Assembly (NCBI GenBank): GCA_963663385.2
Contig: CAXXXD010000002.1
Coordinates: 896,001-960,000 of the forward strand
Source: Oceanispirochaeta sp.
Lineage (GTDB): Bacteria > Spirochaetota > Spirochaetia > DSM-2461
Reading direction: 5' to 3'
DNA length: 64,000 nucleotides
Positions 1 to 64,000 of this stretch are shown in pieces; the first letter of the stretch is position 1; every line of letters starts with the position of its first letter. The position numbers were made by a program, and so were the translations under genes. The notes under the pieces were generated by a model. It saw only the letters and a list, made by a program, of their open reading frames with translations, did no database searches and was not told the origin of the DNA.

Positions 1-199
1 TGCCTGCAATCATCGGCTTTGTGGCCGATCGGGCCAGTTTTTCCTGTGCTCCTGCGAGCTGCTGGTCCAGATTGGCCAGGTAGAGGTCTTTGCTGTTTTC
101 TTCTACCAGATTCATATAGTCTTTCAGGCTGATCTCCTGTGCGCAGATACCGGCTGCGGTCATCAGGATAAAGGAGACGGCTAATATATATTTTTTCAT
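1..199 (-). CDS. TolC-family outer membrane efflux protein, N-terminal part (runs off the window)
   Basis: Hand translation from ATG at 199 gives MKKYILAVSFILMTAAGICAQEISLKDYMNLVEENSKDLYLANLDQQLA..., a signal peptide plus a TolC-like start. ATGA overlap with the RND stop codon. Confidence 0.7.
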   Translation of the reverse strand, partial: MKKYILAVSFILMTAAGICAQEISLKDYMNLVEENSKDLYLANLDQQLAGAQEKLARSATKPMIAG

Positions 200-3100
200 A
201 CGTTTACTACCTCAATTGCTTTTTTCAGGGCTCTTTTCTTCTTTTTCTCCTCTTTCCCGGATTCCAGGGCGTTTTCAATAGCCGGGATAACAAAAAGGGT
301 AAGGAATGTGGCGGCAACCAGACCTCCGATACTGACAAGACCCATGGGCTGGCGCATTTCCGCACCCGAACTCCCCAGACCTAATGCCATAGGGAGCATT
401 CCCAGGATTGTGGCAATATTCGCCATCAGAATAGGCTGCAGTTTGGTGGGGCAGGCTTCCAGCAGCGCTTCGCGGACACCCATACCTCCGTCTCTCAGCT
501 GGTTTGTGTATTCCAGGATCAGGATGGCATTGTTGACTACCATACCCACCAGCATGATAATGGCCATCATGGAGACCATATTCATGGTAAAGCCGCCGGT
601 CAGGAAGAGGGCTACCACTCCTATCAGGGAAAGGGGAATGGTGGAAAGTATCAAAATGGGCTGCCCAATCCGTTCCAGAATGGCTGCCAGAAGCATATAG
701 GTCAGGATGATGGCGATGACAAAGGCAAAGCCCATGTTTCTCATGGTATCATTCATCATCTCCGCATCACCGCCCCATTTCAGGGTGATGGAACCGGGGA
801 GAGTATCAGCAGCAAGTTTATCGATAGCCGTTGTGGCATTCCCCAGTACGGCTCCCGGCAGAAGCCCCGAGGTCATTTCCACGGATGTTTTCTTATTTAT
901 CCGAAGCAGCTTACTGACACCTTCTTCCACTTCGATTCTGGCAAAAAAGGAGAGGGGATATATTCCGCTCTGAGTTGATACCGGGATGTTTCGAATACTG
1001 TCATAGCTTGATACTTCTGTATCAGCCAGGGTCACACGAATGTCATACTCTCTGCCTTCCGTCTTCATCTGGGTCATTACTACACCGTCAATGGCGCTGC
1101 GCATACTCATGGCAAGATCCTGTATGCTGACACCCATCTCGGACAGTTTCTGTCTGTCCGGGTAGAGGGATATTTCCGGTTTTCCTTCTCCGGTACTGGA
1201 ATTGATACCGGTGAGTCCGGGGATATCCGCCATTCCGCTTTTCATTAGAGCCGCATATCGGGAGAGTTCATCCATATTGTCTCCCTGCAGGTAAAATGAA
1301 ACGGGAGCCGTGCCGCCATCCATCCCGCCGCCGGCGGCCTGAACCCGGATAACAGCCCCTGCTATATTGCTCAGGGCTGCTCCGATCCGGCTGGCCAGAA
1401 CAATATCGGATTCTCTGAGGTCCTTATCTATAAGGGTTATATTCAGCTTGGCCAGATTGGTCCCCGAATCGATAGAGGAGAGGGTCCCCAGGTTTGTTAC
1501 GATCTGTTCCACCTCTGTAAAGGCTGCCGTTCTGTCTTCGATCTCTTTAATCAGAACGGCGGTTTCACTGAGAGCAGCGTCTTCCGGCAGTTCCACTTCA
1601 ATGGAAATCATTCCGCTGTCCATGGCCGGCTGGAATTCAAAAGGGATAATGGTAAAAGCGAACATGGCTGCCCCGAAGAGCAGGAGAGTTCCCATAATCA
1701 GTAATCCGCTTCTCAGCCGGTTATGCAGTATCTTTTCCAGGATGAAAGCATAACCCCGTTCCATGGATTTAAAGAAGTCCTCAATTTTCTGTGAAACCTT
1801 CATCTTTTTTTTCGGTTGTTCCGGCAGCAGAAGGGAGGCCAGCATCGGTGTCAGGGTGAAAGAGATGAAGAGAGAGAAGAGAGTCGCGATAACAACGGTC
1901 AGGGCAAAATCCCCGATAAATATACCTACAATACCACCCATGGTTCCCAGGGGAAGGAAAACACATACGTTTGTCAGGGTGGAAGCTACTACGGAAACAG
2001 TTACTTCTGCCGTCCCTTTCGAGGCGGCATCCCTTCTATTGTGTCCCATCCCCTTGTGACGGAAGATATTCTCCAGAATGACAACCGAGTTCATTACCAG
2101 AACTCCGACCGATGTGGACAGGCCCATCAGGGACATCAGGTTCAGGGTTATTCCCATCTGATTGAGAATGATAAAGGTTGGAATAATCGATAGGGGCATG
2201 GACAGGGCTACAATCAGGGTAGACCGGAGATCATGCAGAAAAAACAGCAGGATACCCGCTGTGAAAATGATACCCAGAAGAATATTGCTGAGGGTATCGT
2301 TAACCGTATCCTGTACAAAAACGGAGTCATCCATGGTAATGGAGAGGTTAACGCTTTCGGGCAGCTGTTTCTTAAGTTCCGGAAGCAGGGTTTTCACTTC
2401 ATTTGCCACATTAACAGGATTCCCTTCGGGGGATTTGATGATGCTGAGCAGTACCGCATTGTCCTGACGGAGACCCGCTTTTGTATCAAAGAGGGTTACC
2501 CTTTGACGTACATCTTCCGAGGAGGGTTCAATGGTGGCCAGCTGCCCCAGTTTCCGCATCCCCGAGGCCGTCGGAATCAGCATTTCCTCCAGTTCATCGG
2601 TACTGGAGATCTCACCTTTCAGGCTGACCGAGTAATCTTCGGACTGATCCTGAAAATTCCCTCCGGGCATATCCATATTGGCGTAAGCCAGGATTCCCGC
2701 AATCTGGGTAAGATTAATCTGATTTTCATAGATAGTGCTATTATCGAATTCCACCCGGATTTCCCGTTCAAAACCACCTATAACATCAACATTTCCCACT
2801 CCCTGAATCTGGGAGATCCGGTCTTTAACCGTTGTATCCGCCAGGTAGAAGAGCTCTGTTGACTCTATGTCTCCGCTCAGCATTACTTCCATAACCGGTG
2901 AAGCTGCAATATCAATCTTGCTGATAACCGGCTCTTCCGCACCGTCCGGAAGGTTATTCACTATGGCATCAACCTTCTCCTTCGTATCCTGCAGGGCTAT
3001 GTCCGTATCCTTTTCCAGTTCGTATTCCAGAATGATAATGGAGGCGCTGTTCATACTGTAGGAGGTAATATTCTTCAGCAGGCTGATGGAACTTACTTCA

Positions 3101-3306
3101 TCTTCAATCTTCCGGGTAATCAGATTTTCAATCTGTTCCGGTGCGGCGCCGGGGTAGACTGTCTGAATGGTAATATAAGGGATTTCTGCATCGGGCATAA
3201 GATTAAGGGGGAGGTTTAAATACCCCAGTATGCCGAAAAGCAGCAGAGCGACCATGACCATTGAGATCAGAACCGGTCGTTTTATGGATATGTCTGATAA
3301 AAACAC
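196..3306 (-). CDS. RND efflux transporter permease (AcrB/AcrD/AcrF family)
   Basis: 1036 aa; 'ISIKRPV', 'YPGAAPEQIE', 'TLTPMLAS', 'PILM' motifs; two large periplasmic loops; GTG start with AGGAG RBS. Confidence 0.95.
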   Translation of the reverse strand: MFLSDISIKRPVLISMVMVALLLFGILGYLNLPLNLMPDAEIPYITIQTVYPGAAPEQIENLITRKIEDEVSSISLLKNITSYSMNSASIIILEYELEKDTDIALQDTKEKVDAIVNNLPDGAEEPVISKIDIAASPVMEVMLSGDIESTELFYLADTTVKDRISQIQGVGNVDVIGGFEREIRVEFDNSTIYENQINLTQIAGILAYANMDMPGGNFQDQSEDYSVSLKGEISSTDELEEMLIPTASGMRKLGQLATIEPSSEDVRQRVTLFDTKAGLRQDNAVLLSIIKSPEGNPVNVANEVKTLLPELKKQLPESVNLSITMDDSVFVQDTVNDTLSNILLGIIFTAGILLFFLHDLRSTLIVALSMPLSIIPTFIILNQMGITLNLMSLMGLSTSVGVLVMNSVVILENIFRHKGMGHNRRDAASKGTAEVTVSVVASTLTNVCVFLPLGTMGGIVGIFIGDFALTVVIATLFSLFISFTLTPMLASLLLPEQPKKKMKVSQKIEDFFKSMERGYAFILEKILHNRLRSGLLIMGTLLLFGAAMFAFTIIPFEFQPAMDSGMISIEVELPEDAALSETAVLIKEIEDRTAAFTEVEQIVTNLGTLSSIDSGTNLAKLNITLIDKDLRESDIVLASRIGAALSNIAGAVIRVQAAGGGMDGGTAPVSFYLQGDNMDELSRYAALMKSGMADIPGLTGINSSTGEGKPEISLYPDRQKLSEMGVSIQDLAMSMRSAIDGVVMTQMKTEGREYDIRVTLADTEVSSYDSIRNIPVSTQSGIYPLSFFARIEVEEGVSKLLRINKKTSVEMTSGLLPGAVLGNATTAIDKLAADTLPGSITLKWGGDAEMMNDTMRNMGFAFVIAIILTYMLLAAILERIGQPILILSTIPLSLIGVVALFLTGGFTMNMVSMMAIIMLVGMVVNNAILILEYTNQLRDGGMGVREALLEACPTKLQPILMANIATILGMLPMALGLGSSGAEMRQPMGLVSIGGLVAATFLTLFVIPAIENALESGKEEKKKKRALKKAIEVVNV

Positions 3307-3339
3307 GAATTTTCTCCTGAGAATTATTTATATAAAAGG

Positions 3340-3370
3340 AAGCCCCCTCGACTTCGCTCGGGGGGCTTTT
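3340..3370. repeat. GC-rich palindromic REP-like element / terminator-like hairpin between the MFP and RND genes
   Basis: AAGCCCCCTCGA-CTTCGC-TCGGGGGGCTT followed by a T-run; related 20-mer at 17375-17394. Confidence 0.55.
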
Positions 3371-3373
3371 TTA

Positions 3374-4435
3374 TTAGTTGTTGAAAACGAGCTGGGAGGC
3401 TGACTCTTCCACGACGAAAAGGGGAGACTGGTCTCTCACCTGGGAAATCCCGTCGGTTATCAACTTGTCATTGGCCTGCAGTCCGGCTGTTACTTCATAG
3501 TACATACCCTGCTTCCTGCCGGGCTGAATAATCTGGCGGGAGGCATAACCGTCCTTGTCCAGGTATACAAACCAGTTGTTCTGATTTTTCTGAATCTCAT
3601 TCCGGTGCACAACAATGGCATCCTTTATCAGTTCCGTCTCAATGTCGATGTCTGCTGTAATACCGCTGGGAACAGCATGTTCCGCATTACTGAACACTAT
3701 TTGTACGGCAAAGGCTTTCTTTCGATCGTCCATGGAGAGGTCCACCTGTGTTACCACACCGTTCAGACTGAGTCCCTCCCATTCCGCCTGCGCCCTCTGG
3801 CCTTTGCTGATCTGACGAATCTCATGATCGGCTACCCAGACAACAGAAGTCAGTTCATCATAATTGGATACGGTAAACAGGCTGTCTCCGGGGGTGACAT
3901 TCTCTGATTCCTGGACATTGAGCCTGGTGATATATCCTGATATGGGCGCTTTGACTTCCACCATATCATTCACGGTTTTCCAGTTGGCTTTCTGTACATC
4001 ATACTGTGTTCTGGTATCATCATAGGTTTGACGGGAAACACCGTTGCTGTTGTAAAGGCTTTCTATTCTGCGGAATCCTTTTTCTGCGGCTTCGAATCCG
4101 GCCTGAGCCTGGTAGTAGTTTACGGCAGGGTTATTTTTCGGGAAGCGGATGATGGGCTGGTCCTTTTCCACGTAGTCCCCCACTTCAACAAGAATCTCCT
4201 CTACCGTATCCGAAACCAGGGAGGATCCTGTCGATTCCTTGGCTCCTTTCAGGGAGGAAGTAAAAGTCAGGTAGGTGGAGAAATCCTGCTCTCCAACAGC
4301 CCTGACCTTTACAGGAATCCCCTGTTCCCTGAAAATCTCTTCCATATTTTTCATAGCTGTCTGGTCTTCCTTCTGACAGGACGATACCAGTACAATCATT
4401 AATAATATTCCGGCTATCTGTATTATCTCTTTCAT
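3374..4435 (-). CDS. RND efflux periplasmic adaptor (MFP) lipoprotein
   Basis: Start moved to MKEIIQ (GGAGG RBS); lipobox LVSSC; 'VEVGDYVEKDQPI' and 'VKAPISGYI' lipoyl-like motifs. Confidence 0.92.
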   Translation of the reverse strand: MKEIIQIAGILLMIVLVSSCQKEDQTAMKNMEEIFREQGIPVKVRAVGEQDFSTYLTFTSSLKGAKESTGSSLVSDTVEEILVEVGDYVEKDQPIIRFPKNNPAVNYYQAQAGFEAAEKGFRRIESLYNSNGVSRQTYDDTRTQYDVQKANWKTVNDMVEVKAPISGYITRLNVQESENVTPGDSLFTVSNYDELTSVVWVADHEIRQISKGQRAQAEWEGLSLNGVVTQVDLSMDDRKKAFAVQIVFSNAEHAVPSGITADIDIETELIKDAIVVHRNEIQKNQNNWFVYLDKDGYASRQIIQPGRKQGMYYEVTAGLQANDKLITDGISQVRDQSPLFVVEESASQLVFNN

Positions 4436-4611
4436 TTTATTTCTTCCTCCGTTAAAGGATACCATTAAGTTAATCATATAAGAGCCGCCCCCGCGGATTA
4501 GGGAGTGCCGGGACGGCTTTTAAAATGTATAAACCGCAAGCAGGAACGTCTTCCTGTGCTGTGATTCTAAATATACTGCCGAACGGACAGGCTTTGTATT
4601 AACACAGAGGG

Positions 4612-4642
4612 AACAAATCTGAACGGATTGTTCAGATTTGTT
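4612..4642. promoter_or_regulatory. Perfect 13-bp inverted repeat in the divergent efflux/two-component intergenic region
   Basis: AACAAATCTGAAC-GGATT-GTTCAGATTTGTT. Confidence 0.5.
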
Positions 4643-4743
4643 ATATTGGGATTTTATGGATTTACCGCAGGTTTTGTGAGAAAATGGCGCAGAGCGGTAA
4701 AGCTCCATTATAATGACAGTTATTGGAAACAGAGGGATAGAAA

Positions 4744-5439
4744 ATGAATGCCAGGATTCTGATCGTGGAAGATGAAAAGGATATTGCCGACATTATAGTC
4801 CTGTATCTTAAAAAAGACGGAGTGGAAACTATCTGGGCTGAAACAGGAGAGGCCGGCCTGGCTGTTTTTGAAAAACAGGACTTTGATCTTGTCGTTCTGG
4901 ATATCAACCTGCCTGGAATGGATGGTTTCGAAACTCTCAGAAAGATCAGACAGAAGAGTCAGGTCCCTGTCATTATTGTTTCCGCCCGTCAGGAAGATGT
5001 GGATATGATCCTGGGATTTGGAACCGGTGCGGACGATTATGTGACCAAACCCTTCAGTCCCAGCGTTCTGGTTGCCCGTATACGGGCTCATTTAAGGCGT
5101 CAGGAGGATTCCCGGGATCTGTCTGCCAATCAGTCGTATAGCTTCGGACCTTATTCATTGGATATGGATCGGCTGATTCTTACAAAAGACGGGGCTGTTG
5201 TAAACCTTTCTCCCCGGGAGATGGACCTGCTTATTTTTCTGGTTAATCAGCCGGGAAAGGCCTTTACCCAGGAAGAACTTTATCATGCCATCTGGGGAAA
5301 TGATTTCGGAGATCTCAGTACCGTATCCGTTCATATCAGAAGACTGCGCCGCAAACTGGGAGAGGACTCCTCCAATCCCTGCTATATAAAAACCAGATAT
5401 GGATTCGGGTATTTTTTTCAGGGGGATGATACTGTATGA
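4744..5439 (+). CDS. OmpR/PhoB-family response regulator
   Basis: REC domain (VEDE, LDINLP, KPF) plus winged helix (VHIRRLRRKL, YGFGY). Confidence 0.95.
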   Translation: MNARILIVEDEKDIADIIVLYLKKDGVETIWAETGEAGLAVFEKQDFDLVVLDINLPGMDGFETLRKIRQKSQVPVIIVSARQEDVDMILGFGTGADDYVTKPFSPSVLVARIRAHLRRQEDSRDLSANQSYSFGPYSLDMDRLILTKDGAVVNLSPREMDLLIFLVNQPGKAFTQEELYHAIWGNDFGDLSTVSVHIRRLRRKLGEDSSNPCYIKTRYGFGYFFQGDDTV

Positions 5440-6803
5440 ATCGCTGCGAAGGACCCCGAATGAGCTGGCGTATGGTTATTCTTAATCTGATACTGCCGAT
5501 GAATCTTCTGGTTCTTATGTTTGTACTGTTTATTCAGATCTGGTTTCTGCAATTTGAAGTTGATATGGACGGTCTGGAAACAAAACGCTTTCTGGCCGAT
5601 CCCCTGCTTGAAGTATTCAGCGATAAGGCGGAAGAGGATAAACGGGTTCCCGAGTGGATTGCCCTGGTGGTTCTGGAGGACGGTAAGGTTTATTACCCGG
5701 CGGATAATCTGGAGGAGTTCTTCGAGGGGATTATTTTTACAGAGAGACTGGACAAACTTCAGATATTCCTGTCCATGATGGTAAAGGAGATTCCTTCGGA
5801 TATGAACATCGTCCCCTTTCTCTATCAGGGGCAGAAAGGGATCTGCTTTTATTTTTACGATGCCCTGCCCAGCGCATTCAAGGTTCTACAGAAACCTCGC
5901 TACCTGATCAATCTGTTTCTTGTTACGACTCTGTTTTTTCTGTTGGGAGCTGGTATCATATTCAACCTGAAAAAGAATATGGAAGAGCTGATACAGGCCA
6001 CCCGCCGGCTGGGAGAGATGGACTTTGATACGCCCCTGATTCCGAGTAAAGACAACGAATTGAGCGATGTTTTCGTTGCTTTTGAAGAGATGCGTAAGGA
6101 GATGCTTCAGCACCGGAAGCAGGGGATGCTCATGATGATGTCCATAACCCATGATTTGAAAACCCCCCTTACTTCGATCCGGGGGTATCTGGAAGCTTTC
6201 CGGGACGGATTGGTGGAATCGAAAGAAGAGGCGATGCTGATTATCGGAACTCTTTTAAACAAAACGGGGCTGCTGGAAGAAAGAATCAATGAGATGCTGG
6301 ATTTTGCCAAGCTTGTTTCTACGGATTTTGAAAGTTCGGCACAATCCATTCCGGTCAGGGAGTGGCTTAAGGAACTGAACGGATATTTTTATGAGGAGGC
6401 GCATCTGCATAACAGGCATTTTACATCCCTGGATGATACGCCCGAGTCCCTCACCCTGTTAGGATTTGAAAAACGTCTGAGCAGAACAGTGATCAATCTC
6501 TTTGACAATGCCTGCCGCTACACGGGAGCAAACGATGATATCCGCTTTACCAGCGGTTACGATAATCAGATGAACTCTCTCATTCTCCGAATGGAGGATA
6601 GCGGCAGCGGAGTAGCTCCCGGGGACAGGGAGAGAATCTTTGATCTTTTTTACAGAAAGGACAAGGGCCGCAATACCCGTGGAATGGGTATCGGACTGGC
6701 TTCCGTTAAATTTCTGGCGGAACTTCACGGCGGTTCGGTTGCCTGTTTTGATTCGCCCCTGGGAGGCGCCTGTTTTGAAATCCGCCTCCCAGTTGAGGTA
6801 TAA
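5436..6803 (+). CDS. Membrane sensor histidine kinase (HAMP-HisKA-HATPase)
   Basis: Two TM segments; 'THDLKTPLTSI', 'NLFDNA', 'DSGSG', 'GMGIGLA'; ATGA overlap with the regulator. Confidence 0.93.
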   Translation: MNRCEGPRMSWRMVILNLILPMNLLVLMFVLFIQIWFLQFEVDMDGLETKRFLADPLLEVFSDKAEEDKRVPEWIALVVLEDGKVYYPADNLEEFFEGIIFTERLDKLQIFLSMMVKEIPSDMNIVPFLYQGQKGICFYFYDALPSAFKVLQKPRYLINLFLVTTLFFLLGAGIIFNLKKNMEELIQATRRLGEMDFDTPLIPSKDNELSDVFVAFEEMRKEMLQHRKQGMLMMMSITHDLKTPLTSIRGYLEAFRDGLVESKEEAMLIIGTLLNKTGLLEERINEMLDFAKLVSTDFESSAQSIPVREWLKELNGYFYEEAHLHNRHFTSLDDTPESLTLLGFEKRLSRTVINLFDNACRYTGANDDIRFTSGYDNQMNSLILRMEDSGSGVAPGDRERIFDLFYRKDKGRNTRGMGIGLASVKFLAELHGGSVACFDSPLGGACFEIRLPVEV

Positions 6804-6811
6804 TACTCTTC

Positions 6812-7456
6812 TCAGGCTCCCAGGATACTTTCAACAGTTTCCATCAGAACCGGATCAATTTTCAGGGAGTTCAGAGTCTTGTGATCTTCCATGAGCAGAT
6901 CTTTTTTGATCCGCGCAGAATCGACGATCATCCGCACAATGCTTTCCTGCGGTGTTTTTGCCGTATTGAATACCAGATCAAAGGCGCTGCTGCGATCGGG
7001 ATGGCCATGAAACCATCTTTCAACAAATGTTTTCCGGATTTTATCCATTTTCATAACTTCGCTTCTGGCTTCACTGACGGAGGAGAGAGTTTTATCCTTC
7101 ATATGACGCCTGACTCTTTCTTCAAGGGGTGCCCAGAGCCTTACATTAAGAACATCAGAGTAATCAGGGAATACGGCAAAACTACCCCGGCCCAGTATTA
7201 CTACATTGCCATGTACGCCGATTGCCTGAATTACCCGGCCCAGAAAATCGATCATGTTTTCCTGAAAGCTGTCCATTCTGTCCAGAAAGCCGGGCGCCGA
7301 TTCGTAAACCTGATTGAACTCAACCATACCGTACTGATCCATGATCTTTTCAATGGTTTCTTTTGTAATGAAATGATAGCCAAGTTCTTCCGCTACCTGA
7401 CTGCCGATTGTCCTTCCTCCGCTGTTCAGAAGCCGTGAAATAGTAATTACCTTCAT
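6812..7456 (-). CDS. Cytidylate kinase-like family protein
   Basis: 'VITISRLLNSGGRTIG', 'VILGRG', 'APLEERV', 'FDLVFNT' pattern. Confidence 0.8.
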   Translation of the reverse strand: MKVITISRLLNSGGRTIGSQVAEELGYHFITKETIEKIMDQYGMVEFNQVYESAPGFLDRMDSFQENMIDFLGRVIQAIGVHGNVVILGRGSFAVFPDYSDVLNVRLWAPLEERVRRHMKDKTLSSVSEARSEVMKMDKIRKTFVERWFHGHPDRSSAFDLVFNTAKTPQESIVRMIVDSARIKKDLLMEDHKTLNSLKIDPVLMETVESILGA

Positions 7457-7691
7457 CTCTTCCTCCCCAACCCATACTTTCAGGGGATTAGTACCAAGTC
7501 ACCGGGAATCACAGTATTTTTCATTCCTTTCTCCTCTAATTATAAGGGAGAGGGAATAAAAACTCCAATTTCCGGAGAAATTCAGAAAACAATTATTTTT
7601 TTTGTTGCATCCTTGACTAACAGTTCCGGAAGCAGTATTTTAAAGATAAAATAATATCGATACAAAAATATCGTATAGATAGGAGATATAT

Positions 7692-8846
7692 ATGGCTGTA
7701 ATGAGTTTTTCAATTCCCAGAAATGTTGCCTACGGCGAAGGGGCCATGCAGAACCTTGCTGGTCTGAAAGGAAAAAAGGCCGCTATTGTAACCGGCGGCA
7801 GTTCCATGAAGAAATTCGGTTTTCTTGATCAGGCTGACAAGCTCCTGAAAGAAGCCGGAATGGAAACCATCCTGATTGAAGGTGTAGAGCCTAACCCTTC
7901 GGTAAAAACAGTAAAGAAAGGGGCAGAGGCCATGCTGGCTTTCGAACCGGACTGGATTGTTGCCATCGGCGGCGGATCTGCTCTGGACGCGGCAAAGGTT
8001 ATGTGGTGTTTTTACGAACATCCCCAGCTCTCCTTTGAAGATATAATAGAGCCCGGTTCCATGCCCGGTCTGAGAAACAAGGCAAAATTCATAGCCATTC
8101 CCTCAACCAGCGGAACAGCTTCCGAGATTACAGCCTTCTCTGTAATCACCGATACGGAGAATCATATCAAGTATCCTATCGTTGCGGCTGATATGGTGCC
8201 CGATCTGGCTATCCTGGATCCTGCGCTTCCTGCCAAAATGCCCGCCCATATTACAGCAAATACCGGTATGGATGTTCTGGCGCACGCTACAGAAGCTGTT
8301 GCTTCCACTGCTTCAACCTGTTTTACCGAACCTTATGCCATGGAAGCCATCAAGCTGGTTCTGGAAAATCTTCCAAAGGCATATGCCGATGCGGACGATA
8401 TGGATGCCCGCTACAATATGCACAATGCTTCCGCTCTGGCCGGTATGGCTTTTACCAATGCCTCTCTGGGCCTTGTTCACTCTCTGGCGCATAAAATCGG
8501 AGGAGAGTTCGGTGTCACCCACGGTCTGGCCAATGCCATCCTGATGCCCTACATCATTGATTTCAACAGAAAATCCTCTGACAAGTATGCCATGGTGGAA
8601 AAAGCACTGGGCCTTGATGACCTGGCTGAGTCTGTAAGGGAACTGAACAGGAAGCTGAATATTCCCGCAACTTTCAAGGACTGTGATGAAGTAGACTTTA
8701 ACGAAGTAAAGTTCCTTAAGGTCCTGGATAGAATGAGTACAAACGCCCATGGCGACCCCTGTACCCTGACCAATCCCGGTGCGCCCACTGTTGCCGACGT
8801 AAAAGCTATTTACGAAGCGGCCTACTACGGGAAGAGCATGAAATAG
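7692..8846 (+). CDS. Iron-containing alcohol dehydrogenase (butanol dehydrogenase-like)
   Basis: 'AIGGGSALDAAK', 'PSTSGTASE', 'HSLAHK', 'HGLANA' motifs; AGGAG RBS. Confidence 0.93.
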   Translation: MAVMSFSIPRNVAYGEGAMQNLAGLKGKKAAIVTGGSSMKKFGFLDQADKLLKEAGMETILIEGVEPNPSVKTVKKGAEAMLAFEPDWIVAIGGGSALDAAKVMWCFYEHPQLSFEDIIEPGSMPGLRNKAKFIAIPSTSGTASEITAFSVITDTENHIKYPIVAADMVPDLAILDPALPAKMPAHITANTGMDVLAHATEAVASTASTCFTEPYAMEAIKLVLENLPKAYADADDMDARYNMHNASALAGMAFTNASLGLVHSLAHKIGGEFGVTHGLANAILMPYIIDFNRKSSDKYAMVEKALGLDDLAESVRELNRKLNIPATFKDCDEVDFNEVKFLKVLDRMSTNAHGDPCTLTNPGAPTVADVKAIYEAAYYGKSMK

Positions 8847-8903
8847 TTTTTGATAACGGGACCCTGATCTGATCCTTGTTTCCTAATCCCGTTTTAAAAT
8901 ACC

Positions 8904-8934
8904 GGCCGTATCACATGCTGATACGGCCTTTTCT
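8904..8934 (+). terminator. Intrinsic terminator
   Basis: GGCCGTATCA-CATGC-TGATACGGCC followed by TTTT. Confidence 0.7.
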
Positions 8935-9059
8935 GCTTTTATGGAAAAAGATTTTGTCTGGGAGGGGAGGCTCTAATAAACAAAAGATACTGCTGTTTAT
9001 TAGAAATTGAGATTGTTAATATCTCTATGCATCTCCTCTGCCCCGAACATTCATACCTG

Positions 9060-9797
9060 CTAGAATCCATGTTTCTCCATGATGTCATCCAGTGTCCCAT
9101 CCATTTCCATGGCATCCAGACCATCATTGAAATCATCTGCGAGAGTTTGGGCATTGGGGAGTTGCTTGGGAAAGCAGAGAAAAAGATCATGCTGAGCAAG
9201 AACCTTTACCATTTCTATTTGGGAGATATCAAGCCCATATTTCCTTGACTGATATTCGACAACTAATTTATCGCTAAAAAACAAATCGATCCTTTTCGCC
9301 AGGAGTTTTCGGATATTCTGCAGGTCTGAAGTTACTTCCTGCTTATCAAGATACTCCGCATTATCAAACTCTTCCTCATTGGTATAACCACGAACCACTC
9401 CTATCTGAAATTCAGAGAGTTCTTCAAGAGAATTAAACCTAATATTATCAGAAACCAGAGCAAACAGTCCGGCCGGACCTCCAGGAAAAGGGTTGGAAAC
9501 TATATATTTTTCATTCAACCCGGGAGAATAATATTCCGGTCCATAGGAATCGACTTGTCCCTCTTCTGCAAGAGAGACAACTCTAGCCCATGGCAAAAAA
9601 AGGAAAAATGTCTGGTAGCCGCTGCGTGAAAAAGCTTCAGTTATCAGTTCTCCTACATATCCATATCCTTCAAGTTCCCGGCTGATATAAGGTTGCCAAT
9701 CCAGAGTAGCAATGCTCACACGCTGCTGTGCTGTAATGGGAAATCTCAGAACGCAGCAAAAAAGGAGTATAAAAGCAACCCGTTTATAATCATTCAT
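9060..9797 (-). CDS. Orphan periplasmic substrate-binding protein (family 3-like)
   Basis: Signal peptide; 'WQPY', 'LPWARV', 'IGVVRGY', 'KLLAKRID', 'FNDGL' pattern. Confidence 0.8.
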   Translation of the reverse strand: MNDYKRVAFILLFCCVLRFPITAQQRVSIATLDWQPYISRELEGYGYVGELITEAFSRSGYQTFFLFLPWARVVSLAEEGQVDSYGPEYYSPGLNEKYIVSNPFPGGPAGLFALVSDNIRFNSLEELSEFQIGVVRGYTNEEEFDNAEYLDKQEVTSDLQNIRKLLAKRIDLFFSDKLVVEYQSRKYGLDISQIEMVKVLAQHDLFLCFPKQLPNAQTLADDFNDGLDAMEMDGTLDDIMEKHGF

Positions 9798-9947
9798 CTC
9801 CCGTCTCCAGGGTCGAAAGATCTCAAGTCTGAAATAATATTCATGATACTACATCATAAATGTCTTCCTACTTATAGTATAATTGATGTTGAATTATCCT
9901 GCCTTGATTTCCCGGGGTGCTTTTCTGATCAATAGACTTCCGTTCTG

Positions 9948-10796
9948 TCAGATCAATCTGATGCCCTTCTCTTCCATGGTTATCTTTTTTTCCCGGTACA
10001 GTCCGCCCACTGTTTTTTTAAAGATCTTCTTGCTCATCATCAGAGTCTCTCTAATCTCATCGGGGCTGCTTTTGTCATGAAGAGGGAGGAACCCGCCGGC
10101 TTCCTCCAGAGCCTTCAGTATAACCGAGCGGGCGTCATCTGTGGATTCCCGGAATCCCTGGCGTCTCAGGGAGGCATCGATCAGGCCGTCTTCCCGTATT
10201 CTTTTAACGTAAGCCGTCCGCCGGTCTCCCACTTTGAGTTCTTCAAATACCTCGTTCCGGTAGAGGAGCCCCCTGTATCTGTTATCCAGGATAACCCGGA
10301 TCCCTGCCTCATTGAATCCGAAGACAAGGCAGTCCATCTTCTGGTTCTCTTTAAGAGAAGAGGTATCTTCCTCGAAAAACTCATCGAATTTTCCAGTGCC
10401 GATTACACCGATGCCGTCAAAATCGGGGATCAGATGAACAACCGCCGTATCTCCCACGTTCAGTTCCTTTCGGAGAAGTTTGGCGGGAACATAAAGGTCT
10501 TTTTTGATTCCCCAGTCAAGGAACACCCCGAAATCCGTTACAGAGATAACTTCCAGAGCGGCAAATTCTCCCAGACAGGCTTTTGCCTTCCGGGTTGTGG
10601 CCTTTAAACCGTCTTTCCCATCCTGAAAGATAAATACTTCGATCTCGGTACCAGGCTTCAGCTTTTCCGGAGCTTCTGCCGCATGAAGGGGGATCCTTTC
10701 TCCGTATCCGTCTAGCAGATAGTACTGACCTGTATAGCGTTTTACTTTTAATGTGTAATACCGACCGGAAATAATCGGATCTTTTTCGTTTTCCAT
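9948..10796 (-). CDS. CvfB-family S1 RNA-binding protein
   Basis: 'FGVFLDWGIKKDLYVP', 'KSSPDEI', 'MSKKIFKKTVGGLYRE' winged helix. Confidence 0.88.
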   Translation of the reverse strand: MENEKDPIISGRYYTLKVKRYTGQYYLLDGYGERIPLHAAEAPEKLKPGTEIEVFIFQDGKDGLKATTRKAKACLGEFAALEVISVTDFGVFLDWGIKKDLYVPAKLLRKELNVGDTAVVHLIPDFDGIGVIGTGKFDEFFEEDTSSLKENQKMDCLVFGFNEAGIRVILDNRYRGLLYRNEVFEELKVGDRRTAYVKRIREDGLIDASLRRQGFRESTDDARSVILKALEEAGGFLPLHDKSSPDEIRETLMMSKKIFKKTVGGLYREKKITMEEKGIRLI

Positions 10797-10879
10797 AAGG
10801 TATCAAGTATAATCTTTCTGTTTCGTTTTGTCACTTCCGGAAGTATTTCATAAATGCGGGAATCGGGTAATTGAAAAAA

Positions 10880-10928
10880 GTGAAAAAAAATTTTATTTTT
10901 TCTTTACTCATGTGAAAAATAATTTAAA
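10880..10928 (+). promoter_or_regulatory. Candidate MurR/RpiR operator pair upstream of murQ
   Basis: GTGAAAAAAAATTTTAT (10880) and GTGAAAAATAATTTAAA (10912); the same motif occurs at 14159-14206 and 20010. Confidence 0.5.
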
Positions 10929-10949
10929 ATCAGATCAAAGGATAAAAAA

Positions 10950-11855
10950 ATGGATGAGTTATCAGGACTGATTACGGAACAACCCAATCCGGCCTCTGCC
11001 GGAATCGATACAAAAAGCAGCAGGGAAATTCTGGATATAATCTGCCAGGAGGATAAGAAGGTTCCCCTTGCAGTGGAGGAAAGCCTGGATCAGATCTCTC
11101 CTCTCATAGACAGGGTTGTCAGCCAATTCCGTCAGGGGGGGCGTCTTTTTTATATAGGAGCGGGAACATCCGGACGCCTCGGGGTGCTGGATGCCTCCGA
11201 GTGTCCTCCCACTTACGGGACAGATCCCGAGATGGTTCAGGGGATTATTGCGGGCGGACAGGAAGCTCTGACCCGTTCAGTCGAGTGGGCCGAAGATAAC
11301 GAAGAGAGCGGAAAGGACGCTCTGAAAGAGAGAGGATTCTGCAAAAAGGATGTTCTTGTGGGTATTACGGCCAGCGGCCAGGCGCCCTACGTTATAGGAG
11401 CCATGAAGTACGCCCGGTCTCTCGGCGCCGGAGTAGGGGCTCTGGGCTGTAATAAAAAGTCTCTTATATTCGACTATGCGGATTATCCCATCTATGTCCA
11501 TGTGGGGCCCGAGATCGTGGCCGGATCAACCCGGATGAAGTCCGGAACAGCCCAGAAGCTTGTTCTGAATATGATCACCACCGCATCCATGATACGCATG
11601 GGCAAGGTGTATAACAATCTGATGGTGGATCTCAAGCCGGTCAACAACAAGCTGATTATCCGTTCAAAAAGATTGATCCGGCTGGCCACGGAGTGCAGTG
11701 AAGAGAAGGCGGAGGAGGTGTTTGAACAGTCCGGCCGGCATGTAAAAACAGCCATTGTAATGGTGCTGCTGGATGTGAACAGAGAGGAAGCCCGCAGGCT
11801 CCTGGAACAGAGCGAAGGACGGGTGGGAACCGCTCTGGAAATAGCCGGGAAATAA
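10950..11855 (+). CDS. murQ: N-acetylmuramic acid 6-phosphate etherase
   Basis: 'GAGTSGRLGVLDASECPPTYG', 'GSTRMKSGTAQKLVLNM', 'NLMVD'. Confidence 0.97.
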   Translation: MDELSGLITEQPNPASAGIDTKSSREILDIICQEDKKVPLAVEESLDQISPLIDRVVSQFRQGGRLFYIGAGTSGRLGVLDASECPPTYGTDPEMVQGIIAGGQEALTRSVEWAEDNEESGKDALKERGFCKKDVLVGITASGQAPYVIGAMKYARSLGAGVGALGCNKKSLIFDYADYPIYVHVGPEIVAGSTRMKSGTAQKLVLNMITTASMIRMGKVYNNLMVDLKPVNNKLIIRSKRLIRLATECSEEKAEEVFEQSGRHVKTAIVMVLLDVNREEARRLLEQSEGRVGTALEIAGK

Positions 11856-11865
11856 GGTCCGGAAA

Positions 11866-12921
11866 TTAAAGAAAGAGGGGGTGGAAGGCTCTCCTGAAGG
11901 CTTTTATTTTTTCGGCGGTCTCCTCCCTGCCGAAGTGGACCCTGTTGGTCAGGGTTACGATTTTCAGTTCCCTTTCCGGATCGATCCAGATACTTGTTCC
12001 TGTAAAACCCGTATGCCCGTAGGAATTACCGGAAAATCCCTGTCCCGCAAAAATTTCAGGGCCGTTGCAGGCTGTTCCGTAAGCCCGGGGATCTCCCTCT
12101 ATTCCTGTAGTAAGATTCTGTGTCATCTTTTCCATAATCTCTTCCGGGAGAATCCGCTTTCCATTCAGTGTCCCCCTGTTCAGGAATACTTCGCATAGGG
12201 CGGACACGCTTTCCAGTGTTCCGAAGAGACCCGCATTGCCTGACACACCGCCCATGGTCCAGGCATTCTCATCATGTACCTCTCCCCGGATCCATCTTCC
12301 TCTCCAGGGATCAAACTCTTCACAAACGGCCCGTGAGCGCTGTTTTCCGACAGGATTAAACATCAGGTCCTTCAGCCCCGCTTTTTCACAGACAATCTGA
12401 TGAAACAGTTTGTCCAGAGGGGCGCCTCCGATTTTTTCGGCAACCAGGCCCAGCAGGATAAATCCTGTACAGCTGTAAACAACGGAATGACGGGGGGGCT
12501 GATGTGGTTTAATACCCAGAAGATGCTCTACAGCCTGCTCCCGGCTGCAGGAGTTGCCGTCCGGGAAGAGTTTGAACATTTCCGGGAGGGCAGGGAGTCC
12601 GGAAATATGAAGCAGGATGTCATGCAGTTTCAGCTCCGATGTGTCCTTTGATCTTGCAGGAAGAAAGACTCCCAGAGTCTTTTCTGTTGAAAGGCCTTCC
12701 TGTTCCAGCAGGTGGAGCAGCACAAGGCTGGTAGCAAGTGGCTTGGTAAGGGAGGCGAGCCCGAACAGGCTGTCTCTTTTCAGCTCTTCTCCCCCGTTCA
12801 GGAGGGATGCCTTTCCCCGTACACTCTGAAAGATGATCTTCCCTTTTTTCTCCACCTGTACGGCAATCCCCGGGAAGGTGTTCTCCGCCAGGGCCTCTGT
12901 TATGAGCTTGTCCGGATCCAT
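11866..12921 (-). CDS. Serine hydrolase, beta-lactamase/penicillin-binding family (AmiE-like)
   Basis: SxxK 'ASLTK', 'LLHISGL', 'GEVHDENA', 'GHTGFTGTS'. Confidence 0.88.
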   Translation of the reverse strand: MDPDKLITEALAENTFPGIAVQVEKKGKIIFQSVRGKASLLNGGEELKRDSLFGLASLTKPLATSLVLLHLLEQEGLSTEKTLGVFLPARSKDTSELKLHDILLHISGLPALPEMFKLFPDGNSCSREQAVEHLLGIKPHQPPRHSVVYSCTGFILLGLVAEKIGGAPLDKLFHQIVCEKAGLKDLMFNPVGKQRSRAVCEEFDPWRGRWIRGEVHDENAWTMGGVSGNAGLFGTLESVSALCEVFLNRGTLNGKRILPEEIMEKMTQNLTTGIEGDPRAYGTACNGPEIFAGQGFSGNSYGHTGFTGTSIWIDPERELKIVTLTNRVHFGREETAEKIKAFRRAFHPLFL

Positions 12922-12935
12922 TGTTCTCTTTCCTT

Positions 12936-14117
12936 CTATGTTCTTTCCAGGATATTAAAAACCGTCAGGGGTTTGGACAGTTTTCCGCAAATGGCGGGAC
13001 CGGAAGCTCCGGTGGCAGCCGGGACATTGGAAGGAAGGTTCAGCATGTAGTAGAGTCCCATAAGCGCAAAGGCCGCCGCCTCTTTAAAGTCAGTTGGAAT
13101 CCCCGCTTCGTCTCCTGTCATAACCCGGGATGAGGGCAGTCCGGATTTAAGGGATTCCATAATTATGGGATTATGTGCCCCGCCTCCTGTTACAATCACA
13201 TTGTCGGGTACAGCAGGGAGCCATTTATTATAGCTGTAGATAATACTTTCGGCTGTAAACATAGCCGCTGTGCGGATCAGATCTTCATAGGATACATCAT
13301 CAGGCATAGGGTAGTCCTGAAAAAAACGGTCTCCGAACAGTTCCCGACCTGTGGATTTGGGCGGTTGAATTCTGAAGTAGGGATGACCCATCCAGCATGA
13401 CAGAAGCTTGTGGTTAACCCGTCCCCTCAGGCCGATGAGGCCGCCCCTGTCATAGTGCTGCTCACCTGAACTATGCTGCTCAACCAGTATGTCCAGAATC
13501 ATATTGCCGGGACCGGTATCGAAGGCAATCAGTCCGCTGTCCCCTTCAGCAGGAATAAAGCCGACATTACCGATACCTCCGATATTCTGGAAGGCTGAGC
13601 TGCCTTCGAACCCCCTGGCCAGAATGGCATCAAGCAGGGGAACAAAGGGCGCGCCGCCGCCTCCTGCTGCCATATCGGCCGGACGGAAATCGCTTACTGT
13701 GGGTATTCCGGTTTTCCGGGCTATGACCGAACCTTCCCCGATCTGCAGGGTTCCCGCCTGAGGGGCGCCCAGGTACTCCTCAGGCTGCCCGATGTGGTGA
13801 ATCGTCTGGCCATGGGAGCCGATAACGCTTACCTCTGCCGCCTTTGTCCCTGTTTCTTCAAGGAGCCTGTTAACACAGTCCCCGTACACCTCGCCCAAAC
13901 GCATGTTCAGCAGGGTCAAACGGGGGAGCAGGTCTTTGCATCCGGCCGTTACATCCAGTATCTCCTGTCTCAGGGTTCCGGTAAACGGGTAGGTTCTGGC
14001 CGCAATAGTGTCCAGACCGACTCTTTTCCCGTCCATGGAAATTCGGAAGAGTCCCGTATCTATCCCATCTACTGAAGTTCCCGACATGAGGCCTATGGCC
14101 AGGTATTCCTTTTTCAT
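12936..14117 (-). CDS. anmK: Anhydro-N-acetylmuramic acid kinase
   Basis: 'GLMSGTSVDGID', 'GSHGQT', 'NIGGIGN', 'FDTGPGN', 'PPKSTGRE', 'GGGAHN'. Confidence 0.96.
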   Translation of the reverse strand: MKKEYLAIGLMSGTSVDGIDTGLFRISMDGKRVGLDTIAARTYPFTGTLRQEILDVTAGCKDLLPRLTLLNMRLGEVYGDCVNRLLEETGTKAAEVSVIGSHGQTIHHIGQPEEYLGAPQAGTLQIGEGSVIARKTGIPTVSDFRPADMAAGGGGAPFVPLLDAILARGFEGSSAFQNIGGIGNVGFIPAEGDSGLIAFDTGPGNMILDILVEQHSSGEQHYDRGGLIGLRGRVNHKLLSCWMGHPYFRIQPPKSTGRELFGDRFFQDYPMPDDVSYEDLIRTAAMFTAESIIYSYNKWLPAVPDNVIVTGGGAHNPIIMESLKSGLPSSRVMTGDEAGIPTDFKEAAAFALMGLYYMLNLPSNVPAATGASGPAICGKLSKPLTVFNILERT

Positions 14118-14123
14118 GAGAAT

Positions 14124-14234
14124 ATTATGATTGTGTTGGAACGGCTTGTCAAAAGGAAATAAAAAAATATTTCACTCATATTGTCTTTCTGTGAAAAATA
14201 TTTTATTGACGTGAATAATGATGGATCGTATACT
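14124..14234. promoter_or_regulatory. Back-to-back sigma70 promoters (anmK and ABC operon) with candidate operators between them
   Basis: Minus strand TTGACA-N17-CATAAT (14152-14124); plus strand TTGACG-N17-TATACT (14206-14234); GTGAAA...TTTAT motifs at 14159-14175 (reverse) and 14191-14206. Confidence 0.7.
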
Positions 14235-14257
14235 CTCATATTATTGGAGGAAAAATC

Positions 14258-15487
14258 ATGAAAAAACTGACAGGATTCCTATTGCTGGTTCTACTGACCT
14301 GTTCCATGGTCTTTGCCGGCGGCGCTCAGGAAGAAGAAGTGCCTGAAAAACTCGTCTACCTGACAGCCAGCTGGGGAGCCCCTTCCCAGGAGCTGCTGGA
14401 TAAATATGAAGCGGAAACCGGCATCAAGGTTGAAGTCTCTTCGTTAAAGGAAGCAGATTTGAGAAATAAAGTAATGTCTGCCGCAGCGGGGAAAACCAGT
14501 CCCGCGGATATTATTTTTACCGGAATCAGCAACTTCGGCGTTTTTGGTCACTCCGGGATTCTGAAACCTCTGGATGACTTTGTTTCCGCTGAAACTTTTG
14601 ACAGTGTTATGGGCCGTCAGTTTTTTCAGATTGACGGAGAAACCTACTGCGTCCCCATGTATCAGCAGATGGTCATGATCGACTATGACAAGGGTTCCCT
14701 CGGAAAAATCGGACTGGACGGCAAGGATATCAAAACCTGGGATGATTTTGAAAACGCCGCACTGAAACTGAAAGCGGAGGGCATCCTGGAATATCCCCTG
14801 GCTTTTGCCGTTCGTCACTGGTCCTGGTATCTGATGGCCCTTTCCCAGGGGAGCACTCTTTTTGATGCCGATGGCAATCCCACCTTTGATGATCCTTCCG
14901 ATCCCGGATACGGCGCTTTCATACAGCTGATCCGCTACTTCGAAGAGGGACTCATTTCTCCCGAAAGACTGACCTCTCCCAATGCCCATCCTTCTTTCTG
15001 GGCCGGACAGGCTGTTTTTCATCAGGCATGGCAGGGCTCTCTGGCCATTGCCAACAACCCGGAGAAATCCAGGATTGCCCCCCATGCGGACTACCTGCTC
15101 CTTCCCGACCAGCACTACACATGGAGCCTCCCCGCCGGTCTGGGTATTTCCGCCTATTCCAAATACCCCAAAGCCTCTCTTCAGTTTATCGAGTTTATGA
15201 TCTCTGAAGAGGTTCAGAACTTCGGATATGAGGCCAACGGTATGTTCCCGGCCCTGACCAGCCTTTTTCAGGACCTTGGCAACAGCGGAAAAATCGAGGG
15301 ATGGGAAGTCATGTCCGAACAGGCAGACTACCTTGTGCCCCTGCCGTATAACACCCCCTGGTTCGCCGAGTTCGAGACAGAACTGAAGGATGTGCTGATC
15401 CGTGTGGCAAGAGAAGAAGTGACTGCGGAGGATGCTATTAAAAACCTGGCTGATTTCCAGAGAACACTGAAAGCCGAATACGAGTAA
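14258..15487 (+). CDS. Carbohydrate ABC transporter substrate-binding protein (CUT1)
   Basis: Signal peptide 'FAGGAQEE'; 'YEAETGIKVE', 'TWDDF' motifs; GGAGG RBS. Confidence 0.9.
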   Translation: MKKLTGFLLLVLLTCSMVFAGGAQEEEVPEKLVYLTASWGAPSQELLDKYEAETGIKVEVSSLKEADLRNKVMSAAAGKTSPADIIFTGISNFGVFGHSGILKPLDDFVSAETFDSVMGRQFFQIDGETYCVPMYQQMVMIDYDKGSLGKIGLDGKDIKTWDDFENAALKLKAEGILEYPLAFAVRHWSWYLMALSQGSTLFDADGNPTFDDPSDPGYGAFIQLIRYFEEGLISPERLTSPNAHPSFWAGQAVFHQAWQGSLAIANNPEKSRIAPHADYLLLPDQHYTWSLPAGLGISAYSKYPKASLQFIEFMISEEVQNFGYEANGMFPALTSLFQDLGNSGKIEGWEVMSEQADYLVPLPYNTPWFAEFETELKDVLIRVAREEVTAEDAIKNLADFQRTLKAEYE

Positions 15488-15606
15488 GTGATTCGCCTGC
15501 GGGTTTGAATATCCCGGAGAAATTAAAAAAGCAGCGGGGCGATCCGATAAGAGAGTATCTTATGGGGGAGCCCCTTTTTTCAAGTTAATCGGAGGATGTA
15601 AAAAAA

Positions 15607-16497
15607 GTGATGAAAAAGTTTTCCAGGTGGCTGGACGACAGCACCCATCTGGCCATGGCGATTCTTATTCCGTCCATGCTCCTGCTGGTGGCCTTTGCCT
15701 ACCTGCCGGCGCTCTATTCCCTGCGCTTCAGTTTTCTGAAGTACAATATCAAGATGCCCAACAATATCCGTTTTAACGGATTGGACAACTATGTTCACAT
15801 TCTGAAGGATCCTGTTTTTATCAGTTCTGTAATTCGGGTCTCCTACTTTATGGTTTTCGGGACATTTATGGTTCTTGCCCTGTCCATGTTATTTGCCCAG
15901 GTCCTGAATCAGGAGTTCCGCGGCCGGGGATTTCTCCGGGCGGCGGTTATCATCCCCTGGGCCATCCCCCCGGTTGTTAACGGTCACCTCTGGAAATGGA
16001 TATTCAACGGGGAATACGGGGCATTCAACGGGCTTCTCTATCAGTTCGGGATTATAGACAGCTATCATTTCTGGCTGACAAATCCCGCAGTAGCCCTGAA
16101 CGTGGCCATTTTTATCTTTGTATGGCGTTATATTCCCTTTATTACCATACTCTTTCTGGGAGTTCTCCAGTCCATTCCGCCCGAGCTCTATGAGGCGGCC
16201 AGGGTGGACGGGGCCAATGCAGCCCGTCGTTTTTTCCATATTACCCTGGGGTCCATGAGACGGATCAGTGTGATTGCAATCGTTTTGACCCTGATTGCCG
16301 CTTTCTCCGTTTTTGACGGGATATATGCGCTGATGGAATTCGACGAGGCAACCAAAACTCCCATGATCTACAACTATCAGATGACCTTTGAAATGGGACG
16401 GTTCGGCCGGGGTTCCGCCATGGCGTACCTGGTGGGGCTCTTCCTTTTCGGTTTGACTTTCATCTATCTCCGGATGAGCCTGAAGGAGGACCGCTGA
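15607..16497 (+). CDS. Carbohydrate ABC transporter permease (MalF-like)
   Basis: 'GLDNY', 'IPWAIP', EAA motif 'ELYEAARVDGA'. Confidence 0.93.
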   Translation: MMKKFSRWLDDSTHLAMAILIPSMLLLVAFAYLPALYSLRFSFLKYNIKMPNNIRFNGLDNYVHILKDPVFISSVIRVSYFMVFGTFMVLALSMLFAQVLNQEFRGRGFLRAAVIIPWAIPPVVNGHLWKWIFNGEYGAFNGLLYQFGIIDSYHFWLTNPAVALNVAIFIFVWRYIPFITILFLGVLQSIPPELYEAARVDGANAARRFFHITLGSMRRISVIAIVLTLIAAFSVFDGIYALMEFDEATKTPMIYNYQMTFEMGRFGRGSAMAYLVGLFLFGLTFIYLRMSLKEDR

Positions 16498-17363
16498 TGA
16501 AAAAGCCTATGAGTTTCAAGGTCCTTCTGGGCTTTCTTATCCTCTTTATTCTGTTCTGGACTCTGGCGCCCCTTTTGTGGATTGCCATTTCGTCCATCTC
16601 TCCCCGGACGGAGCTGTATAATGTTCCTCCCCACTGGATTCCCCATGAACCTACTCTGGAAGCCTATGATAAAGTACTGATTTCCGGTGAAGGATTTCGG
16701 GGCGGAGGCGGAATCAGCGCGGCCAAACTGTTCCGGACGGGTATTGCCAACTCTCTGATAATTTCCCTGTCCACAACCGTGATGGTCATGTTCTTTGCAC
16801 CCCTTCTGGGGTATGCCTTTTCAAGGCTGCATTTTAAGGGAAAAAATCTCTTTTTTATGGCGATTATCGGAATCATCGCCCTGCCTGGCTGGCCTGTATT
16901 GATCGGACTGTTCAGCCAGTTCAGCATGATGGGGCTGCTGGATACAAAATGGGGATTGATCCTGCTCTCCTTTACCTTCCGTCTGCCCTTTGAAACCTGG
17001 TTTATGAAGGGGTATTTTGAATCGGTTCCCCAGGAAGTGGAGGATGCCGCCCGTATAGACGGCTGTACCCATGTGGAGACCCTCTTCCGGATCAGTCTGC
17101 AGATGGTAATGCCCGGGCTGATTGCGGTCACCATTATCTCCTTTCTGCACACCTGGAATATGTTTGCGGCCCCCCTGGTCCTGACCTACACCCTCAAGTC
17201 CAAACCCTTAACGGTAACAATGACCGAGTTTATAGGTCAGTACTATGTGCATTGGGATCTGATGTCCGCGGCTACCATCCTGGCCATTATCCCTCCGGTT
17301 CTGATCGTCGTTATCTTTCAGAAATATATTATCCGGGGACTTTCCGCCGGAGCAATCAAGTAG
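16497..17363 (+). CDS. Carbohydrate ABC transporter permease (MalG-like)
   Basis: 'EVEDAARIDGC', 'FQKYIIRGLSAGAIK'. Confidence 0.93.
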   Translation: MKKPMSFKVLLGFLILFILFWTLAPLLWIAISSISPRTELYNVPPHWIPHEPTLEAYDKVLISGEGFRGGGGISAAKLFRTGIANSLIISLSTTVMVMFFAPLLGYAFSRLHFKGKNLFFMAIIGIIALPGWPVLIGLFSQFSMMGLLDTKWGLILLSFTFRLPFETWFMKGYFESVPQEVEDAARIDGCTHVETLFRISLQMVMPGLIAVTIISFLHTWNMFAAPLVLTYTLKSKPLTVTMTEFIGQYYVHWDLMSAATILAIIPPVLIVVIFQKYIIRGLSAGAIK

Positions 17364-17370
17364 CCTGTTT

Positions 17371-17495
17371 CTCTCCCCCTCGGCTCCGCTTGGGAGCAGG
17401 GGGGACTGGCTGATTAAAAATGTTTTGTATTTCTCTACGAAGGAGAAAAACAATACAGATTCCCCCTCCTTGAGGAGGGGGCCAGGGGGAGGTCT
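17371..17495. repeat. Composite palindromic element between convergent genes
   Basis: CCCCCTCGGCTCCGCTTGGG (17375-17394) and CCCCCTCCTTGAGGAGGGGG-CCAGGGGGAGG (17462-17492). Confidence 0.5.
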
Positions 17496-17500
17496 AGGGA

Positions 17501-19075
17501 TCAATTACCCAGTTTAACCGGGCAGCGTCCTTCCGCCGGGATTTCTCCCTTTAAAAAGGCAATCAGGCTGTCTACCGCCAGGACTGTATTCTCGTATCCC
17601 AGAACAAGGAAGTCCGCTTCCGGAAAGGAGGCCGCCTCGTAGGGGGAGCGCATAACAGCGATCCCTGTGGGCGTTTCACTTCTGCAAATTTCCTGAATCC
17701 TGTTCACAGCTTTGGGGAAGAAACCGGCATCTGCTGTTACAAGCAGTATTCTGTCGTACTGTTCAGTTCTGACCGGTTCTTTATCCAATATTTCCTCTGT
17801 TTCATCAGCCGGAATAATCCGGAAACAGGATTCGGGGAAGGCCTTTTTCAGACGGAGCATGGGGTTTCCCCCCGATACGGTATTCTCACCGATAAACTGC
17901 TCCGGCCTCTGCATAACAAGAATCAGGGTTTTATCCGAATCGGTCAGTCTGCCTTTATCCAGAAAAGAGTTTTCCCGTATCAGAGTCAGGCTCTTCCGGC
18001 TTATCTGCTCCAGTTCCGGATCGGGGGTGCTGCCGACCCATCCGGGTACCGGAGATATCTCGTTTTCAATACCGGGGAGGAATTTCCGGCGGGCTTCGGC
18101 CAGCCTTGCCAGGGACCGGTCAATCCGTGATTCCCCCAGGCGGCCTTTCATAACCTCATCATAGAGGGCTTTGGCAGCCTTCTCCTGTTCCTCCGGGGTA
18201 TGGGAGACAAAAAGCATATCCGCCCCGGCCTTAAGGGCCATTACTACGGCCTGTTCTGTAGAATAGTATTTTCTGACTCCCTGCATTTCCAGGCAGTCCG
18301 TCAGAACCAGTCCTTTAAATCCCATCTGCTCCCGTAACAGGTTTGTTATAATTCCGGGAGAGAGGGAGGCGGGCACACCGGAGCTGTCCAGGGCGGGTAT
18401 AAGCATATGGGCTATCATAATCGCAGGGACTCCCCGTTCAATTCCTTTGACAAAGGGGTACAGCTCCCGTTCTTTCAGAAGAGGGTAGGGGTGATTGATC
18501 AGAGGGAGGGCCTTATGAGAGTCCGTGGCAGAGTCCCCGTGACCGGGAAAATGCTTGAGTACGGGAATCACTCCTCCTTCTTCATACCCTTCGGCGGCAG
18601 CCAGGGCATAACGGCTTACCTGTTCGGGGGTGTCCCCGTAGCTGCGGGAGCCCACAATCGGATTAGACGGATTGCTGTTGATATCCGCCACCGGGGCCAG
18701 ATTCATATTGAATCCCAGTGAACGGATATGCCGGGCTGTTCCCTCCGCTGCTTTGCGTGCCAGATCCGCCCCGCCCGCTGCGGCGCAGGCCATAGCTCCG
18801 GGGTAGGTATTGAGGTCCCCGTGAAAGCGGCTGACAATCCCTCCCTCCTGATCGATGGTCATATAGGGGTAATCCCCGTTGTTCTGCCTGGTCTCGGCTA
18901 TTATCTCCCGGCTGAGTTCGGCCGTCTGTTCGTATCCCTCGATATTCCGGGCGAAAAAGATCCAGTTCCCTATCTTCAGGTCCCTGTAGAGGAAGCGGGC
19001 ATGTTCGCCGGCCTTTGTTCCTTCAAATCCGCATACCAGGAGGCGGCCTATTTTTTTCTGAAGATCCCTGTTCAT
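17501..19075 (-). CDS. nagZ: Beta-N-acetylhexosaminidase (GH3)
   Basis: 'DQEGG', NagZ signature 'KHFPGHGDSATDSH', nucleophile region 'TDCLEM'; C-terminal GH3 domain. Confidence 0.92.
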   Translation of the reverse strand: MNRDLQKKIGRLLVCGFEGTKAGEHARFLYRDLKIGNWIFFARNIEGYEQTAELSREIIAETRQNNGDYPYMTIDQEGGIVSRFHGDLNTYPGAMACAAAGGADLARKAAEGTARHIRSLGFNMNLAPVADINSNPSNPIVGSRSYGDTPEQVSRYALAAAEGYEEGGVIPVLKHFPGHGDSATDSHKALPLINHPYPLLKERELYPFVKGIERGVPAIMIAHMLIPALDSSGVPASLSPGIITNLLREQMGFKGLVLTDCLEMQGVRKYYSTEQAVVMALKAGADMLFVSHTPEEQEKAAKALYDEVMKGRLGESRIDRSLARLAEARRKFLPGIENEISPVPGWVGSTPDPELEQISRKSLTLIRENSFLDKGRLTDSDKTLILVMQRPEQFIGENTVSGGNPMLRLKKAFPESCFRIIPADETEEILDKEPVRTEQYDRILLVTADAGFFPKAVNRIQEICRSETPTGIAVMRSPYEAASFPEADFLVLGYENTVLAVDSLIAFLKGEIPAEGRCPVKLGN

Positions 19076-19923
19076 AGCTTATCCCCCATCAGGGCCTGTC
19101 GGGTTTTTTCCAGTATGGCCCGGAAACCCTCCGGGTCTCCCGCTGTTATACGGGAAAAGAGTATATCGATTACCGTCAGCTGGGCAATCCGTGATGTCAT
19201 GGCGGCTTCCCGGATAAGGGACTCATTCATGGGGGTAAAGAGGTTAATGGCACACATTTCTTCCAGCGTATTGGCTCCGTAACGGGTCAGGCTGATGGTA
19301 GACGCCTTGTTCTCATTCGCCTGATGAACGGCCTTGATGACTTCCTTTGTTTCTCCCGAATAGGATATGGCGATGGCCGCGTCCTTGGCCGAGAGGGAGC
19401 AGGCGGATGTTATCTGCATATGGGAGTCAGCGATATACTGGCAGTTCAGGCCGATCCGGCACAGTTTCTGATAGAGGTCCTGAGCCACGATCCCGGAGGC
19501 CCCCAGGCCGTAGATATCGATCCTGTGACTTTTAAGGATACAGTGGGCGGCTTTTTCAACGGATTGGACATCCAGTACGGAGTCAATGCTCCTGAGGGAG
19601 CTTATATGGTTGTTGATAATGGCTGTTTTCAGCTCATCCGGGGGAAGGTCCTTTTTGACGGATTCCCGGCTGCTGCGGTCCTGCTCCCGGCTCAGGTCCA
19701 TGGCAATCCGCAGTTTCAGTTCGTTGTATCCCTTCATGTCAAGGCGTTTGCACAGGCGTACGATTCCCGCCGGGCTGCCTCCGCACTCCGCTGCCAGATC
19801 GGAGATATTCATCTCCATGGTTTTCCGGGGATTCTCCAGTATCCAGGAGGCTATTTTCTGCTCCCCCGACGGCATATTATGGAGGGATTCTTTCAGGATT
19901 ATCAGTCCGCTCTGCAATTTCAT
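19072..19923 (-). CDS. murR: MurR/RpiR-family transcriptional regulator (HTH + SIS)
   Basis: 'IVRLCKRL.MKGYNELK', 'GLGASG', 'ISYSGETKE', 'SRIAQLTVIDIL'; start moved to MKLQSG. Symbol rests on context. Confidence 0.85.
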   Translation of the reverse strand: MKLQSGLIILKESLHNMPSGEQKIASWILENPRKTMEMNISDLAAECGGSPAGIVRLCKRLDMKGYNELKLRIAMDLSREQDRSSRESVKKDLPPDELKTAIINNHISSLRSIDSVLDVQSVEKAAHCILKSHRIDIYGLGASGIVAQDLYQKLCRIGLNCQYIADSHMQITSACSLSAKDAAIAISYSGETKEVIKAVHQANENKASTISLTRYGANTLEEMCAINLFTPMNESLIREAAMTSRIAQLTVIDILFSRITAGDPEGFRAILEKTRQALMGDKL

Positions 19924-20269
19924 AAATGGGCTCTCTTTATATATTTTTCTATCATGTTTCCAACCTGGAATTTCTATTTTAACATTTTTTTTCAAAAACG
20001 TGAAAATAAGTGAAAAAATGTTTTATTAAAAGACCTTGAACCGGTTCATCCCTAAAGCACTGGAAAAAATTATTCATTGATTAAAAAAATATAGTTTATT
20101 TATTAATCAGCTTGTGATATGTTATCGATTGATCATTTATTTAACCCAAGTTTAAAAAACAATTCTATAATTTGCTGATTCCATTGTTTTGTAACCGCAT
20201 GGTTGTTGTTTTTAAGCAGAATCGGATTATATCGGGCTATCGGATAGAGGTGCAGCGTAAGGAGTACTA

Positions 20270-21334
20270 ATGAAATACCTGTTCAGATGGGTTATTGTTC
20301 CAGTTCTGTTATTTTTTCTGGTTTCCTGTTCCATGTTTGATGAGGGATCGGATGATTCTGATGATGAATCAAGTTCGGATGGGGGAACTCTTGAAATCAA
20401 TCTAACGTATCTATCAAAAACACTTCTTTCGTATTCTGATAATGATTTATCAGTGTTAACTGCTAAAGTTGATATTTGTGATTCCGATGGATATTCATTT
20501 TTTACATCAGAAGACTTGGAACTAACAGATACTATAAAAGTTAATGATGTTTATATTGGAACTGATTTAACAGTAGAAGTAAATATCTGTAATTCTTTCG
20601 AAAATAATGGCATATTAGAAAGCGGTTCTCAATCAGGTGTAAATATAATTAGTGATACGCCAACAGTTTTGAATATTTCATGTACACCTAATCCCTCTCA
20701 ATTTATGTTTTGTCGTGATATTGATTCAAATGAAATAGACTGGTATGAAATCGATTTATCTGTTGATAACACATATACGTTTATTCAAAGCAGTCCTAAT
20801 GCTGTAACTTGTATATTTGACGCTGAATATAATTTCATTGATGTAATTGATGGTATAAATTCATATGATTATGCATGTGAAGTTAGTGGAACATACTATA
20901 TTGGGATTTATGCAAATCAAGCTGCTGATAATATCTTGAGAATGGCTGAAAATGTTACTCAACTGGAATTATTTTCCCTAATAGAAGGAGCTGTTTCTTC
21001 AACGAATACTGATATCTGGTATGAATTAAATGTTACTCCCGGGGATACATATCAGATTAAATGGAATGATGTGGATTCATGTATTAATACCGGTACATTT
21101 ACCTTTGATGGAAGTGATAGTTTATATACAGCTGATATTACAGCAACTGCGTTTTCAGAATCATCTGATGATGAATATATCTATGGTTCAGGATGGACAA
21201 TAACGATTCAGGAAGGAGACTCTAAGCTTTTCATGTGTGTTAATTCTAAATACGTAAATGGTAACACAATATATGGATCGTATCAAATTACTGTTGAGCC
21301 ATATAAGGGCAATCTGCATATCGATGTTCAATAA
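20270..21334 (+). CDS. Hypothetical acidic lipoprotein, beta-rich, AT-rich gene
   Basis: Lipobox FLVSC; AAGGAG RBS; repeated 'WY..' / 'YYIG' beta-strand motifs. Confidence 0.75.
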   Translation: MKYLFRWVIVPVLLFFLVSCSMFDEGSDDSDDESSSDGGTLEINLTYLSKTLLSYSDNDLSVLTAKVDICDSDGYSFFTSEDLELTDTIKVNDVYIGTDLTVEVNICNSFENNGILESGSQSGVNIISDTPTVLNISCTPNPSQFMFCRDIDSNEIDWYEIDLSVDNTYTFIQSSPNAVTCIFDAEYNFIDVIDGINSYDYACEVSGTYYIGIYANQAADNILRMAENVTQLELFSLIEGAVSSTNTDIWYELNVTPGDTYQIKWNDVDSCINTGTFTFDGSDSLYTADITATAFSESSDDEYIYGSGWTITIQEGDSKLFMCVNSKYVNGNTIYGSYQITVEPYKGNLHIDVQ

Positions 21335-21366
21335 TTTTTATCTATTAATTCAGGAGATATTTATAA

Positions 21367-22875
21367 ATGAAGAGAATTAAATTACTGCAAATAATATTGC
21401 TATTAATGGTACTATCATCCTGCTCAATGTTTTTCAGTTCAAATGATGATAATATGAAAAAACACACAAATTCTGATTCTGGTTCAATTACAATTAGTCT
21501 TAGTTATATGTCTCAAGTGCTACAGGATTATTTCGACTCTCAATCCAGAGCATTATTGTATACAAATTCTGCTCTTATCGAGATTCAGGATTCAGATGGG
21601 AATGATATTGTTGATCCGGTAACTGTTAATTTGTCTACAAGCAGTTCATTTGAGAATAATTCTGTAGAAGTCACAACTATCAATGATATTCCCAGTGGAA
21701 CTGACTACACCGTGAAAATTAGTATTTATAACTCGGCAGTAAGTACAACTGAACCTATAGTAACTGGTTCTGCTGATCCTGTTACAATTTTTAATAATAA
21801 TACCACAAATGTCAGTATTGTTTGTTTACCGGAAAATCCAATAACCATTACCGCAGATGATGGACCATGGAATTATGAATTGGCAGCGAATGAAGAGAAA
21901 TGGTACAAAGTCTCTTTTGATCCATTGATCAATTATACTATATCCCAAGCAACAACAGGAATCGGAACATTCCTATATGATTTCCAAGGTAAATATATCG
22001 CATCTATTAACGATGTTACTCCATATACTTTTGAATGTGTTACTACTGCCTATGGTGACTATTATATTGGAGTTACATCAAGTAGCTCAGGAACAAGTAT
22101 ATTGAATATTACATCTTCGATTCCAGAGGTCTATGAAGGAACTATTACAACTCCGAAAATAATTTCAATTGATACTCAACGAATCTTTAGAATTCCGAGA
22201 AGTGATAGCAGTAATGGCAGAAGCTATTATGCGTTTGGGACAACAGAGGCTGGAGAATATTATCTGGATTATTCACTTTATAATTGGGGTGTAATATGGG
22301 GATTAAGTGCAAGCCTTTATTCTGATAGTACATTTTCTAATCAGTTAGATACCAGTTTTCATTATACTACTGGTCTGTATTATGGTTGGTCTTTAGGAAC
22401 TTTAGATGCTTATACTACTTACTATTTAGAGCTAGGGAGTGAATTTAAAAATGCATTTTCTGGAATAATTTCTTCTCCTGCTTATGTCGAATCGCAAGGG
22501 CAAAATGACGGTTCAATTGATTCTCCAGCCATATTAAGTATAAATACAAAAAATAGCTGTACTGTTGGAACATGTAGTTTTGATCGAATCAGTTATTATA
22601 CTTTTACTACCGGTAGTGAAACGAATTATGATATTACTTTAGAAGGAGAAGAATCAATGCTCTACCCTTTTGATGTATCAGGTGGTGTGTATTCAGATTC
22701 TGATTTTACAGATCAGATAACTAATTTTGATATAATAGGTTGTGCTTATGGAAATAAATATACTTTTAAAGAAACTTTAGCAGCTGATACGAAATATTTT
22801 ATCAAAGTTAAAAATGGATTTGAATTCATAACTTCTGATACTGATCAAAAATTCAGCATTCTTATTGAATCTTAG
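21367..22875 (+). CDS. Hypothetical lipoprotein, paralog of the preceding gene
   Basis: Lipobox LSSC; collinear motif similarity with 20270-21334; Ser/Thr/Tyr-rich repeats. Confidence 0.75.
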   Translation: MKRIKLLQIILLLMVLSSCSMFFSSNDDNMKKHTNSDSGSITISLSYMSQVLQDYFDSQSRALLYTNSALIEIQDSDGNDIVDPVTVNLSTSSSFENNSVEVTTINDIPSGTDYTVKISIYNSAVSTTEPIVTGSADPVTIFNNNTTNVSIVCLPENPITITADDGPWNYELAANEEKWYKVSFDPLINYTISQATTGIGTFLYDFQGKYIASINDVTPYTFECVTTAYGDYYIGVTSSSSGTSILNITSSIPEVYEGTITTPKIISIDTQRIFRIPRSDSSNGRSYYAFGTTEAGEYYLDYSLYNWGVIWGLSASLYSDSTFSNQLDTSFHYTTGLYYGWSLGTLDAYTTYYLELGSEFKNAFSGIISSPAYVESQGQNDGSIDSPAILSINTKNSCTVGTCSFDRISYYTFTTGSETNYDITLEGEESMLYPFDVSGGVYSDSDFTDQITNFDIIGCAYGNKYTFKETLAADTKYFIKVKNGFEFITSDTDQKFSILIES

Positions 22876-22921
22876 TTTTTTTGGGGAGAAATAAACTGAT
22901 TTGATTTAAATGTATATATCG

Positions 22922-22950
22922 AGGGCTGGCCGAATGGCCAGTCCTATTTC
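22922..22950 (+). terminator. Terminator-like hairpin after the lipoprotein pair
   Basis: AGGGCTGGCC-GAAT-GGCCAGTCCT then ATTT. Confidence 0.55.
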
Positions 22951-22964
22951 ATAGAGTCTCTTAT

Positions 22965-23046
22965 CAAAACATATTAATGTTAACTCATATTTCTTAGCAG
23001 AAAGAGGCCGCTCACGAAAATAACATCCATAACCCTGCAGGAATCC
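22965..23046 (+). repeat. Degenerate direct-repeat copy of the epimerase promoter/RBS/first codons (partner 23902-23983)
   Basis: 71/82 ungapped identity by hand alignment; the start ATG is ACG in this copy. Confidence 0.85.
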
Positions 23047-23054
23047 TCCTGAGC

Positions 23055-23375
23055 TCAAGAAGTCAGCCTGTAATCCAGAATATGCGGTTCCCTTTCCAGC
23101 AGCTCCAATAATATCTTTGTTGAACCTGTGGGCGTTCGTTTACCCTGCTCCCACTGTCTGACCGAAGACGCGCTCACATTGAGTAATTTGGCAAATACAG
23201 CCTGACTGAGATGTATCGACTCCCGTATTTTCTTAATATCTTCTGCGGAAACATGTACTTCCGGAATGTTAATACCTAACGATTTTAATTCTTTATCCGT
23301 AAATGAAGTAGGAAGTCCCGCATCCATCAGATCCTGAACAGTTTCGGCAATAGAGTCTCTTATCGAATCTCTCAT
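23055..23375 (-). CDS. HigA-like XRE helix-turn-helix antitoxin
   Basis: 'IKKIRESIHLSQAVFAKLLNVSASSVRQWEQGKRTPTG'. Confidence 0.9.
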   Translation of the reverse strand: MRDSIRDSIAETVQDLMDAGLPTSFTDKELKSLGINIPEVHVSAEDIKKIRESIHLSQAVFAKLLNVSASSVRQWEQGKRTPTGSTKILLELLEREPHILDYRLTS

Positions 23376-23376
23376 A

Positions 23377-23745
23377 CTATTCTCCTATTTCCTGCAAAGC
23401 CTTATTTTTTATAGCTGTTTCCAGTTGGTGCTTATTCAGATTTAATAAATCTTTGCCAATTTTTTTGAAATACTCCAATTCTTTACTGGAGATATTATCC
23501 AGTTCATTTTTTGCAAAGCCATAAATGAAAACAGCTCTATCATTTTCCTTGTAGATAACGATTGTTCTGAAACCACCACTTTTTCCGGATCCTTTTCTGG
23601 CAATCCTGACTTTAAATATATTGGACCCGAGGTTCACCGAGGATAAATCCGATTCAAGATGATTAATGGCATCATTAAGACTATTATCAGCAATATCATT
23701 CTTTTTAGCCCATTTGGTAAACCATTTCGTTTTCAGTTTCTTCAC
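23377..23745 (-). CDS. RelE/HigB-like type II toxin
   Basis: 'KTKWFTKWAKK', 'KVRIARKGSGKSGGFRTI', 'FIYGFAKNE'; toxin upstream of antitoxin (HigBA order). Confidence 0.9.
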   Translation of the reverse strand: MKKLKTKWFTKWAKKNDIADNSLNDAINHLESDLSSVNLGSNIFKVRIARKGSGKSGGFRTIVIYKENDRAVFIYGFAKNELDNISSKELEYFKKIGKDLLNLNKHQLETAIKNKALQEIGE

Positions 23746-23950
23746 AATTTAAATGTATCACATTGTAGTATAGGTGTCACGGTTTATTATCGTTTGATTT
23801 GATATTTCCATGAATGATCTAATTAAAGAAGCATATACTCTTTTTAAGAGTAAACAGTTCTGATAGGTGGAATGAATCCCTTTTTCATAGAGCTCCTTCC
23901 CCAAAACATGTTAATATTCACTCATATTTCATCACCGAAAGAGGCCGCCC

Positions 23951-25015
23951 ATGAAAATAACATCCATCACCCTGCACGAATCCGCCTTCCCCCTCCAAAA
24001 ACCCTTTGTCACCGCCCTCCGCCGGGTGGATTCCGTCCAGGTATTCCATCTGATTATCGAAACGGACGAGGGGATCTGCGGAACAGGCGCCGCCTCTCCC
24101 ACAGAAGCCATTACGGGAGAAACTGTAAAAACCATTAAAGAGGGAACCGCTATTTTCGACAACCTGCTGAAGGGCCGGGAGCTGGATGATCTGAACGGGC
24201 TTCTGGAAGAGGTCCAGACGGCCGTTCCGGGATATATCGCTGCCAAAGCAGCGGTGGATATGGCCCTGTATGATCTGTTTTCCGGAAAAAGCAATCTGCC
24301 CCTCTGCCGTTTTCTGGGCGGCAGCCCCTCGGGTATCGAAACGGATCTGACCATTTCGCTCCGTGAGAAGAATCAGATGGTCGCCGATGCCCTGGAAGCG
24401 GAAAAACGGGGATTCCACACCCTCAAGATAAAGCTGGGGGATGAGTGGTCCCGGGATGTCGACCGGTTTCAGGGGATTGCGGAAGCTGTTTCCTGCCGGC
24501 TCAGGATTGACGCCAATCAGGGCTGGTCCGTAGAGGATACCCTCCGATTTATGGACAGGCTGGAACGGACCGGCAGGGAGATCGATCTTCTGGAACAGCC
24601 TGTCAAGGCGGATGACCTGAAGGGCATGGCCGCTATCCGGGAGAGGATCAGCTGCCCCCTGGCCGCGGATGAAAGTGTGTTCTCCCCCCGGGACGCTTTG
24701 AGAGTGATCGATGCGGGCGCCGCGGATATTATCAATATCAAGCTGCTGAAATCCGGTGGAATACGGCAGGCCGGGAAAATTGCCGCTCTTATAGATACGG
24801 CTGGGCTGACAGGGATGATCGGCTGTATGATGGAAAGCCCGGTCGGGATTGCCGCCGCCCTCCATTTTGCCGCGGCAAACCCTGTTATCCGCTATTACGA
24901 TCTGGATGTCCCTCTTCTGCTGAAGGAGATTCCGGAAGGGTACGGTTTAAGCTGTTCCGGCATCCGTATCGCTCCCCGGGATTACCCGGGACTGGGCGAA
25001 TGTGCTCTGGCATGA
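23951..25015 (+). CDS. L-Ala-D/L-Glu dipeptide epimerase (enolase superfamily)
   Basis: KxK 'LKIKLG', 'DANQGW', 'EQP', 'ADES', 'NIKLLKSGG', 'GCMMES', 'DLD'. Confidence 0.88.
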   Translation: MKITSITLHESAFPLQKPFVTALRRVDSVQVFHLIIETDEGICGTGAASPTEAITGETVKTIKEGTAIFDNLLKGRELDDLNGLLEEVQTAVPGYIAAKAAVDMALYDLFSGKSNLPLCRFLGGSPSGIETDLTISLREKNQMVADALEAEKRGFHTLKIKLGDEWSRDVDRFQGIAEAVSCRLRIDANQGWSVEDTLRFMDRLERTGREIDLLEQPVKADDLKGMAAIRERISCPLAADESVFSPRDALRVIDAGAADIINIKLLKSGGIRQAGKIAALIDTAGLTGMIGCMMESPVGIAAALHFAAANPVIRYYDLDVPLLLKEIPEGYGLSCSGIRIAPRDYPGLGECALA

Positions 25016-25070
25016 TAGATTCTAGGGCAATAAAATAAAACTATTCTATGGATAGAGGAGATAAACCCTC

Positions 25071-25937
25071 ATGTATACGGATTTACAGAATGAAAGCCTG
25101 AGTGTCAGGATTTATACCAACGGGGCGGAGATGAAAAGCCTGAAACTGGAGGGAAAAGAGTACCTCTGGCAGGGAGATCCCGCCTCCTGGAACGGCAGTT
25201 CCCCCCACCTTTTTCCCGTAATCGGCCAGACCCCGGAAAAAGGCTGGCAGTGGAAGGGCCGGGAACTGAAAATGGGGAACCACGGTTTTGCCCGGAGCAG
25301 CGACTTTGAAGTGATGAAAAAGGATGAGACCGAAGCGTCTTTCCGTCTGAGGGACACTGTCGAAACACGGGAAGTCTATCCTTTCAGGTTTCTGCTGGAC
25401 ATCAGCTATAAGCTCAAAGGGAATTCCCTGATTGTCGATTACCATGTGGAAAATCCGGGGGACGAAGACCTCCTTTTTTCTCTGGGGGCTCATCCCGGAT
25501 TCCTCTGTCCCCTTGAAGAGGGCCTGAAGTTTTCCGACTACTACCTGCAGTTCAGCGAAAAGGAAACGGCTGACCGCAGGCTCAAGGATGATTATCTGAC
25601 AGGCGAGAGAACCCCGGCTTTGAAGGATCAGGACCGCCTGGATCTGGATTACTCCCTTTTTGACCGCTGCGCCCTGATCTTCTCGGACCTTAAATCCGAC
25701 TCGATTGAACTGAAGAGCGATAAATCCGACCGTTCTGTCAGGATGGATTTCAAGGGGTTTCCCGATTTCGGGATCTGGACTATCTCCGGTAAAGAGGCTC
25801 CCTATATCTGCCTGGAACCCTGGTACGGTGTCGATTCCACACTGGGCGATTCATCGGATTTTGAAAAGAAAGAGGGGCTGATCCGCCTGAACGGGGGCGG
25901 GGAGTTTAACTGTTTTTATACTGTTACACTGAAATAG
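25071..25937 (+). CDS. Aldose 1-epimerase family protein (LacX-like)
   Basis: 'EYLWQGD', 'HGFAR', 'YPFRF', 'GAHPGF', 'CLEPW'. Confidence 0.9.
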   Translation: MYTDLQNESLSVRIYTNGAEMKSLKLEGKEYLWQGDPASWNGSSPHLFPVIGQTPEKGWQWKGRELKMGNHGFARSSDFEVMKKDETEASFRLRDTVETREVYPFRFLLDISYKLKGNSLIVDYHVENPGDEDLLFSLGAHPGFLCPLEEGLKFSDYYLQFSEKETADRRLKDDYLTGERTPALKDQDRLDLDYSLFDRCALIFSDLKSDSIELKSDKSDRSVRMDFKGFPDFGIWTISGKEAPYICLEPWYGVDSTLGDSSDFEKKEGLIRLNGGGEFNCFYTVTLK

Positions 25938-25946
25938 GACGTTGCC

Positions 25947-27107
25947 ATGCCATCATTCCAGAATGCTTTATATTCTCTGTTTCCCGAATCAGAGGGGGCC
26001 GAGTGGGCGCCCTCTCCGGAGCTGCTGAAAGGGTATGACCGGGAGGGGATCGACTTCTCGCCTTTCCTGGATGCCGGTGCTGTACGGGAAAATGCCCTAT
26101 GGGCGGAGCTCCCCCCGGATTGGGAGGAAGATATTTTAAGAGCTTCCGGACTGATCCTCCGGAATGCTTCCCTTTTGAAAGTATTCTCTCTGGTTTCCCA
26201 GCTTCTGATTCATGAAAGGACGGGGTATAAGGGCGCACAGCTGAAACACTGGCCGGATCCGGAACAGGACATGGGGGAGGATGCGCCTCTCTTTTATCTT
26301 CTTGTTACCCTGAACTGTATCCCCTTTGTGCGGGAACTTCACCGCAGGATGGGGATTCCCGAAGATATCACCCGTGACACCTGTGCCGGGATTGGCACCA
26401 AATGCCTGGATTACTTCTTTTTTCACGGGAAGCCGGGTGTTGTCAAATGGGCTGTCTACTGGTTCAAACACCATCTGGACGGTGAGCTCTTCCGGGTGGG
26501 GCGTCTGGAATATATGATAAAGAAACTGCAGAAGGACATACGCGTCTACCGGAACCCCGCAGGCAAAACAGCTTTGACCATGGAAGAACCGGGAAGCGGA
26601 AAGGCTATACTTGTCAGGCCTGACGGTTCCTGCACGGAAAATACTCTTCCGACTGATTCGGAGTGGACGAGCTGCCTCAGCGGAGAGGATTACGTGCTGG
26701 ATATCCATATTCCCGGCGGAGGAAAGCTGGATCTGGCTGCAGTAAAGGATTCCATGGTCAGGGCGGTGGATTTTTTCGACCGGTTCTTTCCTGAGAAAAA
26801 GACCAGGGGCTTCGAGTGTATTTCCTGGATCTTCAGCCGGGATCTGGAGGCCGTGTTCAAACCGGAGGCCAATCTGATAAGGTTCCGGGATCAGGTCTAC
26901 CTTTTTCCCGTGGAAACGGAGAAGGTGGACGGCTACTACTTTCTGTTTGGTACCTTCTCAAAGAACCCCGATGACTGGCCGGAAAAAACAAGTCTCCAGC
27001 GGAATCTGAAAGCCCATATTCTGAATGACGGTTCCTTTCGTCTGTCCGGTATGGTGTATCTGCGGGATGATCTGGAGAGGTTCGGAGATTTTCCTTACAG
27101 GGGCTGA
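25947..27107 (+). CDS. GNAT-like acyltransferase domain protein (DUF5596-like)
   Basis: 'GIPEDITRDT', 'FRVGRLEY', 'LDIHIP', 'CISWI', 'TSLQR'. Confidence 0.7.
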   Translation: MPSFQNALYSLFPESEGAEWAPSPELLKGYDREGIDFSPFLDAGAVRENALWAELPPDWEEDILRASGLILRNASLLKVFSLVSQLLIHERTGYKGAQLKHWPDPEQDMGEDAPLFYLLVTLNCIPFVRELHRRMGIPEDITRDTCAGIGTKCLDYFFFHGKPGVVKWAVYWFKHHLDGELFRVGRLEYMIKKLQKDIRVYRNPAGKTALTMEEPGSGKAILVRPDGSCTENTLPTDSEWTSCLSGEDYVLDIHIPGGGKLDLAAVKDSMVRAVDFFDRFFPEKKTRGFECISWIFSRDLEAVFKPEANLIRFRDQVYLFPVETEKVDGYYFLFGTFSKNPDDWPEKTSLQRNLKAHILNDGSFRLSGMVYLRDDLERFGDFPYRG

Positions 27108-27200
27108 TAATAGTATAATCCGGGTGTAGGGCCTTAATTGCTGAATAATAACGAAAAGATTATTTTTGAAATACCGGACTGAATTCCTTATAATATTTTT

Positions 27201-28022
27201 ATGGCGGAAAAGACGGCTCCGGATCAGGATGAACTTTCAAAGGCTGCGCAGTATAAAGCTCTGATTAATACAACTCAGGATGGGTACTGGCTGCTTGATT
27301 CCCATGGGGCGATTATTGAAATAAGTGACAGGGCCTGCCGGGTCCTTGAATATAACCGGGATGAAATCCTGGGAAAATGTATCGCTGATATCGAAGGGAA
27401 AGAAACTGCTGACGATACAAAAGCCCATCTGGACAAGGTCATAGAAAAGGGTTCGGATATATTCAAGACCCAGCTCTGTACCAGAACCGGAAAAATCCTT
27501 GATTTTGAAATCAGCACAATCTTCTGGAAGAAAGGGGAAATATTCTTCGTTATTGCCAAAAATATTACCAGGGAGGTGCAGGATATAAGGGAGCTCGTTC
27601 AGACCAGGAAAAAACTGGATGAGCTGAATACCGCACTGCGTATCGTGCTGGAAAGCTGGGAAGCAAAATCAAACGATAAAATACTGAATGTTCAAAGAGC
27701 TCTGCAAAGAACTGTCACTCCTCAATTGAATCATCTGCGCAAGGATTTGGATAAAAACCAGAGGGATATAATCGATTCTGTAATTTTCAATATTAATCAT
27801 GTATTCTATATGCCCGGTAATGAATTAATCCGTAAACTGAATTCCCGGGAATATAAGGTGGGGCAGTATATTGTACAGGGGATGACTTCCAAAGAAATCG
27901 CCGACATTATGGGTATGTCTACCAGGACTATTGAAAGCTGCAGACTCTCCATAAGAAAAAAACTTGACATGAACTCAACTTCCCTCAATTTAAGAGCTGA
28001 GCTGGAAGCTTACTTTAATTAA
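27201..28022 (+). CDS. PAS domain + LuxR-type HTH transcriptional regulator
   Basis: PAS 'DGYWLLD..G.IIE', 'EILGK'; C-terminal 'GMTSKEIADIMGMSTRTIE..R.SIRKKL'. Confidence 0.88.
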   Translation: MAEKTAPDQDELSKAAQYKALINTTQDGYWLLDSHGAIIEISDRACRVLEYNRDEILGKCIADIEGKETADDTKAHLDKVIEKGSDIFKTQLCTRTGKILDFEISTIFWKKGEIFFVIAKNITREVQDIRELVQTRKKLDELNTALRIVLESWEAKSNDKILNVQRALQRTVTPQLNHLRKDLDKNQRDIIDSVIFNINHVFYMPGNELIRKLNSREYKVGQYIVQGMTSKEIADIMGMSTRTIESCRLSIRKKLDMNSTSLNLRAELEAYFN

Positions 28023-28445
28023 GATTTCTGACGGCTTCATAATTCCGGCCGGTATACTGCCCTCTCCTTATCCTGCCCATGTAATCTGGCGATAAACGTA
28101 AGCGGTTGGAATACTGAAAACTACTATAAAACTACTAAGCCCCGGCTATCGGGCGGAAGAGTGGCGATTTGAAACTCAATTGTACTAACTCATATCATTT
28201 AAATAATTAAACATAATATGATTCTCTGACTATGCGTTTCTATACGCCTCGAATAGTACCATCCCTAGTGATATAGGAGAAAATTAGACTGGAAAACGAC
28301 TCGTATATAGATACGATTAATAAAGTACTTCTGTTGATGAATCCTGTAATTTTTTATCGGTAGAGACCGGGCAGATAAAATAATCGGAGAGTGGCTGAAT
28401 CGCAGCTGGTACAGGTAATCCAAAATCTTTTAAAGAGGTGGAAAT

Positions 28446-29024
28446 ATGGAAAATTCCGGATGGATAGGAAAGTTGGCAATCCTTCTTCTATTGGTACTGG
28501 CAGGAAGTTTCTTAGCGGCACAGAGCCGTGATGTCCCTTTGAATCTTGTAAATTTTGTTCAGGAAGAGCTTGCTGCGATAGGGCGGGATCCCGTTGTCGT
28601 TGAAATGGTAGGCCGGCAGAACTCCATTGATACCAACCTGCAGGATATCAGGCAGAGAGATGAAATATGGAAGGCCAATTCCGGAATTGACCGCTTTATG
28701 ATGGATTTGATGAGTAATGAATGTGCTCTGGTCCTTCATAACTACGAGTGTGACTATCCTTTTATTGTCGAGACATTTGCCATGGACAGCCTGGGAGCCA
28801 ATGTCGGTCAGACGACTAAAACCTCGGACTACTGGCAGGGAGATGAAGCAAAGTTCACAGAATCCTATAAGGATGGCCGGGGTGAAATCTATTACGGCGA
28901 TGTGGAGTATGATGACAGCGTGAATGAAATCATCGTACAGGTTTCCATACCGGTTATGTCAGATAACAGGGCGATCGGCGCTATAACGTTCGGCATCAGC
29001 CTTGATAGATGGGAAAGGCGATAG
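28446..29024 (+). CDS. Secreted stand-alone Cache/PDC-like sensor protein
   Basis: Signal peptide; 'ETFAMDSLGANVG..KTSDYWQGDEAKF', 'EYDDS', 'QVSIPV...AIGAITFGI'. Confidence 0.7.
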   Translation: MENSGWIGKLAILLLLVLAGSFLAAQSRDVPLNLVNFVQEELAAIGRDPVVVEMVGRQNSIDTNLQDIRQRDEIWKANSGIDRFMMDLMSNECALVLHNYECDYPFIVETFAMDSLGANVGQTTKTSDYWQGDEAKFTESYKDGRGEIYYGDVEYDDSVNEIIVQVSIPVMSDNRAIGAITFGISLDRWERR

Positions 29025-29036
29025 GGGGAGATCAGG

Positions 29037-31286
29037 ATGAATATTTTTAATAGAATGAAGATCGGAACCAAGATGGTTGTATCCTTATCGGTTCTCATCG
29101 TTTCAACCATTTCCGTATTAACACTGATTGTGGCATTTCGGGTTAATAGTATCTCAAAGATTGACAGCGAAGAGATAGCCCGTCAGACAGCTCATCATTA
29201 TGCCAATGTTATTAAAGCGGAATTGGATGTCGCCATGGATGAAGCCCGCTCTCTGTCGACTATTTTCGAATCCATGGCAATTGTGGAGGGTGTAAATTTT
29301 ACCAGACGGGAAGCTAACAGCATCCTGAAGTATTTCATCGAAAAAAATACGAATTTTCTGGGTGTCTATACCTGCTTTGAACCCAATGAATTCGGCAGCA
29401 ATGACAGGAATTTTGCAGGGGAATATGGACACGATACAAGCGGCCGTTTTATTCCTTACTGGATCAGGGACAAGGATGGCAAGGGCGTTCTGGAACCACT
29501 CCTGGATTATGATACATCCGGGGCCGGTGACTACTATCAGATTCCCAAAAACAGAAACCGGGAGAGTGTGATAGATCCTTATTTTTACCCCATACGGGGT
29601 AAGGATACTCTATTGACGTCCCTTGTTGTTCCCATCAAAAACAAAGAAGGGAGTTTTATCGGTATCGCCGGTATCGATCTCGCTCTGGATAACCTGCAGA
29701 ATCTGGTAATGAACTCTCAGATCTCTACCTATCAGAATGCTTATATAACGTTCTATTCCTCCAACGGTACTGTTGTAGCTTCCAGGGATCCGGATTCTGT
29801 GGGTAAAGCGATCGGGGAAACCACCGGCAGCCGCGAATTGACTCAGTTTGTAGAGGAAAATCAGGATTTTCAACTGGATCATATTTCAGAAATCACCGGT
29901 GAAAAGAGTATGACCGTAGGAGTACCGGTAGTCATCGGGGATTCGGGCATTGAATGGATTGTTGCCGTATCCATACCGCATAAGGAGATGTATGCCGCCA
30001 TGTGGAATCTGATTTATATGACGATTGCTGCGGGTATTGCTTCCATTATCTTTATTCTTGTTCTTGTTTCGTTTATTGCACGATCCATTTCAAGACCTAT
30101 CAATCTGATTACCGAAGGTGCCAGGGGATTTGCCGTGGGTGATATTGATCTTGAGAATATCGACCGTAAGGATATTGCCGATATAAATGCCAGGGGGGAT
30201 GAACTGGGCGAGATCGGCCGGGCCTTTTCGGAACTGATCGAATACATGAGTGAAAAAGTTCAGGTGGCAGAGCAGATTGAACGCGGGAACCTGCAAATCA
30301 AGGTCGAAGCAAAATCCGACAAGGATAAACTGGGGAAATCCCTGATTGCCATGGCGGCAAAACTGACCGGAATTGTCAGCGATATCCATTCCGCAAGCGA
30401 AGCTGTTTCTACGGGAAGCCAGCAGTTGTCATCCAGCGCGCAGCAGCTGTCCCAGGGATCAACAGAACAGGCTGCCGCCGCAGAGGAAGCGTCCTCCTCC
30501 ATGGAACAGATGGGTTCGAATATCAAACAGAATGCAGACAATGCCATTACTACGGAGAAGATCGCCCAGAAAGCTTCAATTGATGCGGAAGAGAGCGGCA
30601 GGGCTGTTTCGAAAGCTGTAACAGCCATGAAGGAAATATCCAGTAAAACTTCAATTATTGCCGAGATATCGCGGCAGACCAATCTTCTGGCCCTGAATGC
30701 CGCAATTGAGGCTGCCAGAGCTGGAGAACACGGCAAAGGGTTTGCTGTTGTTGCTTCGGAAGTCAGAAAACTGGCCGAACGGAGTCAGGAAGCAGCCGGA
30801 GAGATAAGCGAACTGTCGGCGAACAGTATGGATATTGCCGAGAAAGCCGGTTCCATGCTGGACAAACTGGTCCCGGATATTAAGAAAACCGCAGATCTGG
30901 TGCAGGAAATCAGTGCATCCAGCAGGGAGCAGGATGCCGGGGTTGTTCAGATTAATACGGCCATACAGCAACTGGACCTGGTTATTCAGCAGAATGCTTC
31001 CGCGTCGGAGGAACTGGCATCCACATCGGATGAGCTGGCAAGTCAGGCTCTTCAAATGAGGTCTGTGATAAATTTTTTCAATATAGGAAGTAAAACTCCC
31101 TTTAGTATGGCGAATACAGGGAAACCGCAGAATTCTGCTGATCATCCGGAGAGTGAAGAGGAGATTCATCATATCAACTTTCATGTCTGTTCCGCAGGAG
31201 AGGATAAGGCCGCAGCAACTTCTCATAGCAGGGAGTACGCTGTAAAGAACGATGAACCGCCAACAGCGGATTTTATTGAGTATTAA
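29037..31286 (+). CDS. Methyl-accepting chemotaxis protein (dCache-HAMP-MA)
   Basis: Two TMs; 'GRFIPYW', 'DPYFY'; '[37 protein letters not shown]'; C-terminal pentapeptide DFIEY. Confidence 0.96.
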
Positions 31287-31400
31287 AAGCCGTTAAATAA
31301 AATGTGAGTTCCAATTGAATCGGGTTCCTATTGATAATTTCCTGAATTGTGTGAATATATAAAGTAGCTCTTCTTATGAGTTGGCATTTAGGAGTAAATC

Positions 31401-32012
31401 ATGGAACCCATTATTATGAAAACTATTGAATCCCTCAGACAGAAAGGTTTCACGGCGGAAGTATATCCGGATCGTGAAAATGCCCTGGAGGCAGTATTAT
31501 CTGAAATCTCCTTAGATGAATCAGTCGGTATCGGCGGATCCATGACCGTAAAGGAACTGGGACTGGATGATCTATTAATACAGAGAGGCAATAAGGTATT
31601 TTTTCACTGGCGGGAGAACAGCCCGGAGAAAATGAGTGAAACCAAGAGGGATGCACGGGATGCGGATGTGTATATTTCCAGTACCAATGCCCTTTCCTCT
31701 CAGGGGGAAATTGTTAATATCGACGGTCAGGGGAATCGTGTTTCCTCCATGATATACGGTCATAAAAAGGTCTTGATTATCTGCGGGAAAAATAAAATTG
31801 CCGATGATCTGGATGCCGCACTGGATAAGGCCCGGGAGAACGCTCCCCGAAATGCCGGGCGGCTGAATAAGAAAACCCCCTGTGCCGTCACAGGGGAGTG
31901 CAGTGACTGTAACAGTCCCGACAGGATATGCCGGGTCACCACCATTATAGAACGTCAGCCCATGGGGGCGGATATCCGTGTTTATATCGTTGACGAGGAG
32001 CTGGGGTTTTAA
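31401..32012 (+). CDS. LUD-domain (lactate utilization-like) protein
   Basis: 'GIGGSMT', 'SSTNA', 'NIDGQGNRV', 'PCAVTGECSDCNSPDRIC', 'EELGF'. Confidence 0.85.
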   Translation: MEPIIMKTIESLRQKGFTAEVYPDRENALEAVLSEISLDESVGIGGSMTVKELGLDDLLIQRGNKVFFHWRENSPEKMSETKRDARDADVYISSTNALSSQGEIVNIDGQGNRVSSMIYGHKKVLIICGKNKIADDLDAALDKARENAPRNAGRLNKKTPCAVTGECSDCNSPDRICRVTTIIERQPMGADIRVYIVDEELGF

Positions 32013-32110
32013 GTCCGCGTCAGAAAGAACGGGTGATGCAGTGTTTTTCTATTATATAAGGCGCTCATCCCGGGATATTTCCTGTCAGGTCTGAGCGCCG
32101 CTTCATATTA

Positions 32111-33208
32111 TTACCGTTTAACCCGTCCCGAAGCATCTCCCTTCATCAGTGAGATCACTTCCTCTCTGGTGGAGTAATTCAAATCATTCAGAATGGAGTG
32201 GCAGAGGCAGGATGCCGCCACCGCATATCCAAGGGAATCCTGCAGGTTCAGAGACAGCTCATCATCTGTCAGGGCATAGATAAGTCCGGCAGAGAAAGCG
32301 TCTCCTCCGCCTACCCGGTCTACGATATTTTTTATCTCATAGGGTTTATACTGACCGCCGTCAAGGGGTGCGAAATAGGATTTTTCCGTTATCCCGTCAT
32401 ATAACATGGCTCTCCAGTTATTATGACTGGCCGAAAGGCTTTCCCGCAGGGTTATGGCCACTTTCCGAACATTGGGAAACTGGCTGATTATCTGGCCTGC
32501 CACATCCGGGTAACGATCGATTTCCAGATTGCCGCTGTGTACATCCGTATCGCCTGCTTTAATCTGCAGGATATCCCAGGCATCCTCCTCATTTCCGATG
32601 ACAACATCAACAAAGGGCAGGATTTGTCGCATGGTTTTTTCGGAAAGCTCCCTCGGATCTGTTCCGGGCTCCCATCTCCAGAGTTTCCTGCGGAAGTTCA
32701 GATCACAGGAAACCTGCAGCCCTGCTTCTCTGGCTTTTTGGACAGCTGTCAGTGATGCTTCTGCCGCAACCCGGGATATGGCGGGAGTAATCCCGCTGAT
32801 ATGGAACCAGTGGGCATCTTTAAAGGCGCCTTCCCAGTTATAATCCTCCGCCGGTGTCCGGGTTATAACAGAATGTTCTCTGTCATAGATTACACTGCTG
32901 GGACGCTGATTGGCTCCGGTTTCTATAAAATACAAACCAAGCCGTCCCTCAGATCTCCGGATAAATGAGGTGTCCACACCGAATTTCCTTACCGCATCAA
33001 GACAGGCTTCTCCCAGAGAGTTCGAAGGCAGGGCAGAGATGAATCTGGCATTCCGGCCCATTATTCTGTTCGATACGGCAACATTCCCTTCGGCTCCCGA
33101 AAAACTTATGGAAATATTTCCCGGCATCCCCTGGCGAATCTTCATAAAACCTTCAGGAGCAATCCGCCCCATGATTTCTCCAAATGTTACGACTGTTTTA
33201 TTGCTCAT
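32111..33208 (-). CDS. kdgK: 2-keto-3-deoxygluconate kinase (PfkB family)
   Basis: 'TFGEIM', 'GAEGNVA', 'HISGITPA', 'DLNFR', 'DRVGGGDAF'; adjacent to the aldolase. Confidence 0.88.
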   Translation of the reverse strand: MSNKTVVTFGEIMGRIAPEGFMKIRQGMPGNISISFSGAEGNVAVSNRIMGRNARFISALPSNSLGEACLDAVRKFGVDTSFIRRSEGRLGLYFIETGANQRPSSVIYDREHSVITRTPAEDYNWEGAFKDAHWFHISGITPAISRVAAEASLTAVQKAREAGLQVSCDLNFRRKLWRWEPGTDPRELSEKTMRQILPFVDVVIGNEEDAWDILQIKAGDTDVHSGNLEIDRYPDVAGQIISQFPNVRKVAITLRESLSASHNNWRAMLYDGITEKSYFAPLDGGQYKPYEIKNIVDRVGGGDAFSAGLIYALTDDELSLNLQDSLGYAVAASCLCHSILNDLNYSTREEVISLMKGDASGRVKR

Positions 33209-33209
33209 A

Positions 33210-33869
33210 TTACCCTCTTACTTCTTTAAGAATTTTAACAGCCTCATCGGCATTGCGGGCGATGGAATCCCAGTCTCCTGCATCAATCAACCGGGGAGGG
33301 GCTATCCAGCTTCCCCCCAGCGCTATTACTTCCGGAGCTTCAAGGTAACTCCGCATATTATCTAAAGTCAGACCTCCCAGAGGCATATACCGGAGTCCCA
33401 GAAAACTGTAGGGTGCGTTTATACCCTTCAGATATTTGATGCCTCCCATCCCTTCCGCATGAAAAAACTTGAGAATATTGCAGCCGTTTTCAACAGCGCT
33501 TTCAATTTCCGAGGGGATGGATATTCCGGGAGCAAACGGAACAGCCTTTCGGGACGCTTCGTTCATTACATTCAGATTCAACCCCGGAGCAACCGCAAAA
33601 TCTACTCCGGCGCTGCTTACCTGCCGAACCTGATCGGTTGTGAGAACTGTTCCGGCTCCGCATGTCATTTCCGGAACTTCGTTCATTATTCTTTTCATTG
33701 ATTCCATTGCGGCAGCTGTTCGGAGGGTTAACTCTATGGCTTTGATACCGCTGTCGGCAAGGGTTCTGGCAAGAGGGACGGCTTTCTCCGCATCATTAAT
33801 GACCAGAACGGCAATAATCCCCGCTGTTTCTATTTTCCTTTCAAGAGGCTCTTCTATTCTTTTATGCAT
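33210..33869 (-). CDS. eda: KDPG/KHG aldolase
   Basis: 'IELTLRT', 'GAGTVL', 'LKFF', 'PLGG', 'GGSW'; start moved to MHKRIE (AAGGAG RBS). Confidence 0.92.
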   Translation of the reverse strand: MHKRIEEPLERKIETAGIIAVLVINDAEKAVPLARTLADSGIKAIELTLRTAAAMESMKRIMNEVPEMTCGAGTVLTTDQVRQVSSAGVDFAVAPGLNLNVMNEASRKAVPFAPGISIPSEIESAVENGCNILKFFHAEGMGGIKYLKGINAPYSFLGLRYMPLGGLTLDNMRSYLEAPEVIALGGSWIAPPRLIDAGDWDSIARNADEAVKILKEVRG

Positions 33870-34079
33870 TTGTACAAAGCTCCTTCGGATCTGTATTTTC
33901 TGATGATAAAAAACATACAACGGAATTTTTGCAGTGTCAATATAATGATACTCAAGTCTCATTATATGGGATTGCATTATCTTAAATAGCGATCTTAATC
34001 TCTTTTAATGAGATAAGAAGGTCTTTGTAACAAAAAGGTTCCTTGAAAAGCGGGAATCCCATTGATATAATCATTCCCT

Positions 34080-34832
34080 ATGGATGTTGCACAAACCGTT
34101 GCCAGAGCCCTGGGCCTGCTTGAACTGCTGGGTAAGCATAAAAAGCTTACCGCCGGGAAAATTACCGAACTGACTCAGATAAACCGGAGTACCACCTATC
34201 GTCTTCTGGCGACCCTGCAGCAGCTGGGCTATATTCGAAAAGATAAGGAGTTCGGTTTTTATTCCCTTTCTCCCAAGATCCTGAATCTGGCGTCTTCGGT
34301 ACGGGAAACGCGGGATATCAAGGAAATCAGCAGCCCCTTTCTGAATGAACTCCATAAGGAGACACAGGAAACGGTTCATCTTGCGGTTCTGGATGTGGAT
34401 GAACTGATCTACCTGGAAAAAAGGGAATCAACCAGGAGCCTCCGGGTTGTTACAATTTCAAAACCCGGCAGTCATGCTCCTCTCTATTGTACTGCCATAG
34501 GTAAAGTACTGCTTTCAGGCATGCCGGATGATCAATTCAGAAGCTATATAAAAAATGTACAATTCAGGAAATATACAGAATCGACTCTCACGGGTATTCA
34601 GGAACTTATTACAGAACTGGATGCTATCAGGGATATGGCATATGCCGAAGACAGGGAGGAACACGAAGAGGGGGTGTACTGTATTGCCGCTCCCATTAAA
34701 GATCCTTCGGGAAAAATTATTGCGGCATTCAGTATTTCCATGCCAACAGTAAGGTGCACCCCTGAACGTAAGGCGGAGCTGATAGAGAGAATTGTTAAGG
34801 TTTCACAGAAAATCTCCGGAGCGATTGGTTAG
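34080..34832 (+). CDS. IclR-family regulator (KdgR-like)
   Basis: 'TVARALGLLE', 'ETVHLAV', 'PLYCTAIGK', 'CIAAPI'; divergent from eda-kdgK. Confidence 0.92.
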   Translation: MDVAQTVARALGLLELLGKHKKLTAGKITELTQINRSTTYRLLATLQQLGYIRKDKEFGFYSLSPKILNLASSVRETRDIKEISSPFLNELHKETQETVHLAVLDVDELIYLEKRESTRSLRVVTISKPGSHAPLYCTAIGKVLLSGMPDDQFRSYIKNVQFRKYTESTLTGIQELITELDAIRDMAYAEDREEHEEGVYCIAAPIKDPSGKIIAAFSISMPTVRCTPERKAELIERIVKVSQKISGAIG

Positions 34833-35015
34833 AAGCTTCAAACAGGCAGCTCTGATGAATCTGGAATTGTAATTCTGGACGGGAAGTACAGAAAATCCTG
34901 CAGAATCAGTGCATTCAGCAGGGAATCGGATTAAAATTATAATGAGAGGTTATTGGCAGCATATTCTTCCCGGCAAATAAATATCTTGATCCGGTAACTG
35001 CTCGGGAGGACTAAA

Positions 35016-36071
35016 ATGAAAAGTTATATATCCGTTATAACTCTGTTCTTCATCCTGCTTTTCATGGAAATACCGCTTCCGTCTGCTGAAATCGAAAGTT
35101 CCGATCTTGATGCCCTTGCCGACTATATCTATTCCCCCATCAGAATAAAAACCGTGCAGCGGGGAAACTTTCAGGGGATTTTAAGGGATGTCAATGAACA
35201 GTGGGTGGAAATTATCGCCCGGGACGGGCAGATCCTTTTAATTGATTATGCATCCATAGAGACCTATGTCCTATTCGATCCGGTTCTGGAGAAGGATACT
35301 TTTTTTCAGGATTCCGCTTCCAACCGTCTGATAGTTATGCCCACTGCCTTTCCCATGGAAACAGGTGAATTTCATGTTGCCAATCAGGAAATCGCCGCTT
35401 TCTCCATGAGTTACGGATTAAATGACAGTGTCTCTTTATGGTCGGGGATCAGTATTCCCGGTCTTCTGCTGAATGCCCGGTACTCCACCGCTCTGTCTTC
35501 GGGTTTTGCCGTTTCATTCGGCTCTTTTGCCGGTTTCTCCTGGTTTGCAGACAGCTTTGATTCGATCCCCGCTGTAATGATTCCCTACGGTATCGCCTCC
35601 TGGGGTGAGGAGAATAATAACTTTACCATTGGGGGCGGTCCCGTATTTCTGTTTAATCAGGAGTGGGATATGCCCGGCTTTGTTCTTGTGGCGGGGGGCA
35701 AAAAAGTTCTGACGTCTACAACATCTTTAGTATTTGAGAACTGGATCTCCTGGGGGCTGCGGGAGGACTTTCATCCGATGAACCCGATCCCTTATACGGA
35801 GGATGACGATGATGATCCTCCGGAAAGCCTCTATGATGAAAAATGGAGCGCCGTTCCGGTTATGATCTTTCCTGCGGTGTGTTTCCGGATTGCCAGTGAA
35901 CGGCTCTCCTGGGATATAGGGATTGTCGTTCCCCTGACCATTACCAATACAGACTATATCCGGGAGGATGACACCCACTACTGGGAAAACGGCGATTTTG
36001 AAATTAACGGGATTGCGGATGATTTTATTATCCCCATTCCCCTTATCAGTGTGACCTACCGGATTGATTGA
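35016..36071 (+). CDS. Hypothetical exported protein, possible outer-membrane beta-barrel
   Basis: Signal peptide; amphipathic Gly/aromatic strands; C-terminus 'ISVTYRID'; GGAGG RBS. Confidence 0.55.
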   Translation: MKSYISVITLFFILLFMEIPLPSAEIESSDLDALADYIYSPIRIKTVQRGNFQGILRDVNEQWVEIIARDGQILLIDYASIETYVLFDPVLEKDTFFQDSASNRLIVMPTAFPMETGEFHVANQEIAAFSMSYGLNDSVSLWSGISIPGLLLNARYSTALSSGFAVSFGSFAGFSWFADSFDSIPAVMIPYGIASWGEENNNFTIGGGPVFLFNQEWDMPGFVLVAGGKKVLTSTTSLVFENWISWGLREDFHPMNPIPYTEDDDDDPPESLYDEKWSAVPVMIFPAVCFRIASERLSWDIGIVVPLTITNTDYIREDDTHYWENGDFEINGIADDFIIPIPLISVTYRID

Positions 36072-36156
36072 GCGCCCTGTTAAACTTCATCATCATATTT
36101 CCATGCCCTGCATTTACCAGTTTCCCGCTATCATAGAGAATCTCGTGCAATTTGAT

Positions 36157-37995
36157 TTATGCATTATTATCAGCAGATAAGATGTATCCTGGAAGTTCAA
36201 TCCTGATCGTAAGACCTCCGCCGGTGTTATTTAACGCTTCGATTAATCCATTGTGTTTTTCTATAATATTATGGCAGATTGCCAGGCCCATTCCCAAATT
36301 CGCTTCTCCTGTTTTTGAACTGAAAAAGGGAAGAAATACTGACTGGAGTTCTTCATCTGCAAGACCCGGTCCATTGTCGCTTACTTTAATAACCACTTTA
36401 CTGTGGTTTTTATCTAAACCGCATTGAACTGTTACAGTTCCTTCTTTCTCGAGGGCTTCAAAACTGTTTTTAATCAGATTCAGGATCAGCTGTTTTATTT
36501 CAAGTTTATCGGCATTGATCAGAATCTCATCATTAACTATATCAATGAGAAGATTGATTTTCCGTTTTCTGGCTTCATATCCAATAAGATTGCAGATGTC
36601 TTTTATAGTCTGACCAAGATCAAATACCTGCACCGTTTCATTCTCTTTTCCAGGTGACAGGGCAACCAGATTCCCGATAATTTTGGATATATCCTCCACT
36701 TCCTCCTCAATACTGACCAGAGAGGCTGCTATTTCATCATTTTTGTTATTAAAGCGTATGTTCTCAAGATAATAGTGGATGATTTCCAATGGATTATTTA
36801 TTTCATGGGCTACTCCTGAAGCCAGCAGCCCTACTGATGCCAGGTTTTCCGAGAGCTGCATCTTTTTTCGGAGTTCTTCATAGGATGTTATATCTTCAAT
36901 AATGATGATGGTTCCTATCAGCTTGCTGCCTTCTCTTACAGGAAACAGAGTAATATTATTCAAGGTTGCCATCTTTTCTGTATAAAGGCGAATATTAAAA
37001 TACTTGTTCTCTTTACCCCTCTTCAGGTCCGGTCTGATCTGCCTGAGAACTTCAGCATTTTCAATTCCCAGAAGGGTCGAGAATCTTGTGGAATCTTCAA
37101 GAGTCTCGCCCTTGGGAAAAAGTTCTGCCGCCTGTTTGTTTACAAGTTTTACTTCTTCATCAGTATTGATAAGGATAAGGTTTACAGGCAGGTCATTCAG
37201 AATTGTTTCATTGAATTTCAGAAGCTCGGTAAATGACTGTCTCGTCAGCTTTTGAAGGCTGTCCGTTATCTGTGTGTAAGCCAGTTTGATTAGTGCTATC
37301 CGGTCTATCTTATCAGCATCTTCCGTTGCAAATACCGAGCCGTTTCTGATAATGGAAACTTTATCGGCAAAGAAGAAAATATCGTCGATCCTGTGGGTTA
37401 TGAAGAGTATCCCCATACCCAGATCTTTCCTTCTGTGCAGAAGGATGTGAATCTTGCGGAGGCTTGCGGCATTCAGTTTTTCCAGCGCCTCGTCAATAAT
37501 CAGAAGAGACGGGTTTTTATACAGTGCTTTTAGAATATCAACCAGGACAAGATCGCTTAGACCCAGTTGTTTTATGGGCTTCGAAAGATCCAGATCAATT
37601 TCCACATCCAGGGATGCCAGAAAATCAATGACTTTCCTTTTCTGTCCTCTTCTTGTCTGCAGAGGAAATACGGAAGATTTTTCATCCAGGATTATGTTTT
37701 CCCAGACTGAAAATTCGGTAACCAGGGGGTTCTGCTGACTGACATAATAGATTCCCAGTTCTCTGGCTTTTTTTCTGCTCAGCTTTGATTCAAACTGTCC
37801 GTTAACGCTGAGATGCCCGCCCTTGGGACTGAAGAAGCCGCTGAGAATATGGGCAATCGTAGATTTCCCGGTCCCATGCTCACCCACAATGGCATGAATT
37901 TCTCCGCAGTTAACTTCAAGGGTCGTATCGTTGAGAACAGGATTCGTTCCGTAATTGTAGCTGACTTTCTGAAGGGTTATTGTTTCAAGCTTCAT
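36157..37995 (-). CDS. Hybrid protein: sugar-ABC ATPase domain - PAS - histidine kinase (no TM segments)
   Basis: Walker A 'GEHGTGKST', Q-loop 'VSQQ', Walker B 'LLIIDE', H-loop 'ITHR'; PAS 'ILNDLPVNLILIN...EDIT'; 'AHEINNPL', 'NLIKNS', 'DNGPG', 'GMGLAI'. Confidence 0.9.
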   Translation of the reverse strand: MKLETITLQKVSYNYGTNPVLNDTTLEVNCGEIHAIVGEHGTGKSTIAHILSGFFSPKGGHLSVNGQFESKLSRKKARELGIYYVSQQNPLVTEFSVWENIILDEKSSVFPLQTRRGQKRKVIDFLASLDVEIDLDLSKPIKQLGLSDLVLVDILKALYKNPSLLIIDEALEKLNAASLRKIHILLHRRKDLGMGILFITHRIDDIFFFADKVSIIRNGSVFATEDADKIDRIALIKLAYTQITDSLQKLTRQSFTELLKFNETILNDLPVNLILINTDEEVKLVNKQAAELFPKGETLEDSTRFSTLLGIENAEVLRQIRPDLKRGKENKYFNIRLYTEKMATLNNITLFPVREGSKLIGTIIIIEDITSYEELRKKMQLSENLASVGLLASGVAHEINNPLEIIHYYLENIRFNNKNDEIAASLVSIEEEVEDISKIIGNLVALSPGKENETVQVFDLGQTIKDICNLIGYEARKRKINLLIDIVNDEILINADKLEIKQLILNLIKNSFEALEKEGTVTVQCGLDKNHSKVVIKVSDNGPGLADEELQSVFLPFFSSKTGEANLGMGLAICHNIIEKHNGLIEALNNTGGGLTIRIELPGYILSADNNA

Positions 37996-39317
37996 AGCAG
38001 CCCATGTTTTTCCAGCCGGTTGTAAATCGTTCTTCTGCTGATTTTCAGATACTCAGCAGCTTTTTTTTTGTTGTTGTTGCATGCCCTGAGAGCACCAAGA
38101 AGTTCTTCTTTTTCAAGTTCCTCGGGATTCTCCGAAGAATGTTCAATGGAGGAGTTCTCTCTGCCCGTAAGATAGGGCGGGAGATCCTGTTTTCTTATCA
38201 GTTCATCAGATGACATTGTCATGGCAAAATTGATAACATTTTTTAACTCCCGGATATTACCCGGCCAGAAATAACTGTTAATAATATTCCTGGCTTCCAT
38301 ATCAAAAGCTTTTTCTTCTCCGTAATCCTTCATAAAGTTAGTGATGAGACCTGGAAGATCGTCCTTTCTCTCCCGTAACGGCGGGAGTCGGAATAAGGCC
38401 GTATTCAGTCTGTAATACAGGTCCTCCCGAAACTGTTTTTCTTTGATCAGTTCTTCCAGATCCTTATTGGTGGCTGCAATAAAGCGGACATTTACTTTGA
38501 TAGTCTTATCCCCTCCAAGGCGTCTTATTTCACTGTTCTGCAGAGTTCTCAGAACACGCGCCTGAATCTCAAGGGGCATGTCCCCGATTTCATCCAGAAA
38601 GAGTGTTCCCCCGTCAGCCTGCTCAAATATCCCTTTGTAAAGGGAGTTCGCCCCTGTATAGGCCCCCTTTTCATGGCCGAACAGTTCGTTGTCCAGCAGG
38701 TTCGCCGGGAAAGAGGCACAATTTATTCTATACATTTTACGGGATGCCCTCGGGGAGTGATTATGTACATACTCCGCCATAATCTCTTTTCCCGTTCCGC
38801 TTTCACCGATAAATACCACAGGAAAATCGGTTTCCGCCATTTTATGAATCTTCATCATAAGGCTGTTGATTTGCGGATTCATGGATTGATAAGCGGCTGT
38901 ACGGCGGCTGAGCCTGTTTTTCAGTTCCGCATTTTCGCTGGCTAATCTGGTGGATTGAAGAGCATTTTCGACGACTCTCTGTACACGTGCAAAGGGCAGT
39001 GGTTTCTGCATATAATCCCAGGCTCCCAGTTTGATGGCATCAACAGCTGTTTCTATGCTGGCATAACCCGTCATAATGATGACAGGGACAGCGGAGTCGA
39101 TGCTTTTAATTTTCTTCAGGATATTTATCCCATCTTCATCTTTCAGCCTGAGATCCAGAAGTACGACATCGGCCTGTTTTTCCCGGATATAGGGGAGGGC
39201 TTCTCTGCTGTTCAGAGCAAAATGGGCTTTGTAACCGATATTTTCAAAGTCATGAGCCAGAATGCGACAGAGTTTTTCCTTGTCATCAATGATCAATAAT
39301 GTATAGTTTGTGTGCAT
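37992..39317 (-). CDS. Sigma54-dependent NtrC/AtoC-family response regulator (REC-AAA+-Fis HTH)
   Basis: 'IIDD', 'LLDLRL', 'GESGTGKE', 'ELFGHEKGAYTGA', 'FLDEIG', 'WPGNIREL', 'AAEYLKISRRTIYNRL'. Confidence 0.96.
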   Translation of the reverse strand: MHTNYTLLIIDDKEKLCRILAHDFENIGYKAHFALNSREALPYIREKQADVVLLDLRLKDEDGINILKKIKSIDSAVPVIIMTGYASIETAVDAIKLGAWDYMQKPLPFARVQRVVENALQSTRLASENAELKNRLSRRTAAYQSMNPQINSLMMKIHKMAETDFPVVFIGESGTGKEIMAEYVHNHSPRASRKMYRINCASFPANLLDNELFGHEKGAYTGANSLYKGIFEQADGGTLFLDEIGDMPLEIQARVLRTLQNSEIRRLGGDKTIKVNVRFIAATNKDLEELIKEKQFREDLYYRLNTALFRLPPLRERKDDLPGLITNFMKDYGEEKAFDMEARNIINSYFWPGNIRELKNVINFAMTMSSDELIRKQDLPPYLTGRENSSIEHSSENPEELEKEELLGALRACNNNKKKAAEYLKISRRTIYNRLEKHGLL

Positions 39318-39319
39318 GT

Positions 39320-39360
39320 ATGTAAAATTACCCTTTACATAATGTAAACCTGGTGCACAT
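39320..39360. promoter_or_regulatory. Candidate upstream activator sequences for the enhancer-binding protein
   Basis: Perfect ATGTAAA-N7-TTTACAT (39320-39340) and imperfect ATGTAAA-N5-TGCACAT (39342-39360), about 100-140 bp upstream of the sigma54 promoter. Confidence 0.6.
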
Positions 39361-39459
39361 AATAATGCAAGGCTTATTTTGAATATATTACTTTGTGATT
39401 AATTTAAATCCTTGTGGTATAAAATAATAAATCGCATTTTCTTTTATATTTCTGTAAAG

Positions 39460-39475
39460 TGGCATGATCTTTGCA
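39460..39475 (+). promoter_or_regulatory. Sigma54 (-24/-12) promoter
   Basis: TGGCATGATCTTTGCA, with exact GG-N10-GC spacing. Confidence 0.85.
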
Positions 39476-39526
39476 ATTTGAATGAGAAAAGCCCCTCAAA
39501 GGGGCAGGACATTCAAAGGAGTTTTT

Positions 39527-40663
39527 ATGAAACGTATTCTAACCAGTTTTATTGTCTTGATGTCGGTAATTCCCATGGGTTTTGCAGCCGGTCAGCAGGA
39601 AAGTGCTGCAGTACCGGAACCTGAAGTTATGGAAGTGGAAGTGCTGCCGGAAGTCAGCGATAGTGATCTGGCTCTTGCAAAGGGACCGAATGGCGAAGCC
39701 GCCGTACGGGCCGCAGAAGTAAAACTGACGGATGCACAGATTCAGAAAGTGAAAGACGGTGAGTATAAGGCCGCTCTTCTATGGGCCGGATCTGGTGAAT
39801 GGTACAATGCCCTCTCAAAAGGAGCGGAGGACGAATTCGCCCGTCTCGGTGTAAAAGTGGTATCCAATGCGGACGCACAGTTCGATCCGGCCAAACAGGC
39901 TACCGACGTTGAAACATGTATGGCTCTGAGGCCGGATGCCATTTTGACTCTTGTTGTTGATCCTGTTTCAGGTGCCCGTGCCTTCAGGCCTGTTGTGGAT
40001 AATGATGTTGTCCTCGTTTTTGCAGATAACGGTGTAGACGGGTATCGGGCGGGAAGCGAATATGTCAATGTTGTCACCGGTGATCATTTCGGTATGGGAC
40101 GTGCTGCGGCAGAACTGATGAATGACGCACTGGACGGAGAAGGCAAGGTAGGATTTATCTACCATGATGCCGATTTCTTTGTCACAAATAACAGAGATTC
40201 AGCATTCAAGAAAGATATTGAAAACAAATACAACGGTATTTCCATCGTTGCTGAAAAAGGATTCTCCGAAGAGAGTGCCACGGAAGAAGTCACGAATGCG
40301 ATGATGACCCAGAATCCGGACATCAACGGAATCTATGTGGCCTGGGATGTGGCGGCGGAAGGTGTTGTTGCAGCCCTTCGTTCAGGCGGATGGAAGGATG
40401 TCAAAGTAATCACTCATGACCTTGGTGCCACCCTGGATCTGGATATAGCACTTAAAGGAAATGTTTACGGTAAAGTGGCTGATGTTCCCTATGATATCGG
40501 AGTCACCATGGCCCGATCCGCCGCTCTTAAACTTTTAGGTGAAGATGTTCCTCCCTTCGTCGTTGTCCCTTATCTGAAGATGACCAGTGACAATATCCGG
40601 GAGGTCTGGAATCAGTCTCTCAGAAAAGATCCCCCCTCCAGTGTTTTGAAGTCTCTGCAGTAA
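39527..40663 (+). CDS. Sugar ABC transporter substrate-binding protein (RbsB-like, CUT2)
   Basis: Start moved to MKRILT (AAGGAG RBS); 'FAAGQQE'; 'DAQFDPAKQ', 'YVAWD'. Confidence 0.9.
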   Translation: MKRILTSFIVLMSVIPMGFAAGQQESAAVPEPEVMEVEVLPEVSDSDLALAKGPNGEAAVRAAEVKLTDAQIQKVKDGEYKAALLWAGSGEWYNALSKGAEDEFARLGVKVVSNADAQFDPAKQATDVETCMALRPDAILTLVVDPVSGARAFRPVVDNDVVLVFADNGVDGYRAGSEYVNVVTGDHFGMGRAAAELMNDALDGEGKVGFIYHDADFFVTNNRDSAFKKDIENKYNGISIVAEKGFSEESATEEVTNAMMTQNPDINGIYVAWDVAAEGVVAALRSGGWKDVKVITHDLGATLDLDIALKGNVYGKVADVPYDIGVTMARSAALKLLGEDVPPFVVVPYLKMTSDNIREVWNQSLRKDPPSSVLKSLQ

Positions 40664-40749
40664 TTCTTAAGGCATATTGACAGACAATCTGCCGGAGCAG
40701 TTCTAACTGTTCCGGTATTTGCCGGCCCAGGCCGGAGACAGGAGGATCC

Positions 40750-41715
40750 ATGACAAACATTTTATCTAATAAGGAATCTTTAAAAGATTTTATCCGGCAG
40801 TATATTGTTTATATAAGTTTTGTTTTTCTACTGCTTATTTTCTCCATAATACTATATGACAAAGGTTTTCTTTCTTCAGTGAATCTTATGAATATATTAA
40901 GGCAGACCGCAATGGTGTCTGTTATGGCGGTAGGTATGACTTTTGCCATTTCTGCCGGGGAAATCGACCTTTCCATCGGGGGGACTGTTGCTCTCTCCGC
41001 TCTTATAGCCGCTTTGGTTCTGGAGAGAACAGATGTCGTTATTTTCGCACTTGCCGCTGCGCTGACGACAGGCGGACTTATCGGACTGGTGAATGGTCTC
41101 ATCACGACCAAAGCCAGAATCCCCGCCTTTCTTGTAACTCTGGGAACATCCAGTATCGTTACAGGTCTGGCCCGTTCCATAACAAATCTGGAAGCGGTTC
41201 CCATTATTAACAGGGGCTTTACATTCTTTTTCGGTTCCGGCGATATCGGTCCGGTTTCAACACTGTTTATCTGGACTGCAGTTGTTGCCTGTCTCGGCCA
41301 TATACTGCTTAAACATACCCCATTCGGCAAAGCTGTTCTTGCAACCGGAGGGAACCGGAATGCTGCTCATTACACTGGAATCAAAACAGATTTCACAAGG
41401 CTTATGGTTCTTGTTATCAGCGGTATTTCCGCATCCTCTGCCGGTATCCTTTACGCCGGAAGACTGCATGGCGCCCGTTACACACTGGGAGAAGCAGATG
41501 TGATGACCGTCATTGCCTCTGTCATAATCGGAGGAACCAGTTTTACAGGAGGAAAAGGAACTGCTATCGGAGCCATTATCGGTTCGGTTATTATGGGGAT
41601 GCTGAACAATGCGCTTCTTCTTATGGGGCTTTCTGTTTCAGAGCAGATGATAGCAAGGGGAATCATCATCATTATCGCGGTATCTCTCAGCTTGAGAGAA
41701 GGATCGAGGCATTAA
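40750..41715 (+). CDS. Sugar ABC transporter permease (RbsC-like)
   Basis: 'GEIDLSIG', 'IPAFLVTLG', 'GGNRNAA..TGI', 'VIIGGTSFTGGKG'. Confidence 0.94.
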   Translation: MTNILSNKESLKDFIRQYIVYISFVFLLLIFSIILYDKGFLSSVNLMNILRQTAMVSVMAVGMTFAISAGEIDLSIGGTVALSALIAALVLERTDVVIFALAAALTTGGLIGLVNGLITTKARIPAFLVTLGTSSIVTGLARSITNLEAVPIINRGFTFFFGSGDIGPVSTLFIWTAVVACLGHILLKHTPFGKAVLATGGNRNAAHYTGIKTDFTRLMVLVISGISASSAGILYAGRLHGARYTLGEADVMTVIASVIIGGTSFTGGKGTAIGAIIGSVIMGMLNNALLLMGLSVSEQMIARGIIIIIAVSLSLREGSRH

Positions 41716-41782
41716 TTTTCAGGGACCTTAATGAGAAAATAGCAGGGTTCTGAGAACCCTTGACAGTTTGCAGGAGATAACA

Positions 41783-42976
41783 ATGTTCTTAAATACACTT
41801 ATCAGGAAGAATCCTGAATTTATAAAAGCCGCAGTCACTCTGCATCAGGAAATGAAACTGCCTTCCAACTGCTGTGTCCTTGATCTGGACGCAATAAGAA
41901 AAAACGCCTCTTCTATAAGCAGCAAAGCCCGTTCTCTGGGTATGCAGACATTCGGGATGACAAAGCAGATCGGCCGGCATAAACAAGCCCTAGAGGCAGC
42001 TGTTTCCGGAGGGATAACCAGCTTTGTCACAGTCGATATCAAAGGGTTCCGTTCCCTGAGAAGCAATGGATATAAGATCGGACACACCGGTCATCTGGTA
42101 CAGATCCCTGCAGGGGACATTCCCTATTGCCTGTCTCAAAAGCCGGAGTACTGGACCGTTTTCAATAAGGAAACCTTTACTGTTTTGAATACGGAAGCAC
42201 AGCGGCAGGGGCTGATTCAGAAGGTATTTCTGAGAATTTACGGAAAAAATGATACTTTTTATGAAGGTCACGCGGGAGGCATCCCTGTGGAGGAACTGGA
42301 AAGCACTCTGGACTACCTTTCCGGTCTCAGTTCACTCCGTTTTGCCGGTCTGACAACATTTCCCTGTCTTCTCTATAATCGTGACAGTTCCTCCGTGGAA
42401 AAAACTCATAATCTGAAGACACTCAGTGCGGCGGCCGTACGTCTGCAGAATCTTGGATTAAAGGATTTTGAAGTTAACGCACCGGGAACAACTTCCGGAG
42501 AAATCCTGCCTCTGCTGGCTGAGGAAGGGGTTACTCAGGTTGAGCCGGGTCATGGACTGACCGGCACCACTCCTCTTCATGCAGTAAGGTCCCTTGATGA
42601 GATCCCCGGGGTTCTTTATTTATCGGAAGTGGCTCATCTGCATAAGGGGACACCCTACTTTTATGGCGGCGGTCTGTATATAGATCCTGTTTTCCCTGAT
42701 TACAAACCATCTGCTCTCACATCCGAAAGACCCGGTGATATTCTTAACAGTTCCTATGAGGCACAGATTCCTCCCTATCAGGCCATTGACTATTACGGAA
42801 TGCTGCATGGGGTAAAGGATCACAGTAGTAAAATCGGAGATTCTGTTATCCTCGGATTCCGCCCTCAGGCGTTTGTCCGTACATCCTATGTCGCTTCAAT
42901 AAAAGGGATCAGCAGCGGGAATCCTGAAGTTGCAGGAATTTCGGACTCCAATGGAGGAGCTGTACAGTGGCCGTAA
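41783..42976 (+). CDS. YhfX-like PLP-dependent alanine racemase-fold enzyme
   Basis: 'MF...L...NP', 'MTKQIGR' (PLP lysine), 'GHLVQIP', 'TFPCLL', 'EPGHGLTGTTP', 'YLSEVAH', 'IDYYG', 'FRPQAF'; resembles E. coli YhfX from memory. Confidence 0.82.
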   Translation: MFLNTLIRKNPEFIKAAVTLHQEMKLPSNCCVLDLDAIRKNASSISSKARSLGMQTFGMTKQIGRHKQALEAAVSGGITSFVTVDIKGFRSLRSNGYKIGHTGHLVQIPAGDIPYCLSQKPEYWTVFNKETFTVLNTEAQRQGLIQKVFLRIYGKNDTFYEGHAGGIPVEELESTLDYLSGLSSLRFAGLTTFPCLLYNRDSSSVEKTHNLKTLSAAAVRLQNLGLKDFEVNAPGTTSGEILPLLAEEGVTQVEPGHGLTGTTPLHAVRSLDEIPGVLYLSEVAHLHKGTPYFYGGGLYIDPVFPDYKPSALTSERPGDILNSSYEAQIPPYQAIDYYGMLHGVKDHSSKIGDSVILGFRPQAFVRTSYVASIKGISSGNPEVAGISDSNGGAVQWP

Positions 42977-44466
42977 AAACAATTCTTGAAATGAATGGGA
43001 TCTGTAAGTCATTCGGTCCGGTAGAAGTCCTTAAGAATATTAATTTCTCCCTGGAGAAGGGGGAAATCGTCGGTTTAGCCGGAGCCAACGGTGCAGGCAA
43101 GTCCACTCTGATGAAAATCCTGAACGGGGTCTATTCCTGTGATTCCGGATCAATTTCTGTTAACGGTAAAAAGGGCGTTTTCAACTCTCCGAGGGAATCA
43201 GCGAAAGCGGGAATCGCCATGGTATTTCAGGATTTCAGTCTGATACCGACTCTGACTGTCTGGGAGAATCTGTTTCTGGCTCATGAACCTCTGAAAAAAA
43301 ACGGCTTGATTGACCGGGAGCTTTGCATCAGAAAATCCAGAGATCTTTTCAGAAAACTTGAAATGGATATTGATCCTGAAATACATCTGGAAAAACTCCC
43401 AGTGGGAAGGCAGCAGATTGTTGAGATTGCCAAAGCACTGAATCACAGTGATGAGGGCGTGTTGATTCTGGATGAGCCTACAGCATCCCTGTCCTGCTCT
43501 GAAATTGAATCCCTTTTTACAATGCTCAGAACACTTAAGAAGCAGGGGCTGTCAATTATAATTGTAACTCATCATCTTCAGGAAATTATGGATCTCTGCG
43601 ACAGGGTCTCGGTATTGCGGGATGGGCAGATTGTGCTCAACTCATCAATTACGGATATAACAGTTGATCATATTGTTGAAGCTTTAGTGGGAGACCAGAT
43701 TGAGCATGTCAACTTTCATTCAGGAAGGAGCCATTCAGATGAAGTTGTCCTTTCTGTCGAAAATCTCGGTATGGATGGTTTCTGGAGTAATCTGTCATTT
43801 GAACTTTGTAAGGGTGAGATCCTGGGAATTGCAGGAGTCCTTGGCAGCGGCAGGACGGAGTTATTAAGTTCGCTTTACGGTCTTATGAAAAACAGTACGG
43901 GTCAGGTTTCTCTGGAAGGAAAGGTTTTTAATCCTGAAAATCCGGCAGATGCTCAGGGTTCGGGGCTTTTTATGATCCCTGAAAACAGGCATCGCCATGG
44001 GATTGTAATGGGAGATTCGGTTTATAATAATATACTGCTTCCAGTCTGGAGGAAGTTGAGTTCCAGGGGATTTCTCAGAAATGACACGGGGTGCAACCTG
44101 GTGCAGTCGCTTATCGAACGTTTGAATATAAAGGTTCAAACTATGGATCAGGATATTGCAAGCCTTTCGGGAGGAAACCAGCAGAAGGCTGTACTCGCCC
44201 GCTGCCTCACGTCTGATTTCTCCGTCCTTCTTCTGGATGAACCCACCATTGGGGTCGATATAGCGTCAAAGAACGAAATTGCTTCCATTATAAGCGATAT
44301 GGCACAGGAAGGCCGCTCGATCATATTAGTCTCTTCCGAACTGGATGAGATGGCCAAAGTCTGTGACAGGGTCCTGCTGCTTAAGAATGGAAGTCTTTCC
44401 GGTGAACTTTCCTATAGAAAAGGTGATGAAATAAGCGAAGACAGTATAATGCGGCTGATTCAGTGA
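42967..44466 (+). CDS. Sugar ABC transporter ATP-binding protein with two NBDs (RbsA/MglA-like)
   Basis: 'GANGAGKSTL', 'ILDEPTASL', 'LSGGNQQK', 'LLDEPTIGVD'. Confidence 0.95.
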   Translation: MAVKTILEMNGICKSFGPVEVLKNINFSLEKGEIVGLAGANGAGKSTLMKILNGVYSCDSGSISVNGKKGVFNSPRESAKAGIAMVFQDFSLIPTLTVWENLFLAHEPLKKNGLIDRELCIRKSRDLFRKLEMDIDPEIHLEKLPVGRQQIVEIAKALNHSDEGVLILDEPTASLSCSEIESLFTMLRTLKKQGLSIIIVTHHLQEIMDLCDRVSVLRDGQIVLNSSITDITVDHIVEALVGDQIEHVNFHSGRSHSDEVVLSVENLGMDGFWSNLSFELCKGEILGIAGVLGSGRTELLSSLYGLMKNSTGQVSLEGKVFNPENPADAQGSGLFMIPENRHRHGIVMGDSVYNNILLPVWRKLSSRGFLRNDTGCNLVQSLIERLNIKVQTMDQDIASLSGGNQQKAVLARCLTSDFSVLLLDEPTIGVDIASKNEIASIISDMAQEGRSIILVSSELDEMAKVCDRVLLLKNGSLSGELSYRKGDEISEDSIMRLIQ

Positions 44467-44473
44467 TTTATTC

Positions 44474-44496
44474 AGGGGCTGAATATTTTCAGCCCC
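44474..44496. terminator. Hairpin between convergent genes
   Basis: GGGGCTGAA-TATT-TTCAGCCCC. Confidence 0.5.
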
Positions 44497-44563
44497 ATAC
44501 CCTGAAAACTCCCGGATTTCCGGCAGAAAAACGGCCTGATCTGCGAAAGCTATGGAGGGAGTA

Positions 44564-45745
44564 TTACAGGTCTGCCATCATCTCCGGAACCGACCCTATA
44601 CCAATAGCTTTTATTTCCGGAGTGATTGAAAAATCATGGCTGGTTCGGCTGATAACATAAGATTTTCCAGCCTGGTAGGAGGATGTGGATTTCTCTATTT
44701 CCTTTTTTATCTCTTCAATCATCCGGGTATCTTTTTTATCGGGATTCTCAGTCCATTTACACTCTATCAGGGTCAGCTTTCCACCCGTATCAATAAAGAA
44801 GTCTACCTCCCGGCCGGAGGAGTCTCTATAAAACCAGAAAGCTGGAGCTGCGGTGATGGTTCGTCCGATTTTCCGCAGTTCCGAGAAAACAAAGGTTTCC
44901 CATATCTGCCCTTTAAAGGGAGAAGAGGAAATATCAGTCTCCTTTATTCCCAGAAGAAAGCAGAGCAGTCCTGAATCACAGAAGTAAAACTTAGGGGATT
45001 TAATCACACGTTTTGAAAAATTCTGAAACCATGGTTCCAGAAGTGATATCTGATTAGATGCTTCGAGGACATTAAGCCAATCTCCTGCCGCTTTAACAGA
45101 AATACCCGTATCTCTTGCTACTTCTGATTTATTCAGAATCTGTCCGCTCCGGGGCGCCAGAACCCTGAGAAAACGTTCAAAATCTCTGAGGCTTCCCACA
45201 TTGAGGATCTGGCGGACATCCCTTTCAAGATAAGTGGCCAGGTATGAGCTGATAAAGGGGAGGGCAGGCATCTCCTGCTGTCTCCACAATTCCGGGTATT
45301 GTCCACGGGTTATGATTTTTTCCAGAAGCACTTTATCGGTGATTTCCCGGAAACTCAGATTCTCCAATTCAATAATGACCGAACGTCCGGCCAGGCTTTC
45401 GGATACTTCTTTCATCAGTGTAAACTTCTGGCTGCCTGTCAGGATATAAGATCCCATTTTATGTCTGTTCTGGTCTATTCTGTTTTTTAAGTGCCGGAAT
45501 AGTCCGGGGGCATACTGAACTTCATCAATTATAAGGGGCTCTTTGTATTGATTGAAGAACTCCTCCGGATTTTGCTCCGCCTGTTCCGCCAGGCTGGGTA
45601 GATCGAGGGATACGTAATTATATTGGGGAAAGAGCCGTTGCAGCATTGTCGTTTTACCTGATTGCCTGGCTCCGGTAAGAATTAAAACAGGAAAAAACTG
45701 ACACAGCTCTCTGATTTTTTCAGAATAAATCCTTTTGTAATACAT
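44564..45745 (-). CDS. AAA+ ATPase with DUF4143 and C-terminal PD-(D/E)xK-like region
   Basis: 'GARQSGKTT', 'IIDEVQ', 'LTGSQ', 'YLERDV', 'KSPKFYFCDSGL', 'EVDF...IECK'; start moved to the ATG at 45745. Confidence 0.88.
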   Translation of the reverse strand: MYYKRIYSEKIRELCQFFPVLILTGARQSGKTTMLQRLFPQYNYVSLDLPSLAEQAEQNPEEFFNQYKEPLIIDEVQYAPGLFRHLKNRIDQNRHKMGSYILTGSQKFTLMKEVSESLAGRSVIIELENLSFREITDKVLLEKIITRGQYPELWRQQEMPALPFISSYLATYLERDVRQILNVGSLRDFERFLRVLAPRSGQILNKSEVARDTGISVKAAGDWLNVLEASNQISLLEPWFQNFSKRVIKSPKFYFCDSGLLCFLLGIKETDISSSPFKGQIWETFVFSELRKIGRTITAAPAFWFYRDSSGREVDFFIDTGGKLTLIECKWTENPDKKDTRMIEEIKKEIEKSTSSYQAGKSYVISRTSHDFSITPEIKAIGIGSVPEMMADL

Positions 45746-45753
45746 AATAAACA

Positions 45754-45793
45754 ATTTTAACTTTCAAAGTTAATATTGTCAACTTTCAAAGTT
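45754..45793 (-). promoter_or_regulatory. Sigma70 promoter overlapped by two AACTTTCAAAGTT palindromes
   Basis: TTGACA-N17-TAAAAT (45782-45754); palindromes at 45759-45771 and 45781-45793. Confidence 0.7.
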
Positions 45794-45884
45794 TGAAAAG
45801 TAGCATGTAATCCGCCTGATAAACTGCCGGTTCCCTCCAATTAAAATCCTTGCAAAGCATAAGCATATAAGTTTTACTATTCAT

Positions 45885-47534
45885 ATGGATTTTCAGGCCA
45901 GGTTACGAAAAGAATTCATGGTTTTCTCTATAAAACTGATTTTCGCTATTGTATTTCTCTTCACATCTGTAACGGTCATTGTCAATCTGATAAATAACAA
46001 TATCAATAAAACTCATAGTATCGAATTTGTAAACGAGTCTTTTATGAACTTAACTGATAAAATTGCCATGCAGATAAGTTTACACAATTCTGATGATGAT
46101 TACATTAATGCCATACAGAAGAACCATGTCAGCAGCAAACTTGTTTCAAGCACCGACTATTCATTTTCCCGGACCATAAGTGTCCGGTATAATTACGATA
46201 TTTATGATATGAATACAGATCCCGTATATCAGGAATCCTATCATCTGTTCCCTCAATACAAAATATATCTGAATATAATCAGAGACCGGATTAGAAATAA
46301 CTCCCCTGTAAAGTTTATTTTATATCCGAGCTTCAAAACCCGAACGGCTATTCTTATATATTACGGCGGATTATACAAAGATACGGAACTTATCGGGTTT
46401 GATATGTATTCGATTGAAATCAGTGACCTGGATAATGCTTTATTACCCAATACCGGTGACTATGTTATAACTGATCGATTCGGCGGTATTATCGCAACAA
46501 ACAATTTCAAGCTGTTGGAGAACAGCCTGGATTTTGAATATGCCCCGGGATATACGATTGATGCTGTTAAATATCATGTTACCAGAGTCGAAAAGGATTT
46601 CTATTCTATTTACTCCCTTGAGGAAAACATCAGTTTAAGCAGATCCTATGTAATTGTTTTCTCTGCATTGTTCCTGATAGTACTTGCTGTAGTAGCAATC
46701 TCTAATAGGATTATTAAAAAGATTGCCAGAGAAAATGCCCGGAGCGTCGAGTCTATCATATCCGATACAAACACCGTATCAATGGGGCATCTGGATCATA
46801 GAATCAATGAAAACCTTGATGATGACTTCAGGAGTCTGGCAATCAACGTAAACGAGATGTTAGATAAATTGAATTACGAAATTACCTTGAATAAAGAGTT
46901 AAGTGAAACGAATATCATCTTCGAAAAAAGAAAACTCGATGCTCAATTCAATCCTCATTTTTTATATAATTCTCTGGAAACAATTCGCTATTCAATGCAG
47001 TTTGATATTAAAGGGACTGAACAGTACATTTTAGACTTAACTGCTATTTTGAGGTACTCAATATCCAATGATATCAGTTATTCATCAGTGGAAAACGATC
47101 TGATATATATAAGAAAGTATTTAGAGCTGCATAAATTCCGATTTTCTGATAAACTAACGTATTCCATAACAGCATCAGATGAGATGAAGGGTGTTTTAGT
47201 TCCCAAACTTGCTCTGCAGCCTCTGATAAGCAACAGTATCAAATACGGCTTTACCGATAGTTTATCAGTAAGAATAGATATCACCACGGAAGTAATCGAT
47301 GAAGTCTGTTATATAAAAGTACGCGATAATGGAGTCAGTATTACAGATGAAGTCATAGACGAAATTAATAAAACCTGCAAACAGAAAAAGAACCCTACAA
47401 ACCACATAGGCGTTCATAACGTTTTAAGACGATTTATGATCCTTTATCCCGATGCCGTGCTGAATGTCTGGCGCGATGACGAGGGAACTGTCTTTCAAAT
47501 AAGTTTTAAAAACAGGTTGGTCGCAAATGTATAA
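45885..47534 (+). CDS. YesM/LytS-type sensor histidine kinase
   Basis: 'AQFNPHFLYNSLETI', 'LRYSI', 'LQPLISNSIKYG', 'HIGVHNV'. Confidence 0.92.
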   Translation: MDFQARLRKEFMVFSIKLIFAIVFLFTSVTVIVNLINNNINKTHSIEFVNESFMNLTDKIAMQISLHNSDDDYINAIQKNHVSSKLVSSTDYSFSRTISVRYNYDIYDMNTDPVYQESYHLFPQYKIYLNIIRDRIRNNSPVKFILYPSFKTRTAILIYYGGLYKDTELIGFDMYSIEISDLDNALLPNTGDYVITDRFGGIIATNNFKLLENSLDFEYAPGYTIDAVKYHVTRVEKDFYSIYSLEENISLSRSYVIVFSALFLIVLAVVAISNRIIKKIARENARSVESIISDTNTVSMGHLDHRINENLDDDFRSLAINVNEMLDKLNYEITLNKELSETNIIFEKRKLDAQFNPHFLYNSLETIRYSMQFDIKGTEQYILDLTAILRYSISNDISYSSVENDLIYIRKYLELHKFRFSDKLTYSITASDEMKGVLVPKLALQPLISNSIKYGFTDSLSVRIDITTEVIDEVCYIKVRDNGVSITDEVIDEINKTCKQKKNPTNHIGVHNVLRRFMILYPDAVLNVWRDDEGTVFQISFKNRLVANV

Positions 47535-48285
47535 TGTGATTATTTGTGAAGATGAAGATATCATTCGAAAGGGACTGATTTTCAGCTTTGACTTTCATAG
47601 CCTGAATTTAAAAGTTATAGCAGATTTTGATAATCCCGTTTCCTGTTTAGAGTTTTTAGAGAGTAATTCCGCAGATATCATTATTACTGATATAAAAATG
47701 CCGCTTATGAGCGGACTGGAAATGATCAGCAGGATCGAAAATAAAAGAAAATATGAATTTATCATTTTAAGCGGTCATAGTGATTTTGAGTATGCAAAGA
47801 AAGCGATTACCTACGGAGTTACAGAATATCTGGTTAAACCTTTGGATTATCAGTTACTGGCGGTTTCATTAAAAAAAGCAATTGCAAATCTTAACGATAA
47901 AAACCTTTTAAACAATACTAAATCTCAAATTATAGACTTATCTGAAGTGTACACAGATATACAGAATGAAGACCCTCTGTTTCAATCGATTATTTCATTT
48001 ATAAAGGATAATTATATGCATAAGATTGTATTGGATGACGTTGCGAACGAACTGAACTATAGTGTCTCTTCTATAAAAAACAAATTGAAAGAGCATGATC
48101 TGACATTCAACACAACCCTTAATCGCTACAGAATTTATAAGTCTATCCATTTTATGAAGCTGGATGAATTGCCCATATATAAAATCGCGAAGATGGTCGG
48201 TTTCAGCGACTATAAGTATTTTTGTACAAAATTTAAGAACTATACCGGATTTTCTGTAACTGAATTAGCACAAAAAAAACAATAA
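47527..48285 (+). CDS. YesN-type response regulator (REC + AraC HTH)
   Basis: 'CEDE', 'TDIKMP', 'YLVKP', 'VGFSDYKYF..FK'. Confidence 0.93.
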   Translation: MYNVIICEDEDIIRKGLIFSFDFHSLNLKVIADFDNPVSCLEFLESNSADIIITDIKMPLMSGLEMISRIENKRKYEFIILSGHSDFEYAKKAITYGVTEYLVKPLDYQLLAVSLKKAIANLNDKNLLNNTKSQIIDLSEVYTDIQNEDPLFQSIISFIKDNYMHKIVLDDVANELNYSVSSIKNKLKEHDLTFNTTLNRYRIYKSIHFMKLDELPIYKIAKMVGFSDYKYFCTKFKNYTGFSVTELAQKKQ

Positions 48286-48391
48286 TTACTCTGTTTTGTC
48301 TTTTTTTCATCCAAAGTCTGCCTTTTCGTGGTATATCGCGCTGTAAATACCGGTGATAATATTAATTATCACTTTATAAAGGAAGGTAGAA

Positions 48392-49441
48392 ATGAAAAGA
48401 GTATTAATCATGGCTATGGCAGTTTTTATGCTGGTAAGCTTCAATGTAGTTGCCTCCGGGGCTCAGGATTCCAATGACGCCGGCGGAGCACAGGAAGAAA
48501 AAAAACTGGTTGTGTATTCTCCCAACTCCGAGGGGCTTCTCAATGCTGTAGAAAAGCCGTTTGAAGAGAAATACGGTATTGAAGTAGAGATTATTTCAGC
48601 TGGTACCGGTGAATGCCTGAAGCGTATCGAATCTGAAAAACATGACCCCCAGGGGGATGTTATGTACGGCGGTAGCTATGCAACCATCCTGGCTCAAAGA
48701 GACCTGTGGGAAGACTATGTCAGTAAAAATGATTCTAAACTGATTGAAGCGTTTCGGAATGAGAGCGGATATGTAACCAAGAACACCCTTGACGGAAGCG
48801 TTATTGTTATAAACAAAACAAAACTGGCAGAAAAACTGCCTGGTGTTACCATTACCGGTTACAAAGATATTATCAAATATGGGCCTCAGCTGGAAGGTCA
48901 GATCGTTTCCGGCGACCCTGCAAAATCATCAAGTTCCTTTGCTCATCTGACTAATATGCTGATTGACTTCGGCGGCTATGAAGATGACGCAGCCTGGGCT
49001 ACAGTAACTGATATATTCAAAAACCTGAAAGTTCTTGGTTCCAGTTCCGCAGTCTGGAAGGGTGTAAGAGACGGTGAATATACCATCGGTCTTTCCTATG
49101 AGGATCCCTGTCTGACACTGATCAACGACGGCGCCGATGTAGAGGTTGTTTATATGGAAGAAGGCGTTGTATTCCTGCCCGCCGGTTGTGCCATCATCAA
49201 GGGCGCCAAGCATCCGGAAGCCGCAAAACTGTTCATGGACTTTGTTACTTCCAAGGAAGTTCAGGATGTATATGGTATGACCCTGACCAACAGACCTGTA
49301 TATGAAGGTGTACAGACAGCAGATTACATGAAACCGATTGATCAGATCAATGTAAAGATTGAGGACACAGCTTATATTTCTGCTAATAAACAGAAGATTG
49401 TAGACCGTTATATTGAAATGTTTACAAGCCTGGAAAACTAA
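48392..49441 (+). CDS. ABC substrate-binding protein, Fe3+/sugar-phosphate (AfuA/FbpA-like)
   Basis: 'LVVYSP', 'AGTGE', 'DPAKSSS', 'SSSAV', 'SYED', 'AKLFMDF'. Confidence 0.85.
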   Translation: MKRVLIMAMAVFMLVSFNVVASGAQDSNDAGGAQEEKKLVVYSPNSEGLLNAVEKPFEEKYGIEVEIISAGTGECLKRIESEKHDPQGDVMYGGSYATILAQRDLWEDYVSKNDSKLIEAFRNESGYVTKNTLDGSVIVINKTKLAEKLPGVTITGYKDIIKYGPQLEGQIVSGDPAKSSSSFAHLTNMLIDFGGYEDDAAWATVTDIFKNLKVLGSSSAVWKGVRDGEYTIGLSYEDPCLTLINDGADVEVVYMEEGVVFLPAGCAIIKGAKHPEAAKLFMDFVTSKEVQDVYGMTLTNRPVYEGVQTADYMKPIDQINVKIEDTAYISANKQKIVDRYIEMFTSLEN

Positions 49442-49452
49442 TAGAACTGTCA

Positions 49453-49489
49453 TTCACCTGAAGAAGACCATTACTTTCTTCAGGTGAGT
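49453..49489 (+). other. Intercistronic stem-loop after the binding-protein gene
   Basis: TCACCTGAAGAA ... TTCTTCAGGTGA. Confidence 0.6.
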
Positions 49490-49506
49490 ATTTAATGAGG
49501 AAAAGT

Positions 49507-50577
49507 ATGAGTGTTGCAATAGATATAAACCATGCATTAAAAAAATATGGAGAAAATGTCATTATCCCGGATTTGAATCTTCAGATTAAAGATGGAGAGT
49601 TTTTTACATTATTAGGCCCATCGGGGTGTGGTAAAACAACTCTGCTCCGAATGATTGCCGGTTTTAACAGTATAGAAGGCGGGGAATTTTATTTTGATGA
49701 AAATATCATTAATGATCTGGATCCGAGCAAAAGAAACATCGGTATGGTGTTTCAGAATTATGCCATATTCCCTCATTTGACAGTACGGGCAAATGTTGAG
49801 TTCGGATTAAATAACCGGGACTACAGCAAAAAAGACATTGGTCCTTTAGCTGATAAATTTTTAAAGCTCATGCAAATCTATGAATACAGGGATAGAATGC
49901 CGGAAAATTTATCCGGTGGTCAGCAGCAGAGAGTCGCCCTGGCAAGGGCTCTGGTTATTGCTCCGGATGTTCTTTTAATGGATGAGCCTTTATCCAACCT
50001 GGATGCCAAACTTCGTCTTGAAATGCGGCAGGCCATCAGGGATATTCAGAAGGAAGTCGGAATCACGACGGTATATGTTACCCATGACCAGGAAGAAGCC
50101 ATGGCAATCAGTGATAGAATTGCGGTCATGAATCTGGGAGAGATCCAGCAGATCGGTACACCCCAGTCAATTTATCATCGACCTGTAAACGAGTTTGTTG
50201 CCAATTTTATCGGACGGACGAATTTAATTCTCGCTGATTGTGATAAAGATGAAGTAGATGTGTTAGGGCATAAGGTACGGATAAAAGAGCTTGATTACAA
50301 GGGTAAGGTCAAAGTTTCTATCCGCCCGGAAGAGTTTATGCTGACTGATAATATAAACACCATCAAAGCCGTAATAAAAGATACAGTTTTCCTGGGATTA
50401 AATACTCATTATTTTATAGAACTTCCCAATAAGCAGGTAGTGGAAGTTATTAAAGAGAGTATGATTGATAATTTAATCAAACCTGGAACAGAAGTATATC
50501 TGACAATCAATACAGAAAAAGTAAATGTTTATACAGAAGACGGTTTGAAAAATCTGGTGATTGCTCATGAAGATTAG
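49507..50577 (+). CDS. ABC ATP-binding protein (AfuC/PotA-like)
   Basis: 'GPSGCGKTT', 'LSGGQQQR', 'MDEPLSNLD', TOBE-like tail. Confidence 0.94.
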   Translation: MSVAIDINHALKKYGENVIIPDLNLQIKDGEFFTLLGPSGCGKTTLLRMIAGFNSIEGGEFYFDENIINDLDPSKRNIGMVFQNYAIFPHLTVRANVEFGLNNRDYSKKDIGPLADKFLKLMQIYEYRDRMPENLSGGQQQRVALARALVIAPDVLLMDEPLSNLDAKLRLEMRQAIRDIQKEVGITTVYVTHDQEEAMAISDRIAVMNLGEIQQIGTPQSIYHRPVNEFVANFIGRTNLILADCDKDEVDVLGHKVRIKELDYKGKVKVSIRPEEFMLTDNINTIKAVIKDTVFLGLNTHYFIELPNKQVVEVIKESMIDNLIKPGTEVYLTINTEKVNVYTEDGLKNLVIAHED

Positions 50578-52222
50578 AAAGCCGAAGATAAACTTGTGGT
50601 CCACATCAACCTTAAGCTTATTGGTTCTATATACGATTTTTCTGATCATACCCCTGTTCATACTGCTGTCGGAGTCGTTTATAGATAGTAATACGGGACG
50701 ATTCACTTTGGAGAATTTCCAGAGATTTTTCAGCAAAAAATACTACTATTCCACCCTGTTGAATTCTTTTAAGGTTACTGTTTCGGTTACGGTTATTGCC
50801 GTATCCCTGGGTACAACTCTGGCGTATTTTTTTGCACGGTTTAAAATTAAGGGTGCCAAAACTTTAAGAATCCTGATTATTCTATCCAGTATGTCTGCCC
50901 CCTTTGTCGGAGCCTATTCCTGGATTCTGTTATTGGGAAGGAACGGAATCATCACTCAGTTTTTTGAAGGAATTTTTGGCATTACCATGCCCGATATCTA
51001 TGGATTCAAGGGGATTCTGCTTGTACTATCCCTGCAACTCTATCCGCTTATTTTCCTTTATGTTTCGGGAGCTCTGCACAATGTAGACAACTCTCTGCTG
51101 GAAGCTTCCGAGAATTTGGGCTGTTCCGGGCCCAAACGATTTTTCAAGGTTATTGTACCACTGATTTTTCCCACCGTTCTGGCCGGTGCGCTGCTTGTCT
51201 TTATGAGATGCTTCAGCGACTTCGGTACCCCCATGCTTATCGGGGAAGGGTATCGTACATTTCCAGTTACGATCTACGATGCCTACATGTCCGAATTAGG
51301 TGGAAATAACAGCTTCGCGGCAAGCATTGCCATTCTGGCTATCATTCTCACTCTGATTATCTTTTTAGCCCAGAGATGGATTGCCAACAAGCATGCCTTT
51401 ACGATGAACAGTATTAATAAAATCAGACCGATTCAGATTGAAGGTATCAAAAACATCCTGATACACATCTATGCCTATTTATTAATAACCCTGTCCATTG
51501 CTCCCCAGGCCTATGTTATATACACATCCTTCAGGAATGTTAACGGAACTGTATTCACAAGCGGCTATTCCCTGAATAATTATGTTATAGCCTTCTCCAA
51601 GATGGGCAATGCCATAAGAAATACCATTATCATACCGTTGACTGCTTTAACCTTTGTTCTCATCTTTGCCGTATTTATCGCTTATCTGGTAGTGAGAAAG
51701 AGATCAAAAATTACGGCCACAATCGATTCGGTTTCCATGGTCCCCTATATTGTACCGGGTATTGTTGTGGGTATTGCCCTGGCAAACGCCTTCAGCCGTC
51801 CGCCAATTGTATTAACAGGCAGTATGACAATCATGGTCATCGCCCTTATAATCAGACGTCTGCCTTACACAATCCGTTCGAGTGTTGCCACTTTACAGCA
51901 GATCCCCATAACAATTGAAGAAGCAGCACTATCATTGGGGGCCAGCAATATAAAAACATTCTGGAAAATTACCATTCCCATGATGTCCGCCGGTATCATA
52001 TCCGGAGCAATTTTATCCTGGATAACCATGATTTCAGAACTGGCTTCGGCTATTCTCCTTTATACCGGTAAAACAAGAACTCTGACGGTAGAAGTTTACA
52101 CCCAGGTTCTCCGGGGTAATTACGGTGTAGCCGCTGCTCTGGCCGCAATCCTTGCCGTTTTAACAACCCTGTCTCTGGTACTCTTTAACAAGTTTAATAA
52201 AGGTCAGGATTTGTCAATGTAA
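50567..52222 (+). CDS. ABC permease, duplicated domain (AfuB/FbpB-like)
   Basis: Two EAA motifs ('LLEASENLG', 'IEEAALSLGA'); 'DFGTP'. Confidence 0.92.
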   Translation: MKIRKPKINLWSTSTLSLLVLYTIFLIIPLFILLSESFIDSNTGRFTLENFQRFFSKKYYYSTLLNSFKVTVSVTVIAVSLGTTLAYFFARFKIKGAKTLRILIILSSMSAPFVGAYSWILLLGRNGIITQFFEGIFGITMPDIYGFKGILLVLSLQLYPLIFLYVSGALHNVDNSLLEASENLGCSGPKRFFKVIVPLIFPTVLAGALLVFMRCFSDFGTPMLIGEGYRTFPVTIYDAYMSELGGNNSFAASIAILAIILTLIIFLAQRWIANKHAFTMNSINKIRPIQIEGIKNILIHIYAYLLITLSIAPQAYVIYTSFRNVNGTVFTSGYSLNNYVIAFSKMGNAIRNTIIIPLTALTFVLIFAVFIAYLVVRKRSKITATIDSVSMVPYIVPGIVVGIALANAFSRPPIVLTGSMTIMVIALIIRRLPYTIRSSVATLQQIPITIEEAALSLGASNIKTFWKITIPMMSAGIISGAILSWITMISELASAILLYTGKTRTLTVEVYTQVLRGNYGVAAALAAILAVLTTLSLVLFNKFNKGQDLSM

Positions 52223-52243
52223 TGTCGCGGAGAACAGATCCGG

Positions 52244-52292
52244 CACAATTGCTGATGGTACATGAACTATCGGCAATTGTGTTATTTCTTCT
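52244..52292 (+). terminator. Intrinsic terminator
   Basis: CACAATTGCTGATGGT ... ACTATCGGCAATTGTG followed by a T-rich tract. Confidence 0.6.
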
Positions 52293-52524
52293 TTTTATTT
52301 CTTACGGGTAAAACTCTACTAACTGTTAATTTTAGCAATATTTTTAGGGGTATAGTGTTCCCCGCCAGCTGACTTTTCCGTTGACTTAGTATTGTCTAAT
52401 AAATCAAACTGAGAAATTTGATTTCCTGTCCAGACATAAGGGCCCACTATACAGCTTAAGGGATTTTTTTTGTCCAGAAAACCTGAAAAAGAAATCGCAC
52501 CCTTTAGATTTACTATTAATGACA

Positions 52525-52542
52525 AATGAAAACGTTTACTAT
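52525..52542. promoter_or_regulatory. LacI-type operator upstream of the lacI-family gene
   Basis: AATGAAAACGTTTACTAT, 15/18 match to the perfect palindrome at 57646. Confidence 0.7.
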
Positions 52543-52556
52543 ATAATTTCTATAAT

Positions 52557-53579
52557 ATGAAAAAACGTGTTTCAATTGGAGATGTAGCTAAGCTGGCAAA
52601 AGTTTCAATTGCTACAGTATCAAGAGTGATTAATGATACCGGGTATCCTGTATCAAAAGAAGCAAGGGAGCGGATTCTTGATGCCGTTGATCAATTAAAC
52701 TACACACCTAGCTATGCTGCCCAGAGACTCCGAAGAGATTTTAATCCTGTGATTGGTCTGATTGTTAGAGACATCGCTAATAGTTTTTTTGGGGAAATTG
52801 CCAAAGGTGCGACTGAACGCGCTATGGAACTTGGACATCTGTCTTTTGTTTGTAATACAGGAAGAGATGCTGTAAATGAGATGGAGTTTCATGAGTTACT
52901 CTGGAAAAACAGGGTTAGGGGAATCCTCTTAATTGGAGGAGGGATAGATACTCCTGAATATCAGAGAATGATGGAAAAACAGATTCTACGTTGTAATAAA
53001 TTCGGATTAAGGATTGTTGCAAATGCTCCGCAGGGGGTTGATCTTCCAATGGTAACGGTAGATCTGGAGAAAATCAGTTTTGAGATAACCGAGTATTTAT
53101 TAAAACTGGGGCATCAATCCATAGGGTTGATTACCGGAGAGCAAGGTGTCATGACCAGTAGAAGGCATCTTGACGGGTATTCCAAGGCCCTATCTAACCA
53201 ACAAATACCGGTAGATATGAACCTGATAAGATTAGAGGCTTTTACCGAAAAATGTGGATACAGATCCTGTAAGGAAATGCTTGAATCCCAACTTAAACCA
53301 ACAGCTATTTGCTGTGGTTGTGATCCAATTGCCGTGGGAGTCCTTCATGCTCTTCATGAGGCTAACCTGAAGGTTCCAGAGGACGTATCTCTAATTTCTA
53401 TTGGAGACACTCCGATGGCAAGTCATTTGAGACCCGCTCTCTCCAGCGTTTGTGTCCCCCGGTATGAAATGGGAGCAAAAGCGGTCGAATTAATCTTATC
53501 TAATAATGTTGATAATTCCTATATTGAGAATCTTCCATATAGATTTATTGAGAGGGATTCAGTAAAATCCCTGCTTTAA
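52557..53579 (+). CDS. LacI-family transcriptional regulator
   Basis: 'SIGDVAKLAKVSIATVSRVIN', 'VPEDVSLI', 'IERDS'. Confidence 0.95.
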   Translation: MKKRVSIGDVAKLAKVSIATVSRVINDTGYPVSKEARERILDAVDQLNYTPSYAAQRLRRDFNPVIGLIVRDIANSFFGEIAKGATERAMELGHLSFVCNTGRDAVNEMEFHELLWKNRVRGILLIGGGIDTPEYQRMMEKQILRCNKFGLRIVANAPQGVDLPMVTVDLEKISFEITEYLLKLGHQSIGLITGEQGVMTSRRHLDGYSKALSNQQIPVDMNLIRLEAFTEKCGYRSCKEMLESQLKPTAICCGCDPIAVGVLHALHEANLKVPEDVSLISIGDTPMASHLRPALSSVCVPRYEMGAKAVELILSNNVDNSYIENLPYRFIERDSVKSLL

Positions 53580-53659
53580 ATATGATTGAAATCAAAAAAA
53601 AAGTTGTGATAATGACTGTTGTTATCATTATCACAACTGGTTCTTTACCTATTGCTGGT

Positions 53660-55516
53660 TTATGCTATTTTTGTAATTTTCTGTTTAGTAATTAGCCATC
53701 TTCCAAGGAATAGAAGCGTTACGATTCCAGCTGCAGTCAAATCACTAAAGAATCCCGGTTTTAAAAGTAGAATTGCTGAACCAAAAAGCAGCACTCTTGA
53801 GAAAATACTCCATTTACCCAGAAAATACCCTTCAATCGCAGCTACAAGACAGCAAATTCCAAAGATAGCTGTTATAATGGCTAGGACTATTGAGAGAGGG
53901 GCTCCCACCATAAGTAACTCGGGTGAGAATACAAATATAAAAGGAATGATATAACCGGGTAAACCATAGATAAACCCACGTACTGCCACTTCCGTCGGAC
54001 TTGTTTTTGCAATTCCAGCAGCTGTATATGATGTAATAGCGACAGGTGGAGTTAAACCGGCTACCGCAGCAAACAAGAAAATAAACATATGGGCACTTAG
54101 AGGCTCTGCCCCCATTGAAACAAGCGGTTTTACCAGGGTAGCGGCCAGGATTATATAAACAGCTGTAATAGGCATTCCTGTACCCAGAATTATTGCAGAG
54201 ATCATTGTCAAAATCAGCCCCAGCAGGAGGTTTCCATGAGCGAAGCTTATCAGACCGCTAGCTATTTTGGTACCAAGTCCCGTTACTCCTATAACTCCAA
54301 CAATTATTCCAGCCCCGGCGCAAGCAACCGCAATGGGAACTGTCTGTTTTGATCCTTGATAAAAGGCTTCAATTACATTAGTAAACCATTTTGCAGGATT
54401 CCTCATTGAAATTAACGCTATAATTATTGTCAGAACTGTTGCCCAGAATGCTACTCTTAACGGACTCCAACCTGCAATAATAAAGACAATGAGAAACAAC
54501 AGGGGTAAACCATGGTATCCCCTCTTTAGTAAAGCATCTTTGATATCCGGTAGTTCTTCGGGGGGTAAACCTTTTAAATCAGCTTTTACAGCTCTTATAT
54601 CAGTTATTAAAAACAGGGATATATAAAATAGAATTGCAGGAATAAGAGCTGCTTTAGCAATAGAAAGATAAGGGACATTCAGATATTCTGCCATAATGAA
54701 TGCTCCTGCTCCCATTACGGGAGGCAGAAACATACCACCAGTAGAAGCTACAGCTTCTACTGCGCCAGCAATCTTTGGTTGAAAACCGATTTTCTGCATG
54801 AGAGGTATGGTAAAAGTCCCAGTAGTTACAACATTTGCTACAGGAGATCCTGAAACTGTTCCCATAAGGGCACTGGCTACTACAGAGGTCTTTGCGGGGC
54901 CTCCACGGTATCTTCCGGTCAGAGCATAGGCGAGGTCGACAAACCATTCACCTCCCCCCAAACCGCTCAACATGGAACCGAAAATCACAAAGGCGATTAT
55001 GAATGTGGATGAGATACCTAAAGCCACTCCGAATATCCCTTCTGCAGTAAGATAGAGAAAGTTAATCAATCTGGAGAGTTTTACTCCGGAATGTCCAAGA
55101 AATCCCGGAAATATTGGGCCAAGTAGAGCATACACAAGAAAAAAGCTTGCGGTAATTGTAAGACCCCAACCGACTGTAAGTTTTATTGCCAGAATTAATA
55201 CAGCCAGTGCTAAAATGCCCATTATCATATCAAGATTTGATATATCCCCAATTCCGAATATCCTTTGACGCCAGGTTAAGAGTACATAAATACTTGATGC
55301 GAATGCTGCGGCTGCCATGAAAATCTTTCCTGACTTACCCCAGATTGTTTTTGTTTCTAAAACGAGGTATGCAGCAGTTGACATGAATAGCCAATGCAGG
55401 GCCCTTTGCGTTAATGTACTGAAGCTTCCGAATCCACAGGTGAAGAAAAAAATTAGTGAGCTTAAGATTAATAACCACTTAACAAATACATTTATCCACG
55501 AAGCTTTTTCTTTCAT
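53660..55516 (-). CDS. TRAP transporter fused (4TM/12TM) permease, TAXI type
   Basis: 'GGPAK', 'SGSPVANVVTTG', 'EAVASTGG', 'TPPVA'. Confidence 0.92.
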   Translation of the reverse strand: MKEKASWINVFVKWLLILSSLIFFFTCGFGSFSTLTQRALHWLFMSTAAYLVLETKTIWGKSGKIFMAAAAFASSIYVLLTWRQRIFGIGDISNLDMIMGILALAVLILAIKLTVGWGLTITASFFLVYALLGPIFPGFLGHSGVKLSRLINFLYLTAEGIFGVALGISSTFIIAFVIFGSMLSGLGGGEWFVDLAYALTGRYRGGPAKTSVVASALMGTVSGSPVANVVTTGTFTIPLMQKIGFQPKIAGAVEAVASTGGMFLPPVMGAGAFIMAEYLNVPYLSIAKAALIPAILFYISLFLITDIRAVKADLKGLPPEELPDIKDALLKRGYHGLPLLFLIVFIIAGWSPLRVAFWATVLTIIIALISMRNPAKWFTNVIEAFYQGSKQTVPIAVACAGAGIIVGVIGVTGLGTKIASGLISFAHGNLLLGLILTMISAIILGTGMPITAVYIILAATLVKPLVSMGAEPLSAHMFIFLFAAVAGLTPPVAITSYTAAGIAKTSPTEVAVRGFIYGLPGYIIPFIFVFSPELLMVGAPLSIVLAIITAIFGICCLVAAIEGYFLGKWSIFSRVLLFGSAILLLKPGFFSDLTAAGIVTLLFLGRWLITKQKITKIA

Positions 55517-55518
55517 GA

Positions 55519-56499
55519 TTACTGCTCCAGAAGGTTATTTTCCCGATAATACCTTTCAGCACCAGGATGGAGAGGTATTGGCATATCCGCTGCAGTTTCC
55601 AGTGTGAAAGCCCTGGCAGCAGGATGGGAATCATTAATTTTGGTTGGATCTTCCATTAAGGCCTTTAATATCTGGTAAACAGTCTCTTCTGAAAGCTTAT
55701 TATCAACGACTACCATATTCGTGCTTTTAAAAGTCACTATGTCTGAATCTGTTTCATATACTGATGCTGGTATTGTAAAAGAGGAGTAATAAGGGTGAAC
55801 TAGATTAACTTTATCAATAACATTTGCCGGAACCGGGATTAATCTGAAATCTTTACCAGTTTCCTTGAGTTGCTTTAATGCAGGGCTTGGCATAGCCGCC
55901 TGAATGATAATAGCATCCAGATTCCCATCTGATAGCATGGTTGCGCTTTCACCATAAGAAAGGAAAGTAGCAGTAACATCATCAATAGTAAAACCGGCAG
56001 CCTCAAACGCATATTTTGAGATCTCCACTCCCAAACCGCCTTGTGGTCCAAGTGAAATCCTCTTGCCTTTTAAATTATAGAAATCTTTAACATCCGAGTC
56101 TTTTAACACTGCAATCTGATAAATACCCTGTGTGAGATTGCTGAATAATCCACTAATCCTGGGATTAGGTTCAGAAAAGGGAGATAATCCATTTAATCCT
56201 CTGTAGGCAGATGCGTTTGATGTTATGGCAATTTTAACACTGCCTTCCTGGATAAGACGAATATTATCTACAGCTCCCCCGGTTACCTGTGCTGTTGCCT
56301 GGGTGTCGAGTTTATCTGTCAAGATTTCAGCCATTGCAATTCCTATCGGATAGTAGGCACCTCCGGTTCCTGCCGTTCCAATTTCAATAAATCTTGGAAT
56401 ATCTCCGTTTCCTTCTTTTTGTCCTTCCGAATAAAGAGTAACGGAAAACAGGAGAATCATACAAAGTGAAAATATAAAAGTAGATGTTTTTTTTAACAT
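55519..56499 (-). CDS. TAXI-family TRAP substrate-binding protein
   Basis: 'IGTAGTGGAYYPIG', 'TGGAVDN', 'PLHPGAERYY'; start moved to MLKKTS (GGAGG RBS). Confidence 0.92.
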   Translation of the reverse strand: MLKKTSTFIFSLCMILLFSVTLYSEGQKEGNGDIPRFIEIGTAGTGGAYYPIGIAMAEILTDKLDTQATAQVTGGAVDNIRLIQEGSVKIAITSNASAYRGLNGLSPFSEPNPRISGLFSNLTQGIYQIAVLKDSDVKDFYNLKGKRISLGPQGGLGVEISKYAFEAAGFTIDDVTATFLSYGESATMLSDGNLDAIIIQAAMPSPALKQLKETGKDFRLIPVPANVIDKVNLVHPYYSSFTIPASVYETDSDIVTFKSTNMVVVDNKLSEETVYQILKALMEDPTKINDSHPAARAFTLETAADMPIPLHPGAERYYRENNLLEQ

Positions 56500-56631
56500 A
56501 TTAATCCCTCCTTTGGGATTGAATGAACCGGAATGATGAAAATATATTATAATCTTCAACATTCCTGTTCTTACCATCAAAATATTGAATATAATACTGT
56601 TTAGATGAAAATGCTTTAGAAGCTGTCGGAT

Positions 56632-57567
56632 TTATGAAATTCTGCTTAGTCCGGCTGCTTTTACTGCTTCATGGATCTCAGTTTCCGCACCAGCCTCTAA
56701 TGGGAGAAGAGGTGATCTTACTGTTGCGTGTTCAAGAATCCCTCTGGCAACCAGAGCATGTTTCAGAGCCACAGTTCCTTCCATATGAGACCCTCTATGG
56801 TAGATGGATTTAGTGATTGGCATTAATTGATCATGGATTTTTTTAGCTTCAGGGTAATTCTGTGCTTTTCCGGCTTTGATAAAAGCGACAAGTAATTCGG
56901 GAGCAACATTTCCATAGCCAACAAGAAGGCCGTCAACATCAAAAATGGTATGAAGCAGGTATTCATCATGGCAACTGAGAATTTGCAGGTCAGGTCTTTC
57001 TTTACGAATGACTGGAATTTCCGTATCCCATCTTCTCATGTTTCTCACTCCATTTTTCATGGCAAATACACCGGGTTGTGCTGCTATATCAAGCATAGTT
57101 TCAAGATCATATGTACATTTTGTGACATCCGGATATTGAAAAAGGATAAGAGGGAGACCGCTCTTATCGAAAACCTGTTTGTATTTGTCCTGTGGAGCAC
57201 CATTCTGATAACCAAAACGGAGCCATCCGTGAGAAGGATAAAGGAGGCCTGCTGATGCTCCGGATTTTACAGCTCTTTTAGCTTCTTCTGCGGCAACTTC
57301 AGTTCCTTCTTTTGTTATGCCTGCAATAATCGGGATCTCTCCGTTTACAGCTTCAACAAATGCTTCAATAACCTTCATTTGTTCATCATCCGATAAAAAT
57401 GTACCTTCCCCGGCATGACCGAGTACAGTCAAACTTTTTACCCCTTCGATACTTCCCAGCCATGATCCCAACTTTTTAATAGCAGGGTAATCAACATCTC
57501 CATCTTTTGTAAAAGGTGTTACGGGGGCGGGATTTAATCCTTTTAAATCAATTTCAATTTTACTCAC
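56632..57567 (-). CDS. DapA/N-acetylneuraminate lyase-family (class I aldolase) protein of unknown substrate
   Basis: 'APVTPF', 'GHAGEG', 'LFQYP', Schiff-base 'AMKNG', 'VRSPLLPL'; not a canonical DapA. Confidence 0.82.
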   Translation of the reverse strand: MSKIEIDLKGLNPAPVTPFTKDGDVDYPAIKKLGSWLGSIEGVKSLTVLGHAGEGTFLSDDEQMKVIEAFVEAVNGEIPIIAGITKEGTEVAAEEAKRAVKSGASAGLLYPSHGWLRFGYQNGAPQDKYKQVFDKSGLPLILFQYPDVTKCTYDLETMLDIAAQPGVFAMKNGVRNMRRWDTEIPVIRKERPDLQILSCHDEYLLHTIFDVDGLLVGYGNVAPELLVAFIKAGKAQNYPEAKKIHDQLMPITKSIYHRGSHMEGTVALKHALVARGILEHATVRSPLLPLEAGAETEIHEAVKAAGLSRIS

Positions 57568-57645
57568 AAGCTTCTCCTAAGTTTTTTTTGTTATAATTTG
57601 TCAGGAAATAGGTCCTGGTTCTGTGTATACAAGATTCAATACACC

Positions 57646-57688
57646 ATAGAAAACGTTTTCTATATTTATTATAGTAATCGTTTTCTAT
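57646..57688. promoter_or_regulatory. Tandem LacI-type operators upstream of the aldolase-TAXI operon
   Basis: Perfect ATAGAAAACGTTTTCTAT (57646-57663) and ATAGTAATCGTTTTCTAT (57671-57688). Confidence 0.8.
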
Positions 57689-57916
57689 TCTTGTCAAGAA
57701 AAAGTTTCCTCTGAATAATTCCTTAATACATTTTTCTTTTCTATAATGTTAATTTATTGTATAACAATTAAATAAATATGAATCAGGACTAGGGGAGGTT
57801 CTAGTATGAATTCATTTAATTTTTATCTTTTAAAAAAAAGAAAAGGTGTAGTTTGAAAAAGGAATGATCAAAAAAGAGGGAATGAGATTAACTGTCGGCT
57901 ATTTTTACAATACCCC

Positions 57917-59719
57917 TCAATACCCCAAAAACTCCTTAATCTTCGGCAGAAAAAACGGCCCATACTGCTCCAGCTTCGTCTCACCCACACCGGAAACCCG
58001 TAAAAATCCACTATTATCCACAGGCTTGAGCGCACTCATCTCCCGCAGGGTTTTATCTGAAAAAATCACATAAGGCGGCACATTCTTCTTCCGGGCCAGT
58101 TCTGTCCGGACTTCTTTCAGCAGATCAAACAGATCCGTATCGTAGTTGCCCGATTTGGCAAAGAGATCTTCCTCACCCGTGGGGACTTTCGGGAGTTTGT
58201 CATCCTTTTTGATAATAAAGAAAGGCTCCCGGCCGAAGAGGATCTCCCGGCCTTTGGGAGTCAGTTTCAGGGCGTTATAGGACTCCGCATCCTGAATAAC
58301 AGCCTTCTGGCTGATCAGCTCCTCTACAATCCCGCGCCACCACTTCTTGCTTTTGTCCTTTCCCACCCCGTAGGTCTTGATATTCTCATGGCCCATCCGC
58401 CGGATCTTCTCCGTATCCGCTCCCTGTACTATATCTATTACATGGGTCAGGCCGAATCGCTCTTCCGTACGAATAACAGCAGACAGGATCTTCTGGGCAT
58501 CCACGGAGCCGTTGACCTTTTCGATCTCGCCTGTGCATATATCGCAGAACCCGCAGTCATCCTCTGCCGGTTCGTCGAAGTACTCCAGGATCTGCTTCCG
58601 GCGGCATACATTGACAGAAGCATAGTTGGCCATCCGCTGCATATTCTGCCGGGCCCGTTCCTTCTCTTCCGGATTTTCCATTTGATCGATAAAGTACTGG
58701 AGTTTCACCAGATCTCCGGCGGAGTAGAGGAGCAGACAGTGGGATTCCAGGCCGTCCCGTCCGGCCCGTCCGGTCTCCTGGTAGTAGCCTTCCATACTTT
58801 TAGGGAGGTCTCCGTGAATCACAAAACGGATGTTGCTCTTGTCAATTCCCATGCCGAAGGCGATGGTCGCCACAATCACATCCACTTCATCCCGGTTGAA
58901 CATCTCCTGGTTCTCCTCCCGGGTGGCCTGGGGCAGCCCCGCATGGTAGGGGAGGGCTTTGATTCCGCTGGCCGCCAGGTGGGCGGCGGTTTTCTCTACA
59001 TCCTTCCGGCTGGTCCGGTAGACTATCCCCGCCTGGTCGGAGTGATCCAGGATAAAGCCGGTAATCTGACGCAGAACCTTCTCCTTGCGGTCAACCCGGT
59101 AGAACAGTTCCTTTCTGTTGAAAGACGCCCGTACCAGAAAGGGGTTTTTCAAACGGAGAATCCGGACGATATCATCCTGAACTTTCTTGGTGGCGGTGGC
59201 GGTAAAAGCAGCGATGGGAACATCTGGAAATGCTTCCCGAATCCGGGAAAGTACCAGGTAGTCGGGACGGAAGTCGTGGCCCCACTCGGAGAGGCAGTGG
59301 GCTTCATCAATGGCAAAGAATTTAACCGGCCACTCTTTCAGTTTTTCCAGGTATCCGTCCAGGGCCAGCCGTTCGGGTGAAATGTAGAGCAGTTTGATCT
59401 CTCCTGCGTAAAGCCGGGCATAGGTAACGGAGGCTTCCTCGGCATTCAGGGTGCTGTTGATGAATACAGCGGGTATCCCCGTCTCCACAGCCGCATCCAC
59501 CTGATCCTTCATCAGGGCTATCAGGGGGCTAATGACGATAGTTAGCCCCTCCAGGCAGAGAGCGGGGATCTGGTAGCAGATGGATTTTCCCCCTCCCGTA
59601 GGCATGGAGGCAAAGGCATCTTTTCCGTTCAGTACCGCTTCAATAATCTCTTTCTGATTGGGACGGAAGGCATCGTAGCCGAATTGTTTCTGCAGGTAGG
59701 TGAGGGGCATTTTTGTCAT
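57917..59719 (-). CDS. recQ: ATP-dependent DNA helicase RecQ
   Basis: 'MPTGGGKS', 'DEAHC.SEWGHDFRPDY', 'QETGRAGRDG', Zn-binding 'CRR...C.FCD.C', RQC, HRDC 'PPYVIFSDKTL'. Confidence 0.97.
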   Translation of the reverse strand: MTKMPLTYLQKQFGYDAFRPNQKEIIEAVLNGKDAFASMPTGGGKSICYQIPALCLEGLTIVISPLIALMKDQVDAAVETGIPAVFINSTLNAEEASVTYARLYAGEIKLLYISPERLALDGYLEKLKEWPVKFFAIDEAHCLSEWGHDFRPDYLVLSRIREAFPDVPIAAFTATATKKVQDDIVRILRLKNPFLVRASFNRKELFYRVDRKEKVLRQITGFILDHSDQAGIVYRTSRKDVEKTAAHLAASGIKALPYHAGLPQATREENQEMFNRDEVDVIVATIAFGMGIDKSNIRFVIHGDLPKSMEGYYQETGRAGRDGLESHCLLLYSAGDLVKLQYFIDQMENPEEKERARQNMQRMANYASVNVCRRKQILEYFDEPAEDDCGFCDICTGEIEKVNGSVDAQKILSAVIRTEERFGLTHVIDIVQGADTEKIRRMGHENIKTYGVGKDKSKKWWRGIVEELISQKAVIQDAESYNALKLTPKGREILFGREPFFIIKKDDKLPKVPTGEEDLFAKSGNYDTDLFDLLKEVRTELARKKNVPPYVIFSDKTLREMSALKPVDNSGFLRVSGVGETKLEQYGPFFLPKIKEFLGY

Positions 59720-59891
59720 TTGCTGTATCTTACAGATTAAATAGAATCCCTGCATCAATCCGGGGACTGAATTCGTAAAAAAACTTGATCAGTTTTCCGA
59801 GGAAGGATTGAAAAGGCTGGAGATAGATGCCCGCTGAATAACAATATCAGGGCATTCTGGTAATAATCCCCTGTTCTTATATAATGAAAGA

Positions 59892-60929
59892 ATGAGTAAT
59901 TTCGAAAAATCCCTGCCCGATCCAAAAAAATATCCCATACTCCCTCCGGATATGGACTATATCTACTTTGAAAACCATAAAAGCTTTCCCTTTGAGCCGG
60001 AGAAGAAGGCGTTTTCCCTGAATAATGCCTGGTGGCTGGGGGAGTGCGCTTTTCTGGTGTACAACCACCCCGGTTTTGCCCGGATGGCTTTTAAACTGGC
60101 CGGCCTGGATCATTTCCGATTTTTCCAGGGGCCCGGCACGGAGTGTATGGTCTCTTGCAATGATGAGACCGTGATTGTCAGTTTCCGGGGAACCGAGATG
60201 AAAAGCTTCTCGGCCCTGCATGAAATCCGTACCGATCTGGATACGATTCCCGTTCCTTTCGATGGAGGAGGGAAAGTTCACAGGGGATTCCTGGCCGGGC
60301 TTGAAGAAATCTGGAGCGGCGAGGATGGCCTGAAGGCCTTTCTGGATTCCCTTCTGGCGGATAAACCGGAAAGGCCGTTATGGATTTGCGGCCACAGCCT
60401 GGGGGGAGCTCTGGCAACTTTGTGTCTGGCTCGTATTCCCCGGGCCGCGGGAGCCTATGTTTACGGATCTCCCCGTGTGGGAGACCAGGCCTTTATGGAC
60501 CTGCTGGAAGACCGGCCTTTTTTCAGAATAGAGCATGCCAGGGATCCCATCCCCATGGTTCCTCCCGATTTGCCCTCAATGAAGTTCTGTTTCAGGGACC
60601 CGGGACAGCTGGTTTTTATCGACAAACCGGGACGAATCCTCTCCGAAAGGACACAGCTCTCAACAGAGGATCATCTTATGATCATTGAAGGGGGGCTGGA
60701 GGAGCGCAAAAAACGCCGATTGCATCTTGCCGGTAAAGTAAAGGAGGCGCCCTTTACCCTGGAGGCAACAAAGGAGATCATGCTGGAAATGAACGATCAT
60801 CTGGAAAAGTCACTCAGTGAATGGAAACGCTATCTGAATACCCTTCACGATGATGTAGGGCTGAAGTTGGAAGATCATATGCCCATTTACTATTGTATAA
60901 AACTGTGGAACGCCCTGGTTAAACTATAA
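59892..60929 (+). CDS. Lipase class 3 family protein
   Basis: 'VSFRGTE', 'VHRGF', 'GHSLGG', 'YGSPRVGD', 'DPIPMVP'. Confidence 0.88.
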   Translation: MSNFEKSLPDPKKYPILPPDMDYIYFENHKSFPFEPEKKAFSLNNAWWLGECAFLVYNHPGFARMAFKLAGLDHFRFFQGPGTECMVSCNDETVIVSFRGTEMKSFSALHEIRTDLDTIPVPFDGGGKVHRGFLAGLEEIWSGEDGLKAFLDSLLADKPERPLWICGHSLGGALATLCLARIPRAAGAYVYGSPRVGDQAFMDLLEDRPFFRIEHARDPIPMVPPDLPSMKFCFRDPGQLVFIDKPGRILSERTQLSTEDHLMIIEGGLEERKKRRLHLAGKVKEAPFTLEATKEIMLEMNDHLEKSLSEWKRYLNTLHDDVGLKLEDHMPIYYCIKLWNALVKL

Positions 60930-61611
60930 ACCGGTAGCCCCGTCCCCGGACCGTCTGAATATGCCGGGGGAGTTCCGATTCTCCCAGCCGCTGCCGCAGT
61001 TTGGCTACGTGAACATCAACCGTCCGTGTGGTCGTTTCGCTTCCATAGCCCCATACTTCGTCCAGGATCCGGTCCCGGCTGAGAAGGTCTCCCGGGTGGG
61101 CGGACAGAAACTCCAGCAGGGCGTACTCCCTGGCATGGAGTTCGATAAAATCCCCGCCCTGTTTCAGAGTTCCCTTTTTCCTGTCCAGGATAAACTCTCC
61201 AAATGTCAGAATCCCGTCACAGTTGTTCTGCTGCTGATTCACACTGATGGCAGCTCTTCTCAGCAGAGCTTCTATCCGGGCCAGAAGCAGTCCCGTATCA
61301 AATGGTTTGGCCAGGTAGTCATCCGCCCCCTGACGCAGTCCCATAATGGTGTCCAGGTCCGTATTCCGGGCCGTAAGCATCAGGATGGGAGTGAATATAT
61401 TATCTTTTCTGAGGTTTCGGCAGACTGCAAACCCGTCCCGGCCGGGGAGCATGACATCCAGCAGGATCATGTCGTAGTTTCCCCTGCGTGCTTCCTCTTC
61501 CCCGGAGATCCCCTCTCCTTTGACCTCTGTTTCGTAACCTTCTGCATTCAGACGGTCTTCCAGTGTCATCTGAACGCCCGGTTCGTCCTCGATTATCAGT
61601 ATGCGGGCCAT
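60919..61611 (-). CDS. OmpR/PhoB-family response regulator
   Basis: 'IEDE', 'LDVMLP', 'KPF', 'VDVHVAKLRQRL', 'VRGRGY'. Confidence 0.95.
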   Translation of the reverse strand: MARILIIEDEPGVQMTLEDRLNAEGYETEVKGEGISGEEEARRGNYDMILLDVMLPGRDGFAVCRNLRKDNIFTPILMLTARNTDLDTIMGLRQGADDYLAKPFDTGLLLARIEALLRRAAISVNQQQNNCDGILTFGEFILDRKKGTLKQGGDFIELHAREYALLEFLSAHPGDLLSRDRILDEVWGYGSETTTRTVDVHVAKLRQRLGESELPRHIQTVRGRGYRFIV

Positions 61612-63410
61612 CAGTTTTCATCCCTGCCAAGCAGTTTTCCGGGTATTTTAAGGGTAAAACGGCATCCCTGCTGCTTTGTGCCGTCAATCTTTCTGTAGGG
61701 GCTTTCCACTTTCAGGTATCCTCCGGTCGCTGCTGCTTTTTTGGCGGTAATAAACAGACCCAGTCCGCTTCCCTTTTCCTGATTCTGCCGGCTGAACCGC
61801 CCCCTGTAAAAGGGTGAGAAAATCTTTTTCTGTTCTCCCGATGGAATCCCCCGGCCTTCATCCTCCACGGTCAGTATCAGAGCATCGGGAATCCCTGCCC
61901 GGAGAGATACTCTGATCGGACCCGGTTTCTCCTGGTAGGCATGGTTCAGGGCATTCATAATAAGGTTGTTCAGTCCCAGACGCAGAATTTCCGGATCCCC
62001 TGAAAACCGGTAGGATGAACCTTCTGTGTCCCATTTCAGGGAGATCCCCCGGGTTTCTGAATGGGCTTCTATTGAATTCCGAACGGTATTGAGTACAGAT
62101 TCCGGGTCCATTATTACCGGATCGGGGGAAGCCGCATTCCCTTCCATACTGGAAAACTGGAGTATTTCTTCAATCATCCGTCCCAGTCTCTGTACCTGAT
62201 CTTTTATCATGGAACCGTAAGGTTCAACCTTTTCGGGGGGAACTATCCCGTTTGCCAGATTATCCGCTGCGGATTGAATCACCGTCAATGGAGTACGCAG
62301 CTCATGGGTCATGGAGGCAACAAACTCCTTTTCCTTTTCCCGCAGTTTTTTCAGTCTGGCGTACTGGGCAACCAGAACCAGAAAAATCAGTCCCAGCCCC
62401 CACAGGATAAGTGTGCTCTGCAGCCAGTTTACCGCACTGCGCTTCTCGATATCCCTGTAAAAAGGGGCATCCTCAAAACCGATTATCAACAGGGACTCCC
62501 ATCCCCTGATGTCATCCCGGTCGAACCGGAAATTAAAATCTCTGCGGTAATCGGCCCAGTTCATCTCCGAAACGGATTCCGTATGTTCTGTATGAATAAT
62601 AAATGGTTTTCTGTTGAGCAGAGGGGTGCGCAGAACAAAAATATGATCCTGCTGACTGTTATGGGGGATGTTCAGAAGCGCCTGCAGAGGATTGAAGTTG
62701 AACAGATCCTTTTCATGACGGGGATTCTGCCAGCCCGGGTCATCCGATCTGTCTATCTGTTCCGGATCAGCCGGAACGTTTGTCCAATCCAGTTCGTATT
62801 GGCTCAGAAACTCCTCTACCGAAGGTTTTATATACAGCTCTTCAAACCGGAGCCAGTCGAATTCCATCAGAATGCTGTAACGTTCTGTTTCTTCCGGTTT
62901 GTACCGGATATAGATCGAGGGCCTGTCAGTACTGTCATAGGCTGTATTGAAAAACAGGAAATCACCCGGTTCCAGCTTCTCCTCTTCATCTGAAAGATGA
63001 AGAGGCGGTGTCCGGGGCAGGGCGGTCAGATGCCAGGATCCTCCCGGTTCGGCCGTCCACCACTCCTCCGGCGTCTCCCGGTCCAGATAACCTCCGGATC
63101 GGATTATCCCGGATCCATTGCCGAGGGTGCCGTAAATCTCAAGAATATCTGATATTTCATCCTTCAGAATCTCTGGAGTAGCATCGGACGTATTACGGAT
63201 GGCCTGCATCAGCAGGGACAGCCTTTGATACTCTCTTATATAGGAACGGAAAATCTGGGAGTCCAGCTGCATCCTCTCATCCTGTATCCTGTTAAATGTC
63301 TGATTTCTGTAAAACCTGTACAGCATGATATTTCCGACCAGCATCAGAAATATTATCGGCAGGAGGAGAAGAGGTATAGTTGCCCTGTTTCCCGTTTTCA
63401 GCATCTTCAT
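61611..63410 (-). CDS. Membrane sensor histidine kinase
   Basis: Two TMs; 'THELRTPL', 'NLIMNA', 'DEGRG', 'GSGLGL'. Confidence 0.93.
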   Translation of the reverse strand: MKMLKTGNRATIPLLLLPIIFLMLVGNIMLYRFYRNQTFNRIQDERMQLDSQIFRSYIREYQRLSLLMQAIRNTSDATPEILKDEISDILEIYGTLGNGSGIIRSGGYLDRETPEEWWTAEPGGSWHLTALPRTPPLHLSDEEEKLEPGDFLFFNTAYDSTDRPSIYIRYKPEETERYSILMEFDWLRFEELYIKPSVEEFLSQYELDWTNVPADPEQIDRSDDPGWQNPRHEKDLFNFNPLQALLNIPHNSQQDHIFVLRTPLLNRKPFIIHTEHTESVSEMNWADYRRDFNFRFDRDDIRGWESLLIIGFEDAPFYRDIEKRSAVNWLQSTLILWGLGLIFLVLVAQYARLKKLREKEKEFVASMTHELRTPLTVIQSAADNLANGIVPPEKVEPYGSMIKDQVQRLGRMIEEILQFSSMEGNAASPDPVIMDPESVLNTVRNSIEAHSETRGISLKWDTEGSSYRFSGDPEILRLGLNNLIMNALNHAYQEKPGPIRVSLRAGIPDALILTVEDEGRGIPSGEQKKIFSPFYRGRFSRQNQEKGSGLGLFITAKKAAATGGYLKVESPYRKIDGTKQQGCRFTLKIPGKLLGRDEN

Positions 63411-63552
63411 ACCAGTAAGTAAACCTTCTTTTTCTACTTTGTTCCAGAAAAAAAAGGTCCTGTCCGGCTGATTTTACATAATTTACATTCCTTTTACACA
63501 GGCTTCACCAAAGGGATTTCCTCCGGACTTATAGTAGTGCCGGAGGAGCGGA

Positions 63553-64000
63553 ATGAACGAAGAAAAGAAAATTATACAACTGGACGAAGTGGGACCGAAA
63601 ACGTCAAAAGCCCGAAAGGGGAAAGTTCTGTCCGGCCTGATATTCATCCTTGCCCTGACGGCAGGGATATTTTTCTGGTTTTCCTACTCCGGTCGGAAAG
63701 ACGAAGTCTCCCTAAAAAACTATACCGTATCCAGAGTCTCGAAGGAACAGTTTGTATCAGCAACAGAAGCCAGTGGAACGGTTGTTCTTCCCATACAGGT
63801 CGAGATAGTCAGTCCCGATGAAGGGTACACCCTCAGCCTTAACGTGGAAGAGGGCGATACGGTAGGAACCGGGGATGTTCTGGCGGAGCTGGATGTTCCC
63901 GATCTGGATGATAAGTTAAATGAATTGACTGTGGACCTGAAACAGGCGGAAATAGAACTGGAGAATCTCGAGAATACCTACTACTACACTATCCGGCAGC
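63553..64000 (+). CDS. Efflux periplasmic adaptor (HlyD/MacA-like), N-terminal part (runs off the window)
   Basis: Hand translation MNEEKKIIQL...LIFILALTAGIFFWF...EASGTVV...VEEGDTVGTGDVLAEL...; GGAGG RBS. Confidence 0.8.
   Translation, partial: MNEEKKIIQLDEVGPKTSKARKGKVLSGLIFILALTAGIFFWFSYSGRKDEVSLKNYTVSRVSKEQFVSATEASGTVVLPIQVEIVSPDEGYTLSLNVEEGDTVGTGDVLAELDVPDLDDKLNELTVDLKQAEIELENLENTYYYTIRQ

Follow-up and report, generated by a model that had tools for sequence, protein, structure and literature searches.

A histidine kinase with a fused ABC-type ATPase domain in a conserved module with a sigma54 activator and a sugar-type ABC importer

The window analysed here is a stretch of 64,000 nucleotides from Oceanispirochaeta sp. 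(assembly GCA_963663385.2, contig CAXXXD010000002.1, positions 896,001 to 960,000), in which the genes for a kinase and a sigma54-dependent activator form a pair divergent from the promoter of genes encoding a periplasmic SBP, a permease, a YhfX-like enzyme and a tandem-NBD ATPase (Table 1). The sequence-only reading of this region had placed a sigma54 promoter ahead of these four genes and an ATGA overlap between the activator and kinase genes; the promoter was found, and the overlap of the activator stop with the kinase start was borne out by direct reading of the sequence. It had also described the kinase as a single 612-aa ORF, in which an NBD is followed by PAS, HisKA and HATPase domains without a membrane segment, and this architecture was recovered in full.

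Table 1. Features of the kinase-importer module, with positions counted within the window
Feature	Position	Strand	Basis
NBD-PAS-HisKA-HATPase_c sensor kinase, 612 aa, soluble	36157..37995	-	one ORF; Pfam and NCBIfam; AF2 model
ABC NBD, NBD1-like, aa 1-240	37276..37995	-	Pfam, NCBIfam, motif counts; pLDDT about 85-93
Variable short linker, aa 241-259	37219..37275	-	pLDDT <50; alignment columns not conserved
PAS domain, aa 260-368	36892..37218	-	weak Pfam PAS_9/PAS_8; PAS-like strand/helix pattern in AF2 model
DHp/HisKA helices, phospho-acceptor His397 (AHEINNPL)	36664..36888	-	Pfam HisKA; H397 invariant in alignment
Catalytic HATPase_c domain, aa 456-602	36190..36630	-	Pfam 73.7 bits; conserved boxes
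Sigma54-dependent response regulator, 441 aa, REC + Sigma54_activat + HTH_8, GAYTGA loop	37992..39317	-	Pfam, NCBIfam
Candidate activator-binding sites: TGTAAA/TTTACA/TGTAAA palindromes and TGCACA...TGCA element	39321..39369		inferred from sequence
Sigma54 -24/-12 promoter TGGCATGATCTTTGCA	39460..39475	+	TGGCAT-N5-TTGCA; recurs in related loci
Periplasmic SBP (Peripla_BP_4)	39527..40663	+	Pfam; longest ORF from 39482
BPD_transp_2 permease, RbsC/AraH-like	40750..41715	+	Pfam, NCBIfam
YhfX-like PLP-fold enzyme	41768..42976	+	Pfam YhfX-like_C + Ala_racemase_N
Tandem-NBD CUT2 ATPase, 499 aa	42967..44466	+	tandem Pfam ABC_tran, NCBIfam

Pfam matches in the kinase are to ABC_tran (residues 21-171; 70.4 bits against a cut-off of 25), PAS_9 (274-370, weak), HisKA (390-447) and HATPase_c (496-602), and no membrane segment was detected in a scan of the whole protein with 19-residue Kyte-Doolittle windows, which peak at 1.47. 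NCBIfam models relate residues 6-244 to the first half of the CUT2 ATPases (LsrA, AraG, YtfR and RbsA) and residues 209-602 to AtoS/ZraS-type kinases. The CUT2 ATPase models score 98-138 bits on the kinase against cut-offs of 586-850, and where those ATPases join NBD1 and NBD2 in one chain of about 500 aa, it has a single ABC_tran stretch followed by the PAS and kinase domains. It displays the features of the HisKA class, namely an H-box in the DHp helix pair, placed at 370-416 and 420-444 by the AF2 model (mean pLDDT 78.2), and the N, G1 and G2 boxes of HATPase_c, where N506, N510, D540, G542, G544, G568 and G570 are invariant in the alignment; the H-box expression matched 74 of 75 family members. 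In homologues the PAS region corresponds to PF08448, PF13426 or PF00989, and the linker separating it from the NBD is preceded by a segment (IDK..LIKLAYTQ) conserved across the kinase family. To judge from the adjoining and overlapping genes, the kinase is likely to pair with this regulator for phosphotransfer.

The activator matches Sigma54_activat with 221 bits in addition to Response_reg and HTH_8, a GAFTGA-type loop (G[AS][FY]TGA) is present in 69 of 74 activators, and the genome encodes RpoN (190 bits). On comparison with an orthologous locus (L103) the window promoter is the best-conserved intergenic block, the TTTACA..TGT block of the candidate activator-binding region is partly kept, and the YhfX-like gene holds the same position in the gene order. 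As the first ATG of the SBP gene (39482) would coincide with or precede the transcription start predicted from the -12 element, translation most likely begins at the ATG at 39527, behind the ribosome-binding site aaaggag. The permease is encoded by a single gene and so presumably forms a homodimer; a sequence search found no relative of it with a solved structure. In the adjoining ATPase NBD1 is canonical, and NBD2 has Arg for the Walker A Lys and Ser for the H-loop His together with a canonical LSGGNQQ signature.

The sequence-only reading had allowed that the fusion could be unique to this assembly, or its homologues unlinked to ABC permeases, and neither proved to be the case. Of the best 120 homologues listed, 118 combine ABC_tran with HATPase_c (38-82% identity, 93-99% coverage), the two exceptions being fragments of 414 and 340 aa. 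Full-length homologues number in the hundreds, with identity down to 38%; five full-length paralogues are present in this genome, and contigs from three separate studies span the kinase/activator gene pair unbroken. The sigma54 activator gene lies directly upstream of the kinase gene in the same orientation in all 80 related loci (79 by a strict criterion, which one locus fails solely through an over-long ORF start). Genes for both permease and tandem ATPase occur at most 9 kb away in 73 of the 80 loci, of which 70 encode an SBP as well, and the seven without a BPD_transp_2 importer are interrupted by a contig end or a frameshift; the linkage to ABC permeases thus extends to every locus with sufficient intact flanks. 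All five modules of the genome share one layout. The kinase family was not found beside anything other than BPD_transp_2 importers in the related loci examined, and a search for a stand-alone form of the NBD or another fusion context found neither. Two loci contain broken copies: in L175 the protein is 482 aa long and lacks HATPase_c, with a split ATPase next to it, and in L119 the copy is split.

The promoter recurs in a similar manner. A loose -24/-12 pattern matched 70 times in 2.77 Mb on both strands, and 40 of these matches fall within 700 nt upstream of an activator gene, against a chance expectation of about 1.5; every one of the 40 is oriented toward the transporter operon and none away from it. 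Among 79 related loci, 40 have a sigma54 element positioned and oriented as here, and it lies directly upstream of the SBP gene in four of the five modules of the genome. Together these genes make up a conserved module of soluble histidine kinase, co-transcribed sigma54 activator and ABC importer, whose kinase appears to switch on the adjoining sugar-type importer. We regard it as very probable that the module is real and regulates the transporter operon.

The fused NBD had been described as of CUT2 type and similar to the first half of the adjoining ATPase, and the NCBIfam matches, a tree and the alignment agree on the NBD1 type. In the tree all 75 kinase NBDs group in a single clade (support 0.94) whose sister is the NBD1 clade of the module ATPases (parent support 0.785), with mean identities of 27.7% to NBD1 and 19.5% to NBD2, from which we infer that the input domain of the kinase derives from a CUT2-type importer ATPase, namely from its NBD1 half. 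The sequence-only reading had also noted that Walker A, Walker B and the H-loop are retained and that the signature and D-loop have diverged, which holds for the window protein and across 75 modules. The window kinase has the Walker A motif GEHGTGKST, the Q-loop residue Q87, Walker B LLIIDE and the H-loop residue H201. Across the modules the Walker A Lys, Gly and Ser, the Q-loop Gln and the Walker B Asp are each present in 75 of 75 kinase NBDs (Q87 is invariant in both alignments, A1 and A2), the catalytic Glu in 72 and the H-loop His in 70, one paralogue in L012 having Ser there. A canonical S-G-G signature is found in none of the 75, the window protein having L-G-L-S-D-L-V and the family the consensus L-N-L-S-D-R-V; the sole canonical signature of each module is on NBD2 of the cognate ATPase (SGGNQQ in 74 of 75). 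Likewise, the D-loop is gone from the kinase NBDs, as is the Pro-Thr after Walker B, which both NBD1 and NBD2 retain in 75 of 75 modules, with ALEKLN in their place in the window protein and A40/S18, L68, E55/D17, K58, L66 and S53 at successive positions among the 75. These replacements (L-x-L-S-D-R and A-L-E-K-L-S) are conserved in the family, which implies that this face is still under constraint. The conservation pattern further indicates that the ATP site is under selection. As neither NBD of a kinase homodimer has LSGGQ, the canonical ATP sandwich cannot form between them.

Based on these observations we propose, with a probability of about 0.5, that the NBD is the input module of the kinase and senses by engaging the cognate importer, which would mean that the kinase monitors the transporter's own state. 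The NBD would bind ATP and physically engage the coupling helices of the permease, NBD2 of the ATPase, or both, and docking of the substrate-loaded SBP would then alter its state (closure, dimerization or occupancy). Because the kinase is dimeric and each NBD is held on a short tether to PAS-DHp, this change would switch autophosphorylation at His397; phosphate would move to the activator, which would open the sigma54 promoter and thereby raise the levels of SBP, permease, enzyme and ATPase. Several points weigh against this proposal. The connection between NBD and PAS is short, variable and modelled with low confidence, so that tethering or dimerization would fit better than a rigid mechanical relay. 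Since each intact module retains a full ATPase, the kinase NBD is dispensable for transport, and a kinase homodimer lacks LSGGQ. More tentatively, the kinase could serve as an alternative cytoplasmic subunit of the importer, with the NBDs of the dimer on the two permease coupling helices or one of them on NBD2.

Support for docking of the NBD on the importer comes from its specific co-variation with the cognate transporter, assessed by partial Mantel correlations over 67 modules with the activator controlled for, a type of test that is over-optimistic for related sequences. The NBD gave partial r values of 0.34 with the permease, 0.43 with NBD2, 0.26 with NBD1 and 0.27 with the SBP (Mantel p about 0.001), as against -0.07 to 0.07 for the PAS domain and 0.10 to 0.22 for the kinase core; with the NBD controlled for, the activator, kinase core and PAS domain keep -0.12 to 0.06 with the permease and NBD2. 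The NBD signal remained at 0.16-0.36 (p at most 0.012) without Bmp-type modules and without near-duplicates, and was strongest with NBD2 in all subsets (0.30-0.43). Beyond the rest of the two-component system, co-variation with the cognate transporter is thus seen for the NBD, weakly for the kinase core and not for the PAS domain. Together with the synteny, this pattern gives indirect support to signalling that would depend on the transporter proteins. However, its co-variation with the SBP is about as strong as with the permease, and a periplasmic SBP cannot contact a cytoplasmic NBD, so that the signal does not single out a contact partner and its reading as contact is weakened. What it shows is that the NBD is coupled to the whole transporter, and shared history upon rewiring of modules is a possible source. 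In genomes with several modules the own-module NBD1 was closest to the kinase NBD in 13 of 29 cases (about 10 expected; mean identity difference 0.001), and for the stretches likely to be permease-facing, namely the helix after Walker A, the Q-loop and the helical subdomain, in 11 of 29 against 10 expected. This lack of cognate resemblance counts against docking, as shared specificity determinants at one site would be expected to produce some convergence. A problem of specificity for importer engagement also arises from the coexistence in one genome of five such kinases with 38 tandem-NBD ATPase genes and from the near-invariance of the cytoplasmic GGN..AA..GI loop of the permeases.

Alternatively, the NBD may act independently of the transporter as a cytoplasmic nucleotide switch, either an ATP/ADP (energy) sensor or a dimerization timer set by ATP binding and slow hydrolysis, with the PAS domain sensing the imported substrate and the importer linked simply as the regulated target. 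The solubility of the kinase, the invariant ATP-binding residues, the position of the PAS domain between NBD and DHp, the absence of cognate-specific similarity to NBD1 and the complete ATPase in each module would all be in keeping with such a switch. Yet transporter specificity should then be tracked by the substrate-binding PAS domain and not by a generic energy sensor, which is the opposite of the partial correlations obtained (-0.07 to 0.07 for PAS with SBP and permease, 0.26-0.43 for the NBD). Moreover, the NBD belongs specifically to the CUT2 NBD1 lineage, the family was found solely beside BPD_transp_2 importers, and neither a free-standing form nor another fusion was found; we consider this explanation rather unlikely. 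It is still less probable that the partner of the NBD is the transport ATPase instead of the permease, the NBD forming an NBD1-type half site completed by the LSGGNQQ of NBD2, such that it competes with or monitors NBD1-NBD2 closure and reports whether the ATPase is engaged or idle, a logic resembling that of MalK-MalT and PstB-PhoU-PhoR. CUT2 ATPases have a single consensus site, and the NBD has retained exactly the NBD1 share of it while losing the NBD1 share of the degenerate site; the canonical signature is confined to NBD2, the top co-variation in each subset is with NBD2, and conservation of the catalytic Glu and His would make little sense unless a signature were supplied in trans. On the other hand, a third NBD should lose out to the NBD1 that is covalently linked to NBD2, and the NBD-NBD2 correlation may be inflated by shared constraints on homologous folds. 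An assembly chimera, frameshift read-through or pseudogene, to which the occasional broken copies (L175 and L119) might point, was rejected as negligibly probable in view of the hundreds of full-length homologues, the contigs from three studies, the five paralogues and the conserved catalytic residues of both NBD and kinase.

If the kinase is indeed such an alternative subunit of the importer, it would define a dedicated receptor form of an importer, in which NBD closure triggered by the liganded SBP directly switches the attached histidine kinase. An SBP-dependent importer would in this manner become a transmembrane receptor with a built-in kinase, parallel to the transport form with the normal ATPase. 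According to the sequence-only reading no characterized kinase is known to have its own ABC NBD, and a literature search likewise found no paper describing a kinase of ABC NBD-PAS-HisKA-HATPase_c architecture; the fusion would be, as far as that search showed, a previously undescribed variant of transporter-coupled sensing.

Its components are recognizably related to known systems. Residues 6-244 match the CUT2 tandem ATPases (RbsA, AraG, LsrA, YtfR and XylG) with E-values of 1e-28 to 1e-40, and 26 positions have an identical strongly conserved residue. Unlike these ATPases, the kinase has a single NBD without an LSGGQ-type signature, the Pro-Thr after Walker B is replaced and all 75 have His for the Walker A Asn. 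Similarly, the AtoS/ZraS-like kinase core, the AtoC/NtrC/ZraR-like regulator, the AHEINNPL motif and the -24/-12 promoter resemble NtrB/NtrC and AtoS/AtoC, with scores that do not reach the equivalog cut-offs (AtoS 200 versus 646 bits, AtoC 408 versus 714); in contrast to AtoS/NtrB-type systems there is neither a transmembrane segment nor a periplasmic domain, and an ABC NBD serves as input. The N-terminal domain of KdpD also bears Walker-type motifs. KdpD has a large N-terminal cytoplasmic domain and regulates and acts on an ATP-driven transporter, as outlined in PMC11018627, but this domain is not an ABC NBD, the protein is anchored in the membrane and the pump belongs to the P-type ATPase complexes. 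In CbrA and CrbS a transporter-family module is covalently fused to the kinase as input (outlined in PMC7096432 and PMC5715377); there it is the membrane transport domain of an SLC5 secondary carrier, whereas the present kinase carries a cytoplasmic ATPase domain from a primary ABC system, whose membrane components are separate genes. The BceAB-BceS systems, as presented in PMC9169098 and PMC3023708, rely on an ABC transporter as required co-sensor for the kinase regulating its operon, the role proposed here. The Bce transporter is exporter-like with a large extracellular permease loop, its intramembrane kinase touches the permease and has no NBD among its domains, unlike the present module with an SBP-dependent importer and an NBD carried by the kinase itself. 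Finally, a precedent for the proposed sensing is the PstSCAB-PhoU-PhoR system, in which the conformation of an importer NBD is the signal and arrives via the cytoplasmic PAS domain of the kinase (as covered in PMC5775613, PMC13577022 and PMC9239213), the open and closed conformations of the PstB NBD being relayed via PhoU to the PAS domain of PhoR according to PMC5775613. A PhoU-like gene was not found in the kinase-importer module. The Pst system distributes transport NBD, PhoU adaptor and membrane-anchored kinase over three proteins, whereas in the module described here an extra NBD is fused to PAS-HisKA-HATPase_c in a soluble kinase, with a sigma54 activator as output.

The kinase encoded on the minus strand of the window combines in one ORF an ABC_tran domain (Pfam; residues 21-171; score 70.4 bits, cut-off 25), weak PAS matches (263-370), HisKA (390-447) and HATPase_c (496-602). 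In NCBIfam, residues 6-244 match the first half of CUT2 tandem ATPases (LsrA, AraG, YtfR, RbsA and others) and residues 209-602 match AtoS/ZraS-type kinases, all of these scores lying far under the equivalog cut-offs. No membrane segment was detected in the kinase, its top 19-residue hydropathy window being 1.47, and the soluble NBD-PAS-HisKA-HATPase_c architecture proposed in the sequence-only reading is thereby confirmed. An AlphaFold2 model from 32 sequences (mean pLDDT 78.2, pTM 0.43) predicts a confident NBD (1-240, block means mostly 82-94), followed by a stretch with pLDDT <50 (241-259), which coincides with a variable stretch of the family alignment, and then a PAS fold (260-368), a pair of long DHp helices (370-444) and a catalytic domain (456-602). 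No PDB entry spans both halves, the matches covering either residues 5-244 or 258-607.

Coordinates of the kinase module, its surroundings in the window and features of related loci (L-numbers)
Feature	Location	Strand	Basis
PfkB-family sugar kinase, KDPG/KHG aldolase and IclR-type regulator, upstream of the module	window 32111-34832
351-aa ORF directly 3' of the kinase gene; N-terminal hydrophobic segment, no Pfam match	window 35016-36071	opposite to kinase
Kinase ORF, 612 aa	window 36157-37995	(-)	ORF call
Regulator, REC + Sigma54_activat + HTH_8, 441 aa	window 37992-39317	(-)	ORF + Pfam
Sigma54 promoter TGGCATGATCTTTGCA, perfect	window 39460-39475	(+)	sequence read
YhfX-like PLP-fold protein	window 41768-42976
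AAA_14 + DUF4143 ATPase gene, directly past the transporter operon	window 44564-45754	opposite to operon
Different sugar-type two-component pair: LytS/YesM-type His_kinase membrane kinase and REC + AraC-HTH regulator	window 45885-48285
398-aa ORF embedded in transporter operon, no Pfam match	L011:3975-5171
Paralogue of divergent NBD-kinase subfamily	L012:9152-10966 (G000:C4:706178-707953)
482-aa NBD-PAS-HisKA form without HATPase_c	L175 (G281:C3:30000-40000), 3750-5198	(-)	ORF
Split tandem ATPase, 304-aa piece	L175, 7019-7933	(+)	ORF
Split tandem ATPase, 189-aa piece	L175, 7866-8435	(+)	ORF

The fusion is neither unique to this assembly nor a chimera. Among the top 120 homologues listed in a search of 5.8 billion clustered proteins, ABC_tran and HATPase_c occur together in 118, the remaining two being fragmentary (414 and 340 aa). 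These 118 are 580-640 aa long, with 38-82% identity over 93-99% of the query; the closest named ones among the matches listed belong to Oceanispirochaeta and others to Spirochaetales MAGs and KSB3/Vecturithrix. The window's own genome (G000) encodes five full-length paralogues at 30-39% identity. Contigs from three separate studies span positions 36000-39500 unbroken, two with 0 differences (one of which may be the source of the window) and one with 10, and a fourth, more divergent contig bridges the NBD-PAS junction (73 differences over 1155 nt). A 208-aa database protein, P0121, 98% identical to the kinase start and annotated HTH_8 + ABC_tran, is evidently a gene call from a close relative that runs from the activator end into the kinase over the ATGA overlap.

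An earlier locus search with A1, the full-length kinase alignment, and a generic NtrB H-box pattern mostly gave ordinary kinases, and the NBD-specific pattern G[ED]H[GR][AS]GKS[ST][LI] was therefore used on one genome per species. It matched 297 stretches, 236 of which encode relatives (in about 185,000 species genomes), and the best 80 of these loci were kept. They derive mostly from Spirochaetota and KSB3/Moduliflexota, with a few labelled Planctomycetota, deltaproteobacteria, Opitutae or Bacteroidia and one 'Clostridium' MAG. In an even draw of 401 genomes from the phylum about 10 carry an NBD-kinase among the matches listed; eight genomes have listed matches at E <= 1e-85 in ORFs of 600-637 aa, and two (G030 and G230) add a more divergent subfamily confirmed by Pfam. 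The 199 of 401 genomes matched at E <= 1e-50 do not represent prevalence of the NBD-kinase, because ordinary CUT2 ATPases reach 1e-66 to 1e-75 and this cut-off is too loose. The family is thus uncommon, yet multi-copy in some lineages. Tandem CUT2 ATPases likewise dominate a whole-library profile search with A2, the alignment of kinase NBD and linker, because the scores of their two NBD stretches sum; single-stretch proteins of ~600-620 aa make up 6 of the 150 matches listed, a share that gives no measure of family size or of alternative architectures. A search for shorter, stand-alone forms gave 9 matches at E <= 1e-20, mostly on ~1-kb contigs, plus one gene-call artefact, and the lack of longer fusion forms at E <= 1e-30 is weak evidence against their existence. 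Six database proteins of 826-870 aa with two N-terminal NBD stretches (P0194, P0200, P0244, P0258, P0270 and P0271) may represent fusions of a tandem ATPase with a permease or other domain. At L175 the kinase has no HATPase_c and the adjacent tandem ATPase is split, reflecting either a decaying module or assembly frameshifts.

The kinase genes are embedded in a conserved gene-neighborhood. On classifying neighbors by BLASTP against the module proteins of the window genome, a sigma54 activator gene was found immediately upstream and in the same orientation in 80/80 loci (79/80 by a strict adjacency criterion, which L149 fails solely because its ORF start is called too long). Permease and tandem ATPase are both encoded within 9 kb in 73/80 loci, with a recognizable SBP in 70/80; of the remaining seven, six are cut by a contig end (L100, L110, L112, L123, L134 and L171) and L119 is frameshifted. 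The commonest order is permease < ATPase < SBP < / > activator > kinase, and the orthologous locus L103 retains the order of the window, YhfX-like gene included. Each of the four other paralogues of the window genome directly follows a sigma54 activator gene and adjoins an SBP (three Peripla_BP-type, one Bmp/PnrA-type), a tandem ATPase and one or two BPD_transp_2 permeases. Two Planctomycetota-labelled MAGs (L148 and L156) show two activator/NBD-kinase pairs flanking a single transporter operon, and L105 has two complete modules back to back.

In the window the kinase start overlaps the regulator stop as ATGA, and four genes lie 3' of the divergent promoter, coding for a Peripla_BP_4 SBP, one BPD_transp_2 permease, the YhfX-like enzyme and a 499-aa tandem-NBD ATPase. 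The SBP most likely starts at ATG 39527, which has a good RBS, since ATG 39482 would probably coincide with or precede the transcription start. Of the intergenic blocks compared between the window and L103, the promoter shows the highest conservation; a second -24/-12-like match at 55579(+) lies inside a minus-strand ORF and was taken as chance. The enzymes embedded within the transporter operons differ between modules, with L011 having an unrelated ORF, rejected as a YhfX homologue, where the window and L103 have the YhfX-like protein. The genes upstream of the window module constitute a keto-deoxy-sugar-acid catabolic set, which might hint at the type of substrate used nearby.

A loose -24/-12 pattern gave 70 matches in the 2.77 Mb scanned on both strands, 40 of them within 700 nt upstream of an activator gene (in 40/79 loci, against ~1.5 expected by chance). 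Each of the 40 faces the transporter operon, with the activator gene behind it, and 0 are oriented the opposite way. At L146, where the transporter is downstream, the element lies between the kinase and SBP genes, and in the window genome, which has rpoN, 4/5 modules have a promoter directly upstream of the SBP gene. The G[AS][FY]TGA loop, mostly as GAYTGA, occurs in 69/74 activators. Promoter position and orientation and the activator loops make a circuit in which the kinase acts on the activator, and the activator on the sigma54 promoter of the importer operon, well supported by sequence, and we infer phosphotransfer from kinase to activator. The gene arrangement and sigma54 control proposed earlier for the window, together with linkage of homologues to ABC permeases and activators, are accordingly upheld. 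G000 contains 38 tandem-NBD (CUT2-like) ATPase genes (tblastn, at least 400 of 499 aa covered), which is an exceptionally large set of sugar importers, and no more than 5 of these 38 have an NBD-kinase partner.

We then compared the kinase NBD with the first and second halves of the tandem ATPase (NBD1 and NBD2) in 75 modules. The kinase NBD keeps the Walker A Lys, Q-loop Gln and Walker B Asp in 75/75, the catalytic Glu in 72/75 and the H-loop His in 70/75, which in this alignment is the pattern that NBD1 shows. In NBD2 of these ATPases there is Arg for the Lys (62/75), Glu for the Gln (63/75) and Ser for the His (63/75), and the canonical SGGNQQ signature in 74/75. That signature is absent from the kinase NBDs aligned, which have L-x-L-S-D-R-V there, A/S-L-E/D-K-L-S in place of the invariant Pro-Thr after Walker B, and His for the Walker A Asn (75/75). 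What had been noticed in the single window protein, namely retention of Walker A, Walker B and the H-loop with a diverged signature and D-loop, is hence a family trait. As the replacement motifs are conserved within the family, the face forming the NBD-NBD interface in ordinary ABC proteins looks remodelled and still under constraint. At twenty-six positions a strongly conserved residue is shared by the kinase NBD and NBD1; the kinase NBD has lost twelve NBD1 constraints, among them Q150, E153 and A157 of the signature helix, and gained nine, among them an IDK..I segment leading into the linker. A tree of 240 sequences groups the kinase NBDs in one clade (support 0.94), sister to the NBD1 clade of the modules (0.785) with NBD2 apart, and their mean identity is 27.7% to NBD1 and 19.5% to NBD2; thus the fusion looks like a single old event drawing on an NBD1-type domain. 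In the divergent subfamily (L011, L012, L018 and L021; Walker A G[DE]HRAGKST), the L012 paralogue has Ser for the H-loop His (YVTSNIDE) and L018 has Walker B LILDD, and some members may therefore have given up hydrolysis altogether.

If the kinase NBD used the same docking site and specificity determinants as NBD1, it might resemble its cognate NBD1 most. Over all modules cognate identity was 28.3% versus 27.7%, an excess explained by composition or phylogeny because it is equally small for NBD2. In ten multi-module genomes the cognate NBD1 was the best match in 13/29 cases (~10 expected; mean difference 0.001), and in 11/29 for the segments presumed to face the permease (10 expected; the post-Walker-A helix, or the Q-loop plus helical subdomain). 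Gene conversion or convergence of the kinase NBD with the cognate NBD1 was rejected on these results. Complex prediction for two permease copies (permease alignment A3) with kinase residues 1-245 (A1) scored 0.55, 0.53 and 0.55, and as one unrelated control partner reached 0.55 too, the prediction weighs on neither side of the binding question; no solved relative of the permease was found by sequence against the PDB.

Mirror-tree distance correlations over 67 complete modules recovered two blocks, one of kinase NBD, PAS, kinase core and activator (0.85-0.91) and one of NBD1, NBD2, permease and SBP (0.81-0.89). The cross-block values are only 0.47-0.72, and the two-component pairs and transporters therefore have partly separate histories. 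With the activator controlled, the kinase NBD retains partial correlations of 0.34 with permease, 0.43 with NBD2, 0.26 with NBD1 and 0.27 with SBP (each Mantel p ~0.001), the kinase core 0.10 to 0.22 and PAS -0.07 to 0.07. Additional control for PAS and kinase core changes the NBD values little (0.26-0.40), and with the NBD controlled, activator, kinase core and PAS retain just -0.12 to 0.06 with permease and NBD2. Bootstraps of NBD minus kinase core exclude zero for all four partners. With Bmp-type modules left out (n=58), the NBD signal persists, as it does with near-duplicates left out (n=50) and with both left out (n=48); the NBD keeps 0.16-0.36 (p <= 0.012), with PAS and kinase core near zero save that the core is weakly linked to NBD2. 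Among related sequences partial Mantel tests err on the liberal side, and the periplasmic SBP correlates just as strongly as the permease; the covariation therefore shows the NBD to be the part of the kinase that follows transporter identity, and does not identify the subunit touched, or any contact.

Based on these observations we propose, with a probability of about one in two, that the NBD is an input module engaging the cognate importer, in which case the transport cycle or docking of the SBP would set the kinase state. The short variable tether suggests signalling by NBD closure or dimerization, or by recruiting the dimeric kinase to the membrane; relay through a rigid helix looks less likely. 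Docking has to contend with the complete ATPase that each module already possesses, with the negative cognate-similarity tests, and with a problem of specificity, as five kinases and 38 tandem ATPase genes share one cell and the cytoplasmic loop motif of the permease is nearly invariant. The earlier interpretation is partly supported, its exception being physical docking of the NBD on the permease, itself an inference for which one result speaks indirectly and against which one test came out negative. A nucleotide switch that works independently of the transporter, the imported substrate being sensed by PAS, appears rather unlikely and is weakened because the NBD tracks the transporter, whereas PAS does not. 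Pairing of the kinase NBD with NBD2 of the ATPase is more improbable still, though attractive in that the kinase NBD keeps precisely the half-site requiring a signature in trans and the only canonical signature of the module is on NBD2.

It has long been asked how ABC importers double as co-sensors for kinases (Pst/PhoU/PhoR, Bce and others), and the transience of the protein contacts makes this hard to study. Here a transporter-type NBD is fused directly to a PAS-kinase and kept beside an importer across Spirochaetota, KSB3/Moduliflexota and scattered other phyla, and the family explains sigma54 regulation of 5 of the 38 tandem-ATPase importers of a sugar-specialist spirochaete. Should the NBD engage the transporter, it would offer a soluble, genetically simple system for watching an NBD conformational cycle become phosphorylation, an input domain of a new class to include in kinase censuses, and a natural template for biosensors exploiting SBP specificity. 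Should it not, it would represent a new use of a degenerate ABC domain, with intact ATP site and remodelled dimer face, as a cytoplasmic signalling module. Database names for these proteins are generic ('ATP-binding cassette domain-containing protein', 'histidine kinase', or JGI 'signal transduction histidine kinase/ABC-type ... ATPase'), and we found no description of the architecture or function of an ABC-NBD-histidine-kinase fusion in the openly searchable full-text literature. Transporter-kinase fusions are already a known concept from CbrA/CrbS, as is transporter-coupled sensing; what is new is that the kinase itself carries an ABC NBD and has stayed next to SBP-dependent importers. The nearest precedent to the proposed mechanism is the PstB-PhoU-PhoR(PAS) pathway, where open and closed NBD states are reported to give opposite signals (PMC5775613).
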